Part shown: one piece after another, positions 1 through 64,000 of the stretch | Numbering within the stretch: the stretch's first letter is position 1 | Layout of the letters: each line of letters begins with the position of its first letter | Assembly: GCA_017625755.1 (NCBI GenBank) | Contig: JAGAKG010000041.1 | Coordinates: forward strand, 1,709-65,708 | DNA: 64,000 bases | Direction of reading: 5' to 3' | Origin: Clostridia bacterium | GTDB lineage: Bacteria; Bacillota; Clostridia; Oscillospirales; CAG-272 | The notes under the pieces: generated by a model | Told to the model about the DNA's origin: nothing | The model's input: the letters and a program-made list of their open reading frames with translations, nothing else | Database searches by the model: none | Position numbers and translations under genes: made by a program

Positions 1-1
1 A

Positions 2-397
2 TATTTTGTAAGGAGCATAGCGGATTCGCTTTTGATATTTAACGGACACAGTGTCGAGCATTTTCCTTACGGATATGATGAATATTTAGAGAAAAAGCAG
101 ACACTCCCCGAGCAAAATGAAGAAAAAACTGCCGAGCCCGAGATTATAAAGGAAGGAAAGCAAAGCTATATGCTTTCAAAGGAGCGCTCGCGCCTTGAAA
201 GAAAGCTCCAAAGGACCAAGGCGAAAATAGAGGATCTTGAAAAATCGCTTGAGACAAAGCGAGCCGAGCTTGAGCTGCCCGAAAACGCAAGCGATTATAT
301 GAAGCTGTGCGAGCTTGGCGAGCAGATAGAAAATGACGAATTATCGATACTCTCCCTGATGGAGGAGTGCGAGGATATGGAAAATCAGTTAAAATAA
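2..397 (+). CDS. ABC-F family ATPase, C-terminal fragment (5' end lies outside the window)
   Basis: The reading frame is open from the window edge. ...ADSLLIFNGHSVEHFPYGYDEYLEKK is followed by a K/E-rich coiled-coil tail, typical of ABC-F C-termini. Confidence 0.6.
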   Translation, partial: YFVRSIADSLLIFNGHSVEHFPYGYDEYLEKKQTLPEQNEEKTAEPEIIKEGKQSYMLSKERSRLERKLQRTKAKIEDLEKSLETKRAELELPENASDYMKLCELGEQIENDELSILSLMEECEDMENQLK

Positions 398-419
398 ATA
401 TGCTTTGAAGGAGAACGAA

Positions 420-1967
420 ATGAAAATCAAAAGAATTATTTCGCTTTTTATGGCGCTTTTGCTTGCTTTATCGACACTCTGCCTTTTAGCCTGTGACGAT
501 TCGGGCGAGGACGATGTGCAAAGCTCCACGAACGGGGAAAGCGCTACCGAGGAATCGTCCAAGGATGAAACGACATCCGAGGAAACTACTACGGAAGAAA
601 CGACTACGGAAGAAACAACCGCAGAGGAAAGCTCAGATGAAGAAACAACATCCGAAGACTTCTCGTCAGAGGAAAGCTCCTCTGAGGAAACGACGAGCGA
701 GGAAAGCTCAAGTGAGAAAGAAGAGCCTGAGCCTGAGGATCCTGCGGATATTATAGATCCGAATGCTCCCGAAAATACCGATCTTAATATAATCGCATCG
801 GGAAGCAGTGAATATATAATCGTCTACGATTCCGATATTGATGTATTTTCAGAATACGCTCAGCTTCTTTCATTATACATAAACGAGCAGTTTGGCGTTA
901 CACTTTCCGTTTATTCCGATGAGGAAGCTCCTGCCGAGAGCACGAAAAGAATAGTTATAGGCGATGCTGACGAAAACGCCGTTTTCGTTAAAAATAAGCT
1001 CTATGAGTCGAACGATTTTGCCGTTGACGTGTGTGGCGACGATCTTATTCTTTATGCTGTAAGCGAATATGTTTACGAGTATCTTTTTGAGGTTGCAAAA
1101 AGAGAATTTTTCACCAAGGACGGCGAACAAGTCGACGTTACGGTTGCCAAGGATGCGGGCTTTATTTATCACAAGTCCGACTACACTCGCTACAACTACG
1201 CTCAGTATCTCAAGCTCAAAATGGGCAAGATAAGCTACGAAACGCTTCTTGAGCTGTTTGAAGCGCGCACGTACACAGCCGAGGACGGAACGGTTATTCC
1301 TTACAGATTTTACGTTCCTTCAAGCTACGATCCCGAAAACGAAACGACTCCGCTTCTCGTTATTCTTCACGGAGCAGGCGAGCGTGGAAACGATAATTCA
1401 AGACAGCTTATAAATCTTGTTCCCGATATTTTCTCTCTTAATATTTCTCCCTATGCGGATGCGATAATAATTTGCCCTCAATGTCCCGGCGGACAACAAT
1501 GGGTTGACACTCCTTGGTCTAACGGAAACTACAATATCAGCCACGTTCCCGAATCGAACGAGCTTGGCGCGGTTGTAGAGCTCATTTACGACGTAGAGGA
1601 CGAATACCGTCCCGACACGAGCCGTTATTACGTAATGGGACTTTCTATGGGCGGATTTGGAACTTGGGATCTTATAATGCGCCACACAGAGCTTTTTGCG
1701 GCGGCAATTCCGATCTGTGGCGGAGCAGACACAACTCAAGCGGAAAAGCTTAAGGATTTTCCGATCTGGACATTCCACGGCACAGCAGATTATACCGTTC
1801 CCTATACAGGAACCTATGAAATGAAAAAAGCCTTTGATGCAGTAGGCTCAAAGGTGTTCAAGTTTATGCCTATGGCGAACGCAGGGCATACTATCTGGTC
1901 GACGGTAGGACAGAATAGGGGATATGGGCGCTGGCTTTTCGAGCAAATAAAACCTGAGGAAAACTAA
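420..1967 (+). CDS. Secreted lipoprotein esterase (alpha/beta hydrolase) with an S/T/E-rich linker
   Basis: AAGGAG RBS before the ATG at 420. Signal peptide ends in lipobox LLAC. The C-terminal domain has LVILHGAGERG, the nucleophile elbow GLSMGG and HGTADYTVP. Confidence 0.75.
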   Translation: MKIKRIISLFMALLLALSTLCLLACDDSGEDDVQSSTNGESATEESSKDETTSEETTTEETTTEETTAEESSDEETTSEDFSSEESSSEETTSEESSSEKEEPEPEDPADIIDPNAPENTDLNIIASGSSEYIIVYDSDIDVFSEYAQLLSLYINEQFGVTLSVYSDEEAPAESTKRIVIGDADENAVFVKNKLYESNDFAVDVCGDDLILYAVSEYVYEYLFEVAKREFFTKDGEQVDVTVAKDAGFIYHKSDYTRYNYAQYLKLKMGKISYETLLELFEARTYTAEDGTVIPYRFYVPSSYDPENETTPLLVILHGAGERGNDNSRQLINLVPDIFSLNISPYADAIIICPQCPGGQQWVDTPWSNGNYNISHVPESNELGAVVELIYDVEDEYRPDTSRYYVMGLSMGGFGTWDLIMRHTELFAAAIPICGGADTTQAEKLKDFPIWTFHGTADYTVPYTGTYEMKKAFDAVGSKVFKFMPMANAGHTIWSTVGQNRGYGRWLFEQIKPEEN

Positions 1968-1974
1968 ACGGCGT

Positions 1975-2270
1975 TACACGTCGTTGTTCCTCGATGATGA
2001 ACTTGACGTACGCCATGTACGTCGGCGTCCAATCATCTGCGGTACGCCTAGTTTAACGTGTTTATTTTTCCTCAGCAAACAAAGTGAAAAGCTGCGTCGT
2101 TGTTCCTCGACAATGACTTCGACGTACGCGATGTACGCCATCAGCCTTTGTCTGCGGTACGCCGACCCTAAGGGCTCCCGCAAAATCCGAAAGGATTTTT
2201 GGGAATGGGGGTAATTTGCTTCTTGCACATCAGCAAACAAAGTGAAAAGCTACGTCGTTGTTCCTTACAA
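1975..2270. repeat. Degenerate tandem intergenic repeat, related to the dispersed repeat family
   Basis: CGTCGTTGTTCCTCGA...GACGTACGC.ATGTACG...CTGCGGTACGCC occurs at about 1979 and 2096. CAGCAAACAAAGTGAAAAGCT[GA]CGTCGTTGTTCCT occurs at 2073 and 2231. Confidence 0.7.
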
Positions 2271-2311
2271 AAACCTTTTAAACAGAGCTATAAATATGAT
2301 AAGGAGAAAAA

Positions 2312-3901
2312 ATGATTACTGCAAAAAATCCGATACTTTCGGGCTTTCATCCCGATCCTTCGATACTTCGCGTTGGTGAGGATTATTTCGTTGCCACGTC
2401 GACATTTCAGTGGTTTCCCGGAGTTTCGCTTTACCATTCGCGCGATCTTGTGAATTGGGAAGCGTTGCCCTCGCCGCTTAGCCGTTCATCTCAGCTCGAT
2501 ATGCAGGGCGATCCGAATTCGGGCGGAGTTTGGGGACCGTGTCTTTCGTACTGTGACGGAACGTTTTATCTTATCTACACGAACACGAGAAATTTTCACG
2601 GTATTTTCAAGGACACTCCGAACTATCTCGTTACAACGACTGATATTTTCGGCGGTGAGTGGAGCGAGCCTATTTATCTTAATTCAAGCGGCTTTGATCC
2701 GTCGCTCTTTCACGATGATGACGGGCGCAAATATCTTCTCAATATGCGTTGGGATCACCGAATGGAGTTTCACGATTTTGCGGGGATTCTTATGCAGGAA
2801 TATTCAGAGAAGGAAAAGAAGCTCGTCGGCGAGATAAAAACTATTTTCAAGGGAACGCCCATCGGCGCGACCGAGGCTCCGCATCTTTATAAAAAGAACG
2901 GATATTATTATCTTATGCTTGCCGAGGGCGGAACGATGTACAATCACGGAGTTCAGCTTGCGCGCTCAAAAAATCTTTGGGGGCCGTACGAGGCTGATCC
3001 GCTTTCGCTTCTTACGACGAGAAATGATCCTTCAAGTCCGCTTCAGCGCACAGGTCACGCCTCGTATATTGAAACGCCTGACGGCGACGGATACGTTGCG
3101 TATCTTTGTGCAAGACCGATTGGGGAAAAGAAGCGTTCTATTCTCGGCAGAGAAACGGCTATTGCCAATGTCGAATGGCGCGACGGCTGGCTTCGCTTAA
3201 AGGACTCCGATACGTTGACTCCGCCGACGGAGTATAAGGTTTTTCTTGAGGAGCATAAATATCCTTGCTCTGACATAAGAGATTATTTTGATTGCGATAC
3301 GCTTCCGCATCATTATAAGACTCTGCGCTTACCTCTTGAAAGAATTGGCTCTCTTACGGAAAGGCGCGGATTTTTGCGTCTTTACGGACAGCAAGCGATA
3401 ACCTCGTGTGACGTGCAGAGCCTTGTCGGCAGACGGCTTCAGCATTTTAAATCGCAAAGCACTACTTATCTTGAATTTGATCCGAAAACTTTTCAGCAGA
3501 TGGCGGGTCTTACGGTATTTTACGATACTTATAATTTCTTTTACCTTTATATGTCGCGCGATGAGGAAAGCGGGCAGAACGCGCTTCGCATAGTCGTTCG
3601 CGATAATCTTAAATTCTACAATCCGATAAACGGCTTTAAAATTCTTATTGGGGAAAGCAAATGCGTTTGGCTAAGAGTCAATATCGACAGCCTGTGCCTT
3701 TCGTTCTCGTATTCTCTTGACGGAGAGGAATTTTTCTCTATCGGCGGTGAGCTTGATTGCTCGGATCTTAGTGACGAGGCGTATGTCGATATCGGTCACG
3801 AGGGACATACGGGCACGTTCGTTGGTATGGCTTGTCAGGATCTTACCGGTGAGCGAATCGGCGCGGATTTTAAGTTTTTTGAATACAAAAGCCTTGAATA
3901 A
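2312..3901 (+). CDS. GH43 beta-xylosidase / alpha-L-arabinofuranosidase
   Basis: N-terminus NPILSGFHPDPSILRVGEDYFVATSTFQWFPGVSLYHSRDLVNWE is a classic XynB-type GH43 signature. The length (529 aa) fits a catalytic domain plus a beta-sandwich domain. Confidence 0.85.
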   Translation: MITAKNPILSGFHPDPSILRVGEDYFVATSTFQWFPGVSLYHSRDLVNWEALPSPLSRSSQLDMQGDPNSGGVWGPCLSYCDGTFYLIYTNTRNFHGIFKDTPNYLVTTTDIFGGEWSEPIYLNSSGFDPSLFHDDDGRKYLLNMRWDHRMEFHDFAGILMQEYSEKEKKLVGEIKTIFKGTPIGATEAPHLYKKNGYYYLMLAEGGTMYNHGVQLARSKNLWGPYEADPLSLLTTRNDPSSPLQRTGHASYIETPDGDGYVAYLCARPIGEKKRSILGRETAIANVEWRDGWLRLKDSDTLTPPTEYKVFLEEHKYPCSDIRDYFDCDTLPHHYKTLRLPLERIGSLTERRGFLRLYGQQAITSCDVQSLVGRRLQHFKSQSTTYLEFDPKTFQQMAGLTVFYDTYNFFYLYMSRDEESGQNALRIVVRDNLKFYNPINGFKILIGESKCVWLRVNIDSLCLSFSYSLDGEEFFSIGGELDCSDLSDEAYVDIGHEGHTGTFVGMACQDLTGERIGADFKFFEYKSLE

Positions 3902-3916
3902 AATAAAAAGAGCAGA
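3863..3916. repeat. Left copy of a 53/54-bp direct repeat (GH43 3' end plus start of terminator)
   Basis: GCGGATTTTAAGTTTTTTGAATACAAAAGCCTTGAATAAAATAAAAAGAGCAGA differs from 4681-4733 by one substitution and one A indel. Confidence 0.9.
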
Positions 3917-3956
3917 CATACAAGAAATTTTCTTCTTGCGTGTCTGCTCTTCGTTT

Positions 3957-4145
3957 TTAATTTTGCGGAGGATAAGTTATTTCACCCTCGGATTTTTCAA
4001 AATCCTTTATTGCCTGTCTTATGAGAAATAAAATTTCTCCATTCGCAGAGCGACCGTAATATTTTGAAATATAATGAAGCTTGTAATGAAGCTCGGGATC
4101 AATCTCTATTCCTAAATACTTGTTTTCTTTATTTCTCATAAACAC
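3957..4145 (-). CDS. Ribbon-helix-helix (Arc/CopG-like) DNA-binding protein
   Basis: 62 aa. YLGIEIDPELHYKLHYISKYYGRSANGEILFLIRQAIKDFE shows a beta-alpha-alpha RHH pattern. It is divergent from the SLOG gene. Confidence 0.6.
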   Translation of the reverse strand: MFMRNKENKYLGIEIDPELHYKLHYISKYYGRSANGEILFLIRQAIKDFEKSEGEITYPPQN

Positions 4146-4154
4146 CTCTAAAAT

Positions 4155-4217
4155 CTTAATTTAAGTATATTTTAAGATTATTTTATGGTATAATGTTGTT
4201 GGTATACTTAAATTAAG
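4155..4217. promoter_or_regulatory. Divergent promoter region with two palindromic operator-like sites
   Basis: CTTAATTTAAGTATA (4155-4169) and its inverted copy TATACTTAAATTAAG (4203-4217) flank a GGTATAATG -10 box. Each site is itself near-palindromic (ACTTAA-n-TTAAGT). Confidence 0.5.
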
Positions 4218-4251
4218 TATACTGAATTTTTGAATTTTAGGAGAGGGATTT

Positions 4252-4719
4252 ATGAATTGTACTTTTTTTGGACATCATGATGCACCGGAGCATATAAAAC
4301 CAAAATTAAAAGAAACCATCTTGAATATTTTTGACAGAGGAGTTAGCAGCTTTTATGTTGGAAATAACGGAAGATTTGATTTTTTAGTGCAGGAAGCGTT
4401 AAACGAATTAAATAAAAGCTATTCAATAAAATATAGCATCATTTTGTCTTATTTAAATGAAAAAGCAATAATCGGTAATCAAGAGAATACGTTATATCCG
4501 GAGGAATTAGAGGGTGTTTATCAACGTTTTGCAATTTCAAAACGAAATGAATGGCTTTTGAAAAAATCTTCAATCATAATTGCCTATGTGCAAAATTCCT
4601 TCTCTAATTCTTACAAGTGGATAGAAAAAGCAAGAAAAAAAGGCTTGATAATTATAAATTTAGCAAGCGCCGATCTAAGTGCGGATTTTAAGCTTTTTGA
4701 ATACAAAAGCCTTGAATAA
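4252..4719 (+). CDS. SLOG/DUF1273 (YpsA-like) family protein whose C-terminus is encoded by duplicated GH43 sequence
   Basis: GGAGAGGG RBS. N-terminus CTFFGHHD...FYVGNNGRFDFLVQEAL resembles the DUF1273 pattern C-FTGHR...G-GFD. The last 12 aa (ADFKLFEYKSLE) repeat the GH43 C-terminus. Confidence 0.55.
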   Translation: MNCTFFGHHDAPEHIKPKLKETILNIFDRGVSSFYVGNNGRFDFLVQEALNELNKSYSIKYSIILSYLNEKAIIGNQENTLYPEELEGVYQRFAISKRNEWLLKKSSIIIAYVQNSFSNSYKWIEKARKKGLIIINLASADLSADFKLFEYKSLE

Positions 4720-4733
4720 AATAAAAGAGCAGA
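4681..4733. repeat. Right copy of the 53/54-bp direct repeat
   Basis: See 3863-3916. It is followed by the hairpin AGAGCAGA-GAAA-TCTGCTCT. Confidence 0.9.
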
Positions 4734-4793
4734 GAAATCTGCTCTTTCATTATCATAAATTGATGAAAATTTTTCAGTGTCTGCCGAGAACGG

Positions 4794-5093
4794 TCATAAA
4801 AAGAAAAGCATTGTGACAAGCACGCTGACGATGACGGTTACGGCGGTTGGCATTCTTTTTATGCACGAGAGCACGATAGCTGCGAGCGCGCCGACAGCGC
4901 CGACATACCACCTTGACGCATCAACGCTCAGAACTCCGGGAAATATGAGCGCGCCGAGGGCGGTAAACGGAATAAGATTTAAAAACTTTTCAGCCTTAGG
5001 GCTTATTTTTATTTTGTCTGTTATAAACGACGGTAAAAGGCGCACGCCGTAGGTAACGACCATCATACAAAGAGCGAGTAATATGTAATTCAT
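4794..5093 (-). CDS. azlD: Branched-chain amino acid transport protein AzlD
   Basis: 99-aa hydrophobic protein beginning MNYILLALCMMVVTYGVRLLP. ATGA start/stop overlap with the upstream azlC. Confidence 0.75.
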   Translation of the reverse strand: MNYILLALCMMVVTYGVRLLPSFITDKIKISPKAEKFLNLIPFTALGALIFPGVLSVDASRWYVGAVGALAAIVLSCIKRMPTAVTVIVSVLVTMLFFL

Positions 5094-5821
5094 ACGTTCT
5101 CCTCCTTTTTGGGCAGGGGAGTGTCTGAATTTTGCGCCTCGGGGTCTTTTACGAACCACACTCCGAAAAGAGCGCACGCAATACAGGAAACGATTATAGC
5201 CCAGCTTGATTTCAAGCCTATCCACACAAGAATGCTGTTTACGATAGCGGTGAGGATGACGAGCAGAATAAGACGCAGATTTTTTCTTATTCCGGGAACG
5301 AGAATAGAAATAAAGAGTGCGTAAAGAGCAATTCCCAAAGCGTTTGAAATCTGCTCGGGTAAAATGTTGCTTGCAAGCGCGCCGATTACCGTTCCGCCAA
5401 CCCACGAGCCGTAGGTAACGACGATAACGCCGTACATAAACCAAGGCGTGCAATCCCTTTCGGACATTGTGGCGGTAAGCGCGAAGGATTCGTCCGTTAC
5501 GCCGAACGAGCAGATAAGCTTTTCGCCGAGATTGGTTTTACCTATCTTTCTCATAATGCAGGTGCCCATTATGAAGTGTCTTAGGTTCACGATAAAGGTA
5601 GCGAAAACAACCTCAAAAAACGCAGAGCTGAGGGATATCAGCTCAAGCGCCATTATCTGTGAAGCTCCCGCGAAAACGAAAACGGACATAAGTATCGTTT
5701 CGCTCGTTGAGAAGCCTGTTTCGCCTGCTAAAACGGCAAAAGCCATAGCTACGGGAATGAAGCCGAACATAACGGGAACGGAGCGCCTCATTCCGAATAA
5801 AAACTGTTTTCTTCTTGTCAT
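5090..5821 (-). CDS. azlC: AzlC family branched-chain amino acid permease component
   Basis: Polytopic membrane protein with PVMFGFIPVAMAFAVLA...FAGASQ, paired with azlD. Confidence 0.75.
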   Translation of the reverse strand: MTRRKQFLFGMRRSVPVMFGFIPVAMAFAVLAGETGFSTSETILMSVFVFAGASQIMALELISLSSAFFEVVFATFIVNLRHFIMGTCIMRKIGKTNLGEKLICSFGVTDESFALTATMSERDCTPWFMYGVIVVTYGSWVGGTVIGALASNILPEQISNALGIALYALFISILVPGIRKNLRLILLVILTAIVNSILVWIGLKSSWAIIVSCIACALFGVWFVKDPEAQNSDTPLPKKEENV

Positions 5822-5838
5822 ATTTTCTCTCTTTAAAA

Positions 5839-6567
5839 TTAAAGCGGTTTTTTGGATATTTGCGAATTGTTGCGCGGATATTTTTTGGGTGTCGGAGCGA
5901 TTTTTTCGATTATAACCATCGTTCTCGTCAGCTCCTCAAAATCGTTTTTGAGTGTATATTCAACCACAGAGTCGAGCCTTCCGCCAAGCAGAGATATTGC
6001 GCTCTCGGCGTTTTTTATCTCCTCTGCGGTGGTAAGCGACTTCATAGCTATAAATTTTCCGCCCACCTTAACAAGAGGCAGACAAAGCTCGCAAAGCAGA
6101 GAAAGCTTTCCAAGCGCGCGTGCGCAGGAAACATCAAAGCTCTCGCGAAAATCATTGTTTTGTCCAAGCTCCTCTGCGCGCGAATTTGATACGCTAACGT
6201 TATTTAAACCGAGCTTTTGTGCGGTTTCATTAACGTAGGTCACCTTTTTTGTAACGCTGTCAACGCCGATTATCGACACGTCAGGGCGTAAAATTGCAAT
6301 AGGCAGGGTAGGAAAGCCACCGCCGCAGCCGATATCGCATACGCGCGCGCCGTCCTTTATGTAAGGAATTATCGCCACAGAGTCCACAAAATGCTTCAAA
6401 ATAACGCCGTCGGTGTCCCTTATGGCAGTAAGATTAAGATGCTCGTTTACCTCAAGCATACGTGAGCAAAGCGCCTCGAACACCTCGGCGCTTTTTTCTG
6501 TTATTAAATCTTTAGTAGCCTCGTTTTTGTCGGCTATTCTTATAAGCTCTTTAGAAAATTCGGTCAT
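5839..6567 (-). CDS. rsmG: 16S rRNA (guanine527-N7)-methyltransferase RsmG
   Basis: LNLTAIRD...ILKHFVDS and the SAM motif DIGCGGGFP. Confidence 0.85.
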   Translation of the reverse strand: MTEFSKELIRIADKNEATKDLITEKSAEVFEALCSRMLEVNEHLNLTAIRDTDGVILKHFVDSVAIIPYIKDGARVCDIGCGGGFPTLPIAILRPDVSIIGVDSVTKKVTYVNETAQKLGLNNVSVSNSRAEELGQNNDFRESFDVSCARALGKLSLLCELCLPLVKVGGKFIAMKSLTTAEEIKNAESAISLLGGRLDSVVEYTLKNDFEELTRTMVIIEKIAPTPKKYPRNNSQISKKPL

Positions 6568-7478
6568 TGTTGCCTCAGCCTTGTAAGTAATTTTTCAAAT
6601 TCCTCGGGAAGTGGCGAGGAAAAGGTCATGATTTCCTTTGTTTTGGGATGCGGAAAGGAAAGCTCTTTTGCGTGCAGGCACTGTCCGTGAAGCAGACCTG
6701 CATTTGCTTTTTCAAACGGAGTTTTGCCGCCGCCGTACACAGTGTCGCCTATTATTGGGTGACCTATATGGCTCATATGGACTCTTATCTGATGAGTTCT
6801 GCCTGTTTCAAGCTCCATTTTTGCGTAAGTGTAGGACGGAAGATACTCAATAACCTCGCAGTGAGTGATCGCCTCTCTGCCGCCTGCCACGACAGCCATT
6901 CGCTTTCGGTCGACGGGGTGTCGCGCAATCGGCGCATTTATAGTTTGACGGTCGCTTTTTAAGTGCCCTGTAAGTATTGCGTGGTATGTGCGCTTTATTC
7001 CGTGATCCTTTAAAAGAGAGGAAAGAAATATATGTGCCTCGTCGGTCTTGGCGCAGACCAAAAGTCCGCTGGTGTCCTTATCTATTCTGTGAACTATTCC
7101 GGGGCGGATAACTCCGTTTATCCCAGACAGAGTGTCTTTACAATGATATAAAAGAGCATTTACGAGTGTTCCGCTTTCGTTGCCCGGCGCGGGATGAACA
7201 ACCATACCTGACGGTTTATTTATAACGATTATCTCACTATCCTCGTAGATTATATCAAGAGGGATATTTTCGGGCTGAGCATCAAGCTCGCGCATTTCCT
7301 GCTCCTCGGCTTCTATTTCGTCGCCCTCGCGCAGACGGTAGTTTTTACTCTCGCTTTTTCCGTTTACGGTGACGTAGCCACCCTCGATAAGCCCTTGTGC
7401 GCTTGAGCGAGTTATGCCAAGAGCTTCGGAAACAAACACGTCAAGGCGTTTTTTTGCGTTTTCAGCCGTTATTTTCAT
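6564..7478 (-). CDS. rluD: RluA/RluD-family 23S rRNA pseudouridine synthase
   Basis: N-terminal S4-like segment, catalytic HRIDKDTSGLLV, and RTHQIRVH. Start assigned to the ATG at 7478 (MKITAEN). Confidence 0.85.
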   Translation of the reverse strand: MKITAENAKKRLDVFVSEALGITRSSAQGLIEGGYVTVNGKSESKNYRLREGDEIEAEEQEMRELDAQPENIPLDIIYEDSEIIVINKPSGMVVHPAPGNESGTLVNALLYHCKDTLSGINGVIRPGIVHRIDKDTSGLLVCAKTDEAHIFLSSLLKDHGIKRTYHAILTGHLKSDRQTINAPIARHPVDRKRMAVVAGGREAITHCEVIEYLPSYTYAKMELETGRTHQIRVHMSHIGHPIIGDTVYGGGKTPFEKANAGLLHGQCLHAKELSFPHPKTKEIMTFSSPLPEEFEKLLTRLRQQ

Positions 7479-7998
7479 CTTTTTTGTCAGCCTTTTTCTT
7501 GTTTTTAAATTCGAGAACAATCTCCTTAACGAGCCAAACGAGAATTACAGCAATACCGATACATACAAATGAGTCTGCAATATTGAAAACGTAAAAGCCC
7601 GTCACCTCGCCCTCGGCGAAGTTATATATTCTCACAAAGCGCATATCTATCATATCAACGACAAAGCCGCGAAGGGTGCGGTCTATCATATTTCCGACAC
7701 CTCCGCTTATTACGAGCGCAAGGGAGATCTTTACTATATTGCTTTCCTTACAGAAGCGGAAAAGATATATGCAAAGGGCGATAATTCCCACCGTGGAAAG
7801 GATCATAAATATCCATCTGCTGTCGGATAGCATACCGAAAGCCGCGCCTCTGTTCTGAACGTAGGTTATATGAAAAACATCCTCGATCACCGCAACGCTT
7901 TCGCCTCGCTCCATAAGGGAATCGACAAGGATCTTGCTTATTTGGTCAAGCGCGACTCCGCCACAGATGATTATAATTAAAATTACGTAAAAGGGCAT
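7462..7998 (-). CDS. lspA: Lipoprotein signal peptidase II
   Basis: NRGAAFG and FNIADSFVCIG motifs with four TM segments. Conserved lspA-rluD synteny. Confidence 0.85.
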   Translation of the reverse strand: MPFYVILIIIICGGVALDQISKILVDSLMERGESVAVIEDVFHITYVQNRGAAFGMLSDSRWIFMILSTVGIIALCIYLFRFCKESNIVKISLALVISGGVGNMIDRTLRGFVVDMIDMRFVRIYNFAEGEVTGFYVFNIADSFVCIGIAVILVWLVKEIVLEFKNKKKADKKDENNG

Positions 7999-8016
7999 AA
8001 TTTCTCCTTTGATTGA

Positions 8017-8301
8017 TCACGCGTACACGACAAACGCGGATAATACCGAGCTTGCCATGCCGATAAAAAGATAGAGAACTATAAAGGAAAGGTCGATAGG
8101 GCAACGGCGAACGAAGGAAATACGCATAAGCAAATTCCTTATTGGAGCGACGATAGGCTCTGTGATCGCAGTGGCTATTCTGTTTACCTTTGACTCTCTG
8201 AAATAAGGCGCCCAAGAGCATATGGCGCGAACGATGAGGACGATCTCGAAAAGACTTAATAAATATATAAGCGTATAAGCTATGACTTTAATAAAATCCA
8301 T
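8017..8301 (-). CDS. YggT family membrane protein
   Basis: 94 aa, IVRAICSW...TEPIVAPIR...IDLSFIV. Lies downstream of sepF, as in Firmicutes dcw-distal clusters. Confidence 0.75.
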   Translation of the reverse strand: MDFIKVIAYTLIYLLSLFEIVLIVRAICSWAPYFRESKVNRIATAITEPIVAPIRNLLMRISFVRRCPIDLSFIVLYLFIGMASSVLSAFVVYA

Positions 8302-8321
8302 AATATCTCCTCAAAAATTTT

Positions 8322-8711
8322 TTAAATATCCGAAAATGTGTCCTCGCTATCCTCCGAGCTTTCAAAAGCCTCACCGCTTACATCAACGTCGCGCGGAGCG
8401 ATAAAATAGGAATCCTTAGTTGCTTTTTTGATATTTGAATTAAGCGCGTAGGCAACACCGCTTATGAAATCTATCATTCTGCGACAGATAGCGCGGTCGA
8501 GCCCCTCAAGATTAAGAAGAACCGTCTTCCCGTCGAGCAAGCAATCTGCGGCAACGAGTATTTGCTCGAACTCAGAGGGCTTTATTACCTTTAATTCGAT
8601 ATTTGCTCCGTCAAGAGCTATGCTTGCGCCCTCGTCATTTTGCTCCTCAAGCTCCTCGTCAAGCTCGTCCTCCTCGTTATAGCGATTGAAAAATTTACTG
8701 AAAAGTCCCAT
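8322..8711 (-). CDS. sepF: Cell division protein SepF
   Basis: Acidic N-terminus followed by the DUF552 core LLDGKTVLLNLEGLD...IDFISGVAYAL. Confidence 0.8.
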   Translation of the reverse strand: MGLFSKFFNRYNEEDELDEELEEQNDEGASIALDGANIELKVIKPSEFEQILVAADCLLDGKTVLLNLEGLDRAICRRMIDFISGVAYALNSNIKKATKDSYFIAPRDVDVSGEAFESSEDSEDTFSDI

Positions 8712-9388
8712 TAGTTATACTTCCTTTCTCCGAATATGGCGCTGCCTACTCTTACGAGCGTTGCGCCCTCCTTTATTGCGTATTCATAGCTTTCGCTCAT
8801 ACCCATTGAGAGTATTGCGTTATCTTCGTTTTTGAAAAGCGAATCAAACAGCTCCCTTGTGAGCGCAAAATATTTTCTGTATTCCGCCTCGCTTGAGCAT
8901 TTTGGCGCCATTGTCATAAGTCCGCGTACGCGAATATTTTTAAGAGCTCTTACCGAGGCGACGAGCGCTTCCGCATCCTCCGGCATAGCTCCACCCTTTT
9001 CTGCCTCGCGCCCTGAATTTATCTCTATAAGAACGTCCATCGTTTTGCCCAGCTTGGCGCATCTTTTGTCAATTTCCTCGGCAAGCGAAATGCTATCCAC
9101 GGAATGAATCATATCTACCTTGTCGCAGATATATTTTACCTTGTTTTTCTGTAGCGAGCCGATAAGGTGTATGCAAACGCTGTCCTTTTTTATTTCGTCA
9201 TATTTCTGCAAAAGCTCCTGAACTCTGTTTTCTCCGATGAGCGTAGCTCCGCTTTCGATAAGAAAATTTATATCCTCGGCGCTCTGCATTTTCGTTGCTA
9301 TGAGCATATCAACGCGTCTTCCGCCAGAAAGCTCGGATATTTTATCAAGCGTTGATCTGTAATTTTGTAAAAGCTGTTCCTTTGTCAT
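8711..9388 (-). CDS. yggS: YggS family pyridoxal-phosphate homeostasis protein
   Basis: LIATKMQ...IGENRVQE...LIGSLQKNKVK...SMGMSESYE..A...GATLVRVGSAIFG. Confidence 0.85.
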   Translation of the reverse strand: MTKEQLLQNYRSTLDKISELSGGRRVDMLIATKMQSAEDINFLIESGATLIGENRVQELLQKYDEIKKDSVCIHLIGSLQKNKVKYICDKVDMIHSVDSISLAEEIDKRCAKLGKTMDVLIEINSGREAEKGGAMPEDAEALVASVRALKNIRVRGLMTMAPKCSSEAEYRKYFALTRELFDSLFKNEDNAILSMGMSESYEYAIKEGATLVRVGSAIFGERKYN

Positions 9389-10308
9389 TTTGTTTCTCCA
9401 AGAAAACGCATTATATATGAAAAGGCGTCTTCCGTATCTATGGGTATTTTATGATAATTTTTCTTTCTTGAAAACCACGTAAGCTGACGCTTTGCGTAGT
9501 GACGTGTCGATAATTTGAGCTGAGCTATGCAATTTTCAAGTGTGTCCGCCCCTTTGAAATAAGGAATAAATTCCTTGTAGCCGATAGCTCCCGATGCGGT
9601 TTTTTCGGGTGAGAGTGATCCGTTTTCGTAAAGCGCGCGTGCCTCGTCGATAAGCCCTGAGGCTATCATTATATCTACGCGCTCCTCGATTTTTTTGTAG
9701 AGAAGCGCCTTGTCCTCGCAGGTGAGGAAGAACACGTGCGCCTCGTACGGCGGAGCTTGAAGGCGGGATCTTCTGTCCCATTCGGATTTGGTAATACCCG
9801 TGCATTTATATATTTCAAGCGCGCGAATAACACGCTTAACGTTGTTTTCGTGTGTTGCCTCGGCGCTTTCGGGGTCGATCTCCGTTAGCATTTTATGAAG
9901 CGCGCTATTTCCGTTTTCAGAGGCAAAAAGCTCTAAGGAGTGTCTGTATTTCTCGTCCTTTGCAGTATCGCAAAAAGATGGGATCTCTATTACGCTGTCA
10001 AGATAAAGTCCCGTGCCGCCACAGAATATCGGCGTTTTTTGGCGTGACGAGATATTCTCTATCGCTTCCTTTGCCAAAACGGCGTAATCCGCGCAGGAAA
10101 AGCTTTCGTTGGGATCTAAAATATCTATAAGATGATGAGGAACTGCGCTCAGCTCGTCCTTTGTTGCCTTGGCAGTGCCGATGTCCATCGTGCGATATAC
10201 CTGCATTGAATCACAGGAAATTATTTCGCCGTTAAGCGCTTTGGCGAGCCTGATGGCAAGAGAGCTTTTTCCGACGGCAGTAGGACCGACGATTGCAATT
10301 ACCTTCAT
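9385..10308 (-). CDS. miaA: tRNA dimethylallyltransferase
   Basis: P-loop GPTAVGKS, MDIGTAKAT and PHHLIDI. ATGA overlap with yggS. Confidence 0.9.
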   Translation of the reverse strand: MKVIAIVGPTAVGKSSLAIRLAKALNGEIISCDSMQVYRTMDIGTAKATKDELSAVPHHLIDILDPNESFSCADYAVLAKEAIENISSRQKTPIFCGGTGLYLDSVIEIPSFCDTAKDEKYRHSLELFASENGNSALHKMLTEIDPESAEATHENNVKRVIRALEIYKCTGITKSEWDRRSRLQAPPYEAHVFFLTCEDKALLYKKIEERVDIMIASGLIDEARALYENGSLSPEKTASGAIGYKEFIPYFKGADTLENCIAQLKLSTRHYAKRQLTWFSRKKNYHKIPIDTEDAFSYIMRFLGETK

Positions 10309-10408
10309 TTTTGCCTCCTCTTTTTATTTTAAGATTTTTTTGCTTCACCGTTGCGAGTAATTTGAATTAAGCCGATCTCATCGAAGGTATTTATCGATGA
10401 CTCGCCGG

Positions 10409-11509
10409 TCAAGCTTCTGTGTTTGCTTGAGGGTGAATGAGCATCGCATCTCCGAAGGAGAAGAACCTATATTTTTCGTCTACGGCGCATTTGTAAGCGT
10501 TCATAATTCCGTCCTTGCCGTAGAACGCGGAAACGAGCATAAGCAGAGTGCTCTCGGGCAGGTGAAAATTCGTTATAAGCGCGTCAACCGCCTTGAATTT
10601 GTATCCTGGGAAGATGAAAATGCCCGTATCGTCGCACACAGGGTGAACCGTTCCGCTTTCATCAGCGGCACTTTCAAGCGTACGGCACGAGGTTGTGCCA
10701 ACCGCGATTATTCTTCCGCCTGCGCGCCTTCTTTCGTTTATTATGTCGGCGCTTTGCTTTGTCACCTCTATATACTCGGTGTGCATTATATGATCTGTTA
10801 TACTGTCCTCTTTGACGGGGCGGAACGTGCCAAGACCTACGTGGAGCATAACGGGAACGATTTTAACGCCCTTTGCTTCTATTTTTTCAAGAAGCTCCTT
10901 CGTAAAATGAAGTCCCGCGGTGGGTGCGGCAGCCGAGCCGTTTTCGCGCGCGTATACGGTTTGGTATCTGTTCTTGTCCTCAAGCTTTTTCGTGATATAT
11001 GGCGGAAGGGGCATTGAGCCTATAATATCAAGCACCTCAAAAATGCTTGAATATTTATTTTTGTCGTAGCTAAAGGAAACTATTCTGTTTCCGTCCTCGA
11101 TAATTTCCTCGACGGTGGCGGTAAGAATATCGCCAAAACGAACACTCCCGCCGAGCTTTATCTTTTTTGCAGGGCGGAGAAGCACCTCGTATCGTTCGTT
11201 TTCTCTTTGCTTTAAAAGGAGCATTTCGATTTTTGACGGCTCGGATACGAAATCGTCACCGATTCGCACCTTTTCGCCGTATATGCGGGCGGGAATTACC
11301 CTTGAATCGTTTATAACGAGCGTGTCGCCCTCCTTCAAATAGTCGATGATATCGTAAAAATGCTTGTGCTCGATATTTCCGTCCTTTAAAACCATAAGCC
11401 TTGAATGGTCGCGAGGCTCGATTGGCGTTTGTGCGATAAGCTCGTTTGGAAGCTCGTAATAAAAATCGCTTGTACGAAGCGTAGTTTCGGGAAGTTTGTT
11501 TTTTATCAT
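10409..11509 (-). CDS. queA: S-adenosylmethionine:tRNA ribosyltransferase-isomerase
   Basis: [27 protein letters not shown]...[10 protein letters not shown]...[14 protein letters not shown] at 11509 preceded by AAAGGA. Confidence 0.9.
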
Positions 11510-11640
11510 TTTAAGTCCTTTAGTCAAAATTCAAAAATGTGAATATATTTGTATTAGAAAATGTAGTTCACCTTATAGTATATAATATTATTTTTATATT
11601 TTCAACCGATTTTTGAATTTTTGGAGGATTTTTTATAATT

Positions 11641-12525
11641 ATGAAAACAAAAACCGAAATATTTACGGGTATGGCAACTGCTCTTGTAACGCCGTTTTCC
11701 TCGGGCAGAGTGGATTACGAGGCGTACGGAAGGCTGATAGAGTATCAATTAAACGGGGGAGCTGATGCGCTTTGCGTTCTTGGAACTACAGGAGAAAGCG
11801 CAACCGTTTCTCTTAGGGAGAGAAAAAGCATCATCGCCTGCGCCAAGGAGAGAGTTAATAAAAAAGTGCCTATTTTGGTTGGCACGGGCTCAAACTATAC
11901 AGAAAGAACGCTTAAAATGACCGTTGAAGCGGAAAAAATGGGCGCGGATGCGTGTCTTGTCGTTACTCCGTATTACAATAAAACGAGCGAGGACGGGCTT
12001 ATAAAGCACTACAAAAAGGTGGCGGGGAGTGTCGATATTCCTATAATTTTATACGATGTTCCCTCGCGTACGGGAATGAAGATATCAAGATCGGTGTTGC
12101 GCGCTCTTAGCGAGGTAGAGAATATAGTCGCGATAAAGCAGGCAAATCCCGATCTTACAGAGGTCGGAAAGCAGATGGCGGAGTTTTACGGAAGGTACGA
12201 TTTTTATTCGGGTAATGACGAGCTGACTCTGCCGCTTCTCTCTCTCGGAGCAAGGGGCGTTATTTCGGCTGTCGGAAATATAATTCCAAACGAAATATCG
12301 ACACTCTGTCACGCCTTTTTTGCTAACGATATATCAAAAGCAAGAAGGCTTCAGCACTCTGTTGCCCCTCTTGTTGAGGAAATGTTTGCCGAGGTCAGCC
12401 CGATTCCTCTTAAATGCGCGCTTTCAAAAATGGGGCTTTGCAAAAACGAGCTGAGATTACCGCTTGCTCCATCAACAAGGGAAAAAGAGATCGAGCGCAT
12501 AATTTTAGACTTTATAAAAAATTAA
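11641..12525 (+). CDS. dapA: 4-hydroxy-tetrahydrodipicolinate synthase
   Basis: TALVTPF...VLGTTGES...VGTGSN...TPYYNK...LYDVPSRT. Confidence 0.9.
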   Translation: MKTKTEIFTGMATALVTPFSSGRVDYEAYGRLIEYQLNGGADALCVLGTTGESATVSLRERKSIIACAKERVNKKVPILVGTGSNYTERTLKMTVEAEKMGADACLVVTPYYNKTSEDGLIKHYKKVAGSVDIPIILYDVPSRTGMKISRSVLRALSEVENIVAIKQANPDLTEVGKQMAEFYGRYDFYSGNDELTLPLLSLGARGVISAVGNIIPNEISTLCHAFFANDISKARRLQHSVAPLVEEMFAEVSPIPLKCALSKMGLCKNELRLPLAPSTREKEIERIILDFIKN

Positions 12526-12592
12526 TTAGTTATTGACTTTATAAATATATTGTGATAAAATTAATTTACAATAAAATATAAGGAATCAAAAA

Positions 12593-13300
12593 ATGAAAAA
12601 AATCTTATCAATGATTCTTGCCTTTTGTTTTCTTGCTATGTCGATAGTGCTCGTTTCGTGCAAGCACGATCACGAGATCGATAATTTGAACGGCAAGAGC
12701 GCGCTTGATCTTATAACAAACGCCGAAAAGCAAATGAATCAAAGCAAAAATTATCATATAACCTTTGAGGAAACAGTCTCTACCGAAAAAGACGGCGTAA
12801 CGACCGACGTAACGTCTGCGGGAGAGGAAAAAAGAAACGTTACGGGTGAGTATTTCTATACCGCCACGACAGGCAGCTCTGTGATCACAAATGCATACGT
12901 TGACGGTATCTATTACAGATCAAACGGTGCTAAAAAGGAAAAGTATCCGCTTTCAAAGGACGAATTTATGGCGCAAACGTCGATATCTCTTTTCTTGGCA
13001 AGCGGTTATTTCAAGGATGCGAAATTCAAAGAGGACGCCGATAATTATACAACGTCAGTATCGCTTGAGGGCGAGGGGCTTGAATATATCGGAAAGATCT
13101 TTGGCGCTACCTGCACCAAGGCTGAATATTCCTTTACGTTCAAGGAAGGCGGATCGCTTTTGAGAGCTTATTCGTGCGTGATACTCGATTACGGCACTCA
13201 TACCAAAACCACAGAGCGCACAACGAACGTGGTGTCATTTGCGACGATTGATATATCTGCTCCTGCCGATGCGGATACCTACACACTTATTGAAAAATAA
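12593..13300 (+). CDS. Putative lipoprotein (paralog family, short member)
   Basis: Signal peptide with lipobox LVSC. The region DNLNGK...ITFEE...AYVDGIYYRSNG aligns by eye with the C-terminal half of 13330-14847. Confidence 0.7.
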   Translation: MKKILSMILAFCFLAMSIVLVSCKHDHEIDNLNGKSALDLITNAEKQMNQSKNYHITFEETVSTEKDGVTTDVTSAGEEKRNVTGEYFYTATTGSSVITNAYVDGIYYRSNGAKKEKYPLSKDEFMAQTSISLFLASGYFKDAKFKEDADNYTTSVSLEGEGLEYIGKIFGATCTKAEYSFTFKEGGSLLRAYSCVILDYGTHTKTTERTTNVVSFATIDISAPADADTYTLIEK

Positions 13301-13329
13301 AAAATTTTAAAATATATGGAGGAAAAACA

Positions 13330-14847
13330 ATGAAAAAACTTCTTTCACTTCTTCTCGTTTTTCTTATGACCTTTGCTCTTATCGCTTGTGATAGAGATAA
13401 TGATTCGGATGACGATGAGGATGAACCACTTACAATGAGTCAGATTCTTGAAAATCTTGACAAAGCAGACATCGACTATCAGAAAATGGACGATGAACTG
13501 ATCCTTTCCGGACTTGAGGAGCAATTCGTAAAGGATTACGAGCTTGAGGTAAACGTAAAGAGTGCAGCCGTTGCGCTCAGCGGTCTTTCGATAGTGGAAT
13601 TTTCCACGTCCTCAGAGGCTAAAAAGGTTTACAATGCCACAAAGGAAGATCCCGAAAGTGATGGAATGAGCGTTCGTCTTGAGGGTAAGGTAGTTCTCGT
13701 TGCTGCAAATGAGGAGCTTATCGACGCAGCTCTCGGCAAGGGCAAGGTGGACGAGGAAACAAGCCACAAGCACGAAACAAGCACCAAGGATGACGAAACC
13801 TCAACCTCAGCAGTTGTAGTTCCAAGCAAGGCTGACGTTGACAAGATGCTCGAAAACATCGAGAACGCAGGCTTTGAAGTAGCATTTATTCACGGAAGCG
13901 CAGAGGAACAGCTTAATGAGCTCTTGGGCTCAAACACCGCTGAAAACATTTATTTTTATGAGGGCACGCTCGTTGATGGTGATATAACCGTTCTTGAGTT
14001 TAAAACAAGCAAGGATGCTGATGCGGCATATAATGTTCTTCTTAAAGAGGGCTTTATCTGTGAGAAGACTATGAACGTCGTTGCTTACGCAGACAGAGAA
14101 ACTCTTGTTGATTTCGCTATAAACGGACCTAAGGAGCAGGATGACCTTAACGGTAAGAATCCCGAAACCATTTACAACGATGCTTACGAGCTTATTTCAA
14201 ATCTTACCAAGGGTAAAATCACTACGACACAAATAATCGATATGGATATGAATGCCGGCGGTCAGACCATGACACAGTCAGTAGTTCAAACAGTTGTAAA
14301 TTCTATTGACGGCAATAATTTCTATAACCATATTGAAAATCAAATGAATACCATTGAGGCTTGGTATATTAACGGAATGTACTATCAGAACAACAACGGA
14401 ACAAAGCAAAAGGGAGAGCTTGATATTGATGCTTATTATACCGTTCTCGGTCTTGATCCCGATCAGAAGTTCTTGGTAGGCGTTAGCCCCGATATGCTTA
14501 AGGACGTTAAGTTTGAGTCCTTAGCCGATATGTACTATCTCGTATTTACAATAGACGGTGAGCAATATACCGAAACTATGGGTAACGCTCTTGGCGATAT
14601 GTACGCTCAGTACGATGCTAAGATCAAGATTTCTGACGTTACTTACAGAGTTTACTTTGACGCAAACGGAAATATTCAGAATATGATGGCTGATTTTTCA
14701 ATGGATATGACAATGACGATAAGCGGTCAAAATGTTACTGTTTATGCTGAGGTTGATCAAAACTCTACATTCGAGAATATAGGAACAGAGGAAGTTACTG
14801 CTCCTTCGGATGCAAGCAGATATCAATCTGTTGTTTGGCAGTATTAA
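13330..14847 (+). CDS. Putative lipoprotein (paralog family, two-part architecture)
   Basis: GGAGG RBS and lipobox LIAC. The C-terminal half (DDLNGK...WYINGMYYQNNNG...FSMDMTMTISGQ) resembles 12593-13300. Confidence 0.7.
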   Translation: MKKLLSLLLVFLMTFALIACDRDNDSDDDEDEPLTMSQILENLDKADIDYQKMDDELILSGLEEQFVKDYELEVNVKSAAVALSGLSIVEFSTSSEAKKVYNATKEDPESDGMSVRLEGKVVLVAANEELIDAALGKGKVDEETSHKHETSTKDDETSTSAVVVPSKADVDKMLENIENAGFEVAFIHGSAEEQLNELLGSNTAENIYFYEGTLVDGDITVLEFKTSKDADAAYNVLLKEGFICEKTMNVVAYADRETLVDFAINGPKEQDDLNGKNPETIYNDAYELISNLTKGKITTTQIIDMDMNAGGQTMTQSVVQTVVNSIDGNNFYNHIENQMNTIEAWYINGMYYQNNNGTKQKGELDIDAYYTVLGLDPDQKFLVGVSPDMLKDVKFESLADMYYLVFTIDGEQYTETMGNALGDMYAQYDAKIKISDVTYRVYFDANGNIQNMMADFSMDMTMTISGQNVTVYAEVDQNSTFENIGTEEVTAPSDASRYQSVVWQY

Positions 14848-14862
14848 TTTAAATAAAATGAA

Positions 14863-14892
14863 AACAGTGCTGAATTTCAGCACTGTTTTTTT
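14863..14892 (+). terminator. Rho-independent terminator
   Basis: AACAGTGCTGAA/TTCAGCACTGTT hairpin followed by a T7 run. Confidence 0.8.
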
Positions 14893-14919
14893 GCAAATCG
14901 CTTTAATTTGAAATTCACT

Positions 14920-15053
14920 CACGACGGCGAGGAAAGGCAATGAAGTGAAGAGTGAAGAGTGAAAAGATAAGAGGGACTTCAAGAGAAAATGTGTCTGTAA
15001 AATCTAATAAAACAAAATAAAGTAAGGCTACTCGCCTGCGGTAGCTTGACCGC
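14920..15053. repeat. Copy of the dispersed intergenic repeat family
   Basis: ...GAAGAGTGAAAAGA...AGAGAAAATGTGTCTGTAAAATCTAATAAAACAAAATAAAGTAAGGCTACTCGCCTGCGGTAGCTTGACCGCC matches the units at 19938-20262. Its last ~25 nt overlap the 3' end of the GH92 gene. Confidence 0.7.
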
Positions 15054-16938
15054 CCGGGCAAAGCGGATATTTTTTCAAAAGCGCAAGAATGTACCAAGCA
15101 GACATACTTCCGTTGTCCTCGTCTCCCGGATAAGACTCCGGAGAAAAGCACTCGGCAAGAATTTTCGTAAGGAGCGCATCGCATTTTTCCTGTTCTCCTA
15201 TATATTCATAAAGGAACGGAATAGAGAACGACGGCTGATTTGAAATCGCGCATTGACCGAGCTCAACGGATGCCATCTCCGTCATTTCGTGTATTTCCGA
15301 GCCGTAACCGCCGACCCTGTATCGCGGAGCTTGGTATACGGTTTCGTCAAGGCGCTTTAAAAACGCATCCCTTCCGCCAATCATTTCGATAAGAGAGTCA
15401 AGCGCGTGCGGAACCGCGAAGGTCGTTTGCCAAGCACAGCCCTCGGTGTAATCACCGCCCCAGGATAAAGGATCGAAATCCTCTTTGAAATTACCGAGAG
15501 AGTCCTTAGGGCGCATAAATTTAGTTTCGGGGTCAAAAAGATTTTTGTAGCTTTCGGAGCGCTTTAAATATTCCTTTTCTATATCCGTGTAACCGAGAAT
15601 GCCCGCCACTCTTGCGATACACCAATCTCCGTAGGCAAAATCGAGGGTGAGGTTTACGCTTTCCTTTTCAAGATCGCAGGGGACGTATCCGTATTTTAAG
15701 TAATGCTCAATGCCCGAGCGACCGTATCTTTTATCCTTGGACGGAGTGGTTGCGTGATGTATCATAGCAAAAAGAAGCTCGTTTAAAAGCTCGCGCGAGC
15801 CAATTCCCCTTGCTGCGGCATCGGCAATTGTTGCATCAATAAGCGTGCTTGGCATACATCCCACCTCGCCAAGAGCGCTCCAACGCGGTAAATATCCACA
15901 TTCCTTGTAATCGTTAAGCGCGCTTTCGAGGAATTTTTCATAAAAATCGGGCGCAGTTATCGCAAAAAGCGGAAACGACGTGCGGTAAACGTCCCAAAAG
16001 CCGTAGCCTGTGTATCTTACACCCTCGCGAGTTTTGGCATCATAGGGCGAATAATGGACACATTGTCCGTTATTATCAAGTTCAAAGGCGGCGTGAGGAT
16101 ACAAAAAGGTTCTGTAAAGACACGAGTAGAAAATACGCATATCGCGCTCGGTCTTTATCGGAGCTTCAATGCAGGAAAGACGCTTTTCCCAGACACTCTC
16201 GGCGACTTTTTGAAGCTCGTTAAACGAAAGCGAGCCACATTCGCGCTCAAGAGAAGCAAGCGCCATATCGAAGCTTATGTAGGAAATAGCGATACGCGCC
16301 TCGACGTTTTTTGAATTTACAGACACGTGGAACGCATTTTCTGTTTTATATGAGCGTTCGGGATCTATTCCGTTTAAAAAACGGATCGCGTAGTACATTT
16401 TGAAGTCCTTGACATCGCCCTTCGCACAGTAATCGTTAGTGCCGAAAAGCGTAAGAGAGCCCTTGTCAAGATCAAATTCGGCGTTTCCGTAGATATTGAA
16501 AACCGAAAAATAAGGCTTTAGCATATTTTCATAGGTAAGTCTTATCGCGGCGCAGCGCTCCGTGGGAGTAAGCTCGAGCGTACATTCCGAGCGAAGAAAT
16601 TTTATTTTCAAAAAATCGGGGCGGAAAACGCTTTCTTCTATTCTGTATCCCGACCAAGCACCTGCGGGAGTGTCGCTTATTACGTCGTTTTGAGGGGTAA
16701 AAAGAACCGTTGCGTAATCGTCTATCCAAGGGCTTGGCTGATGAGTCAGACGAACGCCCTCAAGATATGGAGCGTTTGGAGAAAAGAACCACTCTCTTTT
16801 TTCGGAAAGCCTTTCCGTTTGAGGACAAAAGGAAATCATTCCGAAGGGGAGCTGTGTAAGCGGGAGCGTGTTTCCGCGTGAAAAGCGCGGAGAGGAGTCA
16901 CTGCCCATTTTTGTATTAACGTAAGAAATATAATTCAT
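15028..16938 (-). CDS. GH92 family alpha-mannosidase
   Basis: N-terminus VNTKMGS...GNTLPLTQLPFGMISFCPQT; SNQPSFSIPFLYEY; GDEDNGSMSAWYI (GH92-type NDD-GQMSAWY motif). Confidence 0.75.
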   Translation of the reverse strand: MNYISYVNTKMGSDSSPRFSRGNTLPLTQLPFGMISFCPQTERLSEKREWFFSPNAPYLEGVRLTHQPSPWIDDYATVLFTPQNDVISDTPAGAWSGYRIEESVFRPDFLKIKFLRSECTLELTPTERCAAIRLTYENMLKPYFSVFNIYGNAEFDLDKGSLTLFGTNDYCAKGDVKDFKMYYAIRFLNGIDPERSYKTENAFHVSVNSKNVEARIAISYISFDMALASLERECGSLSFNELQKVAESVWEKRLSCIEAPIKTERDMRIFYSCLYRTFLYPHAAFELDNNGQCVHYSPYDAKTREGVRYTGYGFWDVYRTSFPLFAITAPDFYEKFLESALNDYKECGYLPRWSALGEVGCMPSTLIDATIADAAARGIGSRELLNELLFAMIHHATTPSKDKRYGRSGIEHYLKYGYVPCDLEKESVNLTLDFAYGDWCIARVAGILGYTDIEKEYLKRSESYKNLFDPETKFMRPKDSLGNFKEDFDPLSWGGDYTEGCAWQTTFAVPHALDSLIEMIGGRDAFLKRLDETVYQAPRYRVGGYGSEIHEMTEMASVELGQCAISNQPSFSIPFLYEYIGEQEKCDALLTKILAECFSPESYPGDEDNGSMSAWYILALLKKYPLCPGGQATAGE

Positions 16939-17064
16939 ATAAGTCTCCTTAAGGTTGTTAATTTAATTGTAGCCTGCTTTTAGAAAATAGTCAAGTGATA
17001 ATTGACAAAAACAAAGCAAAGTGATATTATTTAATTAACAAACAATTTAAAAGGAGAAATTTTT

Positions 17065-17814
17065 ATGAGTATAGAGGTAATAAGTTTTAATATAAGATGC
17101 GCAAATGATCCTAACGGTCATTCGATAGATGAACGCGCACCGAGAGTGAAAAGCGTGATATCGCGCTTTGATGCCGATATAATCGGCTTTCAGGAATGTA
17201 CTCCCAAATGGCTCTCTTATATAGAGGAATACTATTCGGGCGAGTACGAGATCTTCAATAAATACCGTTACGCCGAGGAGGAGAGCGCTCCGTTGCTTTT
17301 CAAAAAATCGCGCTTTGAGTGCGAGGATAAGGGGTATTTTTGGTTTTCCGATACTCCGAATGTTGAATCAAGAGGCTGGGACGAGCTTTACAATTGCTAC
17401 AGAATCTGTATGTGGGCGATTTTGAAGGACAAGAAAACGGGCGAAAAAATACAGGTGATAAATACGCATTTCGGATTTGGAGATAACGGACAGATAAAAA
17501 GCGTAGGGCTTATGCGTGAAAGAGCAAGGGCTGTTGAATATCCCGTTGTTATGATGGGCGATTTTAATATGACGCCCGAAAATAAGGCGTATGCCGAGAT
17601 GACAAAGGACTTTTTTGACGTAAACGCGCAAACCAAAAACGATATGAGAGATACCTATCACGGCTACGGAAACGGTCACGGCTCGCATATAGATCATTTC
17701 TTTATAAATGAAGGCTTTGAGCCGATGGATTACGAAATGCTTGACGATACCTTTGACGGAAAATATCCGTCGGATCACTACGGAATAAGATGCGTTATCA
17801 AGACGAAATATTAA
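17065..17814 (+). CDS. Endonuclease/exonuclease/phosphatase (EEP) family protein
   Basis: VISFNIRC...DIIGFQE...MGDFN...SDHYGI. Confidence 0.8.
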   Translation: MSIEVISFNIRCANDPNGHSIDERAPRVKSVISRFDADIIGFQECTPKWLSYIEEYYSGEYEIFNKYRYAEEESAPLLFKKSRFECEDKGYFWFSDTPNVESRGWDELYNCYRICMWAILKDKKTGEKIQVINTHFGFGDNGQIKSVGLMRERARAVEYPVVMMGDFNMTPENKAYAEMTKDFFDVNAQTKNDMRDTYHGYGNGHGSHIDHFFINEGFEPMDYEMLDDTFDGKYPSDHYGIRCVIKTKY

Positions 17815-17842
17815 GCATTTGTTAATAAAAATAAATAAATTC

Positions 17843-17864
17843 ATTTGCATAGGTGCAAATTTTT
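17843..17864 (+). terminator. Rho-independent terminator
   Basis: ATTTGCA-TAGG-TGCAAAT hairpin followed by TTTT. Confidence 0.55.
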
Positions 17865-18034
17865 CTAAAAATATGAATGAAATGTTAATTTTTTGACAAG
17901 AAGATTATCAAAATCTGCCGAACCCTATGTGATATCAGAACTTCTTATTGTTAAATTCAACAAAACGAGAGGCTTCAATTTGTGCAATTTTCACAAATCG
18001 GCAGGGGGGGGGTTGGTTTTTTGTGCAAAAAGAC

Positions 18035-18063
18035 TTTACAAAGTTATTCGCATATGATATAAT
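18035..18063 (+). promoter_or_regulatory. Sigma-70-type promoter for the lipoprotein gene
   Basis: TTTACA, 17-nt spacer, TATAAT, about 50 nt upstream of the start codon at 18114. Confidence 0.65.
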
Positions 18064-18113
18064 ATGCAATACCGAGAAATACTCGTGATAAAAATTTTTA
18101 AAGGAGAAAAACA

Positions 18114-19892
18114 ATGAAAAAGAAATTATTGGCTCTTATGTCAATGATCCTCGCTTGCTTGATGCTCTTTGCTTTTGTATCTTGCGGCGGTGACGAGGAC
18201 ACTGACGATGAGGGCGGAAACGAAAATGGCGTTGCTATGGGTGATGCTATTTCCGAAATGGTTAAGGCTACATTGGCTGAGGACGGCATTAAGGCTACAA
18301 TTAAGCTTGATGCTACTATTCCCGAAGAAGGCGATATGACCGCTGATTGCGTTGTTTACGTTCAAAAGGAAGCTAACGGTGAGTACAACTTGAAGATAAC
18401 TTACGATGCTTCAATGGACGGCGATGACGAAAAGGGCGAAATCATAATCAAAGACGGTAAGGGCTACATGGTTGGCACAGATTCCGACTGGGAGTATGAT
18501 GAAGAATTGGGCGAAAGCGTAATGGTAGGAACAAAGCCTTACTACTCATTCGAGGATCTCTATGCTGATATCAATGATGAGCTTGGCACAGACGACTTTA
18601 TCTTCTCACTTGATTACATTATCGAGCTTGCAAATGCAAGCATCACAGAAGAGATTTCTGCTATGCTCAAGGAGTACAAGATTGAGATCTCTAAGGACGG
18701 AATTGCTAACATCGTTAAGAGAGTTGTAAACGCTGTTACACTTAACGCAACCTTTACAGAGGTTGACGGCGGTTACGAGATCGCATATTCTGTTGACTAC
18801 AAGGATATGATGAACGAAACACTCGCTTACGTAGCAACACTTTCAACAGAAACAAAGCTTGACGCTATCATAAACAAGGCGTTTGAAATTGCCGGCGTTG
18901 ATATGACTGCTGACAAGATGGCAGACGTTTTGAAGAACGCTCTTAAGGACGATATGACTGTTGCTGAGGCTGTTGCAGCTCTCGAAACAGCTATCAAGGA
19001 GCTTTCAGGCGTTGAAGTAAGCCTTAAGGCTATCGTTGACGAAATGCAGACAGACCTCGACATCTCTACACAACAGATCATTGATCTCGTAAAGATGGCT
19101 GCAGGCGGCGATATGGACGGTCAGCTCAGAGATGCTAAGAGCGGTGAAACTGCTTACGATTACCTCATGAGCAAGTTCGGTGAGATCGTTCTCTCCGAGG
19201 AAATGATCGGCGTTAAGCTCAGCGAGCTTGGCGCAAGCATTGAGTTCATTATCTCATCACAAACTCTCGGCGATGCTCTCGTAATGTTCGGTGCAGCTAC
19301 TGAGGAAGATCTTGGAGCAATCGACGAGCAGTTCGCACAGTTCAGCGCAATCAGCGTTGATAAGTACGATCAATCCTTCAAGTTCAGACTTGATTCTAAG
19401 TACAGAATCGAGGAGATCTCCGTATCTATGAATATGAAGATGTCCATGAACGGTCAGGTTATGATGGATATGAGCGAATCAATGTCTGTAAAGATGGAAT
19501 ACACATCTGTTGCTGACAGCAACTTCGCAGTTCCCGATACATTCTTCGATGTTGAAAGCAGCTGGGTTGAAATCGGTTATAACGGGGCTGACGAATGGGG
19601 CGATTATCGCGAATACGATATGACTCCCGATCAGTTCTTTACAAACGGATTCACAACCGATCTTATAATGGGCTCTAAGGCTTCTGTAAAGGAAATCAAG
19701 CTTGAAATGTACGGCGACGAGATTGAGATGGTTGACGGCATTAAGGTTGAAAAAGGTAAGCTTATCGTTTCATCCGAGGCTGCTAAGACTCTTTCAGCGA
19801 CAGGCGATAATTTTGAGGTTATTGTAGTTGCAGCTGATAATGCAGAAGTAAGTGTTTACTTCGACATTAATCTCTATGTTGAAGTAAAATAA
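18114..19892 (+). CDS. Putative lipoprotein (paralog family, long member)
   Basis: AAAGGAG RBS and lipobox FVSC. It aligns over its full length by eye with 20357-21754, for example GETAYDYLMSKFGEIVLSE versus GETIYDYLLRKFGALVLDS. Confidence 0.75.
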   Translation: MKKKLLALMSMILACLMLFAFVSCGGDEDTDDEGGNENGVAMGDAISEMVKATLAEDGIKATIKLDATIPEEGDMTADCVVYVQKEANGEYNLKITYDASMDGDDEKGEIIIKDGKGYMVGTDSDWEYDEELGESVMVGTKPYYSFEDLYADINDELGTDDFIFSLDYIIELANASITEEISAMLKEYKIEISKDGIANIVKRVVNAVTLNATFTEVDGGYEIAYSVDYKDMMNETLAYVATLSTETKLDAIINKAFEIAGVDMTADKMADVLKNALKDDMTVAEAVAALETAIKELSGVEVSLKAIVDEMQTDLDISTQQIIDLVKMAAGGDMDGQLRDAKSGETAYDYLMSKFGEIVLSEEMIGVKLSELGASIEFIISSQTLGDALVMFGAATEEDLGAIDEQFAQFSAISVDKYDQSFKFRLDSKYRIEEISVSMNMKMSMNGQVMMDMSESMSVKMEYTSVADSNFAVPDTFFDVESSWVEIGYNGADEWGDYREYDMTPDQFFTNGFTTDLIMGSKASVKEIKLEMYGDEIEMVDGIKVEKGKLIVSSEAAKTLSATGDNFEVIVVAADNAEVSVYFDINLYVEVK

Positions 19893-19910
19893 AATTTTAT
19901 AAATTAAAAG

Positions 19911-19936
19911 GACCGATCGCAAGATCGGTCTTTTTT
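19911..19936 (+). terminator. Rho-independent terminator
   Basis: GACCGATC-GCAA-GATCGGTC hairpin followed by T6. Confidence 0.85.
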
Positions 19937-19937
19937 C

Positions 19938-20262
19938 AAGCATCAGACGCTTGACCCAGCGGGTAAGCACCCGCGGGCAGAATTCGATGAGGTTGAAGAA
20001 GTAAAAAGAGACCTCAATAGAAAGTGTATCTATAAAATTTAAATGCACAAACAAAAGTAAGGCTACACGCCTGCGGAGGCTTCTCCGCCAAGCGTCAGAC
20101 GCTTGACCCAGCGGGTAAGCACCCGCGGGCAGAATTCGATGAGGTTGAAGAAGTGAAAAGAAACCCTAATAGAAAGAGTGTCTTAAAATTTTAAATGCAC
20201 AAGCAAAAGTAAGGCTATAAAGTCGGTGGCGACTCCGCAACGCCTGCGGTCGCTTGACCGCC
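19938..20262. repeat. Tandem duplication (152-bp period, two units plus a partial start) of the dispersed intergenic repeat
   Basis: Units start at 19938 and 20090. The first ~65 nt are nearly identical (AAGC[AG]TCAGACGCTTGACCCAGCGGGTAAGCACCCGCGGGCAGAATTCGATGAGGTTGAAGAAGT). The remainder has diverged but is still alignable. Confidence 0.9.
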
Positions 20263-20356
20263 TGCTTGACAAGACGGTATAATATATGTTAAAATAAAGT
20301 GTTAGATATAAATTATGTAATTGGTTTATAACCAAGCGGAGATAAAGGAGAAAAAT

Positions 20357-21754
20357 ATGAGAAGAATTTCTTTTTTGTTGGCTTTGCTGATGCTTTTTTC
20401 GGCGTTTATGTTTTCGTGTGATAAAAACGATAATGATACCGAGCAGAGTCAAAGCACTACTGAGGAAACAACCACCGATGAAACAACCACAGAGGATGAG
20501 GAGCAATCGGGCACTCCGGGCGGAACGATTGCGGAAAGAGCGCTCCTTGCGCTTCTTGAAAAGGAAAATATAACTCTTACCGTTGATTTTTCGGCAGACG
20601 GCTTGCATTTGGGTCAAAGCACATCTGCTGTAGCGAGCGCAAAGGCGTATATCAAGAAAAAGGACGGAAAATACAAGCTTCAATTTGACATTAGCGGAAA
20701 GAGCGCGCCGAAGCTTGATATTGACGGAGTGGGCGTTTCCGATGACGGAGAATTTTCGCTAAGTATAGCTATTGCCGACGGAAAAATATCAATTCACGAT
20801 ACTCTTAACGGTAAAAGCGAGCTTGTATATACGGACACTCTTGGCTTTGAGCTTGACGTAGAGGGCGGAATAGATAAGCTTATCGCGCTTTACGGAGAGG
20901 ATATAAAAAATATTCTCGGAGTGCAGATAAGCTCAAGCGCGGATATCGCCAAGCTTCTTAATAATGCGATAACCGTTCTTACCTTTAACGGAAAAGTAGG
21001 CACGACAGAGGATGGCGGATATTCATTCGTTCTCGATTCGGAGCACGCGCCGTATATAAATTCTCTCGCTGCTGTTTTGGTCAAGTGCGAAAATGAGAGC
21101 ATTGGCGAGCTTATATCTCAGATAGCCGAGCTTGCAAAGCTTAATATGGATGAAAAAAGCTTTATAATGCTTCTTGAAAAGAGCCTTACACAGGGGCTTG
21201 AAATCAAGGACCTGATTTTGAATATAGAGAATGCCTACAAGGATATGACAGGTAAGGAGCTTTCTATAAAGAGCATTATTGATGCTGTTCAGCAAAACTC
21301 GGGCTATTCGACGGAGCAGATAGTTGAGGTGTTAAAGGCTAACATAACGAGCCCAAAAATAAAATCTCAGTTGAACGCGCCAAAGGAAGGCGAAACCATT
21401 TATGATTATCTTTTGAGAAAATTCGGCGCGCTCGTTCTTGATTCGCTCGTGAAGGGGGCAACAGGTCAAAGCACCGTAGACGAGGCGAAGAATGCTATAA
21501 TCGCGGTTATCAAGGATATGACGCTTAAGGATGCGATTGCGTCCGTTATCAAGGATACTGCTAAGGCTGATGCTATATTTGATTCGCTTTCTGCGTATAG
21601 CGCAAGGGAGCTTAGCGAGCATATAAAGATAGAGCTTGATAAGAATTTCAATTTGAAGCTTATCGAAATCGGAGTCGGAGCTGTTTTAGATAGAAACGGC
21701 GCGGAGAGCGAAAAGGCGATATCCTCTGTTTCCATCTCGTTTGATTATAATTAA
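20357..21754 (+). CDS. Putative lipoprotein (paralog family, long member)
   Basis: AAGGAG RBS before the ATG at 20357. Lipobox MFSC followed by a T/E-rich linker. Paralog of 18114-19892. Confidence 0.75.
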   Translation: MRRISFLLALLMLFSAFMFSCDKNDNDTEQSQSTTEETTTDETTTEDEEQSGTPGGTIAERALLALLEKENITLTVDFSADGLHLGQSTSAVASAKAYIKKKDGKYKLQFDISGKSAPKLDIDGVGVSDDGEFSLSIAIADGKISIHDTLNGKSELVYTDTLGFELDVEGGIDKLIALYGEDIKNILGVQISSSADIAKLLNNAITVLTFNGKVGTTEDGGYSFVLDSEHAPYINSLAAVLVKCENESIGELISQIAELAKLNMDEKSFIMLLEKSLTQGLEIKDLILNIENAYKDMTGKELSIKSIIDAVQQNSGYSTEQIVEVLKANITSPKIKSQLNAPKEGETIYDYLLRKFGALVLDSLVKGATGQSTVDEAKNAIIAVIKDMTLKDAIASVIKDTAKADAIFDSLSAYSARELSEHIKIELDKNFNLKLIEIGVGAVLDRNGAESEKAISSVSISFDYN

Positions 21755-21824
21755 TTTAACTAAAAAACAGTTATTGACAAACGGAAAATATTAATATATA
21801 ATATGTTATAATAATAAAAGATTT

Positions 21825-22661
21825 ATGAACGGAGGGAGCTTTTTGAAGGTATCTGTTATTTCGGGCGCTTATAATATCGGCTCGTGCTTTTCATTTGACA
21901 GATCTATGAGGAGTATACTTGAGCAAACGCACGCAGAGCTCGAATTTATAATCTGCGACGACGGCTCAACGGATAACACATGGGAGCTTCTTTCCGAATA
22001 CGCAAAATCAGACGAGCGTATAAGGCTTATAAAAAACGATCAAAACAAGGGCCTTGCTTATTCGCTTAACCGATGTATTGAGCTTGCAAGCGGTGAGCTT
22101 ATCGCAAGGCACGACTGCGACGATTATTCCGCGCCCGACCGACTCGAAAGACAGATAGAATATATGAAGGAGCACCCCGAAATTTCGCTTCTCGGCACAC
22201 AGGTATATCTTTTTGATGAAAACGGAGTCTGGGGTAAGGAAAAGTTCCCTGAGAGTGTGGAAAACAGAGATTTTCTTTTTGTTTCTCCGTATCAGCACGG
22301 CTCTGTGATGTTCAGACGCGAGGCTCTTTTAAAAGCGGGCGGATACCGCGTTGCAAAGGAAACGAGAAGATGCGAGGATTACGATCTTTTTATGTCGATG
22401 CAGACCTTTTCAAGGGGCGCGAATATGCAGGAGTATCTATATTACTTTTGCGAAAACAAGAGCGCGAGGAAAAGGCGTAAATACAGATACAGAATAGACG
22501 AGATGAAGGTTCGCTTTAAGGGATTTAAAAAGCTTTCGCTTATGCCAAGGGGCTTCTTTTATGCGATAAAGCCGCTTATAGTCGGACTTATTCCGTCACC
22601 TATACTTGAGGGATTAAAGAAAAAACGCAAAAGGCGCGAGGAAATAAAAAGTGATGAATAA
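21825..22661 (+). CDS. Family 2 glycosyltransferase
   Basis: VSVISGAYN...EFIICDDGSTDNT...DCDD. The true start may be the TTG at 21843, which follows GGAGGGAG. Confidence 0.8.
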   Translation: MNGGSFLKVSVISGAYNIGSCFSFDRSMRSILEQTHAELEFIICDDGSTDNTWELLSEYAKSDERIRLIKNDQNKGLAYSLNRCIELASGELIARHDCDDYSAPDRLERQIEYMKEHPEISLLGTQVYLFDENGVWGKEKFPESVENRDFLFVSPYQHGSVMFRREALLKAGGYRVAKETRRCEDYDLFMSMQTFSRGANMQEYLYYFCENKSARKRRKYRYRIDEMKVRFKGFKKLSLMPRGFFYAIKPLIVGLIPSPILEGLKKKRKRREEIKSDE

Positions 22662-23922
22662 GGGAGCTTCGGAGCTGAAGGGCTTTATGCGGGATTATTC
22701 CTACCGCGTAGTCGGTCCTGTGATGTATGAATATACGCGCTGGGTTATTTCCGAGGCGCAAAAAAGAGGAATAAAGCGCCTTTACTTTCTGGCGCGCGAC
22801 GGATATCTGCTTTGCGATATAGCAAAAATGATATGTGAAAGAAACGGCTGTGATATAGAGTGCAGATATTTTTACTGCTCAAGACAGTCGCTCAGAATGC
22901 CTACCTACCGATTTATCGGTGAGGAAACGTTTGATATGCTTTGTATAAGAGGATATTATAATACTCCGAAAAGCGTGCTTCAAAGAGCGAAGATAGACGG
23001 CATCACGGCAAGGGAGATATACTCCGAGCTTAATATAGAAAACGAGGACGAGTGCTTCAATAAGCCGGAGTTTGAGGACTTTTGCAGAAAATTAAGAGCT
23101 TGTAAGAAATATCGTGAGGCGGTGATTTTAAACTCCGAGAGGGCGTATGCGCCTGCTGTAAAATATTTCGAGCAGGAGAGAATATTTGAAAACGATACCG
23201 TCGCGATAGTAGACAGCGGTTGGACGGGCTCTATGCAGCGCTCAATGCGACAGATTCTCGATACCTGCGGATTTAAGGGAAAGATATGCGGGTTTTATTT
23301 CGGTATGTTTGAAAAGCCGAAGGATGCGCGCGACGGCGAGTATCTTACCTATTATTTCAGCAGAGATAACGGTATAAAAAGACGTGTGAAATTCAATAAC
23401 AATCTTTTTGAGTGTATGCTTTCTGCTCCGCACGAGATGACCGAGGGCTACACGATAGAGGACGGTATAGCGCGCCCTGTGTTCGCAAAAAGCGCGTATT
23501 CACCCGAGCTTACAGAGCTTATTAAAGCTCAGATAGACGGAGCGTTAAGCTACGCAAGCGAGCAGCGCGAGGGGGAGCTTAACATTAAGGCTTCGCTTAA
23601 AAAATGCTATAAGATACTTAAAAGGGCTATGATATATCCTACGGAGTACGAGGTTAAAATGTATTCGCGCTTCGTATTTTGCGACGACGTTACCGAGGGC
23701 TATCATATGTCCTTATCCGAGCAAAACGCAAGACGTATGCTCGGAAGCTATATGATATTTAGCAGAATCATAGGAAAAATATTTAAAAGAAAAAACAAAA
23801 AGCAGCCCGAGCTTTTCTGGCCAGAGGGGGTTATTGCCTCGTGTCCTGCGATTCTTCGTCCGTGGTATAGGATGAACGTGGGGCTTTGGAACTGGCTCAA
23901 GGCTATTCTTAAAAAGAAATAA
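22651..23922 (+). CDS. Uncharacterized protein, paralog of the C-terminal domain of the downstream GT2-HAD fusion
   Basis: RGIKRLYFLARDGYLLCDIA versus EGYKKIVFLARDGKMIKEAF in 23937-27053. Both end in a K/R-rich tail. Confidence 0.6.
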   Translation: MMNKGASELKGFMRDYSYRVVGPVMYEYTRWVISEAQKRGIKRLYFLARDGYLLCDIAKMICERNGCDIECRYFYCSRQSLRMPTYRFIGEETFDMLCIRGYYNTPKSVLQRAKIDGITAREIYSELNIENEDECFNKPEFEDFCRKLRACKKYREAVILNSERAYAPAVKYFEQERIFENDTVAIVDSGWTGSMQRSMRQILDTCGFKGKICGFYFGMFEKPKDARDGEYLTYYFSRDNGIKRRVKFNNNLFECMLSAPHEMTEGYTIEDGIARPVFAKSAYSPELTELIKAQIDGALSYASEQREGELNIKASLKKCYKILKRAMIYPTEYEVKMYSRFVFCDDVTEGYHMSLSEQNARRMLGSYMIFSRIIGKIFKRKNKKQPELFWPEGVIASCPAILRPWYRMNVGLWNWLKAILKKK

Positions 23923-23936
23923 CAGGAGAGAAATCA

Positions 23937-26900
23937 ATGAAAAATCCGCTTTTGACCGTCATAATACCTATGTATGGCGTTGAAAGGTTTATTGCAAAAT
24001 GCCTCGACAGCGTTATAGCGCAATCTTATGATAATCTTGAGATAATCTGCGTAAACGACGGAACTCCCGACGCATCTGCCGATATTGCAAGAGAGTATGC
24101 GAAAAACGATGCTCGTATAAGGGTGATCGACAACGAGAAAAATCTCGGTCTTTTCCGCGCAAGAGTTGAAGGACTCAGGGTCGCAAACGGCGAATACATC
24201 GCATTTGTGGACGCTGATGATTTTATAGGCGTGGATTGGTTCAGGCTTCTTTATAAGCAGATAAAAAGGGAAAATGCCGATATGGTTATCGGTAATACCG
24301 TAAATGTTGATGAAACGGGCTATAAGTTCTATTATAACAGCTATAGAGCATTGACTAAATCTCACAAGAGCATAGAGGGAGATTTGCTTGATGTCTTTTA
24401 CGAGCAGGACGGAAGCAATTTCGTTTGGCACACCGTTTGGAACAAGCTTTATAAAAGAGAACTTGTCGAAAGATGTATGCCGTATTTCCTGAAGATCGAT
24501 TTTCATATGATAATGGGAGAGGATATTGCATTTTCGTCGGTATTCTATACTCACGCAAGAAAGCTCGCCTTTGCCGACGCGGACTGTTATTTCTATTACA
24601 GACATTCCGAGGCGTCAACCTCTATAACTCTGCCCAAGGAAAAGATAGTTCGTAATATTTACGATATTGGCAGAGTGTTTGATTACGTTGAGGACTCACT
24701 AAAGGACTATTCCTTGGAAAAATACGAAAATCGCAGGGCTGATATAGCTTCCTTTAAGGCTCGCTATCAGCGTACCTGGCGCGGAAATATCTGGGCGGCG
24801 AAGCTTAATGACGACCGCGATGCGCTCGATGCTATGGAAAAGGTGTTTGGGGCGCGCGACGGAGAGCTTCCGTATCCTCACGATTTCTATTTTTATGAGC
24901 TTACATCGCCGTGGAGCGACAGGCTTGAAAGGCTTAAATGCGAGATAATTGACAAAAAGCACAAGGTTATCTCGTTTGATATATTTGATACGCTTATTAT
25001 GCGTCCCTTCTATTCTCCTACGGATATTCACTGTATGGTTGGAAAAAGGGCGGGCAGGATAGCTTCATTCTTAAACGAGGAGAGCTTTCCGAAAATAAGG
25101 GCCAATGCCGAATATCAGGCGCGCGTTTTGTCCAAGGAGCAGGACGTGACCATGGACGAGATATACTCCGCGCTTGCTGATATATGCTCGATATCCTTAG
25201 AGGATGCTTACGCGATACGCGATATCGAAAAGGAGCTTGAGATAAAATATTGCTATGCAAGAAAAAGCGCGAGGGAGCTTTTTGATCTTGCAATTCTTTC
25301 GGGCAAAAGAGTTATAATAACCTCGGATATGTATCTTGATAAGGAAACCGTTTCGTCAATTCTTGCGAAAAACGGATACCTCGGCTATGAAAAGCTTTAT
25401 CTTTCAAGCGATACTATGAAGCTCAAGGCTACGGGAGATATATTTAAATTCGTGCTTTCCGAGCTTGGTGTTGAGCCCTTCGAGATACTTCATATAGGTG
25501 ACAACTGGAATTCCGATATAGTGAGCGCGCAGAAATGCGGATACGATACTTATTTTCTTCCGAAGGCGACAGAGACCTTTGAAAACGGGATATCCGACAT
25601 ATACACAGGAAATCAAAATCTTGCAAATGTAACTAAAACAGCGACACAGGTCGACACTACCGCATCGAAATCGCAGCTCCCCGTGCGCTGTGCGATCGCG
25701 CTTGCGGCGAACAAATGCTTTGACAATCCCTTCAAGCCGTTTCAGTGGAATTCAAACTATAATGCCGATGCTTATTATATTGGCTACACTGCGCTTGGTC
25801 CACATATTCTCGGTATGGCTGAATGGATATACAACGTGTCTAAAAAAGAGGGCTATAAGAAGATAGTTTTCTTGGCGCGCGACGGTAAAATGATAAAGGA
25901 AGCGTTTGATGCTTTGAAGGAAGCGCGCGGATATGATATAGAAACGGAATATTTCTACGCAAACAGAAAATCTCTTATGCCGTACGGCGTAAGGAGCGCG
26001 AACGATTTTTATTCGATATCCAAGTATATGGATATAAAGGCGCACACTCCCCGCGACATTTTGGGTATATATAAGGAGATTTTGCTTCCTCTTGACGATG
26101 AAACCGAAAGAAAATATAAGAAGGCAGGCATAAGGCTTGACGAGCAAATCCAAAACGATACGGAGTATTACGCTTTTATAAAGGCGCTTATTGATATTTC
26201 GTGTGATGAGGAGCTTATTTCAAAAAAATTCGACGAGGCGTCAAGAGCGTTTAAGACTGTGTTTACCGAGAGAAGCGCTGCGTTTGATCTTGGCTACAGC
26301 GGAAGGCTTCAGTCGATAATCTGCGATCTTGCAAAAGCACCGATAGACGTATTTTATCTACACTCCAACGGCTATTCTACCGATCTTGTATCTAAGGATA
26401 AATTCAAAATACATTCGTTTTACGGATACACCCCCACGGTTTCGGGCATTGTAAGAGAATTCTTTATGTCAGATCCCGCGCCGTCTTGCATAGGCTACGA
26501 GCTTGGCTCGTTTGGCATTAAGCCGATCTTGGAGGAAAAGGATGCTACGCTTTCGTATGAGTCTACCTATGCTATAAAGGAGCTTCAGCGCTCCGCGGTC
26601 GATTTCTGCAAGGAGTATGTAAAGACCTTTGGAAACGATTTTGAGGACTTCTCTGCAAGAGAGAGCGATTATTCCGTTGCGTTTGAGTATTTCCTCACGC
26701 ACGCTATGGAGTTTGACAGATATTTGTTCTCTAATGCTATGGTAGAGGATGAGGTGTACGGCGGATATTCGGCGCGCAGTATATTTGATATCTGGACGTG
26801 GCATCAGGGACAGCTTCAGGCTGTCGGCTCAGGTGCGCCGAGCGCGATAACCGTTCACGGATTTTTAGAGGTAATGGGCGGCTCGAAGATAAAGAAGGCG

Positions 26901-27053
26901 CTTATGTATCTTATGTATGACAGAGCAACCTTTAAGGAAAAGGTTCATTTCAAGCTGAGAAATCACAAAATACTTCTTGGTATTTTTAAATTTCTTTATG
27001 CAATTCCGAGAGGAATTTACCGTATTTTCAAGCCGAAGCGTAAAAATAAATAA
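23937..27053 (+). CDS. Three-domain fusion: GT2 glycosyltransferase, HAD-like hydrolase and an uncharacterized C-terminal domain
   Basis: N-terminus LTVIIPMYG...ICVNDGTPD...VDADD (GT2). Middle VISFDIFDTLIMRP...ITSDMY...HIGDNWNSDI (HAD-like). C-terminal ~440 aa are paralogous to 22651-23922. Confidence 0.7.
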   Translation: MKNPLLTVIIPMYGVERFIAKCLDSVIAQSYDNLEIICVNDGTPDASADIAREYAKNDARIRVIDNEKNLGLFRARVEGLRVANGEYIAFVDADDFIGVDWFRLLYKQIKRENADMVIGNTVNVDETGYKFYYNSYRALTKSHKSIEGDLLDVFYEQDGSNFVWHTVWNKLYKRELVERCMPYFLKIDFHMIMGEDIAFSSVFYTHARKLAFADADCYFYYRHSEASTSITLPKEKIVRNIYDIGRVFDYVEDSLKDYSLEKYENRRADIASFKARYQRTWRGNIWAAKLNDDRDALDAMEKVFGARDGELPYPHDFYFYELTSPWSDRLERLKCEIIDKKHKVISFDIFDTLIMRPFYSPTDIHCMVGKRAGRIASFLNEESFPKIRANAEYQARVLSKEQDVTMDEIYSALADICSISLEDAYAIRDIEKELEIKYCYARKSARELFDLAILSGKRVIITSDMYLDKETVSSILAKNGYLGYEKLYLSSDTMKLKATGDIFKFVLSELGVEPFEILHIGDNWNSDIVSAQKCGYDTYFLPKATETFENGISDIYTGNQNLANVTKTATQVDTTASKSQLPVRCAIALAANKCFDNPFKPFQWNSNYNADAYYIGYTALGPHILGMAEWIYNVSKKEGYKKIVFLARDGKMIKEAFDALKEARGYDIETEYFYANRKSLMPYGVRSANDFYSISKYMDIKAHTPRDILGIYKEILLPLDDETERKYKKAGIRLDEQIQNDTEYYAFIKALIDISCDEELISKKFDEASRAFKTVFTERSAAFDLGYSGRLQSIICDLAKAPIDVFYLHSNGYSTDLVSKDKFKIHSFYGYTPTVSGIVREFFMSDPAPSCIGYELGSFGIKPILEEKDATLSYESTYAIKELQRSAVDFCKEYVKTFGNDFEDFSARESDYSVAFEYFLTHAMEFDRYLFSNAMVEDEVYGGYSARSIFDIWTWHQGQLQAVGSGAPSAITVHGFLEVMGGSKIKKALMYLMYDRATFKEKVHFKLRNHKILLGIFKFLYAIPRGIYRIFKPKRKNK

Positions 27054-27057
27054 TTAA

Positions 27058-27086
27058 AGCCCGTATCACTCCGATACGGGCTTTTC
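27058..27086 (+). terminator. Rho-independent terminator
   Basis: AGCCCGTATC-ACTCC-GATACGGGCT hairpin followed by TTTT. Confidence 0.8.
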
Positions 27087-27095
27087 TGCTTTCAA

Positions 27096-27170
27096 AAGAA
27101 AAAGTATCTGTAAAATTTAAATGCACAAGAAAAAGTAAGTCTGCCAAGACAGCCGCCTTCCGTTTGGCGT
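27096..27170. repeat. Copy of the dispersed intergenic repeat family
   Basis: AAAGTATCTGTAAAATTTAAATGCACAAGAAAAAGTAAGTCTGCC matches the core of the units at 20025-20065 and 20175-20215. Confidence 0.75.
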
Positions 27171-27270
27171 GAATAAAAAATCATCGTTTTACGCGTAAAT
27201 ATTTTAAAATATTAACAAAAAGTGATTTGTTTGTGCTACAATTAAAATATAAATAAATATTTATCCACTT

Positions 27271-28167
27271 GTGGAAAAGGAGAATGTTTTGGATAGCTTT
27301 AAGATAAAAACCTCTACCGAGATAGGAAGCATCGCCAAAATTGTCGGCGAGGAAAAAGCGGTGGAATACGTTGCAAAAGCAGGCTTTGACGCTTGGGATT
27401 TTTCGCTTTTCAATATAGCAAGATACGATTGGGAAAAGGGCTGCGTTTACGATACGGGACATATATTAACGACCTCTGAGTGCCTGAATTTTGCAAGAAA
27501 ATTAAGAAAAATAGGTGAGGATAACGGTATAATATGTAATCAGTCGCACGCTCCGTGTCCGTCTATGGCGAACGGTATTCGTGAGAAGCTCAAAACCGCC
27601 ATCGAATGTACGGCAGAGGCGGGCGGAAAAATTTGCATAGTTCATCCCGATAATAACGCCTCGGCTGAAAAGAATGCGGAGCTTTATTTCGATCTTTTGC
27701 CGTTTGCGAAGGAGTGCGGAGTCGCGATCGCTGCGGAGAATATGTGGAATTGGGATAACGTAAATAACAAAATCGCATTTGCGGCTTGCTCAACCCCTGC
27801 GGATTTTAATGCTCATCTTGACGCGGTAAATGACGAGAGCTTTGTTGCTTGTCTTGATATCGGTCACGCCGAGATGCGTGATATCGGAACTTCGGCGGTT
27901 GAGATGATATACGCGCTCGGAAAAAGACTCAAGGCGTTACATATTCACGATACAGATCAAAGGAGCGATAATCACCAGGTACCGTTTTCGCTGAAGATTG
28001 ATTTTGATGCGGTGATAAGAGCGCTTAAGGATATAGGCTACGACGGATATCTTACGCTTGAGGCGGATCAGTATCTTTCAAATCGCTGCAAGCGCACTGC
28101 GTTTTTGGGCGTAAAGTATATGGCTAAGGTGGCAAGGATACTTGCCGATAAATTCAATTCACTGTAA
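27271..28167 (+). CDS. Sugar phosphate isomerase/epimerase (xylose isomerase-like TIM barrel)
   Basis: Pattern of the AP-endonuclease-2/TIM-barrel family: ...IVHPD...AAEN...LDIGHA...HIHD...LEAD. The start is uncertain (GTG at 27271 or TTG at 27289). Confidence 0.6.
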   Translation: MEKENVLDSFKIKTSTEIGSIAKIVGEEKAVEYVAKAGFDAWDFSLFNIARYDWEKGCVYDTGHILTTSECLNFARKLRKIGEDNGIICNQSHAPCPSMANGIREKLKTAIECTAEAGGKICIVHPDNNASAEKNAELYFDLLPFAKECGVAIAAENMWNWDNVNNKIAFAACSTPADFNAHLDAVNDESFVACLDIGHAEMRDIGTSAVEMIYALGKRLKALHIHDTDQRSDNHQVPFSLKIDFDAVIRALKDIGYDGYLTLEADQYLSNRCKRTAFLGVKYMAKVARILADKFNSL

Positions 28168-28178
28168 GGAGAAGATAT

Positions 28179-29006
28179 ATGGCAACATTTTTAAGATATC
28201 CCGGCTTTAAAAGAAAGGCGGTTACACTCAGCTACGACGACGCTGTCGATTTTGATAAAAAGCTTATTGAAATAATGGGGGAATACGGTCTTAAGGGAAC
28301 GTTTAACGTAAATCACGCAGGTATAGGCAAGGACGGCTGGCACTCAATGTCCGAGGACGAGCTTTTTAAGATGTATCTTGATTCGGGTAACGAGATTGCG
28401 GTTCACGGCGCGGAGCATTTTTCGCTTGGCGAGGTGGACGTGGCTATGGCGACTCGCGATATTCTTTTAAACAGAGAATTTCTTGAGAAGAAAACGGGCG
28501 GAATCGTTCGCGGAATGGCTTACGCAAACGGCAGCTGCGATCAAAGAATTGCCGATATCGTTAAAAATTGCGGAATAGTATACGCAAGAACGGTAAATTC
28601 CACGCGCTCCTTTGAGCTTCCGAAGAATTGGCTTCTTCTTGATCCGACAACGCATCACGCAGACAGTCAGCTTGACTCTCTTGTGGATAGATTTTTGTCT
28701 ATAGATAAGTATCGTTATATGTGGTCAAACTCTCCGAAGCTTTTCTATCTTTGGGGACACAGCTTTGAATTTGAAACGGGCAACAATTGGCATATAATCG
28801 AGGATTTTGCCAAAAAGATAAGCGGACGTGAGGATATTTGGTACGCTACAAACATAGAAATATACAATTATGTAAGCGCGTATGATTCACTTATATACTC
28901 TTGTGACGGAAGCATAATAACAAATCCAACCTGCACAGACATTTACCTTGAATACTTTGGAAAGGAAATAATAGTTCCTGCCGGACAAAGCGTTATGGCA
29001 AGATAA
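28179..29006 (+). CDS. Polysaccharide deacetylase (CE4-like) family protein
   Basis: VTLSYDDAVDFD..LIEIMGEYGLKGTFNV...HGAEH. Confidence 0.65.
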   Translation: MATFLRYPGFKRKAVTLSYDDAVDFDKKLIEIMGEYGLKGTFNVNHAGIGKDGWHSMSEDELFKMYLDSGNEIAVHGAEHFSLGEVDVAMATRDILLNREFLEKKTGGIVRGMAYANGSCDQRIADIVKNCGIVYARTVNSTRSFELPKNWLLLDPTTHHADSQLDSLVDRFLSIDKYRYMWSNSPKLFYLWGHSFEFETGNNWHIIEDFAKKISGREDIWYATNIEIYNYVSAYDSLIYSCDGSIITNPTCTDIYLEYFGKEIIVPAGQSVMAR

Positions 29007-29013
29007 TAGATTT

Positions 29014-29943
29014 ATGATTTGCAATTCGATACTTGATGCTATGGGAAACACTCCGCTTATTCGATTGAACCGTATGGCTGATCCAAACGGTGCGGAGATC
29101 CTTGTAAAATTTGAAGGACTTAATATAGGCGGCTCTATAAAGACGAGGACTGCCTTCAATATGATAAGAGATGCCGAGGAAAAGGGGCTTATAAACGAAA
29201 ATACGGTCATTGTAGAGCCGACAAGCGGAAACCAGGGAATAGGACTTTCCTTGGTCGGAGCTGTAAGAGGCTATAAGACCAAGATAATAATGCCCGACTC
29301 GGTAAGCGAGGAGAGAAGAAAGCTCGTGCGCCATTACGGAGCAGAGGTAATTCTCGTTCACGACGACGGAAATATCGGAAAATGTATCGAGGAGTGTATG
29401 AATTTGGCTCTTAAGATGCAAAGAGAGGACAAAAACGTTTTCGTGCCTCAGCAGTTTGAAAACCCTGCAAACTCCGATATTCAAAGATCACAGACAGCTA
29501 AGGAGATAATCGAGCAGGCGGGCGGAAAAATTGACGGCTTCTGCTCCGGAATAGGAACGGGAGGAACTATAACGGGAATAGGAGAGGCTCTAAAGGCTGA
29601 AAATCCCGAAACGGTTATCTGGGCTGTTGAGCCAAGACACGCGGCAATACTTTCGGGCGGCTCTATCGGAACGCATATTCAAATGGGAATTGGCGACGGA
29701 GTTATTCCCGAAATATTAAATCAGGAAATATACGACGGCATCTGCATAATCGACGACGAGGAGGCTATAAGAACCTCTAAGGAGCTCGCTTCAAAGGAAG
29801 GAATTATGTGCGGAATATCAAGCGGAACGAATGTTTGCGCGGCTATAAAGCTTGCGAAAATGCTCGGCAAGGGAAAAAGAGTCGTTACCGTGCTTCCCGA
29901 TACTGCGGAGAGATATTTTTCAACGCCGCTTTTTGATGATTGA
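29014..29943 (+). CDS. CysK-family PLP-dependent enzyme (cysteine synthase-like)
   Basis: GNTPLIRLN, GGSIKTR (PLP-lysine region), EPTSGNQGIGLS, GTGGTITG, GISSG. KTR replaces the usual KDR. Confidence 0.75.
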   Translation: MICNSILDAMGNTPLIRLNRMADPNGAEILVKFEGLNIGGSIKTRTAFNMIRDAEEKGLINENTVIVEPTSGNQGIGLSLVGAVRGYKTKIIMPDSVSEERRKLVRHYGAEVILVHDDGNIGKCIEECMNLALKMQREDKNVFVPQQFENPANSDIQRSQTAKEIIEQAGGKIDGFCSGIGTGGTITGIGEALKAENPETVIWAVEPRHAAILSGGSIGTHIQMGIGDGVIPEILNQEIYDGICIIDDEEAIRTSKELASKEGIMCGISSGTNVCAAIKLAKMLGKGKRVVTVLPDTAERYFSTPLFDD

Positions 29944-29960
29944 TATATAAAGGAGTTATT

Positions 29961-31058
29961 ATGATATTTAACGGAGAAATAAAAGAGGTAATCGACGGAC
30001 ATCTTCATATCGACGGCTGCTATGAGGATGACGGAGCTGATTTCTTGAACGGATTTGACGAATACATAGAAAAGGGTCCGTTCCGCGCGGTGTGTATAGC
30101 GGCGCTTCCGTCGGGGAAGAAGGGCGCGGCAAACAGAGATCCATCGAACAATATAATGGCGGCGTTTTGTAAGATAGCAAATCCTAAGGTTTACGCATTC
30201 GGCGGTCTTACCTATCGCAATTATCCCCAAGATCCCGATGCGCTTGGCGATATGGCGCTCGATGTTCAGTATAAGGAGCTTATGGATATAGGCTTTGACG
30301 GAATAAAGATGCTTGAGGGTAAGCCTAATCTTTATAGATACGTAGGAAACAGGCTTGATAGCGATATGTTTGATGGATTTTTTGCAGAGGCTGAGAAAAA
30401 CGGAACGCATATTCTTATGCACGCGTGCGATCCGATAGAGTTCTGGACCGAGGAGTACGCAACCCCGGAATATATAGCGAAGGGCTGGTCTTACGTTTCC
30501 GACGAATATCCGAAAAAAGAGGAGATTTACGCTCAGGTAGAAAACATTCTTAAAAAGCATCCGAGGCTTTCTCTTACGCTTGCTCATTTTTACTTTATGG
30601 CAGACGATCTTTGCCGACTTGGCGCATTGTTTGACAAATATGAGAACTTAGGCGTTGATATCACCCCGGGCGGAGAGATGTATGTTTCGTTTGAAAAGAA
30701 CAGAGATAAAACGAGAGATTTCTTTAATAAATATTCGGACAGAATAATGCTCGGCACTGACGGAAGCTTTCCTAAATGTATGAGAGCTATGGAATGGCTT
30801 GCCGACAGAACATACAGATATATAACGACAAACGACACCTTTATGGGCTTTGAGGACAAATATCAAACGGGACTTTTGCTTGAAAGGGATGCTCAGGAAA
30901 AAATTCTTTCAAAGAACTTTATAAGAAGGGTTTCCGATTCTCCCAAGCCGATAAATAAGGCTGCGCTCAAAAAATACATCGAAAAATATAAGCATCTTAT
31001 AAGAGATGAAAAGGCGCTTGCGCTTGTGGAAAAATATTCGGAGCAGCTTTTAAAATAA
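29961..31058 (+). CDS. Amidohydrolase-2-type metal-dependent TIM-barrel hydrolase
   Basis: AAGGAG RBS before the ATG at 29961. IDGHLHIDG...ILMHACDP...LAHF...LGTDGSFP. Confidence 0.6.
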   Translation: MIFNGEIKEVIDGHLHIDGCYEDDGADFLNGFDEYIEKGPFRAVCIAALPSGKKGAANRDPSNNIMAAFCKIANPKVYAFGGLTYRNYPQDPDALGDMALDVQYKELMDIGFDGIKMLEGKPNLYRYVGNRLDSDMFDGFFAEAEKNGTHILMHACDPIEFWTEEYATPEYIAKGWSYVSDEYPKKEEIYAQVENILKKHPRLSLTLAHFYFMADDLCRLGALFDKYENLGVDITPGGEMYVSFEKNRDKTRDFFNKYSDRIMLGTDGSFPKCMRAMEWLADRTYRYITTNDTFMGFEDKYQTGLLLERDAQEKILSKNFIRRVSDSPKPINKAALKKYIEKYKHLIRDEKALALVEKYSEQLLK

Positions 31059-31211
31059 GCGCATTTTGGCTAAAAATTTCATAAAAAAGCAGGACAGAAT
31101 TTAAAAAAGTTAAATTTTGTCCTGTTTTAGCAGTAAATTGTCGTGCTATAATGCGTGTTATATTGTAGAATATAATCAGGATATTTTTATAAAGGAGTGA
31201 TAGACTTGTTA

Positions 31212-33194
31212 ATGAAAAAAGACAACGCGCTGGAGAGATTTTTTAATTCAGAGCTTGTAAGAATAGAGCCTTGGGGCAAAAATGCGTTAAGAGTCCGTGT
31301 TTCTCCCGACGGAAGGCTAAGCTCGGAAAACCGCGCGCTTATAGAGCAGGAGACGGTCAATGCCACGGTTGAGATAGACGGAGAAAGCGCATCTATCGTA
31401 AACGGAAACGCCAAGGCGATTATTGATAAAAACGGAAAGATAACCTTCTTTAATCAAAACGGAAGAAAGGTGCTTGAGGAGGCGCTAAGGCTTCAGCCTC
31501 TTAAAACGCCTGCAAGATTTTTCAAGCCTCAGCTTATGGGTAAGTATCAGCTTACCGTGAGCTTTGAGAGTGATCCTTGCGAGAGAATATTCGGTATGGG
31601 ACAGTATCAGCAGCCGTTTCTTAATTTAAAGGGCTGCGTTCTTGAGATGGCGCACAGAAATTCGCAAGCGTCCGTTCCGTTTTATATATCGGATCTCGGA
31701 TACGGCTTTCTTTGGAACATTCCCGCAATAGGCGAGGCGTCGTTCGGAAAAAATATAACGAAATTCAAGGCGGAATCAACGAGCGAGCTTGATTATCTTA
31801 TAATAATCGACGATACTCCCGCAGATATAGAAAGAGCGTATATGTCCTGCGTTGGCAGAGCTCCTATGATGCCCGAATTTGCCCTTGGCTTCTGGCAATC
31901 GAAGCTCAGATACCGCAATCAAGAGGAGCTACTTAATATCGCAAGAGGCTACAAGGAGCGCGGGGTTCCGCTATCCGTTATAGTTTGCGACTTTTTCCAT
32001 TGGCCGCATCAGGGTGATTTCCGCTTCGATTACGATTATTTTCCCGATCCCGAAAAAATGACCGAGGAGCTAAGAGAAATGGGAACGGAGCTTATGGTTT
32101 CCGTTTGGCCAACGATCGAGTTCGGAAGCGAAAATTACCGTGAAATGCTTGAGAAGGGCTATCTTATAAGAAACGACAGAGGTCCGTTCAATCATACGGA
32201 GTTCGTTCATCCGTCCGTGTTTTACGATGCGACAAATCCCGGCGCGAGAAAATTCGTTTGGGATACGGTTAAGAAAAATTATTACGATAAGGGCGTGCGT
32301 CTTTTCTGGCTTGACGAGGCTGAGCCTGAATATATGCTTTACGATTTTGACAATCACCGCTACTACGAGGGCAACTGCGCCGAGGTAGGAAACATATATC
32401 CCGTAAGATACGCTCAGGGCTTTTACGAGGGACTAAAAAGCGTTGGAGAAAAGGAGATAATAAGCCTTGTTCGCTGTGCTTGGGCAGGAAGCGCAAAATA
32501 CGGTGCGCTCGTTTGGTCGGGAGATATAATGCCTACGTTTGAGGCGCTTAACGATCAGGTAAGAGCAGGACTTAATATGGCGATAGCGGGTATTCCGTGG
32601 TGGACGACAGATATCGGCGGCTTTGATTACGGCGATCCGACAGATAACGATTACAGAGAGCTTACCGTGCGTTGGTTTGAGTATGCGACATTCTGTCCTG
32701 TTTTAAGGCTTCACGGCTACAGAGCTCCGTACATTCCCGCAGACGAGGGAGCGACAGGCGGCGGACAGTGCTACACCGGCGGAGATAACGAGATATGGAG
32801 CTTTGGCGACGAGGCTTACGAGATAATGAAGGATCATATCTTTCTTCGCGAAAGGCTGAAGCCTTATATAAGCGATCTTATGAAGGCGGCGCACGAAAAG
32901 GGAGATCCGCCAATGCGTCCTCTTTTCTACGATTTTCCGTCTGACAAGAGAGTATGGGATATAGATACTGAATATATGCTCGGCAAGGATCTTTTGGTTG
33001 CGCCGATACTTGAGCTTGGAGCAAGAGACAGATACGTTTATCTTCCCTTGGGTGAAAGCTGGATAGAGGTGCTTACGGGCAACGAATATATGGGCGGAAC
33101 GTCCGTTACCGCCGACGCTCCGCTTGATACGATACCGTTGTTTATTCGCAAGGGCTCGGAGCTTAAAAGAGAAATATTTATAAAGGAGAAATAA
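31212..33194 (+). CDS. GH31 alpha-xylosidase/alpha-glucosidase
   Basis: FWQSKLRY, VIVCDFFHW, FWLDEAEPE, VWSGDI, WWTTDIGGF. Start is the ATG at 31212 or the TTG at 31206. Confidence 0.85.
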   Translation: MKKDNALERFFNSELVRIEPWGKNALRVRVSPDGRLSSENRALIEQETVNATVEIDGESASIVNGNAKAIIDKNGKITFFNQNGRKVLEEALRLQPLKTPARFFKPQLMGKYQLTVSFESDPCERIFGMGQYQQPFLNLKGCVLEMAHRNSQASVPFYISDLGYGFLWNIPAIGEASFGKNITKFKAESTSELDYLIIIDDTPADIERAYMSCVGRAPMMPEFALGFWQSKLRYRNQEELLNIARGYKERGVPLSVIVCDFFHWPHQGDFRFDYDYFPDPEKMTEELREMGTELMVSVWPTIEFGSENYREMLEKGYLIRNDRGPFNHTEFVHPSVFYDATNPGARKFVWDTVKKNYYDKGVRLFWLDEAEPEYMLYDFDNHRYYEGNCAEVGNIYPVRYAQGFYEGLKSVGEKEIISLVRCAWAGSAKYGALVWSGDIMPTFEALNDQVRAGLNMAIAGIPWWTTDIGGFDYGDPTDNDYRELTVRWFEYATFCPVLRLHGYRAPYIPADEGATGGGQCYTGGDNEIWSFGDEAYEIMKDHIFLRERLKPYISDLMKAAHEKGDPPMRPLFYDFPSDKRVWDIDTEYMLGKDLLVAPILELGARDRYVYLPLGESWIEVLTGNEYMGGTSVTADAPLDTIPLFIRKGSELKREIFIKEK

Positions 33195-33197
33195 AAA

Positions 33198-34517
33198 ATG
33201 AGCGAAATTTTTAACGTTGGAAAAATAAAATACGAAGGACCTAAAAGCAAAAATCCGCTTTCCTTCAAGCATTATGATGCTGATATGGTGATCGGCGGAA
33301 AGACTATGAGAGAGCAGCTGAGATTTGCTATGTCCTATTGGCACACGATTTGTGGTGAGGGAACTGATATGTTCGGTATCGGCACAATAGACAAGAGCTT
33401 TGGCGAAAAGGATGCTATGAAGATAGCAGAAAAGAAGGTTCAGGCGGCTTTCGAGATAATGGATAAGCTCGGAATAGATTATTTTTGCTTCCACGACAAG
33501 GATATTGCTCCCGAGGGAGATTCTCTTAGTGAGTTCCACGCTAACCTTGATAAGATAGTTCCGATAATTAAGGAAAATATGAAGAAGTACAATAAAAAGC
33601 TCCTTTGGGGAACTGCGAATCTCTTTAATAATCCGAGATACGTTCACGGCGCAGGCACAAGCCCTTATGCTGACGTTTACGCATATGCTGCGGCTCAGGT
33701 AAAGAAGGCGCTTGATATTACCATTGAGCTCGGCGGAGAGGGATATGTATTCTGGGGCGGACGCGAGGGATACGAAACGCTTCTCAACACAGATATGGGA
33801 CTTGAGCTTGACAATATGGCAAGACTTCTTAAAATGTCTGTAAAATATGCAAGAGAGCACGGCTTTAAGGGTGATTTCTATATCGAGCCTAAGCCGAAGG
33901 AGCCTACAAAGCATCAATATGATTTCGATACTGCGACAGTAGTTGCCTTCCTTCGCAAATACGGTCTTGAAAAAGATTTCAAGATGAATATAGAGGCTAA
34001 TCACGCTACCTTGGCAGGCCACACCTTTGAGCACGAGCTTTGCACCGCGCGTATAAACGGCGTGTTTGGCTCTATCGACGCTAACCAAGGCGACTACTTG
34101 CTCGGCTGGGATACTGACCAATTCCCGACAGACGTATATAATGCTACCTACTGTATGCTTGAGGTTTTAAGAGCAGGCGGATTTACAAACGGCGGTCTTA
34201 ACTTTGACTCCAAGCCCCGTCGCGGATCTATGACTGACGAGGATATCTTCCTTTCTTATATTTCGGGTATGGATGCGTTTGCTCTCGGTCTTAAGATTGC
34301 AAACAAGATTATCGAGGACGGAAGAATAGACGAGTTCGTTGCACAGCGCTATTCTTCCTATAACAGCGGTATAGGTGCTGACATAGTAAACGGAAAAGCA
34401 ACTCTTGAGAGCCTTAGCGAATACGCGCTTTCTCTTAATAAGGTAGAGCTTAAAAAGAGTGGCAGACAGGAATATCTTGAAAGCGTTATAAACTCTATTA
34501 TGTTTGAGGGTATATGA
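33198..34517 (+). CDS. xylA: Xylose isomerase
   Basis: [60 protein letters not shown]. Confidence 0.95.
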
Positions 34518-35983
34518 TGAGATATCTTATTGGAATAGATATAGGCACATCGGGCACAAAGACCGTTTTGTTTGACGAGAACGGAAAAAATATCCGTCAA
34601 AAGACGGTTGAATATCCGATGTCTCAGCCGAAAAACGGCTGGGCAGAGCAGGATCCCGATGATTGGTACAACGCCGTTTTGGAAACGCTTAAATACGTAA
34701 GCGAGGGTGTTGAGGGAATATCGGGTATCGGCTTTAGCGGTCAGATGCACGGTCTTGTTATGCTTGACGGTGACGGAAGAGTTATTCGTCCGTCGATAAT
34801 CTGGTGCGATCAGCGCACGGGCAAGGAATGTGAGGAGATAACCGAGCGTGTCGGTAAAGAGAGGCTTGTCGAGATAACTGCAAATCCTGCGCTGACGGGC
34901 TTTACCGCATCCAAAATTCTTTGGGTGAGAAATAACGAGCCCGAAAATTATAAAAAATGCAAGCATATTTTGCTCCCTAAGGATTATATAAGATACCGCC
35001 TTACGGGAGAATTTGCAACAGATGTTTCCGATGCGTCGGGAATGCAGCTTCTTGATGTTGCCAAGCGCGATTGGTCGGATGAGGTGCTTGAAAAGCTTGA
35101 TATTGACAAGAGTCTTCTTGCAAGGGTGTACGAGAGCTGTGAGGTTACGGGCTACGTTAAGAATATCGGCATTTTAGAGGGAGTTCCCGTTGTTGCGGGC
35201 GCGGGAGATAATGCGGCGGCAGCTGTGGGAAGCGGAACTGTAACGGCAGGCAAGGCGTTTACCACGATTGGCACAAGCGGAGTCGTTTACGCTCACACCG
35301 ATGCGCCTGTTATAGATAAGGCTGGCAGGGTTCATACATTTTGCTGCGCCGTGCCGAATAAGTGGCACGTAATGGGCGTAACTCAGGGCGCAGGTCTTTC
35401 GCTTAAATGGTTCAGAAGCAATTTTGCCCCCGAGCTTTCGTATAAGGAAATAGATAAGATAGCCGAGGGAGTGTCGATTGGCGCGGATAAGCTTTTATAT
35501 CTTCCTTATCTTATGGGAGAGAGAACTCCGCATCTTGATCCAAATGCGCGAGGAACGTTTGTCGGAATCAGTGCGATACACGAAAAAAAGCATTTCCTGC
35601 GCGCGGTAATGGAAGGGGTTTCGTATTCGCTAAGAGATTGTCTTGAGGTGCTTTACGAAATGGGAATTCCCGTTTCGGAGATGCTTGCGGTCGGTGGCGG
35701 AGGAACGAGTGCTTTCTGGAGAAGAATGCTTTGCGATCTTTATAATATGCAAACGAAAACTATCGTTGCGGGCGAGGGCGCGTGTCTTGGAGCTGCTATT
35801 TTGGCTGGCGTTGGCACAGGCGTTTATCCGTCGGTTGAGGAAGCCTGCGATAGTATAATTTCGTACTCCGATCCCGAAATACCGAGCGAGAGTGCTCATG
35901 CGGAATACGAAAAATCATACGCGGTTTACCGTAACGTATATAAGGGACTTAAGGATACGTTCTCAGCTCTTTCCGAGCTTTAA
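34514..35983 (+). CDS. xylB: Xylulokinase
   Basis: [12 protein letters not shown]...GFSGQMHG...WCDQRT...[11 protein letters not shown]. Overlaps the xylA stop codon. Confidence 0.9.
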
Positions 35984-35997
35984 TTTAATATCTTTTT

Positions 35998-36030
35998 GGC
36001 GTACTTGCATAGGCAGGTACGCCTTTTTTT
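35998..36030 (+). terminator. Rho-independent terminator
   Basis: GGCGTAC...GTACGCC hairpin followed by T7. Confidence 0.75.
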
Positions 36031-36035
36031 ATCAA

Positions 36036-36090
36036 AAAGAGTATCTGATAAACAAAGCAAAGCTGTTAAGTCGGTGCGATCTCACGATGT
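36036..36090. repeat. Shortened copy of the dispersed intergenic repeat family
   Basis: AGAGTATCTGATAAACAAAGCAAAGCTGTTAAGTCGGTGCGATCTC compares with AGAGTGTCTTAAAATTTTAAATGCACAAGCAAAAGTAAGGCTATAAAGTCGGTGGCGACTC at 20176-20236. Confidence 0.55.
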
Positions 36091-36164
36091 CAGTGGGGCT
36101 TGGGCGCTACTTGTCCGTTTTGTCCGTTTTTTTGTGTTAGAATTTAATTGTCGCAAGGGAAGCG

Positions 36165-36512
36165 TTGCAGCGACAGCGGCGCTTTCAAAAAATGATCGGA
36201 GGGAGAAGAATAGACGAAAGAACAGTAAAAAAGCTTAAAAGGATACTTCTCAAAATAGCAAGCTCAAACGCTAACGATCTGCTTGAATGGTGTAAGAGCG
36301 CTTCGCAGGGGGAGCAGAACGCTACGGCTATGAGCGACGAGCTTGCGCTCAGCGTTTCGTCAATAAAGATGAAATCGTCGAACGGGAATCTCGAATACGA
36401 GATAAAGCTCGTTGATAAGCTGAAGGCGATAGAGCTTTTGTCGAAGCTTCTCGGCATCTCCGAGGAGAGTGAGGGGGGAGAGCTAACGATAAATTATGAC
36501 TACCGAGAATAG
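36165..36512 (+). CDS. Short terminase small subunit-like protein
   Basis: C-terminal half ...IKMKSSNGNLEYEIKLVDKLKAIELLSKLLGI matches the oligomerisation region of Terminase_2-type TerS. No recognisable N-terminal HTH. The start is ambiguous (TTG at 36165 or ATG at 36192). Confidence 0.55.
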   Translation: MQRQRRFQKMIGGRRIDERTVKKLKRILLKIASSNANDLLEWCKSASQGEQNATAMSDELALSVSSIKMKSSNGNLEYEIKLVDKLKAIELLSKLLGISEESEGGELTINYDYRE

Positions 36513-37773
36513 CGTTTTCGTGCCGATGAATGAAACGTTTCGCGAGTCTAACTCGGTAAGAGCCAGATACAGAGTGGAGTGTGGCTCTGCGGGAAGCGGA
36601 AAGAGTGTAAACGTTGCAAGAGATTATATAATTAAGCTTTCTGACAAGGCGTATTCGGGAGCAAATTTGCTTTGTGTAAGAAAGACTGAAAGCTCGCATT
36701 TTGACAGCACGTACGCGGAGCTTACAAGAGCTATAAAGGATATTTTCGGAAAGCGGTGGCAGAGGTATTGGGAGCTTTCACGATCACCGTTAAGGATGCG
36801 CTGCAGGACTACGGGAAACGAAATAATCTTTCGCGGAACGAAGGATGACAGCCAAAGAGAGAAGCTGAAATCCATTCAAAGCGCGCAGGGAAAGATAGTG
36901 TGGGTGTGGATAGAGGAGGCAACGGAGCTTGACCCCGGCGATCTTGATATAATAGACGACCGACTTCGTGGCTCGCTTGAGGAAATAAATCCAAGGCTTT
37001 ACTATCAGATAACGCTCACCTTCAATCCCGTAAGCGCAAATCATTGGATAAAGAAAAGGTTTTTCGACAAGGCGGACCCTCTTGCATATACTCACAGATC
37101 AAATTATCTTCAGAATGCGTTTATAGACTCGGAATACCACAAAAGAATGATGCGAAGACGTGAAAACGACCCTGAGGGGTATCGTATTTATGGGCTTGGA
37201 GAGTGGGGCGAGAGCGATGGCTTGATCCTGCCGAAATACGAGGTCAGAGAGCTTGATAAGCGCTTTGAGCATTACGATAGCGTTTATATCGGTCAGGACT
37301 TTGGCTACAATCACGCGAACTGTATTTTAACGGTAGGCTTTCGTGACGGAGATGCTTATGTGCTTGGCGAGCTGTACACAAGAGGACTTGACACCTCGGA
37401 GATAATTGAGCTTGCAAAGCGCGCAAAAGTATCGCAAGCGGTGCCGATGTACTGTGACAGTGCAGAGCCCGACCGCATAAGGACGTGGAAAAAAGCAGGA
37501 TTTTTCGCCGTTGCCGTTAAAAAAGAGCCCGGATCTGTCGGCGCGCAGATAGATTATTTAAAGAGCCACAGGCTTTTTATCGACACGTCCTGCGAAAATC
37601 TCATACGGGAGATAAGCATGTGGAAGTGGGAAAGGGATACTGACAGCGGAGAGTATACCGATATTCCCGTTTGCACCTGTGACGATGCGATAGCGGCGCT
37701 CCGCTATTCCATAGAGGGTGTAAGAAAAGGCAGAAGACTCCGCACAATATCAAAAAGCACACTCGGCATATGA
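36496..37773 (+). CDS. Terminase large subunit (PBSX/XtmB-like)
   Basis: Walker A GSAGSGKS, WIEEATE (Walker B-like), and a C-terminal nuclease region. Positioned between TerS and the portal gene. Confidence 0.85.
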   Translation: MTTENSVFVPMNETFRESNSVRARYRVECGSAGSGKSVNVARDYIIKLSDKAYSGANLLCVRKTESSHFDSTYAELTRAIKDIFGKRWQRYWELSRSPLRMRCRTTGNEIIFRGTKDDSQREKLKSIQSAQGKIVWVWIEEATELDPGDLDIIDDRLRGSLEEINPRLYYQITLTFNPVSANHWIKKRFFDKADPLAYTHRSNYLQNAFIDSEYHKRMMRRRENDPEGYRIYGLGEWGESDGLILPKYEVRELDKRFEHYDSVYIGQDFGYNHANCILTVGFRDGDAYVLGELYTRGLDTSEIIELAKRAKVSQAVPMYCDSAEPDRIRTWKKAGFFAVAVKKEPGSVGAQIDYLKSHRLFIDTSCENLIREISMWKWERDTDSGEYTDIPVCTCDDAIAALRYSIEGVRKGRRLRTISKSTLGI

Positions 37774-37791
37774 CGGGTGAGAAAGGAAAAA

Positions 37792-39039
37792 ATGACACAG
37801 GAACAGATCAAGGAAATTATCGAAAATTTCAATTCTCAGACACTCCCCAGGCTTAAAAGGCTCAAAAACTATTATTCGGGCAATCACGATATTCTTAATA
37901 AAACGAAGGATGCGGGCAAGCCGAACAATCAGCTCGTTAATAATTTTTGCAAAAACATCACCGACACGACAGTGGGATATTTTATGGGCACGCCCGTTTG
38001 CTATTCCTCGGACAGAGAGGAGCTTATCGGCAGTATAAGGCTCATAAACGATTATAACGACGAGCAGTTTATAAACAGCCGTCTTTCAAAGGATCTTTCT
38101 GTATACGGCGTTGCCTGCGAGCTTGTTTATTATGACGAGGATAAGATGATAAGAATAGCTCCGTGCGATGTTTTAAGCACGATACCCGTTTATTCGCCGT
38201 CAATAGATAGGGAGCTTAGCGCCGCGATAAGAATTTACGAGCTTGAAGACGCCGAGGATGAGGATACCGTAGGGCTTGAGATCTATGACAGTAATCTCGT
38301 AAGCTACTATTCGTACAACACCTCAAGCGGCGAGGCGGTTATGATAAGAAGCGTTCCGCATTATTTTGGGTTAGTGCCGATAAACTTCTATTATAATAAC
38401 TCCGATAAGACGGGTGATTTTGAGTCGGTAATGACACTTGTTGACGCGTATAACGAGCTTCAAAGCGAGAGCGTGAACGATTTTGAGCTTTTTGCGGATT
38501 CGTATCTTGCGGTTACGGGAATGAACGCGACAGACGCTGAGGACATAGCGAAGCTGCGTGAAAACAGAGTATTGCTTATTGACGAAGGCGGAGATGCAAA
38601 GTGGCTCACAAAGAGCGTGAACGATGCGTATATTGAAAACCTCAAGAAAAGAATATCATCAGATATCTACCGCTTCTCCGGCTCTGTTGATATGACGGAC
38701 GATGCAATAGGCGAAAGCGCGTCGGGAGTGGCGATAAAATACAGACTCCTTAACTTTGAAAACAGAGTTTCGGTTACGGAGAGATATTTTAAGAAATCGC
38801 TTATGCGCAGATACGAGATGATATGCAATATGCTAAACACTCTCGGAAACGACTACAGCGCGACGGAGATAAGGATAACCTTTACGAGAAATATTCCCGA
38901 AAATCCTATTGATAACGCGGATTACGCACAGAAGATGGCGGGGGTAGTGTCGAGAAAGACGCTTCTTGAAAGAATACCGTTCGTTGATGACGTGGATAGC
39001 GAAATGTCGCGGATAAGAGAAGAAAGCATTAATAATTAG
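37792..39039 (+). CDS. Portal protein (SPP1 Gp6-like)
   Basis: About 415 aa, directly after TerL. RLKRLKNYYSGNHDIL N-terminus and YRLLNFE pattern. Confidence 0.75.
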   Translation: MTQEQIKEIIENFNSQTLPRLKRLKNYYSGNHDILNKTKDAGKPNNQLVNNFCKNITDTTVGYFMGTPVCYSSDREELIGSIRLINDYNDEQFINSRLSKDLSVYGVACELVYYDEDKMIRIAPCDVLSTIPVYSPSIDRELSAAIRIYELEDAEDEDTVGLEIYDSNLVSYYSYNTSSGEAVMIRSVPHYFGLVPINFYYNNSDKTGDFESVMTLVDAYNELQSESVNDFELFADSYLAVTGMNATDAEDIAKLRENRVLLIDEGGDAKWLTKSVNDAYIENLKKRISSDIYRFSGSVDMTDDAIGESASGVAIKYRLLNFENRVSVTERYFKKSLMRRYEMICNMLNTLGNDYSATEIRITFTRNIPENPIDNADYAQKMAGVVSRKTLLERIPFVDDVDSEMSRIREESINN

Positions 39040-39047
39040 GAGGAAAA

Positions 39048-39599
39048 ATGGAGGAAGAAATTTTAAACGAGAAACAAAAAGAGGCTTTGGACACAGATAA
39101 TGTCGAGGCGAAAAACGCAGATATCGAGAAAACGGAAGCCTCCGAGGCTGAGCAGGAATTAAAAGAGCCGAGCAAGCCTGACGAGCAAAAAACGACACTC
39201 CCTGCGCCGAAAACGGAAAGCAGCGACAAGCTTGACTCGCTTGATGCGGAAATAAAAAGACTCAAAAGAGAGCTTGACGAGGAGAGAAAAAAGCGCATAG
39301 AGGGAGAAAGCAGGCTTTATTGTATGGAGGCTCTTGAAAAAAGAGGGCTTCCAAGATCGCTTTGCGAGTTTTTGACTGCTCAAAGCAACGATGAAACGGA
39401 CAAAAGAGTGGAGAGAGTGGCTGAAATTATAAAGTCCTCGGTAAACGAGGAAATATCAAAAAGGCTTCAAGGAGTGCCTCAGCCAAGCAAAAGCGCGCCC
39501 GTTATGTCAAAGAGCGCGTTTAAAAATCTCTCACTTGACGAAATGCAGCGCTTATATAAAACTGACAAAACACTTTATATGTCGCTTGCGAAAAAATAA
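39048..39599 (+). CDS. Capsid scaffolding protein (DUF4355-like)
   Basis: Acidic N-terminus, coiled-coil EIKRLKRELDEERKK, then ...LEKRGLPRSLCEFL. Position is between portal and capsid. Confidence 0.65.
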   Translation: MEEEILNEKQKEALDTDNVEAKNADIEKTEASEAEQELKEPSKPDEQKTTLPAPKTESSDKLDSLDAEIKRLKRELDEERKKRIEGESRLYCMEALEKRGLPRSLCEFLTAQSNDETDKRVERVAEIIKSSVNEEISKRLQGVPQPSKSAPVMSKSAFKNLSLDEMQRLYKTDKTLYMSLAKK

Positions 39600-39619
39600 A
39601 ATTATGAAAGGATAAAATT

Positions 39620-40690
39620 ATGCATACAATTTACGAAAATCAAATTCTTGAAAACAAAATGACCGAGCTTATCGATACTAAGCTCAATACAAGAGCTCTT
39701 ATGACTCTTGACACATCACTTGCCGAGGGCGCGGGTCTTCGCAAGGTTATCAACCGCTATACCTACAAGGGAACTGTTGAAAATCTTGAAAAGGGTGCGA
39801 AAAACACTGTGAAGGGAACTGTTTCCTTCGTACCTGAATATTATGATGTTAAGAGATATCAGCAGACCTTTGAATATAACGATATGGATGCTATGAGCGA
39901 TCCTTATATCGTTGAGGTAGCTATGAGAGGCGCGGCAAACGAGATCACAAATCAAATCAATAAGGAATACTTCAATGAGCTTTCCAAGATCTCAAGAAGA
40001 AGCCATTTTGACGGCGATGCCGTTACATACGCGGATATCGTTGACGCTCTTTCTCTTATAGATGTTGAGGTCGACAAGCAGCTCTTTATCATTATGGGCA
40101 GCGAGATGAGAAAGCAGATAAGAAAGGACCCTGATTTTGTTGCATCAAAGCAGGGCGAGATCCTTTATACAGGTCAATTCGGTACGCTTTGCGGAATACC
40201 CGTTCTCTTTTCAAAGCTCGTTGAGGGCGTAAAAGCCTACGTTACAAATCAGGATGCGGTGCGCTTCTTTGTAAAGAAGGAAGCCAGCGTTGAGCAGGCA
40301 AGAGATATCGAAACTAAGGACAACACCGTAGTTTACGAGCGTCACGGTCTTATTGCTCTTGTTGACGATACTACATCCTTGCAGATCGGTAAAAACATTC
40401 CCGATCTTAAGATATCCGTTAATGAGAATTCATCAACCTCAGACGGAATTACTATGGCTAAGGTTACTCCTACAAAATCGAACCCAAGCAATATTGTTTA
40501 CTATACTTATCAGGTAAGCGGGAAGCCGTTTTACGGAGATGCAATAAATCAATCCATTTGTGCGCAGCTCTTATCCGACGGTAATATTGCTCAGTTTAAT
40601 AAGGGTGAGAAGATAGAATTCTTTGAGGCCGAGCCCAACACGGGTCTTATTGTGGGCTATGCCGAATACACCTTTAAAACGAGCTTGTAA
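39620..40690 (+). CDS. Major capsid protein with a C-terminal extension
   Basis: 356 aa, directly after the scaffold gene. Assigned mainly by position and size; the family was not recognised by eye. Confidence 0.6.
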   Translation: MHTIYENQILENKMTELIDTKLNTRALMTLDTSLAEGAGLRKVINRYTYKGTVENLEKGAKNTVKGTVSFVPEYYDVKRYQQTFEYNDMDAMSDPYIVEVAMRGAANEITNQINKEYFNELSKISRRSHFDGDAVTYADIVDALSLIDVEVDKQLFIIMGSEMRKQIRKDPDFVASKQGEILYTGQFGTLCGIPVLFSKLVEGVKAYVTNQDAVRFFVKKEASVEQARDIETKDNTVVYERHGLIALVDDTTSLQIGKNIPDLKISVNENSSTSDGITMAKVTPTKSNPSNIVYYTYQVSGKPFYGDAINQSICAQLLSDGNIAQFNKGEKIEFFEAEPNTGLIVGYAEYTFKTSL

Positions 40691-40705
40691 TGAGGAGTGA
40701 GGGAA

Positions 40706-41035
40706 ATGGGATTTAAATCGGACAAAACACAGGACGAAATACTCAAAGAGGTATTGACGCTCCTTTCAATATCCGATAACGAAACGGAGAAAAACGTCGT
40801 TTCAAGCATCATTCCAAATGCGTTTCTCTATGCCTGCGAGTATTGCGGCATAGAGAGCGTGCCCTCGCATCTTCTTATACAGATGACGCTTGAGGATTAT
40901 TCCAAAATAACCTCAGCCGGACTTACCAAAAGATCGCTTTCATCGCTTTCCGAGGAATATCTCGATAATTATTCTCCCAAGGTTATGGCTATTCTTGATA
41001 AGCTGAGGGGCGAAAAAAGGCTTATATGTCTGTGA
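40706..41035 (+). CDS. Head-tail connector (gp6-like adaptor)
   Basis: About 110 aa. N-terminus ...DEILKEVLTLLSISDNE... is typical of Phage_connect_1-like proteins. Lies downstream of the capsid gene. Confidence 0.55.
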   Translation: MGFKSDKTQDEILKEVLTLLSISDNETEKNVVSSIIPNAFLYACEYCGIESVPSHLLIQMTLEDYSKITSAGLTKRSLSSLSEEYLDNYSPKVMAILDKLRGEKRLICL

Positions 41036-41044
41036 GGTGATGCT

Positions 41045-41374
41045 ATGTTAAAAACGAAGAAAAGACCTTACAGGGTATACAGGCTTGAAAAGGTATCGGG
41101 GGTTAGCATAGCTAAATTTATCGCAAGCGTTGGAATATGTGTGGCTATGACCTCTGACAGACGCGATATAGATAACGATGTTAAATGCGTATATCTTAAA
41201 AAAAGGTACGCAGCGGTTGCCGATTCGCATATTATAAAGGATGGAGATATAATCAGGGACGGCGATAGCTTTATGAGAGTTATCAGTGCGGTGTCATACG
41301 GAAACGAGAGCTATTTACATCTTGAAAGCACAGAGGTCTTCCAAGGAAGCGCGTTTGAATTTGAGGAGGCATAG
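41045..41374 (+). CDS. Head closure / head-tail joining protein
   Basis: 109 aa. C-terminal pattern IIKDGDIIRDGDSFMRVISAV......LHLES resembles SPP1 gp16-type proteins. Confidence 0.5.
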   Translation: MLKTKKRPYRVYRLEKVSGVSIAKFIASVGICVAMTSDRRDIDNDVKCVYLKKRYAAVADSHIIKDGDIIRDGDSFMRVISAVSYGNESYLHLESTEVFQGSAFEFEEA

Positions 41375-41375
41375 G

Positions 41376-41720
41376 ATGTTTGACGTTATTTTAAATAAGA
41401 TCAAGGACGCAGTTGACAGAAGCGTGCTTGACAGACTCGAAAAAGTAAACGAGGAGTGCGTTATCGTCAACATCGAGCCGCAAAGCTATGACGGAACAGT
41501 ATGCGATTCTACCGTAAAGGTGGTTTGCGTGTTCAAAAGCTATGAGGCATCACTCGATTGCTTTGACAAGGTGTGTGATGCGCTTTATTCGCTTCCTGCC
41601 GAGGATGGCGAGGTGCTCGATACTGTTCTTCAAAGCACGTTGATAAGATACGATACCGTATCGGGAATGACAAGACTTTTGGGAGAGTTTTCGGTATTTA
41701 CGCGCGGAGAGGAGGAATAA
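41376..41720 (+). CDS. Small neck / tail-completion-like protein
   Basis: 114 aa. GAGGAGG RBS inside the end of the previous gene. Function assigned by position only. Confidence 0.35.
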   Translation: MFDVILNKIKDAVDRSVLDRLEKVNEECVIVNIEPQSYDGTVCDSTVKVVCVFKSYEASLDCFDKVCDALYSLPAEDGEVLDTVLQSTLIRYDTVSGMTRLLGEFSVFTRGEEE

Positions 41721-41722
41721 GC

Positions 41723-42499
41723 TTGAAAATAACTAACGGCAGAGAGACTTTGGTTTTCGGAGAAGGGGTAAGACTTACGTCGTTTTCGGAGAAGGGCTTT
41801 TGGGTAGACAACAATCTTAACACTGTGGTTGACGGCTTTGGCTATCACAAGGAGAATGCTAAGGTCGGCGCGAAGCGAATGATTTTGAAGGGCTACATAG
41901 AAAAGGATATTGAAGCGAATAAGCGGCTTTTGAACAGAATTTGCGATCCCAGCGTTGCGTTTTGCCGGATATACGATGGGAATTATGTGCTTGAGGGAAG
42001 GCTTTACAAGGGCATAGAGTATTCGGATAGGAAAAACGACAAGCTCAAGCTGCTTGCCTTTACAGCGGAATTTTTTTGCCCCGATCCTGCATGGAAGGAT
42101 ACGGAGGAAAGAACGGAAATGCTCTATTCCTGCGGAAGCACCTCTTCGGGACAGGAGCCTCTCGTTTTACAGAACGACGGTGACAGAGAGGTCGGCTTTA
42201 AGCTTCGTATCGTTTTATCTTTGTCCTGCAAAAAAATAGAAATATCCTGCGATGACAAGAAAATAATTCTTTCGGGATCGTTTTCGGTCGGACAAAATAT
42301 CTATATAGATACAAGAAAGGGCGAATGTACCGTCAATATAACGCCTGTAAATTCAACCTCTCTTTCAAACGGAATGAGATATGTTTTGGCAGGCTCTGAA
42401 TTTTTTAAGCTTAAGGTAGGGACAAGCTCTATCGGATATGAGTTTAACGGCGGAGCAGGGCATCTTGTGGCGACATATACACAGGAGTATTTGAGATGA
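41723..42499 (+). CDS. Distal tail protein (Dit, Sipho_tail-like)
   Basis: KRMILKGYI, FFCPDPAW, LQNDGDREV, GSEFFKLKVG: the pattern of siphophage Dit proteins. TTG start 2 nt after the previous stop. Confidence 0.6.
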   Translation: MKITNGRETLVFGEGVRLTSFSEKGFWVDNNLNTVVDGFGYHKENAKVGAKRMILKGYIEKDIEANKRLLNRICDPSVAFCRIYDGNYVLEGRLYKGIEYSDRKNDKLKLLAFTAEFFCPDPAWKDTEERTEMLYSCGSTSSGQEPLVLQNDGDREVGFKLRIVLSLSCKKIEISCDDKKIILSGSFSVGQNIYIDTRKGECTVNITPVNSTSLSNGMRYVLAGSEFFKLKVGTSSIGYEFNGGAGHLVATYTQEYLR

Positions 42500-43485
42500 T
42501 GGATATAAAAATATACAATCCTGCCTTTGATCTTGAGGGAGTTATTGATTTCGTGAAGGAATATGATTATACCGAGGAGTTCAACGATTATTCGGAGTTT
42601 CATATGAGAGTGCCGAGCTCTGATAAGAACAGAGAGCTTTTTATAACGGATAATTATATTGCCTTTTCGGACAAGCTTTTTCTTATTGATCGCGTAGTCG
42701 CCTCGGAAAATGAGATATATGCAAGCGGAGTAAGCATTTTTGCGCTTTTCAGGGATGTTCTTATAGAAGAACCGCAGGTTTTCAAGACCAATCCTTACGA
42801 TACAGTCGCGGAGCTTGCCAAGCTTATCAGCATTCCGTATGCCACCTATGAGGTGTATACGATGCTTTGGAACAGCGAAATCACTTACAGTCAAATAAAC
42901 TGTGTAAATACGAGCGTTTACACCCAGATAAGAAACATTTGCAATATTTACGGCTTCGGCTTTCAGATGACGTTTTCTCCTGTTTCTAAAAGGATAATGT
43001 TTCAGATTATGCCGAAGCAGAAAAGGTACAGCGACGGCGGAAGCTTTGCTTACGCAATAAGCGATATGAGAAATATGTACGAGCGTTGCTCCGTTGAAAG
43101 CGATATGTCGAGCTATAAAAACTACGCTCATATTCCTTACGGATATATTGATGATGTATATACCTACGAAAATGTCGATCATCGAGTAAGTCCGACGAAC
43201 GAGAGAAAGCGCGCGATAAGCGTCAGTGTTCCTGCTATGCTTTCGTCAAGGGATCTTTCCGCTTCGTTAAGATATCTTGGCGAGATTGCGCTCTCTCATC
43301 ACAGGGAAATAATCAGATTTACCGTGGAGCTTTTAAAGGATGTCGATGCTTCGCCCGGGGATGTGTGCGATTTTGAGTGTAAAAGAGACGGATATTTTTG
43401 TCACGCGCTCGTAAAAAGAATAACGAGAGGAGAGAAGGACGGCGCTGCTTTTGTCAGGGTGGTGCTTGATAAGGAGCATGAATGA
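42496..43485 (+). CDS. Gp37-like (Tal N-terminal-like) tail/baseplate protein
   Basis: N-terminus MDIKIYNPAFDLEGVIDF...YSEFHMRVP...LFLIDRV resembles the ReqiPepy6 Gp37-like family that follows Dit in siphophages. Confidence 0.5.
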   Translation: MMDIKIYNPAFDLEGVIDFVKEYDYTEEFNDYSEFHMRVPSSDKNRELFITDNYIAFSDKLFLIDRVVASENEIYASGVSIFALFRDVLIEEPQVFKTNPYDTVAELAKLISIPYATYEVYTMLWNSEITYSQINCVNTSVYTQIRNICNIYGFGFQMTFSPVSKRIMFQIMPKQKRYSDGGSFAYAISDMRNMYERCSVESDMSSYKNYAHIPYGYIDDVYTYENVDHRVSPTNERKRAISVSVPAMLSSRDLSASLRYLGEIALSHHREIIRFTVELLKDVDASPGDVCDFECKRDGYFCHALVKRITRGEKDGAAFVRVVLDKEHE

Positions 43486-43738
43486 TATATCTAAGGAGCT
43501 TTGCGAGGAAAGAGCTCAAAGAACCGAAAAGCGTCTCGATAAGCATTCGTCTGCTATTGACGAGTTGTGCGCGTGCTCTGTAAAGCTTACCGAGATGATG
43601 AGAATACACAACGAAAGGATAGACGATCACGAATCGCGCTTGGGCTCGCTTGAAAAGCGTCCCGGAGATATCGTGGGAAGGGTGATTGATGCGCTTATCT
43701 CGGCGGTGACGGCGGCTATCGTTTGTATGATACTTTAG
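43478..43738 (+). CDS. XhlA-like lysis-associated membrane protein
   Basis: Coiled-coil N-terminus (RTEKRLDKH...HESRLGSLEKR) plus a single C-terminal TM (VIDALISAVTAAIVCMIL). The start is uncertain (43451, 43466 or 43478). Confidence 0.55.
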   Translation: MNDISKELCEERAQRTEKRLDKHSSAIDELCACSVKLTEMMRIHNERIDDHESRLGSLEKRPGDIVGRVIDALISAVTAAIVCMIL

Positions 43739-43752
43739 AAAGGAGGGGTATT

Positions 43753-43983
43753 ATGTTGAAAAAGATATTGAATAAGCTTTCAAGCAGAAAGTTTTGGGCA
43801 GCGCTTGTGGGCTTTGTTTCCACGATATGTGTTGCGCTCGGTGTAGATGCTCTTACGACTGAGCAGGTGTGCGCCGTTATAGGCGCTTGCGCTACGCTTT
43901 GCGTTTATATTCTTGCGGAGAGCTATATTGATGTTAAGAGCAATACATCCGAGGAGGCTGAAAAAGAAGAAAATAAATCTTAA
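43753..43983 (+). CDS. Phage holin
   Basis: 76 aa. AAGGAGGGG RBS. KFWAALVGFVSTICVALG and a second TM, followed by a charged tail. Confidence 0.65.
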   Translation: MLKKILNKLSSRKFWAALVGFVSTICVALGVDALTTEQVCAVIGACATLCVYILAESYIDVKSNTSEEAEKEENKS

Positions 43984-44052
43984 AAAACCTTTATTTTTTC
44001 CCCGTTATGTGTTAAAATTAAATTGATACAGAGAATGACGAGGTTTTGATAA

Positions 44053-44898
44053 ATGGTAAAGGCGATCATTTTTGATCTTGACGGTACGCTTTGCAATACC
44101 ATCGAGGATATAAGAACGGGTCTTAACGCGATGCTGACGAAGCTCGGATATAAAACGAGAAGCCGCGCGGATGTGATCAAATTTATAAATAACGGAGCGA
44201 AAACACTTGTACGCCGTGCCTTGCCCAAGGAGGTGCAGGGGGTGGAGTTTATCGTGGATAGCGCGCTTGAGGTTTATACTAACGAGTATGCAAAGTGCTA
44301 CTGCGAGTTTACCGAGGCTTATAACGGCATAGAATATATGCTTGCAGAGCTTAAAAGAAAGGGCTATAAGCTTGCTGTTTTTTCAAATAAGCAGGACAAG
44401 TTTGTTAAGGATATAATATCGAGACTCTTCAATAAAAAGCTGTTCTCCGAGGTGTTGGGACAGAGTGCGTTTCCTGCCAAGCCCGACCCGACGGGGCTTC
44501 ATTATATCGCGAAGCAGCTTGGTGTAAAGCTTTCGTCGTGCGTTTACGTCGGTGACAGTGACGTTGATATCAAAACGGCGCAGAACGCGGATATAGAGAT
44601 CATTGGATGTGATTGGGGATATCGCGGAGAGGAATTTCTTCGTTCTTGGGGAGCCGTAAGGATAGCAAAGCGTCCTGAGGATGTAGTCGAGCATATTCAG
44701 TTAATTGAGCTTGAGGAGCAGAAGCGCAGAGAGGAAAGAAAGCGCGCAAGAAGGAACAGACTTGCAAGAGCTTATGGCGAGGATGTTGCCGAGGAGACGG
44801 ATGAAAACGATTCTAAGACTGCGGAAGCTCAAGAGACGACAACGCAAGGCGAGCCCGAGATCACCGCAGAGGAAGAAACGGATATCACAAATGAATAA
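44053..44898 (+). CDS. HAD-superfamily phosphatase (phosphoglycolate phosphatase-like) with a charged C-terminal tail
   Basis: IIFDLDGTL...SNK...GDSDVD. The last ~70 aa are a K/R/E-rich, low-complexity extension. Confidence 0.8.
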   Translation: MVKAIIFDLDGTLCNTIEDIRTGLNAMLTKLGYKTRSRADVIKFINNGAKTLVRRALPKEVQGVEFIVDSALEVYTNEYAKCYCEFTEAYNGIEYMLAELKRKGYKLAVFSNKQDKFVKDIISRLFNKKLFSEVLGQSAFPAKPDPTGLHYIAKQLGVKLSSCVYVGDSDVDIKTAQNADIEIIGCDWGYRGEEFLRSWGAVRIAKRPEDVVEHIQLIELEEQKRREERKRARRNRLARAYGEDVAEETDENDSKTAEAQETTTQGEPEITAEEETDITNE

Positions 44899-44904
44899 TA
44901 AAAA

Positions 44905-44931
44905 AATCACGGCTTAGCACCGTGATTTTTT
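44905..44931 (+). terminator. Rho-independent terminator
   Basis: AATCACGG-CTTAGCA-CCGTGATT hairpin followed by a T run. Confidence 0.8.
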
Positions 44932-44991
44932 ATTGACACGCTTCATTTCGTATGATAAACTTTATATATATAACTATTATGAGGAGATATT

Positions 44992-46473
44992 ATGAAGCAA
45001 GTATTTAATCCATATCTGCCGCTTGACGAATATATTCCCGATGCCGAGCCTCACGTGTTTGGAGACAGGGTATATATTTACGGCTCACACGACAAGGAAA
45101 ATGGAGAAAAATTTTGTATGCTCGATTACGTTACATATTCTGCGAGCATCTACGATCTTAAAAATTGGCGATACGAGGGCGTTATATATAAGGCCTCTCA
45201 GGATCCCGAATACGATAAATATCAGTATATGTACGCGCCCGATGTAGTTAGAGGAAATGACGGAAGGTATTATCTTTATTATTCTATGGCGGGAGAGCAT
45301 CCTCACGGCTGCAGCTATAAGCTGAGCGTTGCCGTAAGCGACTTACCAAACGGAAAATTCGAGTATCTCGGATACGTAAAAAATCCCGACGGAACACCGC
45401 TTTCCGATTATCTTGTTTTTGATCCTGCTCTTATAAACGATAACGGCAAGATTCGCCTTTATTACGGAATGTGGTTTGATTTTATTGACGACGAAAAATT
45501 ATCCCGTGAGGATATTATAAAAAAAGAGCTTGAAATGTTCCCCAAAAAAACGCGCGAGCAGATAGAAAACACGCCCGACGGAATTATGGGCGCCGTTACC
45601 GTAGAGCTTTGCGATGATATGCTTACGGTAAAGAGCAAGCCGTATCATATAATTCCCGAAAGTGTCAAGGGTACGGAGTTCGAGGAGCATCCGTTTTTTG
45701 AGGCAAGCTCCATAAGGCGCGTTGGGGAAAAATATTATTTCGTTTATTCGTCATACAAAAATCATTCCTTGGCTTATGCTACGAGCGATTATCCCGATCG
45801 GGATTTCAAATATGGCGGAGTTATAATATCAAACGGCGATATCGGTCTTAACGGACGGTGCGACGAGGATAGGCTTATGCGTACGGGAAATATTCACGGC
45901 GGAATTGAAAAAATAAACGGTAAGTGGTATATATTTTATCACCGTCATACGCACAAGACGGAATTTTCAAGACAGGCGTGCGCTGAGGCGATTGATATAC
46001 TTGCTGACGGAAGCATACCTCAGGTTGAGATCACATCCTGTGGACTTAACGGCGGAGCGCTCGTCGCAGACGGAGAATATCCTGCACCCATATGCTGTAA
46101 TCTCACCAATGGGAAAATGCCTCATTTTGCGTGCGTTGGCGTTCGTTTGCCTCATATAACAAGCGGAAACGGCGAAAGATATTTAGCTGAAATCGAAAAC
46201 GGTACACTCGTAGGCTATAAGTATTTTGATTTTAAGAGCGTCAAAAAAATAGGAGTGGTATTCAGAAGCGCAGATGTAGCTCCAAGCGGAAAGCTGTTTT
46301 TGAAGCTCGGCATTGACGGAGATAGCGTAGGAGATATAGATATATATGCGCGGAGCGAGTGGACAAGGTCGGAATGTGATGTATCCATACAGGACGGAAT
46401 TTATCCGCTTTATTTTGAGTATCGAGGAGATGGCGCAATAGAAATCAAGGATTTTTATTTCATAGCAGGCTAA
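44992..46473 (+). CDS. GH43-like five-bladed beta-propeller glycoside hydrolase
   Basis: NPYLPLDEYIPDAEPHVFGDRVYIYGSHD and YAPDVVRGNDGRYYLYYS resemble GH43-type proteins. Subfamily unknown. Confidence 0.55.
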   Translation: MKQVFNPYLPLDEYIPDAEPHVFGDRVYIYGSHDKENGEKFCMLDYVTYSASIYDLKNWRYEGVIYKASQDPEYDKYQYMYAPDVVRGNDGRYYLYYSMAGEHPHGCSYKLSVAVSDLPNGKFEYLGYVKNPDGTPLSDYLVFDPALINDNGKIRLYYGMWFDFIDDEKLSREDIIKKELEMFPKKTREQIENTPDGIMGAVTVELCDDMLTVKSKPYHIIPESVKGTEFEEHPFFEASSIRRVGEKYYFVYSSYKNHSLAYATSDYPDRDFKYGGVIISNGDIGLNGRCDEDRLMRTGNIHGGIEKINGKWYIFYHRHTHKTEFSRQACAEAIDILADGSIPQVEITSCGLNGGALVADGEYPAPICCNLTNGKMPHFACVGVRLPHITSGNGERYLAEIENGTLVGYKYFDFKSVKKIGVVFRSADVAPSGKLFLKLGIDGDSVGDIDIYARSEWTRSECDVSIQDGIYPLYFEYRGDGAIEIKDFYFIAG

Positions 46474-46506
46474 AATTCTCTGGCTTGTATAATAATTGTA
46501 ACAAAA

Positions 46507-46554
46507 AACAGTGCTGTTAGCGTTCCTTAAGGATGACACGCAAACAGCACTGTT
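46507..46554 (-). terminator. Terminator hairpin between convergent genes
   Basis: AACAGTGCTGTT...AACAGCACTGTT stem with a T run on the minus-strand side (46501-46506). Confidence 0.55.
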
Positions 46555-46561
46555 TCCATTT

Positions 46562-47917
46562 TTAAATTTTTATAACTCCGAAAGCGCTAAGCACCGAGGA
46601 GATAAGGATAACGAGAATACATACGGGCGCAAAGTATTTTATCACGATTGAGAACATTTTCTTTTGCTTAAAGGGGGCTGATAGCTCAAGCTCGTCGATA
46701 AGAGTTTGCGGCTTTAAGAAATAACCTACGAAAATACACGTTGCCAAGGCTACGATAGGCATAAGAACGCTGTTGCTTGCAAAATCGAAGAAGTCGAGCA
46801 GCTGCATACCGAGTATCTTGACTCCACTCCATGCGCTGTATCCGAGAGATGATACCGTGCCGAGCACCATACAGAACAAAAATACAAATATACAGCAAAG
46901 TCTTCTGTTGATGTTCACTTTATCGAGAACGGTAGAAACTACTGTTTCCATAAGGGAGATAGATGAGGTGAGCGCGGCGAAGAATACCATTATAAAGAAC
47001 ATCGCGCCGATAAACGCTCCGCCGGGCATTATATCAAATATTTTCGGAAGCGTTACGAACATAAGGCTCGGCCCGCTTGCGCTAAGAGCTTCCTCTCCGC
47101 CAAAGGCAAATACGGCGGGGATTATCATAAGACCGGACAAAAATGCAATTCCTGAGTCGAAGATCTCTATCTGATGAGTCGATTTTTCGATGCTGATATC
47201 CTTTTTCATATAAGAACCGAAGGTTATCATAATTCCCATAGCTAATGACATGGAGTAGAAAAGCTGACCCATAGCAGCGACAACGGTCATTATAGAGAAC
47301 TTAGAAAAATCAGGCTTGATGTAGTATATAACGCCTTCCCAAGCGCCGTCTACGGCAATCATACTGTATATTGCAATAAAAATAACGAATACAACGAGAA
47401 TAGGCATCATTACCTTGCTTACCTTTTCAACGCCCTTGTTGACGCCAAAAATAACGATTATCGCGGTTATCGCCATAAAGAGCGCAAACCAAACGATAGG
47501 CTCAACGCTTGATCCGATATAATTTCCGAAATATGAATCATTTGCCATAGCCGAGCCTTGTCCTGTTACAAAGCCTGCTATATATTTCATAACCCATCCG
47601 CCGATAACGGAATAATAGGGAAGAATTATTGCGGGAACGACAGCGGCTAAAACACCGATGAATGAGAATTTCTTGTTAAGAGCGCGAAACGCGCCGATAG
47701 GACTGAGCTTGGTTTTGCGTCCGATTGCAATTTCTGCAACCATAAGCGAAAATCCAAAGGTTACGGCAAGCGCGATGTAAACAAGCAAGAATATGCCGCC
47801 GCCGTATTTTGCGGCAAGATACGGAAAACGCCAAATGTTTCCCAAACCGACAGCAGAGCCTGCAGCAGCAAGCACAAAGCCAATCTTGCCGGAGAATGAG
47901 CTTCTTTTTTCTTCCAT
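46562..47917 (-). CDS. Sodium-dependent transporter, SNF (neurotransmitter:sodium symporter) family
   Basis: GFVLAAAGSAVGLGNIWRFPY signature and about 11-12 TM segments. Confidence 0.9.
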   Translation of the reverse strand: MEEKRSSFSGKIGFVLAAAGSAVGLGNIWRFPYLAAKYGGGIFLLVYIALAVTFGFSLMVAEIAIGRKTKLSPIGAFRALNKKFSFIGVLAAVVPAIILPYYSVIGGWVMKYIAGFVTGQGSAMANDSYFGNYIGSSVEPIVWFALFMAITAIIVIFGVNKGVEKVSKVMMPILVVFVIFIAIYSMIAVDGAWEGVIYYIKPDFSKFSIMTVVAAMGQLFYSMSLAMGIMITFGSYMKKDISIEKSTHQIEIFDSGIAFLSGLMIIPAVFAFGGEEALSASGPSLMFVTLPKIFDIMPGGAFIGAMFFIMVFFAALTSSISLMETVVSTVLDKVNINRRLCCIFVFLFCMVLGTVSSLGYSAWSGVKILGMQLLDFFDFASNSVLMPIVALATCIFVGYFLKPQTLIDELELSAPFKQKKMFSIVIKYFAPVCILVILISSVLSAFGVIKI

Positions 47918-48216
47918 AATGTACTCCTGAATAAAATATCAAGCTTAGCTAAAGGGATGCTAAACATAATTATTATACCATACGATGATATAAAATGCAA
48001 GTGTATAATTAAATAGACAAATTTTCTACACTTTTTATCATAGCCGAGGTTGACGTTACGTCAACTTTTGAGTATGTGATTATAAACAAAAAGAAACTTT
48101 ATAGGCGCAGAAGGCTTTTCTAACGCGTACTTGTGTATCAAGAGGGGAAACGTACAAGCGAGGATAACGCCGATCATTTTCAGCGTTCTTTTTGTTTTCT
48201 CCTTTTTTTAAAAGTG

Positions 48217-48245
48217 TTGACTTTTTTTAAAATACAGTGTATAAT
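48217..48245 (+). promoter_or_regulatory. Near-consensus sigma-70 promoter for candidate structured RNA copy 1
   Basis: TTGACT, 17-nt spacer, TATAAT. Confidence 0.7.
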
Positions 48246-48249
48246 CTTA

Positions 48250-48330
48250 TCAAGAATTCAACCAGACGCCGGCAGAAATTGCACGGAAATCCGGAGGTAA
48301 CTCCAAATTTCGGTTGAATTCTTTTTTTAT
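48250..48330 (+). ncRNA. Candidate structured small RNA (unclassified), copy 1
   Basis: Outer stem AAGAATTCAACC/GGTTGAATTCTT plus a U-run. Inner hairpins CCGGCA-GAAAT-TGCACGG and GGAG-GTAA-CTCC. No ORF. Paralog at 59281-59357 with compensatory changes. Confidence 0.6.
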
Positions 48331-48581
48331 TTTTTACCATGCTTTTTTGCGTATTGTTTATTGAATTTCTTTATAGCTTAAAGCGTTTTTGACGGTCGGT
48401 TGCTTTATCTGCGGATGCGCCGTAATGCTTTTGCTACCATAATAATCCCTTTAAGATAATAATATAGCGCAAAAGCGTTGCGTTCGATAAGAATAAAAGC
48501 AAGTTTTAATAAAAAAGCATTGAAATCGGCGACAAAATATCTTATAATTAAGTAAAGATATTTAAAATGAAGGAGAATAAA

Positions 48582-49292
48582 ATGAAATTTATCACAGTTG
48601 AAAATTATGAAAAGCTCAGCAAGATGACATCTGATATTATCGGCGCGCAGGTTATTTTAAAGCCCGATTGCGTGCTTGGCTTGGCAACGGGCTCATCGCC
48701 TCTCGGAGCTTATGCATCCTTGGCTGAAAAATGCGAAAAAGGCGAGCTTGATTTTTCGGGCGTGCGCTCTGTAAACCTTGACGAATATGTAGGACTTGAC
48801 ATAACTAACGATCAGAGCTACCGCTATTTTATGAATAAAAATCTTTTTGAAAAGATAAATATAAAGCTTGAAAACACACACGTTCCCAACGGCTGCGCAA
48901 GCGATCTTAAAAAAGAGGGAGAGGAGTACGACGCGCTTATAAGCGCTCTTGGCGGAATAGATATTCAGCTCCTTGGCATCGGTCTTGACGGGCATATTGG
49001 ATTTAACGAGCCGGACGACGTTTTCGTTAAGGAAACGCACACGGTAAAGCTTGACGAATCTACCATTGAAGCAAATTCAAGATTTTTTGCATCAAAGGAT
49101 GATGTTCCCAGAGAAGCTATCACTATGGGAATGATGTCTATTATGCAGGCAAAGAAGATAGTTCTTATCGCAAACGGAAAGAGCAAGAAGGATATTTTAA
49201 ATAAGGCGTTCTTCGGCGAGATAACACCGAGAGTTCCCGCATCCATCCTTCAGCTTCACCCCGATGTAACGGTAATATACAGCGAAAACTGA
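48582..49292 (+). CDS. nagB: Glucosamine-6-phosphate deaminase
   Basis: LGLATGSSP...NLDEYVGL...LGIGLDGHIGFNEP. AAGGAG RBS before the ATG at 48582. Confidence 0.9.
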   Translation: MKFITVENYEKLSKMTSDIIGAQVILKPDCVLGLATGSSPLGAYASLAEKCEKGELDFSGVRSVNLDEYVGLDITNDQSYRYFMNKNLFEKINIKLENTHVPNGCASDLKKEGEEYDALISALGGIDIQLLGIGLDGHIGFNEPDDVFVKETHTVKLDESTIEANSRFFASKDDVPREAITMGMMSIMQAKKIVLIANGKSKKDILNKAFFGEITPRVPASILQLHPDVTVIYSEN

Positions 49293-49311
49293 TCGGCACA
49301 GAGGGTAATCT

Positions 49312-50004
49312 ATGAAAATAATGAGCTTTAATACACAGCACTGCCTTAATTTTATCGAGCAAACGGTGGACTATGAGCTGATGGCAAATACGATAACGGA
49401 GCTTGGCGCGGATATCGTTGGACTTAACGAGATGTTTAATGGCGGAAGGTATTGCGAGCAGACAAAAAAGCTATCCGAGCTTACAGGACTTAAATACTGC
49501 TATTTTGCCAAGGCTATTGATGATTCCGAGGGAGAGTACGGAAACGGGCTTCTTTCAAGATATCCTATAACAGAGGCAGAGAGAGTTATTATTCCCGATC
49601 CTAATCCTAAGCGCTATCCTGGTGGATATTATGAAACAAGATGCCTTTTAAAGGCAAGGCTTGAAAACGGATATACGGTCATAATAACTCATTTCGGATT
49701 AAATAGGGATGAGCAAGAAAATGCCGTATCTGCCGTGCTTGAAAATATAGAGAGCGAAAAATGTATTCTTATGGGCGATTTTAACGTTTCGCCTGATGAT
49801 AGCGTGCTTTTGCCGATAAGAGAGCAAATGACGGATACTGCTTCGCTTTTTGATAAGGAGCTGCTTAGCTGGCCGTCCGACAAGCCGAGAATGAAAATAG
49901 ATTATATTTTTATTTCACGTGATCTTGAAGCTCTTTTTGCGGATATTCCGCCAATCGTAGCATCAGACCACAGACCGCATATTGCGATAATAAAAGAGAA
50001 TTAA
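49312..50004 (+). CDS. Endonuclease/exonuclease/phosphatase (EEP) family protein
   Basis: IMSFNTQH...DIVGLNE...MGDFN...SDHRP. Confidence 0.8.
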   Translation: MKIMSFNTQHCLNFIEQTVDYELMANTITELGADIVGLNEMFNGGRYCEQTKKLSELTGLKYCYFAKAIDDSEGEYGNGLLSRYPITEAERVIIPDPNPKRYPGGYYETRCLLKARLENGYTVIITHFGLNRDEQENAVSAVLENIESEKCILMGDFNVSPDDSVLLPIREQMTDTASLFDKELLSWPSDKPRMKIDYIFISRDLEALFADIPPIVASDHRPHIAIIKEN

Positions 50005-50008
50005 AAAA

Positions 50009-50033
50009 AGCGTAGCTGCGGCTACGCTTTTTT
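50009..50033. terminator. Bidirectional rho-independent terminator
   Basis: A-run, AGCGTAGC-TGCG-GCTACGCT, T-run, between convergent genes. Confidence 0.8.
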
Positions 50034-50039
50034 ATTAAA

Positions 50040-50816
50040 TCAAGCGATTTGCTTTTTTCTCTTTTTTTGAATGAGAAAATAGATATAGTAAAACGCGGTA
50101 ATATATACAAGAAACAGTGAAATAACGATCACAGGGTAGACTATTTTGTTTCCGTTTACGAGATTGTAGAAGATATCGTATGGAGTTCCGTCTCCGCGCA
50201 TTAAGAACATATAGTTGTAATCCAAGGCTATATTAGCTATGAGCGCGGCAATACAGAAGCTGAGAAGAATTGAAAAGGTGATGGGTATGCTTTTCTTTTT
50301 CATACTCGTCATTCCCGATATGGCTATGTAAAGAGAAGAAAATCCCGATATTGAGTGAGTTATTCCCGAAATGACGTTATCAAAGGACAGAACGGGGTAA
50401 GAGCTGTAATTGTTTCCTGCGGCGTACGTGCCGAGCACTGCGCCGAGAATACCGAATATCATAACGAAATCAAGAGAGGCTTCCTTAACAGAGCCCTTTG
50501 AAAAAGCGGCGAGAGGTATCGTTATAAGCTGAATACTGCAAAGGAACAGCGGAAGATCGTACAGCCAACTCATAGGATCGCTTGAGCGTACGCACATTAA
50601 AACGATCTTGAATATCTCAAATGCGTCTATAAGTATTGCACAGACCATCAAAACCTTATTTTTTTGCTTGTATTCCTTTTTTCTGTAGGTTAAGCCGAGC
50701 CATATTGCAAGAGAGATCATTATTACCATAAGAGAAGAAACGAAGGTTATATGCTGCCACGAAAAATATCCCTCTACGGGACGGGAATATCCGCCAAAGC
50801 CAAAAAATTCTTTCAT
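50040..50816 (-). CDS. Polytopic membrane protein (possibly YwaF/TIGR02206-like)
   Basis: About 7 TM segments. N-terminus FSWQHITFVSSLMVI. The family call is tentative. Confidence 0.4.
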   Translation of the reverse strand: MKEFFGFGGYSRPVEGYFSWQHITFVSSLMVIMISLAIWLGLTYRKKEYKQKNKVLMVCAILIDAFEIFKIVLMCVRSSDPMSWLYDLPLFLCSIQLITIPLAAFSKGSVKEASLDFVMIFGILGAVLGTYAAGNNYSSYPVLSFDNVISGITHSISGFSSLYIAISGMTSMKKKSIPITFSILLSFCIAALIANIALDYNYMFLMRGDGTPYDIFYNLVNGNKIVYPVIVISLFLVYITAFYYIYFLIQKKRKKQIA

Positions 50817-51024
50817 AAAAGCTCCTCAAAATATGAATATAATATTACTGTATTTATAAATTTTATCATAAAAAGGGAGATTTGTATATGCTTTTGTCGA
50901 AAAATTAACAATTCGTACAAAAAATACTTGCGAATAAAATAAAGAAAAATCAAAAAATTTATTGAAATAATTTTTCTTTTGTGATAATATGTCACTTGTA
51001 TTAGACAAAGAGGTGAATTTTTTA

Positions 51025-51960
51025 ATGCTTTCAACGTTTTTAGCGACACTGGGTGTCGTTTTTACGATGATTATTTACGCCGTCCCGGGTTTTTTGCTCG
51101 TAAAGACCAAGCTCGTTGCGGAAAACAGTATTTCCGCATTTGCAAGACTGCTTATGTTTGTATGCTCTCCCTGTCTTGTTTTTTCTTCAATTACGAGAAA
51201 TAATTTTTCATTAGAGCTTGCTTTAAATCTTTTGATATCGATCGTATTTATATCCGCTATGCTTCTTTTGGGGCTTGCGATATTCTTTTTTGTGTTCAAA
51301 AGGAAAAAAGACGACGTAAAATACAGAATATATAATCTTGCAACGACGTTCGCCAACTGCGCGTTTATGGGCGTTCCCGTTTTGGAAGTGGTTTTCCCTA
51401 ATAATCCTCAGGTTATTGCATATTCCGCTATGTTTTCGCTTGCTATGAATATAATCGGCTGGACTCTCGGATCTTATATAATCTCAAACGACAGAAAATA
51501 TATGAGCGTAAAAAAGATATTCTTAAATCCTGCCACGATCGCGTTTTTCGTGTCGATACCGTTTTTCGTATTCGGAATCCAAACGCCGTCGCTTCTTAAG
51601 GAAATGATAATTCTGCTTGGAAAAATGACAACACCGCTTTGTATGCTGATTATGGGTATGAGGCTGGCATGTGTGTCGATAAAAGAGGTGTTTTTCACCC
51701 CGTCACAGTATCTTATTATCGCGATAAAGCAGATACTTTTCCCGCTTATTGTTCTTCTCGTTCTTTTGATAATGCCCTTCGATTCCGAGATGAAGGCGGC
51801 AATCTACATAATGATGTCGTGTCCCGTTGCAAGCGTTATCCTTAGCTTATCGGAAATGATAGGAGAGGGGCAGAAAAACGCGGCAAATCTCGTTTTGCTC
51901 GGAACGTCGCTTTCCGTAATAACGATACCCGTTATGTCCTTGCTTGTCGGAATACTTTAA
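51025..51960 (+). CDS. AEC (auxin efflux carrier) family transporter
   Basis: About 10 TM segments with an AEC-like N-terminus (MLSTFLATLGVVFTMIIYAVPGFLL) and NCAFMGVPV. Confidence 0.65.
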   Translation: MLSTFLATLGVVFTMIIYAVPGFLLVKTKLVAENSISAFARLLMFVCSPCLVFSSITRNNFSLELALNLLISIVFISAMLLLGLAIFFFVFKRKKDDVKYRIYNLATTFANCAFMGVPVLEVVFPNNPQVIAYSAMFSLAMNIIGWTLGSYIISNDRKYMSVKKIFLNPATIAFFVSIPFFVFGIQTPSLLKEMIILLGKMTTPLCMLIMGMRLACVSIKEVFFTPSQYLIIAIKQILFPLIVLLVLLIMPFDSEMKAAIYIMMSCPVASVILSLSEMIGEGQKNAANLVLLGTSLSVITIPVMSLLVGIL

Positions 51961-51992
51961 AAATCGGAAAAATCCGACTCGTTGAAATAAAA

Positions 51993-52023
51993 AACAGGAA
52001 TTTTTACAAATTCCTGTTTTTTT
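51993..52023. terminator. Bidirectional rho-independent terminator
   Basis: AACAGGAATTT-TTAC-AAATTCCTGTT flanked by A and T runs. Confidence 0.8.
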
Positions 52024-52052
52024 ATGTGTCGGTCTTTTGTTATAAAAGCTGT

Positions 52053-53777
52053 TTAACCGTTTTTGGCGAATTTGTGATAAAGCTCCTTGATCTTGAAGTA
52101 GGATGCCTTTGGATTGCGGTATTCGTCAAGTATTCCCTTATTGTTAAAATAGCGAACGCGGTTTAGATCCATCGAGTGAGACGTTCTTATATTGCAGAAT
52201 TGCCATATGTAAGTGCCTCTCATATAATCGGTGTTATGGAACAGCTCAAGGCAGTATTCGATAAGATCTCTTTGATATTCCTCGCTCCAGCGAACGGTAT
52301 CAAAATGTGAATGGAAGCCCATAAGTGCCGCCGCGCCGAATTCACTCATGATCACGGGCTTGTTCTCCCAGCCCTTTTCCGATCTGCGGGCTCTGAATTC
52401 CTCGATCATCTTATTCCAATCGGAAAGATTACCGTTATAGCCTCGGTAAGTATACCAGCCGTGATATATATTTATACAAATAATATCGTCAAAGTCCATA
52501 TCGTTGTCAAGCAACGGATGACAGGACGCGTGTGTGATAAGACGGTTTCCGCCGTTTTCTCTTAGGAATTTACTCCACTGTTTTGAAATCGGATAGGTAT
52601 GCTCGGAGTATGTAGCGATCTCATTGTGCATACCCCAGATTATAATTGATGGGTGATTATAATAGCACTTGACCATTTCCTTGTGCATATTATAGCCTCG
52701 CTCAACTATGACGGGATCCTGAAGCGATTGCTCGCTGAAGCCACAGCCCCACATGGGAATTTCGCTCCAAAATAAAATTCCGCGTTCATCGAGCATATCA
52801 ACAAAAATCTTGGAATTAGGATAGTGAGAGCCGCGAACAGTGTTGCAGCCCATATCGAGCATAAGATCGATATCCTTTTTCATCAGCTTAGGCGGAAAAG
52901 CAAAGCCCCAATCGGGATGCTCCTCGTGTCTGTTCACGCCAAGAAGCTCGATGCTGTGTCCGTTTAAAAGGATATCTCCGTTTTTAACCTCGATTTTTCT
53001 GAAGCCGATCTTATCAATAAGATCGTCGGTATCGGTAGAAGCAACAACAGTATAAAGATTAGGTGATGCTGTGTCCCAAATAGCGATATTGTCAAGAGTA
53101 ACTAAAGGAGTTTTAAGGCTTGATTTTGAATAGCCGTCAAGAGTAACATTGTCGTTATAAATTACAGAGTCGCCAATCTTTACGCTGACACAAGATGTAA
53201 CAGGTGAGCTGCTTGCGTTGTAAAGCTCAAGCTCGGCGCAGACATTTGCTGAGCTAAGATCCTCGGATAGCTCATAAACGATGTGATTATTAAGAATACA
53301 AGCATCCTTTAGCTTGTGCGCGAACACATCTCTTGCGATACCGCCATAGTTAAACCAGTCAGTATATCTTTGAGGGAAGGATTTTTTATCTATTCTGTTG
53401 TCTGCACGAACGATAAGGATATGCTCGCCACAGCTTACATCGTTCGCGATAAGCTCAAATTGAGTAAAAGCGCCGTAATGCTCGCCGAGCATTTTGCCGT
53501 CGAGCCAAACGGTAGCCGCTGTCATAACGCTTTCAAATTCAAAAAGAAGTGTGCCGCCCTCTGTTGTGAATTTCTTTTCATACCAGCCGCATCCCTCAAA
53601 GTTGAGAAGCCCGAGCTCGTTGTTCCAAACAGACGGAACGATAACAATATCTCCATTCGGCAAGCCGTTTTGCCAGCCCTCGCTTTCTCCGATACAGTCG
53701 GGATCCGTTGCAAAGCGCCAAGCTCCGCTAAGCTCCGTAACGTTTCTTTTATAATGGTCTTTAAATAATCTTTTCAT
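52053..53777 (-). CDS. GH2 glycoside hydrolase (beta-glucuronidase/beta-galactosidase-like)
   Basis: GWYEKKF, VWLDGKMLGEHYGAFTQFE, NHPSIIIWGMHNE and MSEFG, in a UidA-like arrangement. Confidence 0.8.
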   Translation of the reverse strand: MKRLFKDHYKRNVTELSGAWRFATDPDCIGESEGWQNGLPNGDIVIVPSVWNNELGLLNFEGCGWYEKKFTTEGGTLLFEFESVMTAATVWLDGKMLGEHYGAFTQFELIANDVSCGEHILIVRADNRIDKKSFPQRYTDWFNYGGIARDVFAHKLKDACILNNHIVYELSEDLSSANVCAELELYNASSSPVTSCVSVKIGDSVIYNDNVTLDGYSKSSLKTPLVTLDNIAIWDTASPNLYTVVASTDTDDLIDKIGFRKIEVKNGDILLNGHSIELLGVNRHEEHPDWGFAFPPKLMKKDIDLMLDMGCNTVRGSHYPNSKIFVDMLDERGILFWSEIPMWGCGFSEQSLQDPVIVERGYNMHKEMVKCYYNHPSIIIWGMHNEIATYSEHTYPISKQWSKFLRENGGNRLITHASCHPLLDNDMDFDDIICINIYHGWYTYRGYNGNLSDWNKMIEEFRARRSEKGWENKPVIMSEFGAAALMGFHSHFDTVRWSEEYQRDLIEYCLELFHNTDYMRGTYIWQFCNIRTSHSMDLNRVRYFNNKGILDEYRNPKASYFKIKELYHKFAKNG

Positions 53778-53827
53778 AACTTTCTCCTATTTAATATTTA
53801 ATTTTAATATTTAATAAAAACATCTCT

Positions 53828-56230
53828 TTAGTCTCTTAATGGTATATCGTAAACCGACATTAGAGTAATTTCCTTTAAAAGTTCCGCTTTTGAAAGCTTT
53901 GTGCTTGCAAATATCCTGTAAGGCGCAGGGCTTGAAAGATCAAAATAGTTATCACTTAGGACAATATCGTGATCCCTAAAGGATACATAAACATTTTTTG
54001 CAAGCGCGGATGCGGTAAGCGTAAGATACACGCCGCCCTCGGCATCCTCGGCTTCTATGCGTATTTTAGGATCTGAAAGCTCAAAATGCTTTGGCTTTTC
54101 GGACAACTCAACATCGCGGGCTATAAGATTATTATTGCTATCGTACAGCTCTGTGTAAAAATATACATCTCTTTGACCGTTAAGGGCGGAGTCGGGAATG
54201 GATTTGACATCACACGAGGAAAGAGGCATTACAGCCACGCTTGCTTCTGTTTCAAAAATCGGTGTGAAATCACTTTTCATAAAGCCTGATCTTATATGTC
54301 CCTTAAATTCACCGAGAGCCTCATTCGATACGTTTACAGTTATTTGTCCGTTTTCGCGGAACAAGCCAAGCGAAATGCTTTGATAAAATCTTCTCGCGAA
54401 ATAGTGAAGCGCCTTGTATCTGCCGTAATAGTCTATGCTTGACCACGAGGCAACCGGCCAGGAATCGTTTAACTGCCAATATATTGAGCCCATCGTATAC
54501 CCACGGCATCTTCTGAAATGCTCGACGCCGTATTTTATAGCATTTGCCTGATTGAGCTGAGAGGCGTATACGGTAGCTTCAAGATTTTTTGGAAGCTGAT
54601 AGAACTCAGCCAAATAATTAAGGAGCTTTACATTTCCGTGCCAATGCTTCTGATGACTTTCCATAGTGTAGGAGAGTAGATTTCGCTCCTCAGGCGGGCA
54701 GAAGCTGTCTATAGTTTTTATGCAGGGCAGGCTTTCAAAGCCGTACTCGGAGCAGAAGCGGAATTTATGCTTTCTGTATTCGTCAAATCCGCAGCCGCCG
54801 TTCCAAACGTCCCAAAAATGAACGTCGCCTCGCGTGCAGTCCTTGGGATCGTCAAATCCGCCGCCGGATGTCGGGCTTGACGGAGTATACGAGATCCAAG
54901 GCGCGTGCTCCGCGCAGATTTTTGGCAATATTTCTTCATAAAGCCTTAAATAATCGCGTCTTACATCGGGATCGTTTCCGTCAGCACAATCCCAATAGCA
55001 AACAGCCTCCTCCATCTCGTTGTTTCCGCAAAGCAAGCCGAGCGAGGCGTGATGGCGTATTCTTTTTACATTGTATATAGCTTCCTTTATAAATTCATTC
55101 TCAAAGTCAGGGCGCATCCATACGTTTGCGCAAGCAACCATGAAGTCCTGCCAAACGATAAGACCGTATTTGTCGCAGAGCTCATAAAAAAGATCGTCGG
55201 GATAAAACGCTCCGCCCCAAACTCTTACACAGTTAAAGTTCGCAAAAACGCAATCCTTTACGAGCTTTTCAAGGCGCTCATTTGTCATTCGAGAGGGCAA
55301 AGAGTCTATAGGAACGTGATTTGCGCCCATAGCGAATATCTTTATTCCGTTTACCTTGAAGCAAAATTCCTGACCGTAAATATCGTTTTCTCGGCTTAAC
55401 TCAAGCGTGCGAAGTCCGATCGTTTTCGTGGCGGTATCTATTAATTCATCTCCGTTATAAAGATAGAAAACGGCATCGTATAAATTCTGCTCTCCGTATC
55501 CGTTTGGCCACCAAAGGCGAGGAGAGGAAACGGTTATTTTAGCGTGTCCGTTTTCAAGCACAGCTTTTTGTCCGTCGATCTCGCAAATAAGCGTTAATCC
55601 GCTTGCACCGTGCTTGGTTTTTGCTGAAATATCAAGCTCGACGGAATCGTTTCTATGCTCTTGAAGAATCAGAATATCGTCTATTTTGTCTATATTATAG
55701 GAGTTAAGCTCAACCCTTCTGAAAATACCCATATTAGGGAGTCTTGGGGCCCAATCCCATCCCGACATATAAAACGCCTTTCTCAAATGAGACGCTCCGG
55801 GGGTAGAGCCGGAATCCATATAAAGATGATGGAGCTTTTCCATATCCTCAAAATATTTCAGGGGGGATTTAAATTCCAACCTGAGCTCATTATCCTTTTT
55901 CGCAAGCTTCTTGACATCGTATTCGTACATACGGTGCATATTCATTACGCTATCCAAAAGAGCTCCGTTAAAATAGATATCACATATTGTATCAAGGCCG
56001 TAGAGCGCGAGGGATATTTTATCCTTGGCAAGCTCATCCTTGCTCAAGGAAAAGTCGCTGTAAAATACGCAATCGTTACGAGAAAGCTCAAAGCAGCTGT
56101 TTTCATTTACTCCGTAATAGGGATCGTCTATTAATCCGTGATCAAATAAAACGCTGTACATATCGCATGGAACTGAGCAGGAAAGAGCGCGATAATCCTT
56201 AAAATCCATTTTCCAATCGTTAATAATCAT
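53828..56230 (-). CDS. GH2 beta-mannosidase
   Basis: VPCDMYSVLFDHGLIDDPYYGVNE, NCVRVWGGAFYP, WQDFMVAC and SEYGFES. The 800-aa length fits beta-mannosidases. Confidence 0.8.
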   Translation of the reverse strand: MIINDWKMDFKDYRALSCSVPCDMYSVLFDHGLIDDPYYGVNENSCFELSRNDCVFYSDFSLSKDELAKDKISLALYGLDTICDIYFNGALLDSVMNMHRMYEYDVKKLAKKDNELRLEFKSPLKYFEDMEKLHHLYMDSGSTPGASHLRKAFYMSGWDWAPRLPNMGIFRRVELNSYNIDKIDDILILQEHRNDSVELDISAKTKHGASGLTLICEIDGQKAVLENGHAKITVSSPRLWWPNGYGEQNLYDAVFYLYNGDELIDTATKTIGLRTLELSRENDIYGQEFCFKVNGIKIFAMGANHVPIDSLPSRMTNERLEKLVKDCVFANFNCVRVWGGAFYPDDLFYELCDKYGLIVWQDFMVACANVWMRPDFENEFIKEAIYNVKRIRHHASLGLLCGNNEMEEAVCYWDCADGNDPDVRRDYLRLYEEILPKICAEHAPWISYTPSSPTSGGGFDDPKDCTRGDVHFWDVWNGGCGFDEYRKHKFRFCSEYGFESLPCIKTIDSFCPPEERNLLSYTMESHQKHWHGNVKLLNYLAEFYQLPKNLEATVYASQLNQANAIKYGVEHFRRCRGYTMGSIYWQLNDSWPVASWSSIDYYGRYKALHYFARRFYQSISLGLFRENGQITVNVSNEALGEFKGHIRSGFMKSDFTPIFETEASVAVMPLSSCDVKSIPDSALNGQRDVYFYTELYDSNNNLIARDVELSEKPKHFELSDPKIRIEAEDAEGGVYLTLTASALAKNVYVSFRDHDIVLSDNYFDLSSPAPYRIFASTKLSKAELLKEITLMSVYDIPLRD

Positions 56231-56382
56231 ATTTAAACACCTCCAAAGCTCTTTATAATAACTTTATCATAAAACGAAATTCATTTCAATACAAAACAAA
56301 AATAAAAAAACATAAATTCTATTGAAAAGCAGGAGCGTGTATGATAAAATTTCATTAACGGCAATTTGAAGGAGAATTTGTT

Positions 56383-59187
56383 ATGAAGCAGGTGGAGAAG
56401 AAATACAGGAGCCTTCCCTTTTGGTCTTGGAATGATGAGCTTGATAAGGACGAGCTCATAAAGCAGATCGAATGGATGAATGAAAATGGAATAGGCGGAT
56501 TTTTTATGCACGCAAGAGGCGGGCTTAAAACTTCTTATCTTGGCGAAAAATGGCACGAATGTATCGAGGCGTGCTCAAAAAGAGCAGACGAGCTCGGTAT
56601 GGAAGCGTACGCATACGACGAAAACGGCTGGCCAAGCGGGTTCGTTGGCGGTAAGTTGCTTGAGGATATAGAAAATCACGACAGATATTTGACTCACACG
56701 ATAGGAGAATACGACGAAAACGCGCTCGCATCGTATGACATAAGCAAGGATTCTATTGAAAGAGCTTTTGCTCCCTGTGAGAGCTGTCTTAATGTATACG
56801 AGCATTATTCCGCATCGACTGCCGATATCTTGAATCCCGAGGTAGTGGATAAGTTTATCGCGCTTACTCACGAGGAGTATAAAAAAAGAGATAAATACGG
56901 TCTTAAAGGCTTTTTCACAGACGAGCCTCAATATTATCGTTGGGACACGCCTTACACAAAGGCTTTGCCCGAATATTTCAAAAATACATATGGCGAGGAT
57001 ATTCTTGACGGTCTTGGACTTTTGTTCGTTGAAAAGGACGGATACAGGGCGTTTCGGTATAAATTTTGGAAAGCTATGCAGGCTCTTATGCTTGAAAGCT
57101 TCGGCAAAAAGATCTATAGCTGGTGCGATAAGAACGGATATAAGCTCACAGGTCACTATATCGAGGAGGGCTGCCTTGACGGTCAAATGCTTTGCTGTGC
57201 GGGGATTATGCCTTTTTATGAGTATGAGCACATTCCGGGAATTGACTACCTTGGCTCTTGGATATCAAACGGCTTTGCGGAAAGACAGGTGGCAAGCGTT
57301 AGCGCTCAGCTCGGAAAAAAACAGATACTTACCGAAACGTTTGCGGGCTGCGGCTGGAATATAACGCCGAAGCGTCTTAAAAAAATCGCGGAATGTCAAT
57401 ACGTTCACGGCGTAAATCTTATGTGTCAGCATTTATTGCCGTTTAAGGAGCAGGGACAAAGAAAGCGTGATTATCCTGCGCATTTTTCGAGTGTAAATCC
57501 TTGGGTCAAAAAGGGATTTTCACAATTCAACGACTATTTTTCGTATCTTGGAAAAATGATCGCAGAAAGCACTGAGTATGTAAACGTCGGAGTTTTTCAT
57601 CCGATAAGAAGCGCATATTTTAATTATAAGCGCTTTGATATCAGAGAAAGATCGGGGCTTCGCTCGCTTGAGAATTCGCTCCAAGCCTTGGTGAATAAGC
57701 TCGGTAAGAACGCAATAGCCTATCACTTCCTTGATGAAACCGTAATGTCAAATCACGCAAGAGTCGAAAACGGCACACTTGTTGTGGGAAAATGCAGATA
57801 TGACTATATAATCTTTCCGCAGATTTTCACAATGGATAAATCGAGCGAAAATCTTCTTCGGGAATATATAAAAACGGGCGGAAGGGTTCTTTTTACGGAC
57901 GGCAAACCGGAATATCTTGAGGGTGATGAATTTGATTATTCTTACCTTGAAACGAACACGTCCTGGGACGAAATAATTAATGCTCAGCCAATTAAAGTTA
58001 AAAATAACGAGAATGTTCGCCTGACCTACAGACACGGCGGGGACGGCAAGGATTTTATCTATGCCGTAAACCTTGGAGAAAAAACGAGGATAAGCATAGA
58101 ACTGAAGGGCGCGCGCTCGTTTGATGTTTATGATATAATGAGTGAAAAAACCGAAAATGTGCCGACAAGTGTCGATTTTGAGGACGGTCAGTCTTATATT
58201 CTGTATCCGTCAGCTAAGATTGCAAAAGAAAAAGCGCCTCTTGATGAGATGCGCCTTGACGGTGTATTTGATTGTGATGGCGTAGATAATTATTTTACAC
58301 TTGATCTTTTGCGTTATTCAAGTGACGGAAAGGAATATTCCGAAAAGCTTCATCATATGTGTGCATTTGACGAGCTGCTTAAGAAAAGATACGAGGGCAA
58401 ATTATATCTAAAATACGAATTCGAGGCAAAAGAATTGCCCGAAAAATGCGAGCTGCTTGTGGAAAATGAAAAGGCTATAAGCGTTCTTATAAACGGAAAA
58501 GAGGTCACCCAGTGTCAAGAAAACGACTTTGAAGTGGCGAAGCATTGCTACGATATTGCGGGAGCTCTTAAAAAGGGCGATAACGAGATTGTGATGTTGA
58601 TAGATTATTATCAAGGAGAAAATGTTTATTATGCGCTCTTTGGTGAAAATGTTACCGAGGGACTTAAAAACTGTCTTGCTTACGATACCGAGATCGAGCC
58701 TGTTTATTTAAGAGGAAGCTTCGGAGTTTACGGTAATTTTGAGAGTGGAAAGAGCGAAAATATTTTACTCGGCAGTGATTTTTATATAGACGAGCAAAGT
58801 GAAAGAATAAAAAGCCTTGTGAAAGACGGATTTCCGTTCTTTGCGGGAGATATTACAATAAGCAAAAATATTAATGTGGAAAACACAAGAGCAAGGCTCG
58901 TTATTGATAAGCCGTTTCTCATAATAGATGTCAGAATAAACGACACATATGCCGGCAGAATGATGTTTGAAAGCAGTCTTGACGTTTCCGAATATCTTAA
59001 AAAAGGCGAAAATAAAATAAGCCTCACCGTAACTGTGGGAAACAGAAATCTGTTAGGACCGTTTCACTCTCCCGAGCAAGAGCCCGGATTTGTAGGCCCG
59101 GAAACCTTTGAACGCTTCGGAACATGGAAAAACGGCAAAAGCAAGCACTATGCCGAAAAATATTCCTTCGTTGAGGGAATGATTTAA
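56383..59187 (+). CDS. Large putative glycoside hydrolase, family uncertain
   Basis: N-terminus YRSLPFWSWNDELDKDELIKQIEWMNENGIGGFFMHARGGL recurs in large uncharacterised GH-like proteins. Sits in a glycan-degradation context. Confidence 0.45.
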   Translation: MKQVEKKYRSLPFWSWNDELDKDELIKQIEWMNENGIGGFFMHARGGLKTSYLGEKWHECIEACSKRADELGMEAYAYDENGWPSGFVGGKLLEDIENHDRYLTHTIGEYDENALASYDISKDSIERAFAPCESCLNVYEHYSASTADILNPEVVDKFIALTHEEYKKRDKYGLKGFFTDEPQYYRWDTPYTKALPEYFKNTYGEDILDGLGLLFVEKDGYRAFRYKFWKAMQALMLESFGKKIYSWCDKNGYKLTGHYIEEGCLDGQMLCCAGIMPFYEYEHIPGIDYLGSWISNGFAERQVASVSAQLGKKQILTETFAGCGWNITPKRLKKIAECQYVHGVNLMCQHLLPFKEQGQRKRDYPAHFSSVNPWVKKGFSQFNDYFSYLGKMIAESTEYVNVGVFHPIRSAYFNYKRFDIRERSGLRSLENSLQALVNKLGKNAIAYHFLDETVMSNHARVENGTLVVGKCRYDYIIFPQIFTMDKSSENLLREYIKTGGRVLFTDGKPEYLEGDEFDYSYLETNTSWDEIINAQPIKVKNNENVRLTYRHGGDGKDFIYAVNLGEKTRISIELKGARSFDVYDIMSEKTENVPTSVDFEDGQSYILYPSAKIAKEKAPLDEMRLDGVFDCDGVDNYFTLDLLRYSSDGKEYSEKLHHMCAFDELLKKRYEGKLYLKYEFEAKELPEKCELLVENEKAISVLINGKEVTQCQENDFEVAKHCYDIAGALKKGDNEIVMLIDYYQGENVYYALFGENVTEGLKNCLAYDTEIEPVYLRGSFGVYGNFESGKSENILLGSDFYIDEQSERIKSLVKDGFPFFAGDITISKNINVENTRARLVIDKPFLIIDVRINDTYAGRMMFESSLDVSEYLKKGENKISLTVTVGNRNLLGPFHSPEQEPGFVGPETFERFGTWKNGKSKHYAEKYSFVEGMI

Positions 59188-59249
59188 CCTCAAGCGCTAT
59201 ATAATTTGCTCGTAATATCAGAGCTTTAGGCAATGATTATGAAAAAATA

Positions 59250-59277
59250 TTGACTTTTTAAAAATATGGCGTATAAT
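59250..59277 (+). promoter_or_regulatory. Near-consensus sigma-70 promoter for candidate structured RNA copy 2
   Basis: TTGACT, 16-nt spacer, TATAAT. Confidence 0.7.
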
Positions 59278-59280
59278 ATA

Positions 59281-59357
59281 TCAAGAATTCAGCCCACGCC
59301 TGTAGAAATTACAGGAACCATGGAGGTAACTCCAAATCTGGCTGAATTCTTTTTTAT
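59281..59357 (+). ncRNA. Candidate structured small RNA (unclassified), copy 2
   Basis: Outer stem AAGAATTCAGCC/GGCTGAATTCTT plus a U-run. Inner hairpins CCTGTA-GAAAT-TACAGG and GGAG-GTAA-CTCC. Confidence 0.6.
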
Positions 59358-59511
59358 TTTCACCATATTTTTCAAGTTAAAAAGTATATAAAAATTGTAT
59401 ATAAAGTGAGCAAAAATCCTTATGAATAAAGAAAAAAGACCGTATAAATACCTACTTTGTGAGTAGTTTTTATACAGTCTTTCTGGCTAATAACCCTAAT
59501 TTTGATACAAA

Positions 59512-59751
59512 TTAAGCAGCATCAAAAACTCTTATTTCATCTAAAAAGGCGTCCATATAGCCATGCAATTCCGCACTACGGCTTTGCAATTCTTGCAAGG
59601 CGGAAGGAGTGATGCTGTGGTTTAATAAGTCTCTTAATTTCTTTACGGACATTCTGCCAGGAGAATCTTCCGAACCGAACAAGTTTGTTAATAAAGCCTT
59701 ATCAAACGTATATCCAGCAAATGACAATGCAAAGGGGACTTGTGTCATCAC
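59512..59751 (-). CDS. Small hypothetical protein (79 aa), last gene of the ImmA-like operon
   Basis: The GTG/ATG start overlaps the upstream stop codon (TAGTGATG). No recognised family. Confidence 0.45.
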   Translation of the reverse strand: MMTQVPFALSFAGYTFDKALLTNLFGSEDSPGRMSVKKLRDLLNHSITPSALQELQSRSAELHGYMDAFLDEIRVFDAA

Positions 59752-59969
59752 TACTTTAAAGTAATCACTATACTGTCCAGTTTTTTGTATTGATGTTCTC
59801 TCAAAATAAATTTATATGTAATTTCACAAATCGAGAACTTATCTTTGAAACTGTCAATTTCGGCTTTAACTTTTTTATCGTTAAATATTGTCTCAAGACG
59901 AAGCATTTCTGCACGAGCATCATTTCTTAACCGTAATTGTTCTTGCGGGTTTATTTTTGGGGTAGCCAT
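59751..59969 (-). CDS. Small hypothetical protein (72 aa)
   Basis: AAGGAG RBS about 7 nt before the ATG at 59969 (MATPKINPQEQ...). Predicted helical. No recognised family. Confidence 0.45.
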   Translation of the reverse strand: MATPKINPQEQLRLRNDARAEMLRLETIFNDKKVKAEIDSFKDKFSICEITYKFILREHQYKKLDSIVITLK

Positions 59970-59988
59970 TTTGCATCTCCTTTGCCAT

Positions 59989-60504
59989 TTACAATGTGAA
60001 ACCAAGTGTACGCATCATATAGAAAAGATTTTCTGTTTTGACACCGAACACATTGGCAACATCGGGGATTTTGGCGTTCTTGCTCGGGCTACGGGGATTG
60101 AGCCCTTTGTTCGGCACTTCAAATGTGATTATGGTATATCCTTTTGCTTTCGCTGTAGATATTAACCACGGGTCAGCTACAGTACCTTTTGCCCATTCAG
60201 CCAAAGCGGAAGGCTTGTAACAAGCATTGCTTTGAATATGACCTAAGACTGCTCCGTAATGTGCTAATATGGTTGGATCTCTTCGGTCAACATAGGTGCC
60301 TATTGTTAAAGCCTCTATCCAATCTTTCAAACTATCCTCACCCTGGAGTATTTCGTCTTTGACCAAATCAAGAATAGCAATATCTCCATTTTGGATATGC
60401 TCCTCCATTTGGCTCCAAAAGCTTTCAGCAAAATCAAACGGATAATACATCAAATGCGGAGTGATAAGGGAGTTGGCATCAATCAAGAAAATTTCTTTAC
60501 TCAT
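59989..60504 (-). CDS. DUF4411 PIN-like nuclease family protein
   Basis: N-terminus FLIDANSLITPHLMYYPFDFAESFWSQMEEHIQNGDIAILDLVKDEI fits the DUF4411 pattern. Start overlaps the upstream stop by 4 nt. Confidence 0.6.
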   Translation of the reverse strand: MSKEIFLIDANSLITPHLMYYPFDFAESFWSQMEEHIQNGDIAILDLVKDEILQGEDSLKDWIEALTIGTYVDRRDPTILAHYGAVLGHIQSNACYKPSALAEWAKGTVADPWLISTAKAKGYTIITFEVPNKGLNPRSPSKNAKIPDVANVFGVKTENLFYMMRTLGFTL

Positions 60505-61679
60505 TTCAAGCCACCTCCTACCGTTTCTGCCAAATTACTAAAAGTAGAGCGGTTTGTATTTGTAAGACGGAAAGCATCCGAATATAATGTGCGACCGGCT
60601 TTAACACTACCTACGAGCATATGGAAGAATCTTTTATCAATCCTACTAGCTGCCGTGCGATAGAAATCACCGCCACCTTCTCCGCGCTCCTTCTTTCTCT
60701 TGCGAGCCTCATTGTATAATGTAATTGCTAATTGCGCAATTTTTTTATACACATCATAAGAAATAAGGTTTCCGTCGTATGCCTTTCGGGCAATTACCGT
60801 AATACCACATTTGAATTTATCAGATAAGAGCCTAATGTTCTCTTCGTGATTATCCTTGTCTTCAAGAGCGTTCCACGCATCCACAAAAGCTTGATGAGGA
60901 ACTAATATTTCGGCAGCCACAGCATTGCAAAGTGTTTCAGCTTTCTTTACTTGTGTTCCGGTACTATCGCGATCATTAAATAAGCTATTTTCCCCAATGC
61001 ATAGGTGAGTAAACTCATGAAGCAAGGAAAACAGTTTTCCGTTGGTGGAATCATTAGAGTTGATAAAAATAAGCGGAGCATATTCATCTACCACCGCAAA
61101 AGCGCGGAACTCATTAATATCTAGCGGACGGTGGGTATTATTTCCTACGATTCCGCTCATCATTACGATAGTTCCTACGTTGCTCATTGCCGTTCTAATA
61201 TAGTTGAAAGATTCCTCGGCGGTTTTGCAGGCGGTATACCAATCAATTTTTATATCTAATATTTCTCTTACTCGCTGTGCAAACTTCATAAAATTGGATT
61301 GAGATTTAAGTTCTCCAACGAAAGTCAAAGGAGTACTTCCTTCAGAAATCAAATAATCTCGGACCCAATCTTGAACTTGCCCCATATCGTGCATTGTATC
61401 CATTAAATTTCGGCTAGGTGTGTCCAAGGAGGCACTGTCCACCGTGCGAAATTCAATTAAAGACATATCTTCGGCGGGAGGGGTTTGCAAAAAGAAATAT
61501 CCCAAAGGAATGCCCGTGGCTTTGCTCACTTTTTCAACTTGATTGAAAGTTGGCGTTTTTTTGCCGTGATGCCAGGACTCCAAGTATTCAACTATTTGAT
61601 AATTTAGGGTTTCGGGCTGTATTTGACCTAGTACCCAATTCAGTATTTCAGGGGAAATACTAACATTTACTTGCATCAC
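60501..61679 (-). CDS. HTH-containing ImmA/IrrE-family (COG2856, M78) metallopeptidase
   Basis: N-terminal HTH-like segment (TFNQVEKVSKATGIPLGYFF) and the zinc motif LLHEFTHLCIG (HExxH). Confidence 0.75.
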   Translation of the reverse strand: MMQVNVSISPEILNWVLGQIQPETLNYQIVEYLESWHHGKKTPTFNQVEKVSKATGIPLGYFFLQTPPAEDMSLIEFRTVDSASLDTPSRNLMDTMHDMGQVQDWVRDYLISEGSTPLTFVGELKSQSNFMKFAQRVREILDIKIDWYTACKTAEESFNYIRTAMSNVGTIVMMSGIVGNNTHRPLDINEFRAFAVVDEYAPLIFINSNDSTNGKLFSLLHEFTHLCIGENSLFNDRDSTGTQVKKAETLCNAVAAEILVPHQAFVDAWNALEDKDNHEENIRLLSDKFKCGITVIARKAYDGNLISYDVYKKIAQLAITLYNEARKRKKERGEGGGDFYRTAASRIDKRFFHMLVGSVKAGRTLYSDAFRLTNTNRSTFSNLAETVGGGLK

Positions 61680-61714
61680 TTCACCTCCTATTACAAGTAT
61701 TTATTGTTTGATAA

Positions 61715-62152
61715 TTATTCATTGGAACAACTATCAGTATTTTTTATTCTCAAGGTAACCTTAAAATTCTCTTCCGGGAACAGCGAATCGTGTTCACGGC
61801 ATCTTGCTACCTCTGCCTTTATAACGCTCTCAACGGCGTGTTTGCCGTATTCGTCAAGGCGTAAATATGCCATAATCGTTTCGTAAAAACTTTCCTCGGC
61901 TTCCCATATGCCGAGTTGCTCTATATCCTCTTCCGTTATCTTAGGCGAAGAAGGGTCATTGGACGAGCCGAGAATATAATCTATCCGTCTATCGAATATG
62001 TCTGAAAGCGCATCAAGCGTTTCAAAGTTTGGCTCTCGTTTGCCGATCTCCCACATTGCAACCGTTCCCTTGGAAACGCCCAAAAGTTCCGCAAGCTGCA
62101 CCTGGGTCATATTCTTTTCTTTACGTAATTCTTTCAATCTGTGAGCAAACAT
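61715..62152 (-). CDS. XRE-family transcriptional repressor (ImmR/CI-like)
   Basis: HRLKELRKEKNMTQVQLAELLGVSKGTVAMWEIGKREP (HTH_3). GAGGTG RBS before the ATG at 62152. Confidence 0.85.
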   Translation of the reverse strand: MFAHRLKELRKEKNMTQVQLAELLGVSKGTVAMWEIGKREPNFETLDALSDIFDRRIDYILGSSNDPSSPKITEEDIEQLGIWEAEESFYETIMAYLRLDEYGKHAVESVIKAEVARCREHDSLFPEENFKVTLRIKNTDSCSNE

Positions 62153-62245
62153 TTCATCACCTCGCATAAATTATATCACGAATCGTGAGTATTGTCAAGT
62201 GTTTTCTAACGCTTTGATGGTGCTTGCGATATTTTTTTGAAGAAA

Positions 62246-62317
62246 AAGATAACTTTCTGTGAGATTTGCTATTGACAAAGATAACTGAATGTTGTATAAT
62301 ATACTTGTAAATCTCAC
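62246..62317. promoter_or_regulatory. Divergent switch region: consensus promoter plus repeat motifs
   Basis: TTGACA (62272-62277), 17-nt spacer, TATAAT (62295-62300). Direct repeat AAGATAACT at 62246 and 62278. Inverted repeat GTGAGATTT (62259-62267) / AAATCTCAC (62309-62317). Confidence 0.6.
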
Positions 62318-62333
62318 GAAAGGAGAGAATTTT

Positions 62334-62522
62334 ATGAAAAATGAGACAAAACCGTCGATGATGACCATCAAGCAGATAGCAAAAACAGGGCTGATGCCCG
62401 AAAATGCTCTCCGTCAACTTTTGAAGGAAGGCAAGCTGCCTGTTGTCTATATCGGCAAAAAGGCTCTCATTAACTATTCCAAGTTATGTGAACTTCTCAA
62501 TCGGCTCGGTGATACCGAATGA
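62334..62522 (+). CDS. Excisionase/AlpA-like helix-turn-helix DNA-binding protein
   Basis: 62 aa. MTIKQIAKTGLMPENALRQLLKEGKLPVVYIGKK. AGGAG RBS. Confidence 0.6.
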   Translation: MKNETKPSMMTIKQIAKTGLMPENALRQLLKEGKLPVVYIGKKALINYSKLCELLNRLGDTE

Positions 62523-62555
62523 CCGATGCAAAATTTATGGAAAGGAGGAAACGGA

Positions 62556-64000
62556 ATGAGAACTCAATACACTAATCTGCCGAGCCTGTTAAAGAAGGAA
62601 GGCTTGTTTTGCTTATGGCAATACGAAACTCGCGATGGCAAAAAGACCAAGGTTCCGTATTGTATCCGTGGTTATCGTGCTGACCCCAGAAACAAAAATA
62701 CATTTTCAAAGTTTGACCAAGTCATTAGCCTTGCCAACGGATATGACGGAATCGGCATCGGTGTTTTTGATGACATCTGCGCCGTAGATATCGACCATTG
62801 TGTAGAAGACGGAGTGCTTTCAGAAATGGCTGACGATATCGTAAAAATGATGGACTCCTATACCGAGTATAGTCCCTCCGGTACTGGTGTGCGTATCTTT
62901 TTCAAGGCAAGCGGTCTGTCCTATGACAAAGAGCGTTACTACGTCAATAATCGCAAATTCGGTCTTGAAATCTATGTTTCCGGTTATACAAACAAATTTG
63001 TAACCGCTACAGGGAACGTGCTTATTGACCGAAATATCGAAGACCGAACCGAGGCTCTTTTGCTCGTACTTGAAAAATATATGGTCAAGCCGACACAGTT
63101 ATATACTCGCCGTGAGGATGTTCCCGGTAGCTTTCTTTCAGACGAGTCCATAATTGCCAAAGCAAGCGCATCCAAGCAGGGTGAAAAGTTCTCGGCTTTA
63201 TGGTATGGCGATGTCTCTGCATACGGAAGCCAAAGCGAAGCCGACCTTGCCCTTTGCTCCATTCTTGCATTTTGGTGTGGCGGTGATATTGAGCAAATGG
63301 ATAGACTCTTCCGTCAATCTGATCTTATGCGAGAAAAATGGGAGAGGGAGGATTATAGAATGAACACATTGAACCGAGCCGTGGCAATGACCAAGGAATT
63401 TTATAAGCCTCTCGGTCGAACCGCTCCGGCAGCGGAGTTTAATGATATTTCCATATTTCTTGATGAAGCCGCTCCCGAACGCAATGACCGTTACCCTTGG
63501 ACGGACATTGGCGGCGGACGGCTATTTGCGGATTGCTTTGAGAGCATTGCCAGGTATGTCCCCGAGAAGAAGAGCTGGTACTGTTACAAAGACGGCGTGT
63601 GGTCTACCGACAGCGGTGCGCTCCGCACGATGGAACTTTGTAAGGCGTTAGCGGATGCATTAATCGTATATGCGGTATCCATTCATGATGAACGCCAAAG
63701 ACAAGAGTTTATGAAATACTGCACCAAATGGCAGACGCGCCGTACGCGAGAAACGCTACTCAAAGATGCCCAAGGCGTACACCCCATATCCCTCTCGGAA
63801 TTTGATTGCGACCCTTACATCTTTAATTGTAAGAACGGTACATTACATCTTGATACGATGGCTTTTACAGAACATCGCGCAGAAGACCGCTTGACCAAGA
63901 TCTCAAATGTGGAATATGACCCTTCCGCATATAGTTCTCGGTTTGAAAGCTTTGTATCCGAAATTATGAGCGGAGATGTCGACAAAGCGAGATTTCTCCA
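62556..64000 (+). CDS. Prim-Pol / P4-family phage-plasmid primase (3' end outside the window)
   Basis: Frame is open to the window end. AVDIDHC and SPSGTGVRIFF (Prim-Pol); SQSEADLALCSILAFW...MDRLFRQS (PriCT-2-like); DPYIFNCKNGTLHLDT (D5_N/P4 region). AAAGGAGG RBS. Confidence 0.8.
   Translation, partial: MRTQYTNLPSLLKKEGLFCLWQYETRDGKKTKVPYCIRGYRADPRNKNTFSKFDQVISLANGYDGIGIGVFDDICAVDIDHCVEDGVLSEMADDIVKMMDSYTEYSPSGTGVRIFFKASGLSYDKERYYVNNRKFGLEIYVSGYTNKFVTATGNVLIDRNIEDRTEALLLVLEKYMVKPTQLYTRREDVPGSFLSDESIIAKASASKQGEKFSALWYGDVSAYGSQSEADLALCSILAFWCGGDIEQMDRLFRQSDLMREKWEREDYRMNTLNRAVAMTKEFYKPLGRTAPAAEFNDISIFLDEAAPERNDRYPWTDIGGGRLFADCFESIARYVPEKKSWYCYKDGVWSTDSGALRTMELCKALADALIVYAVSIHDERQRQEFMKYCTKWQTRRTRETLLKDAQGVHPISLSEFDCDPYIFNCKNGTLHLDTMAFTEHRAEDRLTKISNVEYDPSAYSSRFESFVSEIMSGDVDKARFL

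Follow-up and report, generated by a model that had tools for sequence, protein, structure and literature searches.

A 7.8-kb operon of 12 closely packed, co-directional + strand genes, with xylB (34514–35983) on one side and a HAD gene (44053–44898) on the other, raises the question of what kind of entity is encoded by a phage-like locus that has a head, a neck and a tail tip. The operon lies in a 64-kb window – the whole stretch of DNA analyzed – and with the window ends extended by ~7 kb the genome stretch inspected is ~78 kb. The initial annotation offered three explanations – a decayed prophage, a domesticated GTA-like particle locus, and a helper-dependent satellite-like element – of which the second is the best supported, by the fixed site, co-divergence, lack of mobility genes and truncated TerS. 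On balance, and with only modest confidence, we favor the reading that the operon is a domesticated, vertically inherited, phage-derived, GTA-like 'viriform' predicted to have a tube-less stub tail.

Gene content and boundaries of the operon

All 12 genes are on the + strand between xylB and HAD in the order first proposed – TerS, TerL, SPP1-type portal, scaffold, HK97-fold capsid, gp6-type adaptor, g7, g8, Dit, Sipho_Gp37 protein, XhlA-like and holin – and the features of the locus are as follows:

35998–36023, + strand: xylB intrinsic terminator, an 11-bp stem with 7 GC pairs and a T run after it; the element's left boundary
36192–36512, + strand: g1, short TerS of ~100–106 aa without the N-terminal DNA-binding domain (Terminase_2, phrog_51)
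36496–37773, + strand: g2, large terminase (Terminase_3, E 8e-39, and Terminase_3C; phrog_3717, E 4e-80)
37792–39039, + strand: g3, SPP1-type portal (SPP1_portal, E 6e-107; phrog_64, E 4e-131)
39048–39599, + strand: g4, scaffolding protein (DUF4355, E 5e-6; phrog_172, E 2e-9)
39620–40690, + strand: g5, major capsid protein (MCP), HK97 fold (Phage_capsid_4; phrog_544, E 5e-14; AF2 model)
40706–41035, + strand: g6, gp6-type head-tail adaptor (Phage_connect_1, E 1.2e-4; phrog_132, E 5e-7)
41045–41374, + strand: g7, 109-aa protein, present and conserved in all loci
41376–41720, + strand: g8, 114-aa protein, conserved in all loci
41723–42499, + strand: g9, distal tail protein (Dit) of classical size (SPP1_Dit C-terminal domain, E 9e-8; phrog_33, E 3e-15)
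42496–43485, + strand: g10, Sipho_Gp37-family protein in the Tal position (Sipho_Gp37, E 2.4e-7; phrog_538, E 3e-16)
43478–43738, + strand: g11, XhlA-like coiled coil with a C-terminal transmembrane segment (weak match to phrog_937 'hemolysin', E 3e-4)
43753–43983, + strand: g12, small holin with two transmembrane segments (weak match to phrog_297, E 2.4e-4; two hydrophobic segments in the sequence)
44053–44898, + strand: HAD-IA hydrolase gene directly 3' of the block (HAD_2, E 2e-37)
44901–44931, no strand assigned: bidirectional terminator-like hairpin 3' of the HAD gene, a 13-bp stem with A and T runs on either side

The TerS match to Terminase_2 (E 1e-5) covers only profile positions 64–133 of 141, and that to phrog_51 spans positions 154–224 of 261. 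Four g1 orthologues have no canonical start codon and share an SD followed by ATA-GAC/GAG, and the true g1 start is possibly the ATA at 36210. The AF2 model of the MCP (pLDDT 83.5) has a C-terminal all-beta domain of ~95 aa (residues 262–356, pLDDT >90) that is lacking in related true phages, whose MCPs are 260 aa long. Foldseek matches the model to the NF5 capsid (E 5e-15) and to HK97, with the long alignments being those to phi29 gp8 and Douge gp8; the MCP has no match in NCBIfam, which argues against the N4-gp56 family, provided that NCBIfam includes that model.

Of three small connector proteins originally proposed, only g6 stands as such; g7 has no Pfam, PHROG or PDB match and g8 no significant match in profile searches, with single members among the g8 homologues weakly matching tail-terminator PHROGs (E 0.07–0.1). 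By position, g7 is a candidate head-closure (stopper) protein, and g8 would be a tail-completion or terminator-like neck protein that touches Dit directly. The Dit-like and Gp37-like assignments are confirmed at family level by profile searches, and the g9 profile also weakly matches SPP1 gp19.1 (2x8k, 252 aa, E 0.19). The g10 protein has no sequence match in the PDB and its AF2 model has a pLDDT of 33; Sipho_Gp37 is matched by 32 of its 33 distant homologues (best E 8e-83), one of which also matches Prophage_tail, and family membership together with position make it a candidate Tal equivalent.

The overlaps or gaps of 9 nt or less reported at the gene junctions are present at all but one; the 37773/37792 gap is 18 nt with the gene caller's ATG, and 3 nt only if a GTG at 37777 is used. 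Dit starts, as noted before, 2 nt past g8, at a TTG at 41723, and the SDs of both g8 and g9 lie inside the preceding genes. Head and DNA packaging are covered by a complete gene set, and none of the 12 genes codes for a tube, tape measure, chaperone, endolysin, integrase, replication protein or regulator; in agreement with the initial annotation, no endolysin is present 3' of the holin and no integrase or repressor adjoins the locus. The flanks have no att-like repeats, the GC content of the element does not deviate, and the nearest regulators, an HTH_3 gene (61715–62167) and an ImmA-like protein, are part of a separate satellite-like element. No terminator was found between g12 and HAD, the hairpin at 44901–44931 being the first terminator-like structure 3' of g12, and a possible extended -10 box of the HAD gene's own lies at 44010–44018; HAD is either a linked host neighbor or a co-transcribed passenger. 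Phosphoglycolate-phosphatase-like NCBIfam matches of its product score under the cut-off.

Conservation and co-divergence with the host

The whole 12-gene block followed by the HAD gene is also present in nine further species-level MAG loci, and because it recurs gene for gene the arrangement is not due to chance. All carriers are uncultured MAGs of gut Clostridia (block and HAD in L001, L002/L009, L004/L012, L010, L011, L013, L015 and L044; the L014 and L016 copies are truncated). HAD adjoins the block in the window, in L001 and in all seven complete scan loci; other neighbors vary, with xylB, MntP or UxuA upstream and GH43 or TrmE past HAD. The g8/g9 junction is an overlap or a gap of ≤2 nt in 10/10 loci.

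Purifying selection acts on the operon across species, as the synteny and dN/dS comparison of the block next to HAD shows. L001 is 95.8% identical to the window in nucleotide sequence, element and flanks alike, with dN/dS values of 0–0.25 for all 12 genes (0.05 for TerL) and dS of 0.05–0.23, like that of flanking genes; between L004 and L012, dN/dS is 0–0.28. With dN/dS of 0.05–0.18, the genes for TerS, TerL and portal rank among the best conserved. Every lineage has retained all 12 ORFs intact, with synonymous sites saturated (dS 0.9 to >3), and the inactivating mutations that the initial annotation had considered were found in none.

Identities between the window and L002 are similar for host genes (GH43 83%, SNF 88%) and element genes (TerL 85%, portal 86%), and HAD distance correlates with TerL plus portal distance (r = 0.86). 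The divergence of the element matches that of flanking host genes, and vertical inheritance is the best reading. Because at least nine lineages have diverged with the block intact at one site, it is most likely a domesticated GTA-like locus, not a dead prophage. The fastest-evolving genes are Dit and g10 – the latter with 54% identity to L002 and 21% to L004, against 85% and 71% for TerL – so that these two proteins probably contact a variable cell-surface receptor; g11 identity among lineages is 64–83%.

Promoter and source of the activator

Two features lie directly upstream of TerS:

36111–36130, + strand: tandem direct repeat TTGTCCGTTTTGTCCGTTTT (2 x GTCCGTTTT), a putative Ltr-type late activator binding site
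36135–36143, + strand: extended -10 box TGTTAGAAT, 7 nt past the repeat, read from the sequence

No -35 hexamer is present at a spacing usable with TGTTAGAAT. The repeat TTGTCCGTTTTGTCCGTTTT occurs once in the 64-kb window, and the same 20 nt are found with the same spacing 5' of TerS in 11/11 distinct element loci, the distance from repeat to -10 also being identical in all. The GTCCGTTTT-repeat motif, which was not found in the searched literature, occurs in 103 viral stretches and in at least 120 from metagenomes, usually between a phrog_36 regulator gene and terS; of the loci with enough upstream sequence, 46 of 66 from viruses and 23 of 37 from metagenomes have the order phrog_36 Ltr gene, motif, terS. 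No Ltr gene is present in the 64-kb window (which includes the ±10-kb flanks of the element), in its ends extended by ~7 kb, or in any element locus, and the element must therefore be activated in trans.

Transcription would start from the extended -10 promoter, with two GTCCGTTTT repeats filling the -35/spacer region as the predicted target of an Ltr (phrog_36) protein. No regulator was found, and operon expression is predicted to be under host control, most likely through a relocated, host-controlled Ltr acting in trans, by analogy with GafA of RcGTA. Tube-less elements also form a sister clade, in which a sigma-A promoter with LexA boxes is present at 14 of 15 loci, an arrangement that is direct host SOS control.

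Many contemporary phages have an identical promoter, which is equally compatible with triggering by a phage infection; the main rival reading, a phage-triggered element – an immobile satellite, piggy-back or defence locus – is possible but rather unlikely. Such an element would be silent until a resident or infecting phage from the large group with a GTCCGTTTT-repeat late promoter supplied Ltr, and would then make its own heads and tail tips and package DNA in the doomed cell, resulting in phage interference, in rescue or spread of host DNA, or in both. The promoter is exactly that lying 3' of phrog_36 Ltr genes and 5' of terS, the Ltr gene is missing from element and flanks alike, and a 20-nt site that is perfect in 11/11 lineages is expected if it matches circulating phage activators; Ltr proteins, acting via upstream DNA repeats, are moreover the only phage factor needed for activation of terS promoters (PMC3753634). 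The helper-dependent explanation is favored by a phage late (Ltr-type) promoter without an activator gene, but every mobility feature of a satellite is lacking: modules for integration, excision, replication and repression are absent, as are att repeats, and the fixed chromosomal site and host co-divergence are unlike known satellites. Furthermore, purifying selection on all 12 structural genes is not required by a pure abortive-infection role, and the sister clade is controlled by LexA, not by a phage.

The predicted particle and known systems

As a domesticated GTA-like locus, the operon would form an HK97-fold capsid with an extra surface beta domain on its MCP, which TerL and a short TerS reduced to its oligomerization core would fill by a headful mechanism with whatever DNA is available. 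The neck would be closed by the adaptor, g7 and g8, and a Dit hexamer and Gp37 trimer would dock straight onto it to form a stub tail devoid of tube rings; release would rely on XhlA and holin plus either host autolysins or a lysin gene at another locus. This reading is supported by the HAD-linked site, host co-divergence, lack of mobility and replication genes, the short TerS and the LexA-wired sister clade. Against it counts that the operon has no endolysin or receptor-binding fibre gene, so that a second locus must be postulated.

A particle that, like PBSX, serves for killing or for some purpose other than transfer, with DNA packaging incidental and antagonism or lysis-linked release selected, would account for the PBSX-like pairing of XhlA-like and holin genes, the quick evolution of Dit and Gp37 (expected for strain-specific killing too) and the lack of a tape measure, which leaves no obvious injection channel. 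We consider it improbable, because conservation of TerS, TerL and portal indicates that DNA packaging is itself under selection, and PBSX kills via a contractile tail whereas tube, sheath and tape measure are absent here. Quite improbable is a long-tailed, siphovirus-like GTA with split loci, having tube, terminator, chaperones, tape measure, fibre and lysin elsewhere in the genome. RcGTA and FpGTA are multi-locus and the inspected ~78 kb leaves room for such genes, but the g8/Dit junction is seamless in all ten loci, and moving out just the mid-portion of a tail module yet keeping Dit/Tal translationally coupled to neck genes would be odd. Moreover, the more complete relatives L047, L048 and L049 are equally tube-less with fibre and lysin genes in cis (both endolysin and receptor-binding fibre genes in L047 and L048), and no homologue of the relatives' tail and lysis genes occurs anywhere in the 64-kb window. 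A functionless, decaying prophage remnant would explain the many absent phage modules but is highly improbable and was rejected, given 12/12 intact ORFs in at least nine lineages at saturated dS, low dN/dS in both close pairs, and conserved gene order, promoter and junctions, including the one lacking tube and tape measure in all lineages.

Among known systems, the late operons that Ltr proteins regulate in Gram-positive siphophages (RinA, ArpU and related; PMC3753634) likewise have a DNA repeat directly 5' of terS, from which one long morphogenesis and lysis operon is driven; the motif-bearing phages have the gene for a small protein (phrog_36) directly upstream, whereas the element has the promoter without the activator gene. 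PBSX-type defective Bacillus prophages resemble it as host-retained, SOS-linked, host-DNA-packaging loci with an XhlA and holin pair, the SOS link being paralleled by the LexA boxes of the sister clade, but differ in their size of ~28 kb, their contractile tail and their possession of an amidase, a repressor and Xpf, a sigma-like factor of their own. Capsid-forming PICIs and satellites share their own TerS, TerL, portal, scaffold, MCP and head-tail connectors without a full tail, and may need a helper phage for expression. However, nothing is seen here of the integrase, replication and regulatory modules, the att sites or the patchy distribution of satellites, and cf-PICIs lack the Dit and Tal for which the element has Dit and a Gp37-like protein.

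RcGTA and other alphaproteobacterial GTAs are siphovirus-derived, vertically inherited and under purifying selection, with a truncated TerS. RcGTA and the element share the logic of Dit, hub and adaptor, and the RcGTA activator GafA is encoded apart from the structural cluster, much as the element has no activator at its locus. Stopper, terminator, tube, tape measure and megatron all remain in the ~15 kb RcGTA cluster, whereas tube, tape measure and chaperones are missing from the element; the RcGTA promoter is GafA- and CtrA-dependent, in contrast to the Ltr-repeat type of the element.

The closest precedent is FpGTA of Faecalibacterium prausnitzii, which forms tail-less GTA-like particles of ~40 nm in related gut Clostridia and is near-ubiquitous in its host genus (Nat Commun 2026, PMC12946183). 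Both are chromosomal phage-derived head and packaging operons of gut Clostridia without replication or integration genes, and the FpGTA TerS has no evident DNA-binding domain (PMC12946183), as the element's TerS lacks the N-terminal part of its profile. FpGTA particles have no visible tail, and the particle of the element is predicted to be tube-less. FpGTA is split between a 10.5-kb and a 5.5-kb operon, the second holding fibre, RBP, holin and endolysin, whereas all genes seen in the element are in one 7.8-kb operon with no lysin or fibre found. By its published description FpGTA is built of unrelated proteins, being podovirus-derived with an N4-gp56 family MCP, a tail nozzle and a Prp protease, and the element is set apart from it by a siphovirus-type set of SPP1 portal, Phage_capsid_4 MCP, Dit and Sipho_Gp37.

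Gene content of the block

The twelve open reading frames of the initial annotation are all present on the + strand, flanked by xylB and a HAD-IA hydrolase gene; they comprise only head, neck, tail-tip or lysis genes, and the genes on either side belong to the host. The features of the window that bear on the analysis are:

5839–10308 (- strand): housekeeping genes rsmG/gidB, pseudouridine synthase, lspA, yggT, sepF, yggS and miaA
34514–35983: xylB
36111–36130: 20-nt tandem repeat ahead of terS
about 36192–43983 (+ strand): the 12-gene block, g1 to g12
44053–44898: HAD-IA hydrolase gene
about 59989–64000, continuing into contig stretch L274:1–10993: separate satellite-like mobile element with genes for an XRE-type HTH protein, an ImmA/IrrE M78 peptidase, DUF4411, a D5/NrS1-type primase, a lone Phage_capsid (PF05065), two large serine recombinases, an RHH protein and a DNA methylase

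Profile searches support most of the gene names proposed from the sequence, including that of Dit. The first gene codes for a small terminase subunit (TerS) of ~100–106 aa, which matches Terminase_2 (E 1e-5) at profile positions 64–133 of 141 only, and whose matches are confined to the central and C-terminal part of both the Terminase_2 and phrog_51 profiles. It is followed by genes for TerL (E 8e-39), an SPP1-type portal (E 6e-107), a scaffold of the DUF4355 family, a major capsid protein (MCP) matching Phage_capsid_4 and phrog_544, and a gp6-type adaptor. Downstream are Dit (g9; SPP1_Dit C-terminal domain, E 9e-8; phrog_33, E 3e-15) and, in the Tal position, a Sipho_Gp37 protein (g10; E 2.4e-7; phrog_538, E 3e-16). 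The last two assignments are weak, g11 being XhlA-like (phrog_937 ‘hemolysin’) and g12 holin-like (phrog_297), and the small conserved proteins g7 and g8 gave nothing significant in Pfam, PHROG or PDB profile searches with alignments. All twelve products are hypothetical proteins in the NCBI annotation.

The tight gene junctions first described are correct except at TerL/portal, where the gap is 18 nt if the ATG start is used. The Shine-Dalgarno sequence (SD) of the Dit gene does lie inside the preceding gene, as does that of g8, and the Dit gene starts with TTG 2 nt past the g8 stop. TerS may itself start at a non-canonical ATA (window 36198–36212, and orthologous positions in the related loci L010, L011, L015 and L044): all loci have a purine-rich SD with ATA-GAC/GAG-GA 6–9 nt on, in four TerS orthologues the conserved N-terminal frame offers no ATG, GTG or TTG, and in the window the annotated ATG (36192) precedes the SD. 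Initiation at such a weak codon could keep TerS scarce.

There is no GC anomaly in the block, and only short imperfect matches resemble flanking repeats around it, so that no att site is evident. No recombinase gene lies within or adjoining it, no replication module or master repressor is found among the twelve genes or their neighbours, and Rfam identifies no RNA family near the operon. The serine recombinases of the satellite-like element, where GC falls to 0.35–0.41, are >16 kb from the block and belong to that other element. The housekeeping genes at 5839–10308 show the locus to be in a core region of the chromosome, probably origin-proximal. A lysis role for the HAD enzyme was considered and dropped: the protein is a HAD-IA phosphatase of generic type, and the gene may have a promoter of its own. 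Between the holin and HAD genes, at 44008–44018, there is a candidate extended -10 box (TGTGTTAAAAT), and no terminator follows the holin gene; the HAD gene may therefore be both read through from the operon and self-transcribed.

Conservation and selection

The initial annotation had proposed comparing synteny and dN/dS in related genomes, and the comparison finds the block conserved beside the HAD gene, with dN/dS of 0–0.28 in two close pairs. Orthologous loci were gathered by looking up contigs and scanning species-representative genomes. A second MAG (L001), found via the only near homologue of g10, has an identical 12-gene block at the same site, with nucleotide identity to the window of 95.8% in the element and about 95–96% in the adjoining flanks; dN/dS is 0–0.25 for all twelve genes, and dS (0.05–0.23) is in the same range as for xylA, HAD and GH43. 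The same twelve genes, of matching order and sizes and with HAD next, are present in L002/L009, L004/L012, L010, L011, L013, L015 and L044, and the same block is in the truncated loci L014 and L016. The carriers are ‘Clostridia/Eubacteriales bacterium’ MAGs; where a source is stated, it is the gut of roe deer, goat or water deer. MAGs of carrier species include the J6B60 ‘Clostridia bacterium’ MAG, GCA_052849575.1, RGIG4241 and RGIG2159.

The HAD gene is directly 3′ of the block at the same site in at least nine lineages, with the upstream neighbour (xylB, MntP plus tRNAs, or UxuA) and the gene after HAD (GH43 or TrmE) varying by locus. In the roe-deer MAG locus L002, the gap upstream of the element (5720–6126) contains two tRNA genes and two matches to Gut-1 RNA (RF01706), none of which are in the window. 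At every locus g8 and g9 either overlap or are separated by ≤2 nt. Although synonymous sites are saturated between lineages (dS 0.9 to >3), all ORFs remain intact, and the close pair L004/L012 gives dN/dS of 0–0.28. Host and element genes have diverged together: between the window and L002, GH43 and SNF are 83% and 88% identical, TerL and portal 85% and 86%, and HAD distances follow TerL+portal distances with r = 0.86. The MCP has >1,290 homologues. Dit and Gp37 are by far the fastest to diverge (57% and 54% identical to L002, with most others about 80–86%; 30% and 21% identical to L004), a pattern expected of surface-contact parts.

A decaying or neutral prophage remnant, one option of the initial annotation, is ruled out by the intact ORFs, purifying selection and junctions conserved across lineages, with no pseudogenes, relaxed selection or sporadic strain-level presence found. 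A neutral remnant fails to explain the intact ORFs, the selection and the co-divergence with host genes. These comparisons indicate that the element is inherited with the chromosome and kept functional.

A putative late-activator promoter

The tandem repeat TTGTCCGTTTTGTCCGTTTT is perfect in the 5′ flanks of all orthologous loci, and sits exactly 7 nt ahead of an extended -10 box that has no usable -35; the promoter can be written as GTCCGTTTTGTCCGTTTT-N7-TAnnnT. The 20-nt repeat has a single copy in the window and a single copy, at the corresponding position, in each of 11 distinct element loci, the divergent L021/L048 among them. The same 18-mer occurs in 103 IMG/VR stretches (with the -10 box in 72 of them) and the 20-mer in at least 120 metagenome stretches, where they precede diverse terS-terL-portal operons. 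The repeat in those contigs comes after an ORF of 120–166 aa belonging to phrog_36 (‘transcriptional regulator’) and related to Alt-like activators, and the end of this ORF is ≤120 nt from the motif in 46/66 viral and 23/37 metagenome loci with enough upstream sequence. The module – phrog_36 gene, two copies of GTCCGTTTT, extended -10 box, terS – is common to many otherwise unrelated phage contigs (L050–L152 from IMG/VR, L153–L272 from metagenomes), and in some of these there are three or more GTCCGTTTT units. Ltr late activators bind DNA repeats upstream of terS (PMC3753634), the arrangement seen in the phage contigs here. Literature searches for the GTCCGTTTT motif turned up no description of it.

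HMM searches reveal no Ltr gene in the 64-kb window, in ~7 kb past each end (on a same-species contig), or in any element locus, and the satellite-like element has neither an Ltr gene nor the GTCCGTTTT motif. Since the phrog_36 gene is absent from the element loci, the left boundary would separate the ancestral activator gene precisely from the promoter it served, and the operon, judged from its sequence, must be activated in trans. When metagenomes were scanned for the motif, the matches were phage late operons and one copy of the known element (L153); the scan gave no second locus with lysin or fibre genes behind this promoter. In most loci a stable 5′ UTR hairpin lies within the first ~35 nt of the predicted transcript (window 36150–36190, and orthologous positions). 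Its sequence is unconserved, and compared with mononucleotide (composition-preserving) shuffles it has z of -1 to -2.8; a role as 5′ stabiliser or in regulation is possible.

A sister clade of tube-less elements is without the GTCCGTTTT repeat. In 14/15 of its loci there is a sigma-A promoter (TTGACA-N17-TATAAT) with one or two LexA boxes (GAAC-N4-GTTC) overlapping or flanking it, and the clade is predicted to be under direct SOS control. The boxed loci are:

~100–300 nt upstream of TerS: LexA boxes in L017, L020, L022, L025–L029, L031, L032, L037, L038, L043 and L047

Several sister-clade loci also have a common TTGTGCGAGATGCACAA palindrome further upstream.

The predicted particle and its relation to known systems

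Of a siphovirus tail-tip initiation complex (Dit-Tal-TMP), the element has the Dit; tape measure, tube, chaperones and terminator are absent between neck and Dit, there being no ORF between g8 and g9, and no homologues of relatives’ tail, lysin or fibre proteins lie within the window. In related true prophages (L006) a 260-aa MCP is followed by four small neck genes, a tube gene, chaperones and a 497-aa tape measure, and then by Dit, BppU, a Prophage_tail protein and an integrase; in the element, three small genes follow the MCP and then Dit. The distant chromosomal relatives L047, L048/L021 and L049, flanked by host genes, are also without tube, tape measure and integrase, and tube-lessness is therefore a family trait older than the window’s clade. 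These relatives still encode a GH25 lysin and a protein resembling a fibre (phrog_1220-type N-terminus), and sequence comparison indicates that fibre and lysin loss or relocation is secondary.

The g9 profile weakly matches SPP1 Dit (gp19.1, 2x8k), with lengths of 258 aa and 252 aa respectively. An exhaustive search for g10 homologues gave only 36 representative clusters, and Sipho_Gp37 is detected in 32/33 scanned members (window g10 and 32 matches; best E 8e-83), one distant homologue matching Prophage_tail too; on these profile matches, membership of the Sipho_Gp37 family is solid. The PDB profile search with the g10 sequence was empty, and an AF2 model with one usable homologue as input (pLDDT 33) was discarded. 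The MCP model has an HK97 fold (pLDDT 83.5), with residues 262–356 (window 40403–40690) forming a ~95-aa all-beta C-terminal domain at pLDDT >90. The structures with which the model aligns over the greatest length are phi29 gp8 and Douge gp8, MCPs that carry an extra Ig-like domain. The C-terminal extension is present in the chromosomal elements and not in the 260-aa MCPs of related prophages, varies in sequence between clades, and may be a surface adhesin or decoration domain. The particle would consist of a DNA-filled head, a neck of g6, g7 and g8, and a Dit ring and Gp37 cap mounted straight on the neck. The short TerS, without the N-terminal third of the family profile, fits non-specific headful packaging, and presumably has no sequence-specific DNA recognition.

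We have high confidence that the block represents a functional, chromosomally fixed phage-derived particle operon, with a conserved promoter predicted to be activated in trans and with neither tube nor tape measure encoded in cis. As to its role, we lean slightly towards a GTA-like element under a relocated, host-controlled activator: it is a cluster of structural and packaging genes that lacks genes for replication, integration or lysogeny, vertically inherited with its host and under purifying selection on all genes, as in GTAs and other viriforms. The main rival reading, that infecting or resident phages switch on the operon, making the element an immobile satellite-like or defence locus, seems unlikely; the phage-type promoter could be used in this way, but having no integrase, replication module, repressor or att site, the element differs from phage satellites (PICI/cf-PICI) and fails their definition. 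Rather doubtful is the broader proposal of a new particle type and regulatory logic, in which a siphovirus lineage would have lost tube, tape measure and chaperones, leaving Dit and Tal on the neck, and then become fixed, tube-less, in a clade of gut Clostridia, with a phage late-activator site without an activator as its switch. On this proposal any phage from the very common GTCCGTTTT-repeat group, whether infecting or induced, would turn the operon on, and the operon would be a phage-triggered device for gene transfer or rescue.

The GTA-like reading makes this operon family a concrete, independently evolved candidate for GTA-like packaging in uncultured Clostridia from the gut of herbivores, and possibly that of humans. 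To our knowledge, going by published GTA cluster sizes, its 7.8 kb may be the smallest self-contained GTA-like operon described. If the particle is truly without tube and tape measure, a Dit-Tal tip can sit straight on a siphovirus neck. Long-tailed morphology would then have given way to stub-tailed by a route not recorded before, and the question of DNA delivery arises. The conserved activator site offers a direct experimental handle, in that supplying Ltr should yield particles, and two copies of GTCCGTTTT plus a -10 box are a simple tag for late and orphan late operons in Clostridia metagenomes.

We found no prior description of the element in the searched literature, and the closest precedent is FpGTA of Faecalibacterium. 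FpGTA forms apparently tail-less particles of ~40 nm with about 8.5–9 kb of host DNA, and GTA-like packaging of 4.6–8.9 kb of host DNA is reported to be common in gut Ruminococcaceae, Oscillospiraceae and Christensenellaceae, with the responsible loci known for Faecalibacterium only (PMC12946183). FpGTA is podovirus-derived, with an N4-gp56-family MCP, a tail nozzle and two operons, and its TerS is likewise reported short of the N-terminal part (PMC12946183, Supplementary Data 2 for the former). The N4-gp56 MCP, nozzle and two-operon layout were not found in the element, which has Dit and Gp37 in place of the nozzle and a Phage_capsid_4/phrog_544 MCP with no NCBIfam match, the comparison being of annotations and not of sequences. 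Because its proteins belong to other families, the element is set apart by these annotations as an independent lineage. It resembles RcGTA in its siphovirus origin, truncated TerS and (as we infer for the element) remote activator; unlike the element, RcGTA keeps its tube and tape measure.

Follow-up and report, generated by a model that had tools for sequence, protein, structure and literature searches.

The window, that is, the whole 64,000-nt stretch of DNA analysed here, belongs to an uncultured Clostridia bacterium from ruminant gut metagenomes. Two intergenic cassettes on its plus strand, at 48217-48330 and 59250-59357, have the same layout by sequence, as the preliminary description had claimed: a promoter, two hairpins inside a 12-bp stem, and a U tract. 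The first (copy 1) lies in the intergenic region between an SNF gene and nagB, and the second (copy 2) follows a GH106-like gene. The shared unit can be aligned from just 5′ of the -35 hexamer to about 20 nt beyond the U tract with 85% identity, and the RNA bodies with 89% identity. Both copies are identical across independent assemblies of the same species from several samples (copy 2 in four), and the two-copy cassette is not an assembly artefact. Contigs of the source species derive from ERZ28018701, SRR12529167, SRR12529196, SRR12529202 and SRR12529203. The features of the two copies are given below; bit scores are those of R1, a covariance model built from the two copies only.

48217-48245, plus strand: copy 1 promoter, with -35 TTGACT (48217-48222), a 17-nt spacer and -10 TATAAT (48240-48245); predicted start at A48252
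48252-48323, plus strand: copy 1 RNA body; MFE and centroid fold, z -4.9; 108 bits with R1
48252-48263 and 48312-48323, plus strand: copy 1 P1, a 12-bp stem
48269-48274 and 48280-48286, plus strand: copy 1 P2, with A48283 bulged and the loop GAAAU at 48275-48279
48293-48296 and 48301-48304, plus strand: copy 1 P3, with the loop GUAA at 48297-48300
48264-48268, 48287-48292 and 48305-48311, plus strand: copy 1 junctions J1/2, J2/3 and J3/1
48324-48335, plus strand: copy 1 U tract TTTTTATTTTTT, T5AT6 immediately 3′ of P1, as read in the sequence
59250-59277, plus strand: copy 2 promoter, with -35 TTGACT (59250-59255), a 16-nt spacer and -10 TATAAT (59272-59277); predicted start at A59283/A59284
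59283-59351, plus strand: copy 2 RNA body; MFE fold identical to centroid fold, z -6.7; 100 bits with R1
59283-59294 and 59340-59351, plus strand: copy 2 P1, a 12-bp stem
59299-59304 and 59310-59315, plus strand: copy 2 P2, with the loop GAAAU at 59305-59309
59322-59325 and 59330-59333, plus strand: copy 2 P3, with the loop GUAA at 59326-59329
59295-59298, 59316-59321 and 59334-59339, plus strand: copy 2 junctions J1/2, J2/3 and J3/1
59352-59360, plus strand: copy 2 U tract TTTTATTTT, T4AT4 immediately 3′ of P1, as read in the sequence

Predicted promoters, terminators and fold

Each of the two promoters has optimally spaced hexamers and scores 11/12 against the consensus, a measure of sequence match from which activity is predicted, and sites with a score of at least 11/12 number 14 in the 64-kb window when both strands are counted. 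The -35 and -10 hexamers are the same in both copies, and the 3′ half of the spacer has diverged. P1 begins 6-7 nt after the -10 hexamer in both cassettes, and the predicted start is the first base of P1. At the other end, P1 runs directly into the U tract. P1 encloses a branched "loop" of about 48 nt, which is atypical for an intrinsic terminator, and is AU-rich beside the U tract; a simple terminator scan made no call on the P1 stem and U tract of either copy.

The consensus structure of both copies calculated by RNAalifold is the same three-way junction, and it is the MFE or the centroid fold of each copy. It consists of P1 with 12 bp, P2 with 6 bp and the loop GAAAU, and P3 with 4 bp (GGAG-GUAA-CUCC), joined by junctions of 4-7 nt. 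No shuffled sequence folds as stably as copy 1 (z -4.9) or copy 2 (z -6.7). An extended GAAAU/AUUUC helix seen in the MFE structure of copy 1 is not kept in copy 2. The GUAA loop is a GNRA tetraloop on the plus strand only, since the minus strand reads UUAC; the RNA was assigned to the plus strand because of this loop, the promoter and the U tract.

Conservation is not uniform along the element. A 16-nt block comprising P3 and J3/1 is invariant between the copies, while the spacer and junctions have changed. The tandem C-G pairs (CC:GG) found at the upper end of P1 and the lower end of P2 are likewise invariant, and the pairs next to them covary. From studies of GNRA receptors, GUAA loops are known to prefer tandem C-G pairs as receptors. 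The self-complementary hexamer GAATTC occurs in each arm of P1 (48254-48259 and 48316-48321 in copy 1; 59285-59290 and 59344-59349 in copy 2), so that each arm could pair with itself or between molecules.

Compensatory changes and known RNA families

Of 72 positions aligned between the RNA bodies, 15 are different: 9 fall among the 28 unpaired positions and 6 among the 44 paired ones (14%). All six stem substitutions make up three compensatory pairs, namely A-U to G-C in P1, and G-C to U-A and C-G to U-A in P2, and all 22 pairs are intact in both copies. Counting the G-C to U-A change in P2 requires the bulged A of copy 1 to be read as an insertion; the alignment made automatically gives two double changes (P1 A-U to G-C and P2 C-G to U-A) and one apparent mismatch. 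Thus, the outer stem and the first hairpin do change in compensatory pairs as originally proposed, and the GUAA hairpin is identical in both copies. In two million simulations, six random stem substitutions kept all 22 pairs, G-U included, at a frequency of 2.65e-4. When the 3′ partners were slid by 1-3 columns, pairing fell from 98% to 30-52%. A column-shuffle control of covariation gave 123/500, a test that cannot reach significance with two sequences. Because there are only two sequences, the support amounts to one strong pairwise comparison rather than family-wide covariation, and since all changes are from one Watson-Crick pair to another, they do not separate RNA from DNA hairpins, nor one strand from the other. 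The comparison supports the view that the copies are genuine paralogous cassettes of promoter, structure and terminator, whose stems appear to have been kept by compensatory change.

The element was also compared with known RNA families. With Rfam 15, there were no matches in the whole window at gathering thresholds, which is consistent with the initial impression that the RNA belongs to no known class. Four permissive local scans with Rfam gave nothing credible; the best scores were 24 and 23 bits against a cutoff of 55.2 bits, from Plastid-psbJ-4, the model of a plastid 3′-UTR stem, which scores on the generic long stem only and on both strands. The remaining permissive matches had E values of about 1 or higher. 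No CRISPR repeat family of Rfam was found in the window, a search that bears on a possible RNA anti-CRISPR mimicking a repeat, and ARAGORN predicted no tRNA or tmRNA genes there.

Several specific candidates were rejected. The junction sequences, on inspection, do not fit hammerhead cores, and a tRNA-like gene is rejected as ARAGORN finds no cloverleaf. An ANTAR or RAT antitermination target does not fit either, because the terminator stem encloses P2 and P3, and they do not compete with it. A search for antisense targets within the window yielded only chance-level 11-12-mers and no significant complementarity, and a literature search with the invariant sequence returned nothing relevant. As for coding potential, the statement that neither strand has an ORF needs a minor correction. 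There are short ORFs, 26-55 aa long, that overlap the elements, but they begin 5′ of the predicted transcription start and none is shared by the two copies.

Strain-variable loci and searches for relatives

The two loci were compared with those of a sister strain (GCA_052849575.1), represented by locus L036 on the nagB side and locus L118 on the GH106-like side. Its NagB protein is 98% identical to that of the window, and its GH106-like protein 93%. Two segments that surround the cassettes differ between the strains:

48039-48323, no strand: strain-variable segment of 285 nt, absent from L036 of the sister strain; flanks about 93% identical
59191-59478, no strand: strain-specific DNA that holds copy 2 and a bidirectional terminator hairpin at 59434-59482; homology with L118 stops at 59190

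At the copy 1 locus, the sister strain shares the SNF-nagB intergenic region at about 93% DNA identity without 48039-48323. The segment is flanked by a direct repeat, TTTTTAT, at 48032-48038 and 48324-48330, and the right-hand repeat constitutes the first 7 nt of the copy 1 U tract. Its right end is the end of the 3′ arm of P1, and its left end lies 213 nt upstream of the 5′ arm, so that P1 is internal on the left side; the two ends (CATAGCCGAGG... and ...GGTTGAATTCTT) are not inverted repeats. The TTTTTAT repeat fits equally well a target-site duplication and a microhomology deletion in the sister strain. The stretch 48039-48216 (178 nt), which precedes copy 1 and is likewise missing from the sister strain, has no counterpart near copy 2, no Rfam match and no convincing ORF. 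Two further hairpins were observed in the 285-nt segment. One is a perfect hairpin, GTTGACG-TTA-CGTCAAC, at 48049-48065; the other, at 48139-48213 on the plus strand, is a long hairpin followed by U7, just 5′ of the copy 1 promoter.

The distance from copy 1 to nagB, which is on the same strand, was put at 250 nt in the preliminary description and measures 252 nt. The gene has its own promoter at 48520-48548 (TTGAAA-17-TATAAT, 11/12), and the sister strain keeps this promoter and about 250 nt upstream of it at about 93% identity without the cassette; all of the region 3′ of the indel is conserved there as well. In species with 91% and 80% NagB identity, nagB has different neighbours and there is no element near it; synteny is already lost at 91%. 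Elsewhere in the window, a compact cluster of phage-like head and tail genes was noticed at 36496-43485 (large terminase, portal, major head protein, Dit and minor tail protein). At least its tail end, beginning with the Dit gene, also occurs in the sister strain, whose fetched contig covers that part. The cluster may be a defective prophage or a GTA-like element.

At the copy 2 locus, the DNA of L118 is 92.6% identical to the window up to 59190, which is 3 nt past the stop codon of the GH106-like gene, and unrelated beyond. The GH106-like gene ends 63 nt before the copy 2 promoter, and the genes downstream of copy 2 are only convergent, none co-directional. Where the window strain has copy 2 and a mobile island, L118 has tRNA-Ser(GGA) at 3208-3298, with neither the RNA nor the island; no fragment of this tRNA-Ser(GGA) was found in the window.

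The island itself occupies 59479-64000 of the window and continues in a further locus (L037) to about 14805. On its minus strand are two small ORFs and genes for a DUF4411 protein, an HTH-M78 peptidase that matches the RosmerTA RmrA models, and an XRE repressor; the peptidase and the DUF4411 protein look like a RosmerTA-type module. After divergent promoters follow an excisionase-like HTH gene and a P4-family primase gene running off the window. The two promoters, at 62198 (minus strand) and 62272 (plus strand), are perfect 12/12 matches that point away from each other in the interval separating the XRE repressor from the excisionase-like gene, and the pair looks, from its sequence, like the classic divergent genetic switch of such an island. 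In related islands the defence cargo is different (Dnd, BREX, an HD-domain protein), and after it come a capsid gene and two large serine recombinases; as judged from this gene content the family resembles satellite- or SCC-like islands with defence cargo. No close relatives of the DUF4411 and ImmA-like proteins of the island were found in IMG/VR.

The left end of the island can be placed rather precisely. A 33-nt sequence at 59479-59511, CTTTCTGGCTAATAACCCTAATTTTGATACAAA, is 94% conserved at the left end of a second island (L123, 23-55) with wholly different cargo, and its 27-nt core is matched exactly in another island (L126, 1240-1266). The ends of two short-read contigs fall at 59479-59511 or no more than about 20 nt from it. 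This site is likely a recombinase attachment site, judging from its sequence and position. A terminator hairpin precedes it in both the window and L126, and in L123 it is part of a dyad (TTTGTATCAT...ATGATACAAA) that resembles attP. With the left boundary of the island at 59479-59511, copy 2 is outside it by about 125 nt. Relatives of the island were screened through 86 loci with related P4-type primases, most of which are such islands (more than 1.1 Mb in total), and none of them has a match to R1. Since copy 2 lies outside the boundary and these loci lack it, the RNA is neither cargo of the island nor a recurrent feature of its attachment site; the idea of a defence-island cargo RNA was rejected for the same two reasons.

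Relatives of the RNA were sought more widely. With filters off, R1 found just copies 1 and 2 in the window, and everything else scored below 20 bits and consisted of ordinary terminators. The model detected no homolog in about 1.7 Mb of fetched loci, including those of the sister strain and related species. The cassette was not found by R1 near nagB at homologous loci with 98, 91 and 80% NagB identity, nor near the homologs of the GH106-like gene with 93 and 78% identity. Thus, of the covariance-model search that had been suggested, the model from two copies could be built and run, and it gave no third member in the loci searched. Searches by blastn against phage and plasmid collections gave no match. 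Pattern scans require exact matches to chosen bases and could therefore miss diverged relatives, and their yield was as follows. In GTDB, with one genome per species, the pattern GAAAT-N8-22-GGAGGTAACTCCAAAT had two chance matches (in an Acidobacteriaceae bacterium and Algoriphagus). In IMG/VR, the 16-mer of P3 had 22 chance matches in coding or RBS contexts, and a degenerate pattern of junctions and loops had none. The same degenerate pattern matched 77 loci in JGI metagenomes, none of which scored with R1. Full rumen assemblies were reached through protein homologs only.

Alternative explanations and the candidate accessory RNA

The reading that fits these observations best is a stand-alone structured sRNA, for which we infer both transcription and termination from the sequence. 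Of the two options offered in the preliminary description, a stand-alone sRNA or a leader that terminates by default, the former thus fits best, and a leader of nagB is unsupported in view of the sister strain and the context of copy 2. The fuller proposal, that each cassette is an autonomous gene for a structured sRNA of about 72-80 nt that is both expressed and selected, may be right or wrong with about equal probability. In this proposal, transcription from the near-consensus sigma-A-type promoter would start at the first A of P1. The transcript would fold into a compact three-way junction, whose 5′ and 3′ ends are paired in the 12-bp P1, and P1 together with the U tract would end transcription and leave a closed, nuclease-resistant RNA. 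The exposed parts would be short junction strands and two small loops, one of which is a GNRA tetraloop. Such an RNA could act in trans as a folded molecule that binds a protein or a small ligand, and not by long antisense pairing. This preference for a folded binder over a classical seed-pairing sRNA is speculative; it comes from the short strands and small loops left exposed, and from the invariant tandem C-G pairs of P1 and P2.

The nearest known counterparts are stand-alone bacterial sRNAs with Rho-independent terminators, particularly those that vary between strains and are encoded by accessory DNA, such as the Spr RNAs of Staphylococcus aureus genomic islands. The cassettes resemble stand-alone sRNAs in having their own promoter, a length below 100 nt, a terminal stem with a U tract, and no ORF. 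Like the Spr-type RNAs, they show presence and absence among close strains and occur in paralogous copies, although there is no sequence or family relationship. Unlike stand-alone sRNAs, the candidate RNA has both ends locked in a 12-bp stem around a three-way junction and no long single-stranded seed.

The first alternative is that the cassettes are MITE-like mobile or repetitive DNA, either as such or as a remnant, with palindromes kept as DNA and with the promoter and terminator as incidental cargo. Both copies do lie in DNA absent from the sister strain. The 285-nt indel of copy 1 is bounded by a 7-nt direct repeat that is a possible target-site duplication, and its right end coincides with the end of the 3′ arm of P1. 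P1 itself is a 12-bp inverted repeat with a GAATTC palindrome in each arm, and two copies per 64 kb could imply many copies genome-wide. However, just two copies were found in the window with filters off and none in the roughly 1.7 Mb of fetched loci. The 5′ arm of P1 is separated by 213 nt from the left end of the indel, whose ends do not form inverted repeats, nothing at copy 2 corresponds to the 178 nt that precede copy 1, and the TTTTTAT repeat is equally explained by a microhomology deletion in the sister strain. In addition, P2, an internal hairpin, also has compensatory changes, both hexamers of the promoter are conserved, and the loop is a GNRA loop on one strand only. The known small non-autonomous repeats with promoters or terminators, such as Correia/CREE, RUP and BOX, occur in tens to hundreds of copies and have defined terminal repeats and target duplications. 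The cassettes are like them in being intergenic units of about 100 nt with RNA-folding inverted repeats that vary between strains, but unlike them in that two copies are seen in the window and the indel ends are not the inverted repeat. A mobile DNA element is thus unlikely. As for the caveat that the elements might be the inverted-repeat ends of a MITE, two copies were seen in the window and the indel ends are not inverted repeats, but a mobile or strain-variable character is real, as both copies lie in DNA that the sister strain lacks.

A second alternative assumes no function at all: a fragment with promoter, hairpin and terminator was recently duplicated, and the copies have since drifted neutrally in variable intergenic DNA. 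The extremely narrow distribution of the element and its dispensability in the sister strain are what such a relic would show, and no target or partner can be named. Stems could, however, break in sequences that are 85-89% identical, yet 22 of 22 pairs are intact and 6 of 6 stem changes are compensatory. The hexamers and the 16-nt block of P3 and J3/1 remained invariant while the spacer and junctions changed. This pattern of change makes neutral drift distinctly unlikely as an explanation.

Very unlikely is the third alternative, in which the element is a cis-acting leader, that is, a terminator-embedded aptamer or attenuator that would control read-through into nagB (in the case of copy 1) through binding of a ligand or protein to the junction. 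Copy 1 does lie on the same strand 252 nt upstream of nagB, and P1 both closes the junction and is the terminator stem, which echoes the HMP-PP (thiS motif) riboswitch, a terminator-embedded aptamer (PMC6478431). In both, the terminator stem also closes the fold, so that folding and termination are coupled. Unlike that riboswitch, which is a hairpin with an internal loop, the candidate is a three-way junction, and it has no Rfam match, no thiamin genes nearby and no dependent downstream gene. The purine riboswitch (RF00167 clan) offers a similar comparison. A three-way junction of purine-riboswitch size had been recognized at the outset, and overall size and the P1-P2-P3 topology are indeed alike; but the loops of 4-5 nt are too short for the loop-loop kissing that defines this riboswitch, the junction sequences are unrelated, the candidate is not in front of a regulated gene, and the purine riboswitch models of Rfam gave no match even in the permissive search with E up to 10. 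No other riboswitch model of Rfam matches either. A leader or riboswitch is disfavoured mainly because the sister strain retains the nagB promoter and 5′ region without the element, and because copy 2 has no co-directional gene downstream, where a bidirectional terminator and then convergent genes follow. The element is also missing near nagB in the relatives with 91% and 80% NagB identity, and no alternative antiterminator pairing is conserved between the copies.

Lastly, it is extremely unlikely that the RNA is the antitoxin in a type I toxin-antitoxin pair or the antisense partner in a similar cis-antisense pair: such loci are small, strain-variable, multi-copy and often unannotated, and a 38-aa ORF with a hydrophobic N-terminus (48061-48177, minus strand) adjoins copy 1, but this ORF has no correctly spaced ribosome-binding site or credible promoter, lies clear of the RNA, and is not matched by any such ORF at copy 2.

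The stand-alone structured sRNA therefore remains the best reading among those considered. The feature is real but narrow, and matches no curated RNA family. The candidate RNA gene is accessory: the window strain has it in duplicate, and as the sister strain lacks both copies, the RNA is dispensable. In kind, it is an ordinary one, an orphan, lineage-restricted candidate for an accessory sRNA. A bolder form of the proposal sees in the two cassettes the founding members of a new class of RNAs with a compact three-way junction, which would reside in strain-variable DNA of rumen Clostridia, work in trans as folded aptamers or decoys for proteins, and use the closing stem as terminator. We consider this improbable; if it were true, the RNA could, for instance, titrate a metabolite, a nuclease, or a factor involved in defence or anti-defence. 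If expressed, the cassettes would provide an unclassified, strain-variable small RNA for poorly studied, uncultured rumen Clostridia, and a tidy case in which the closing helix of an RNA is also its terminator. For the present, the main value of this two-member orphan is as a search seed.
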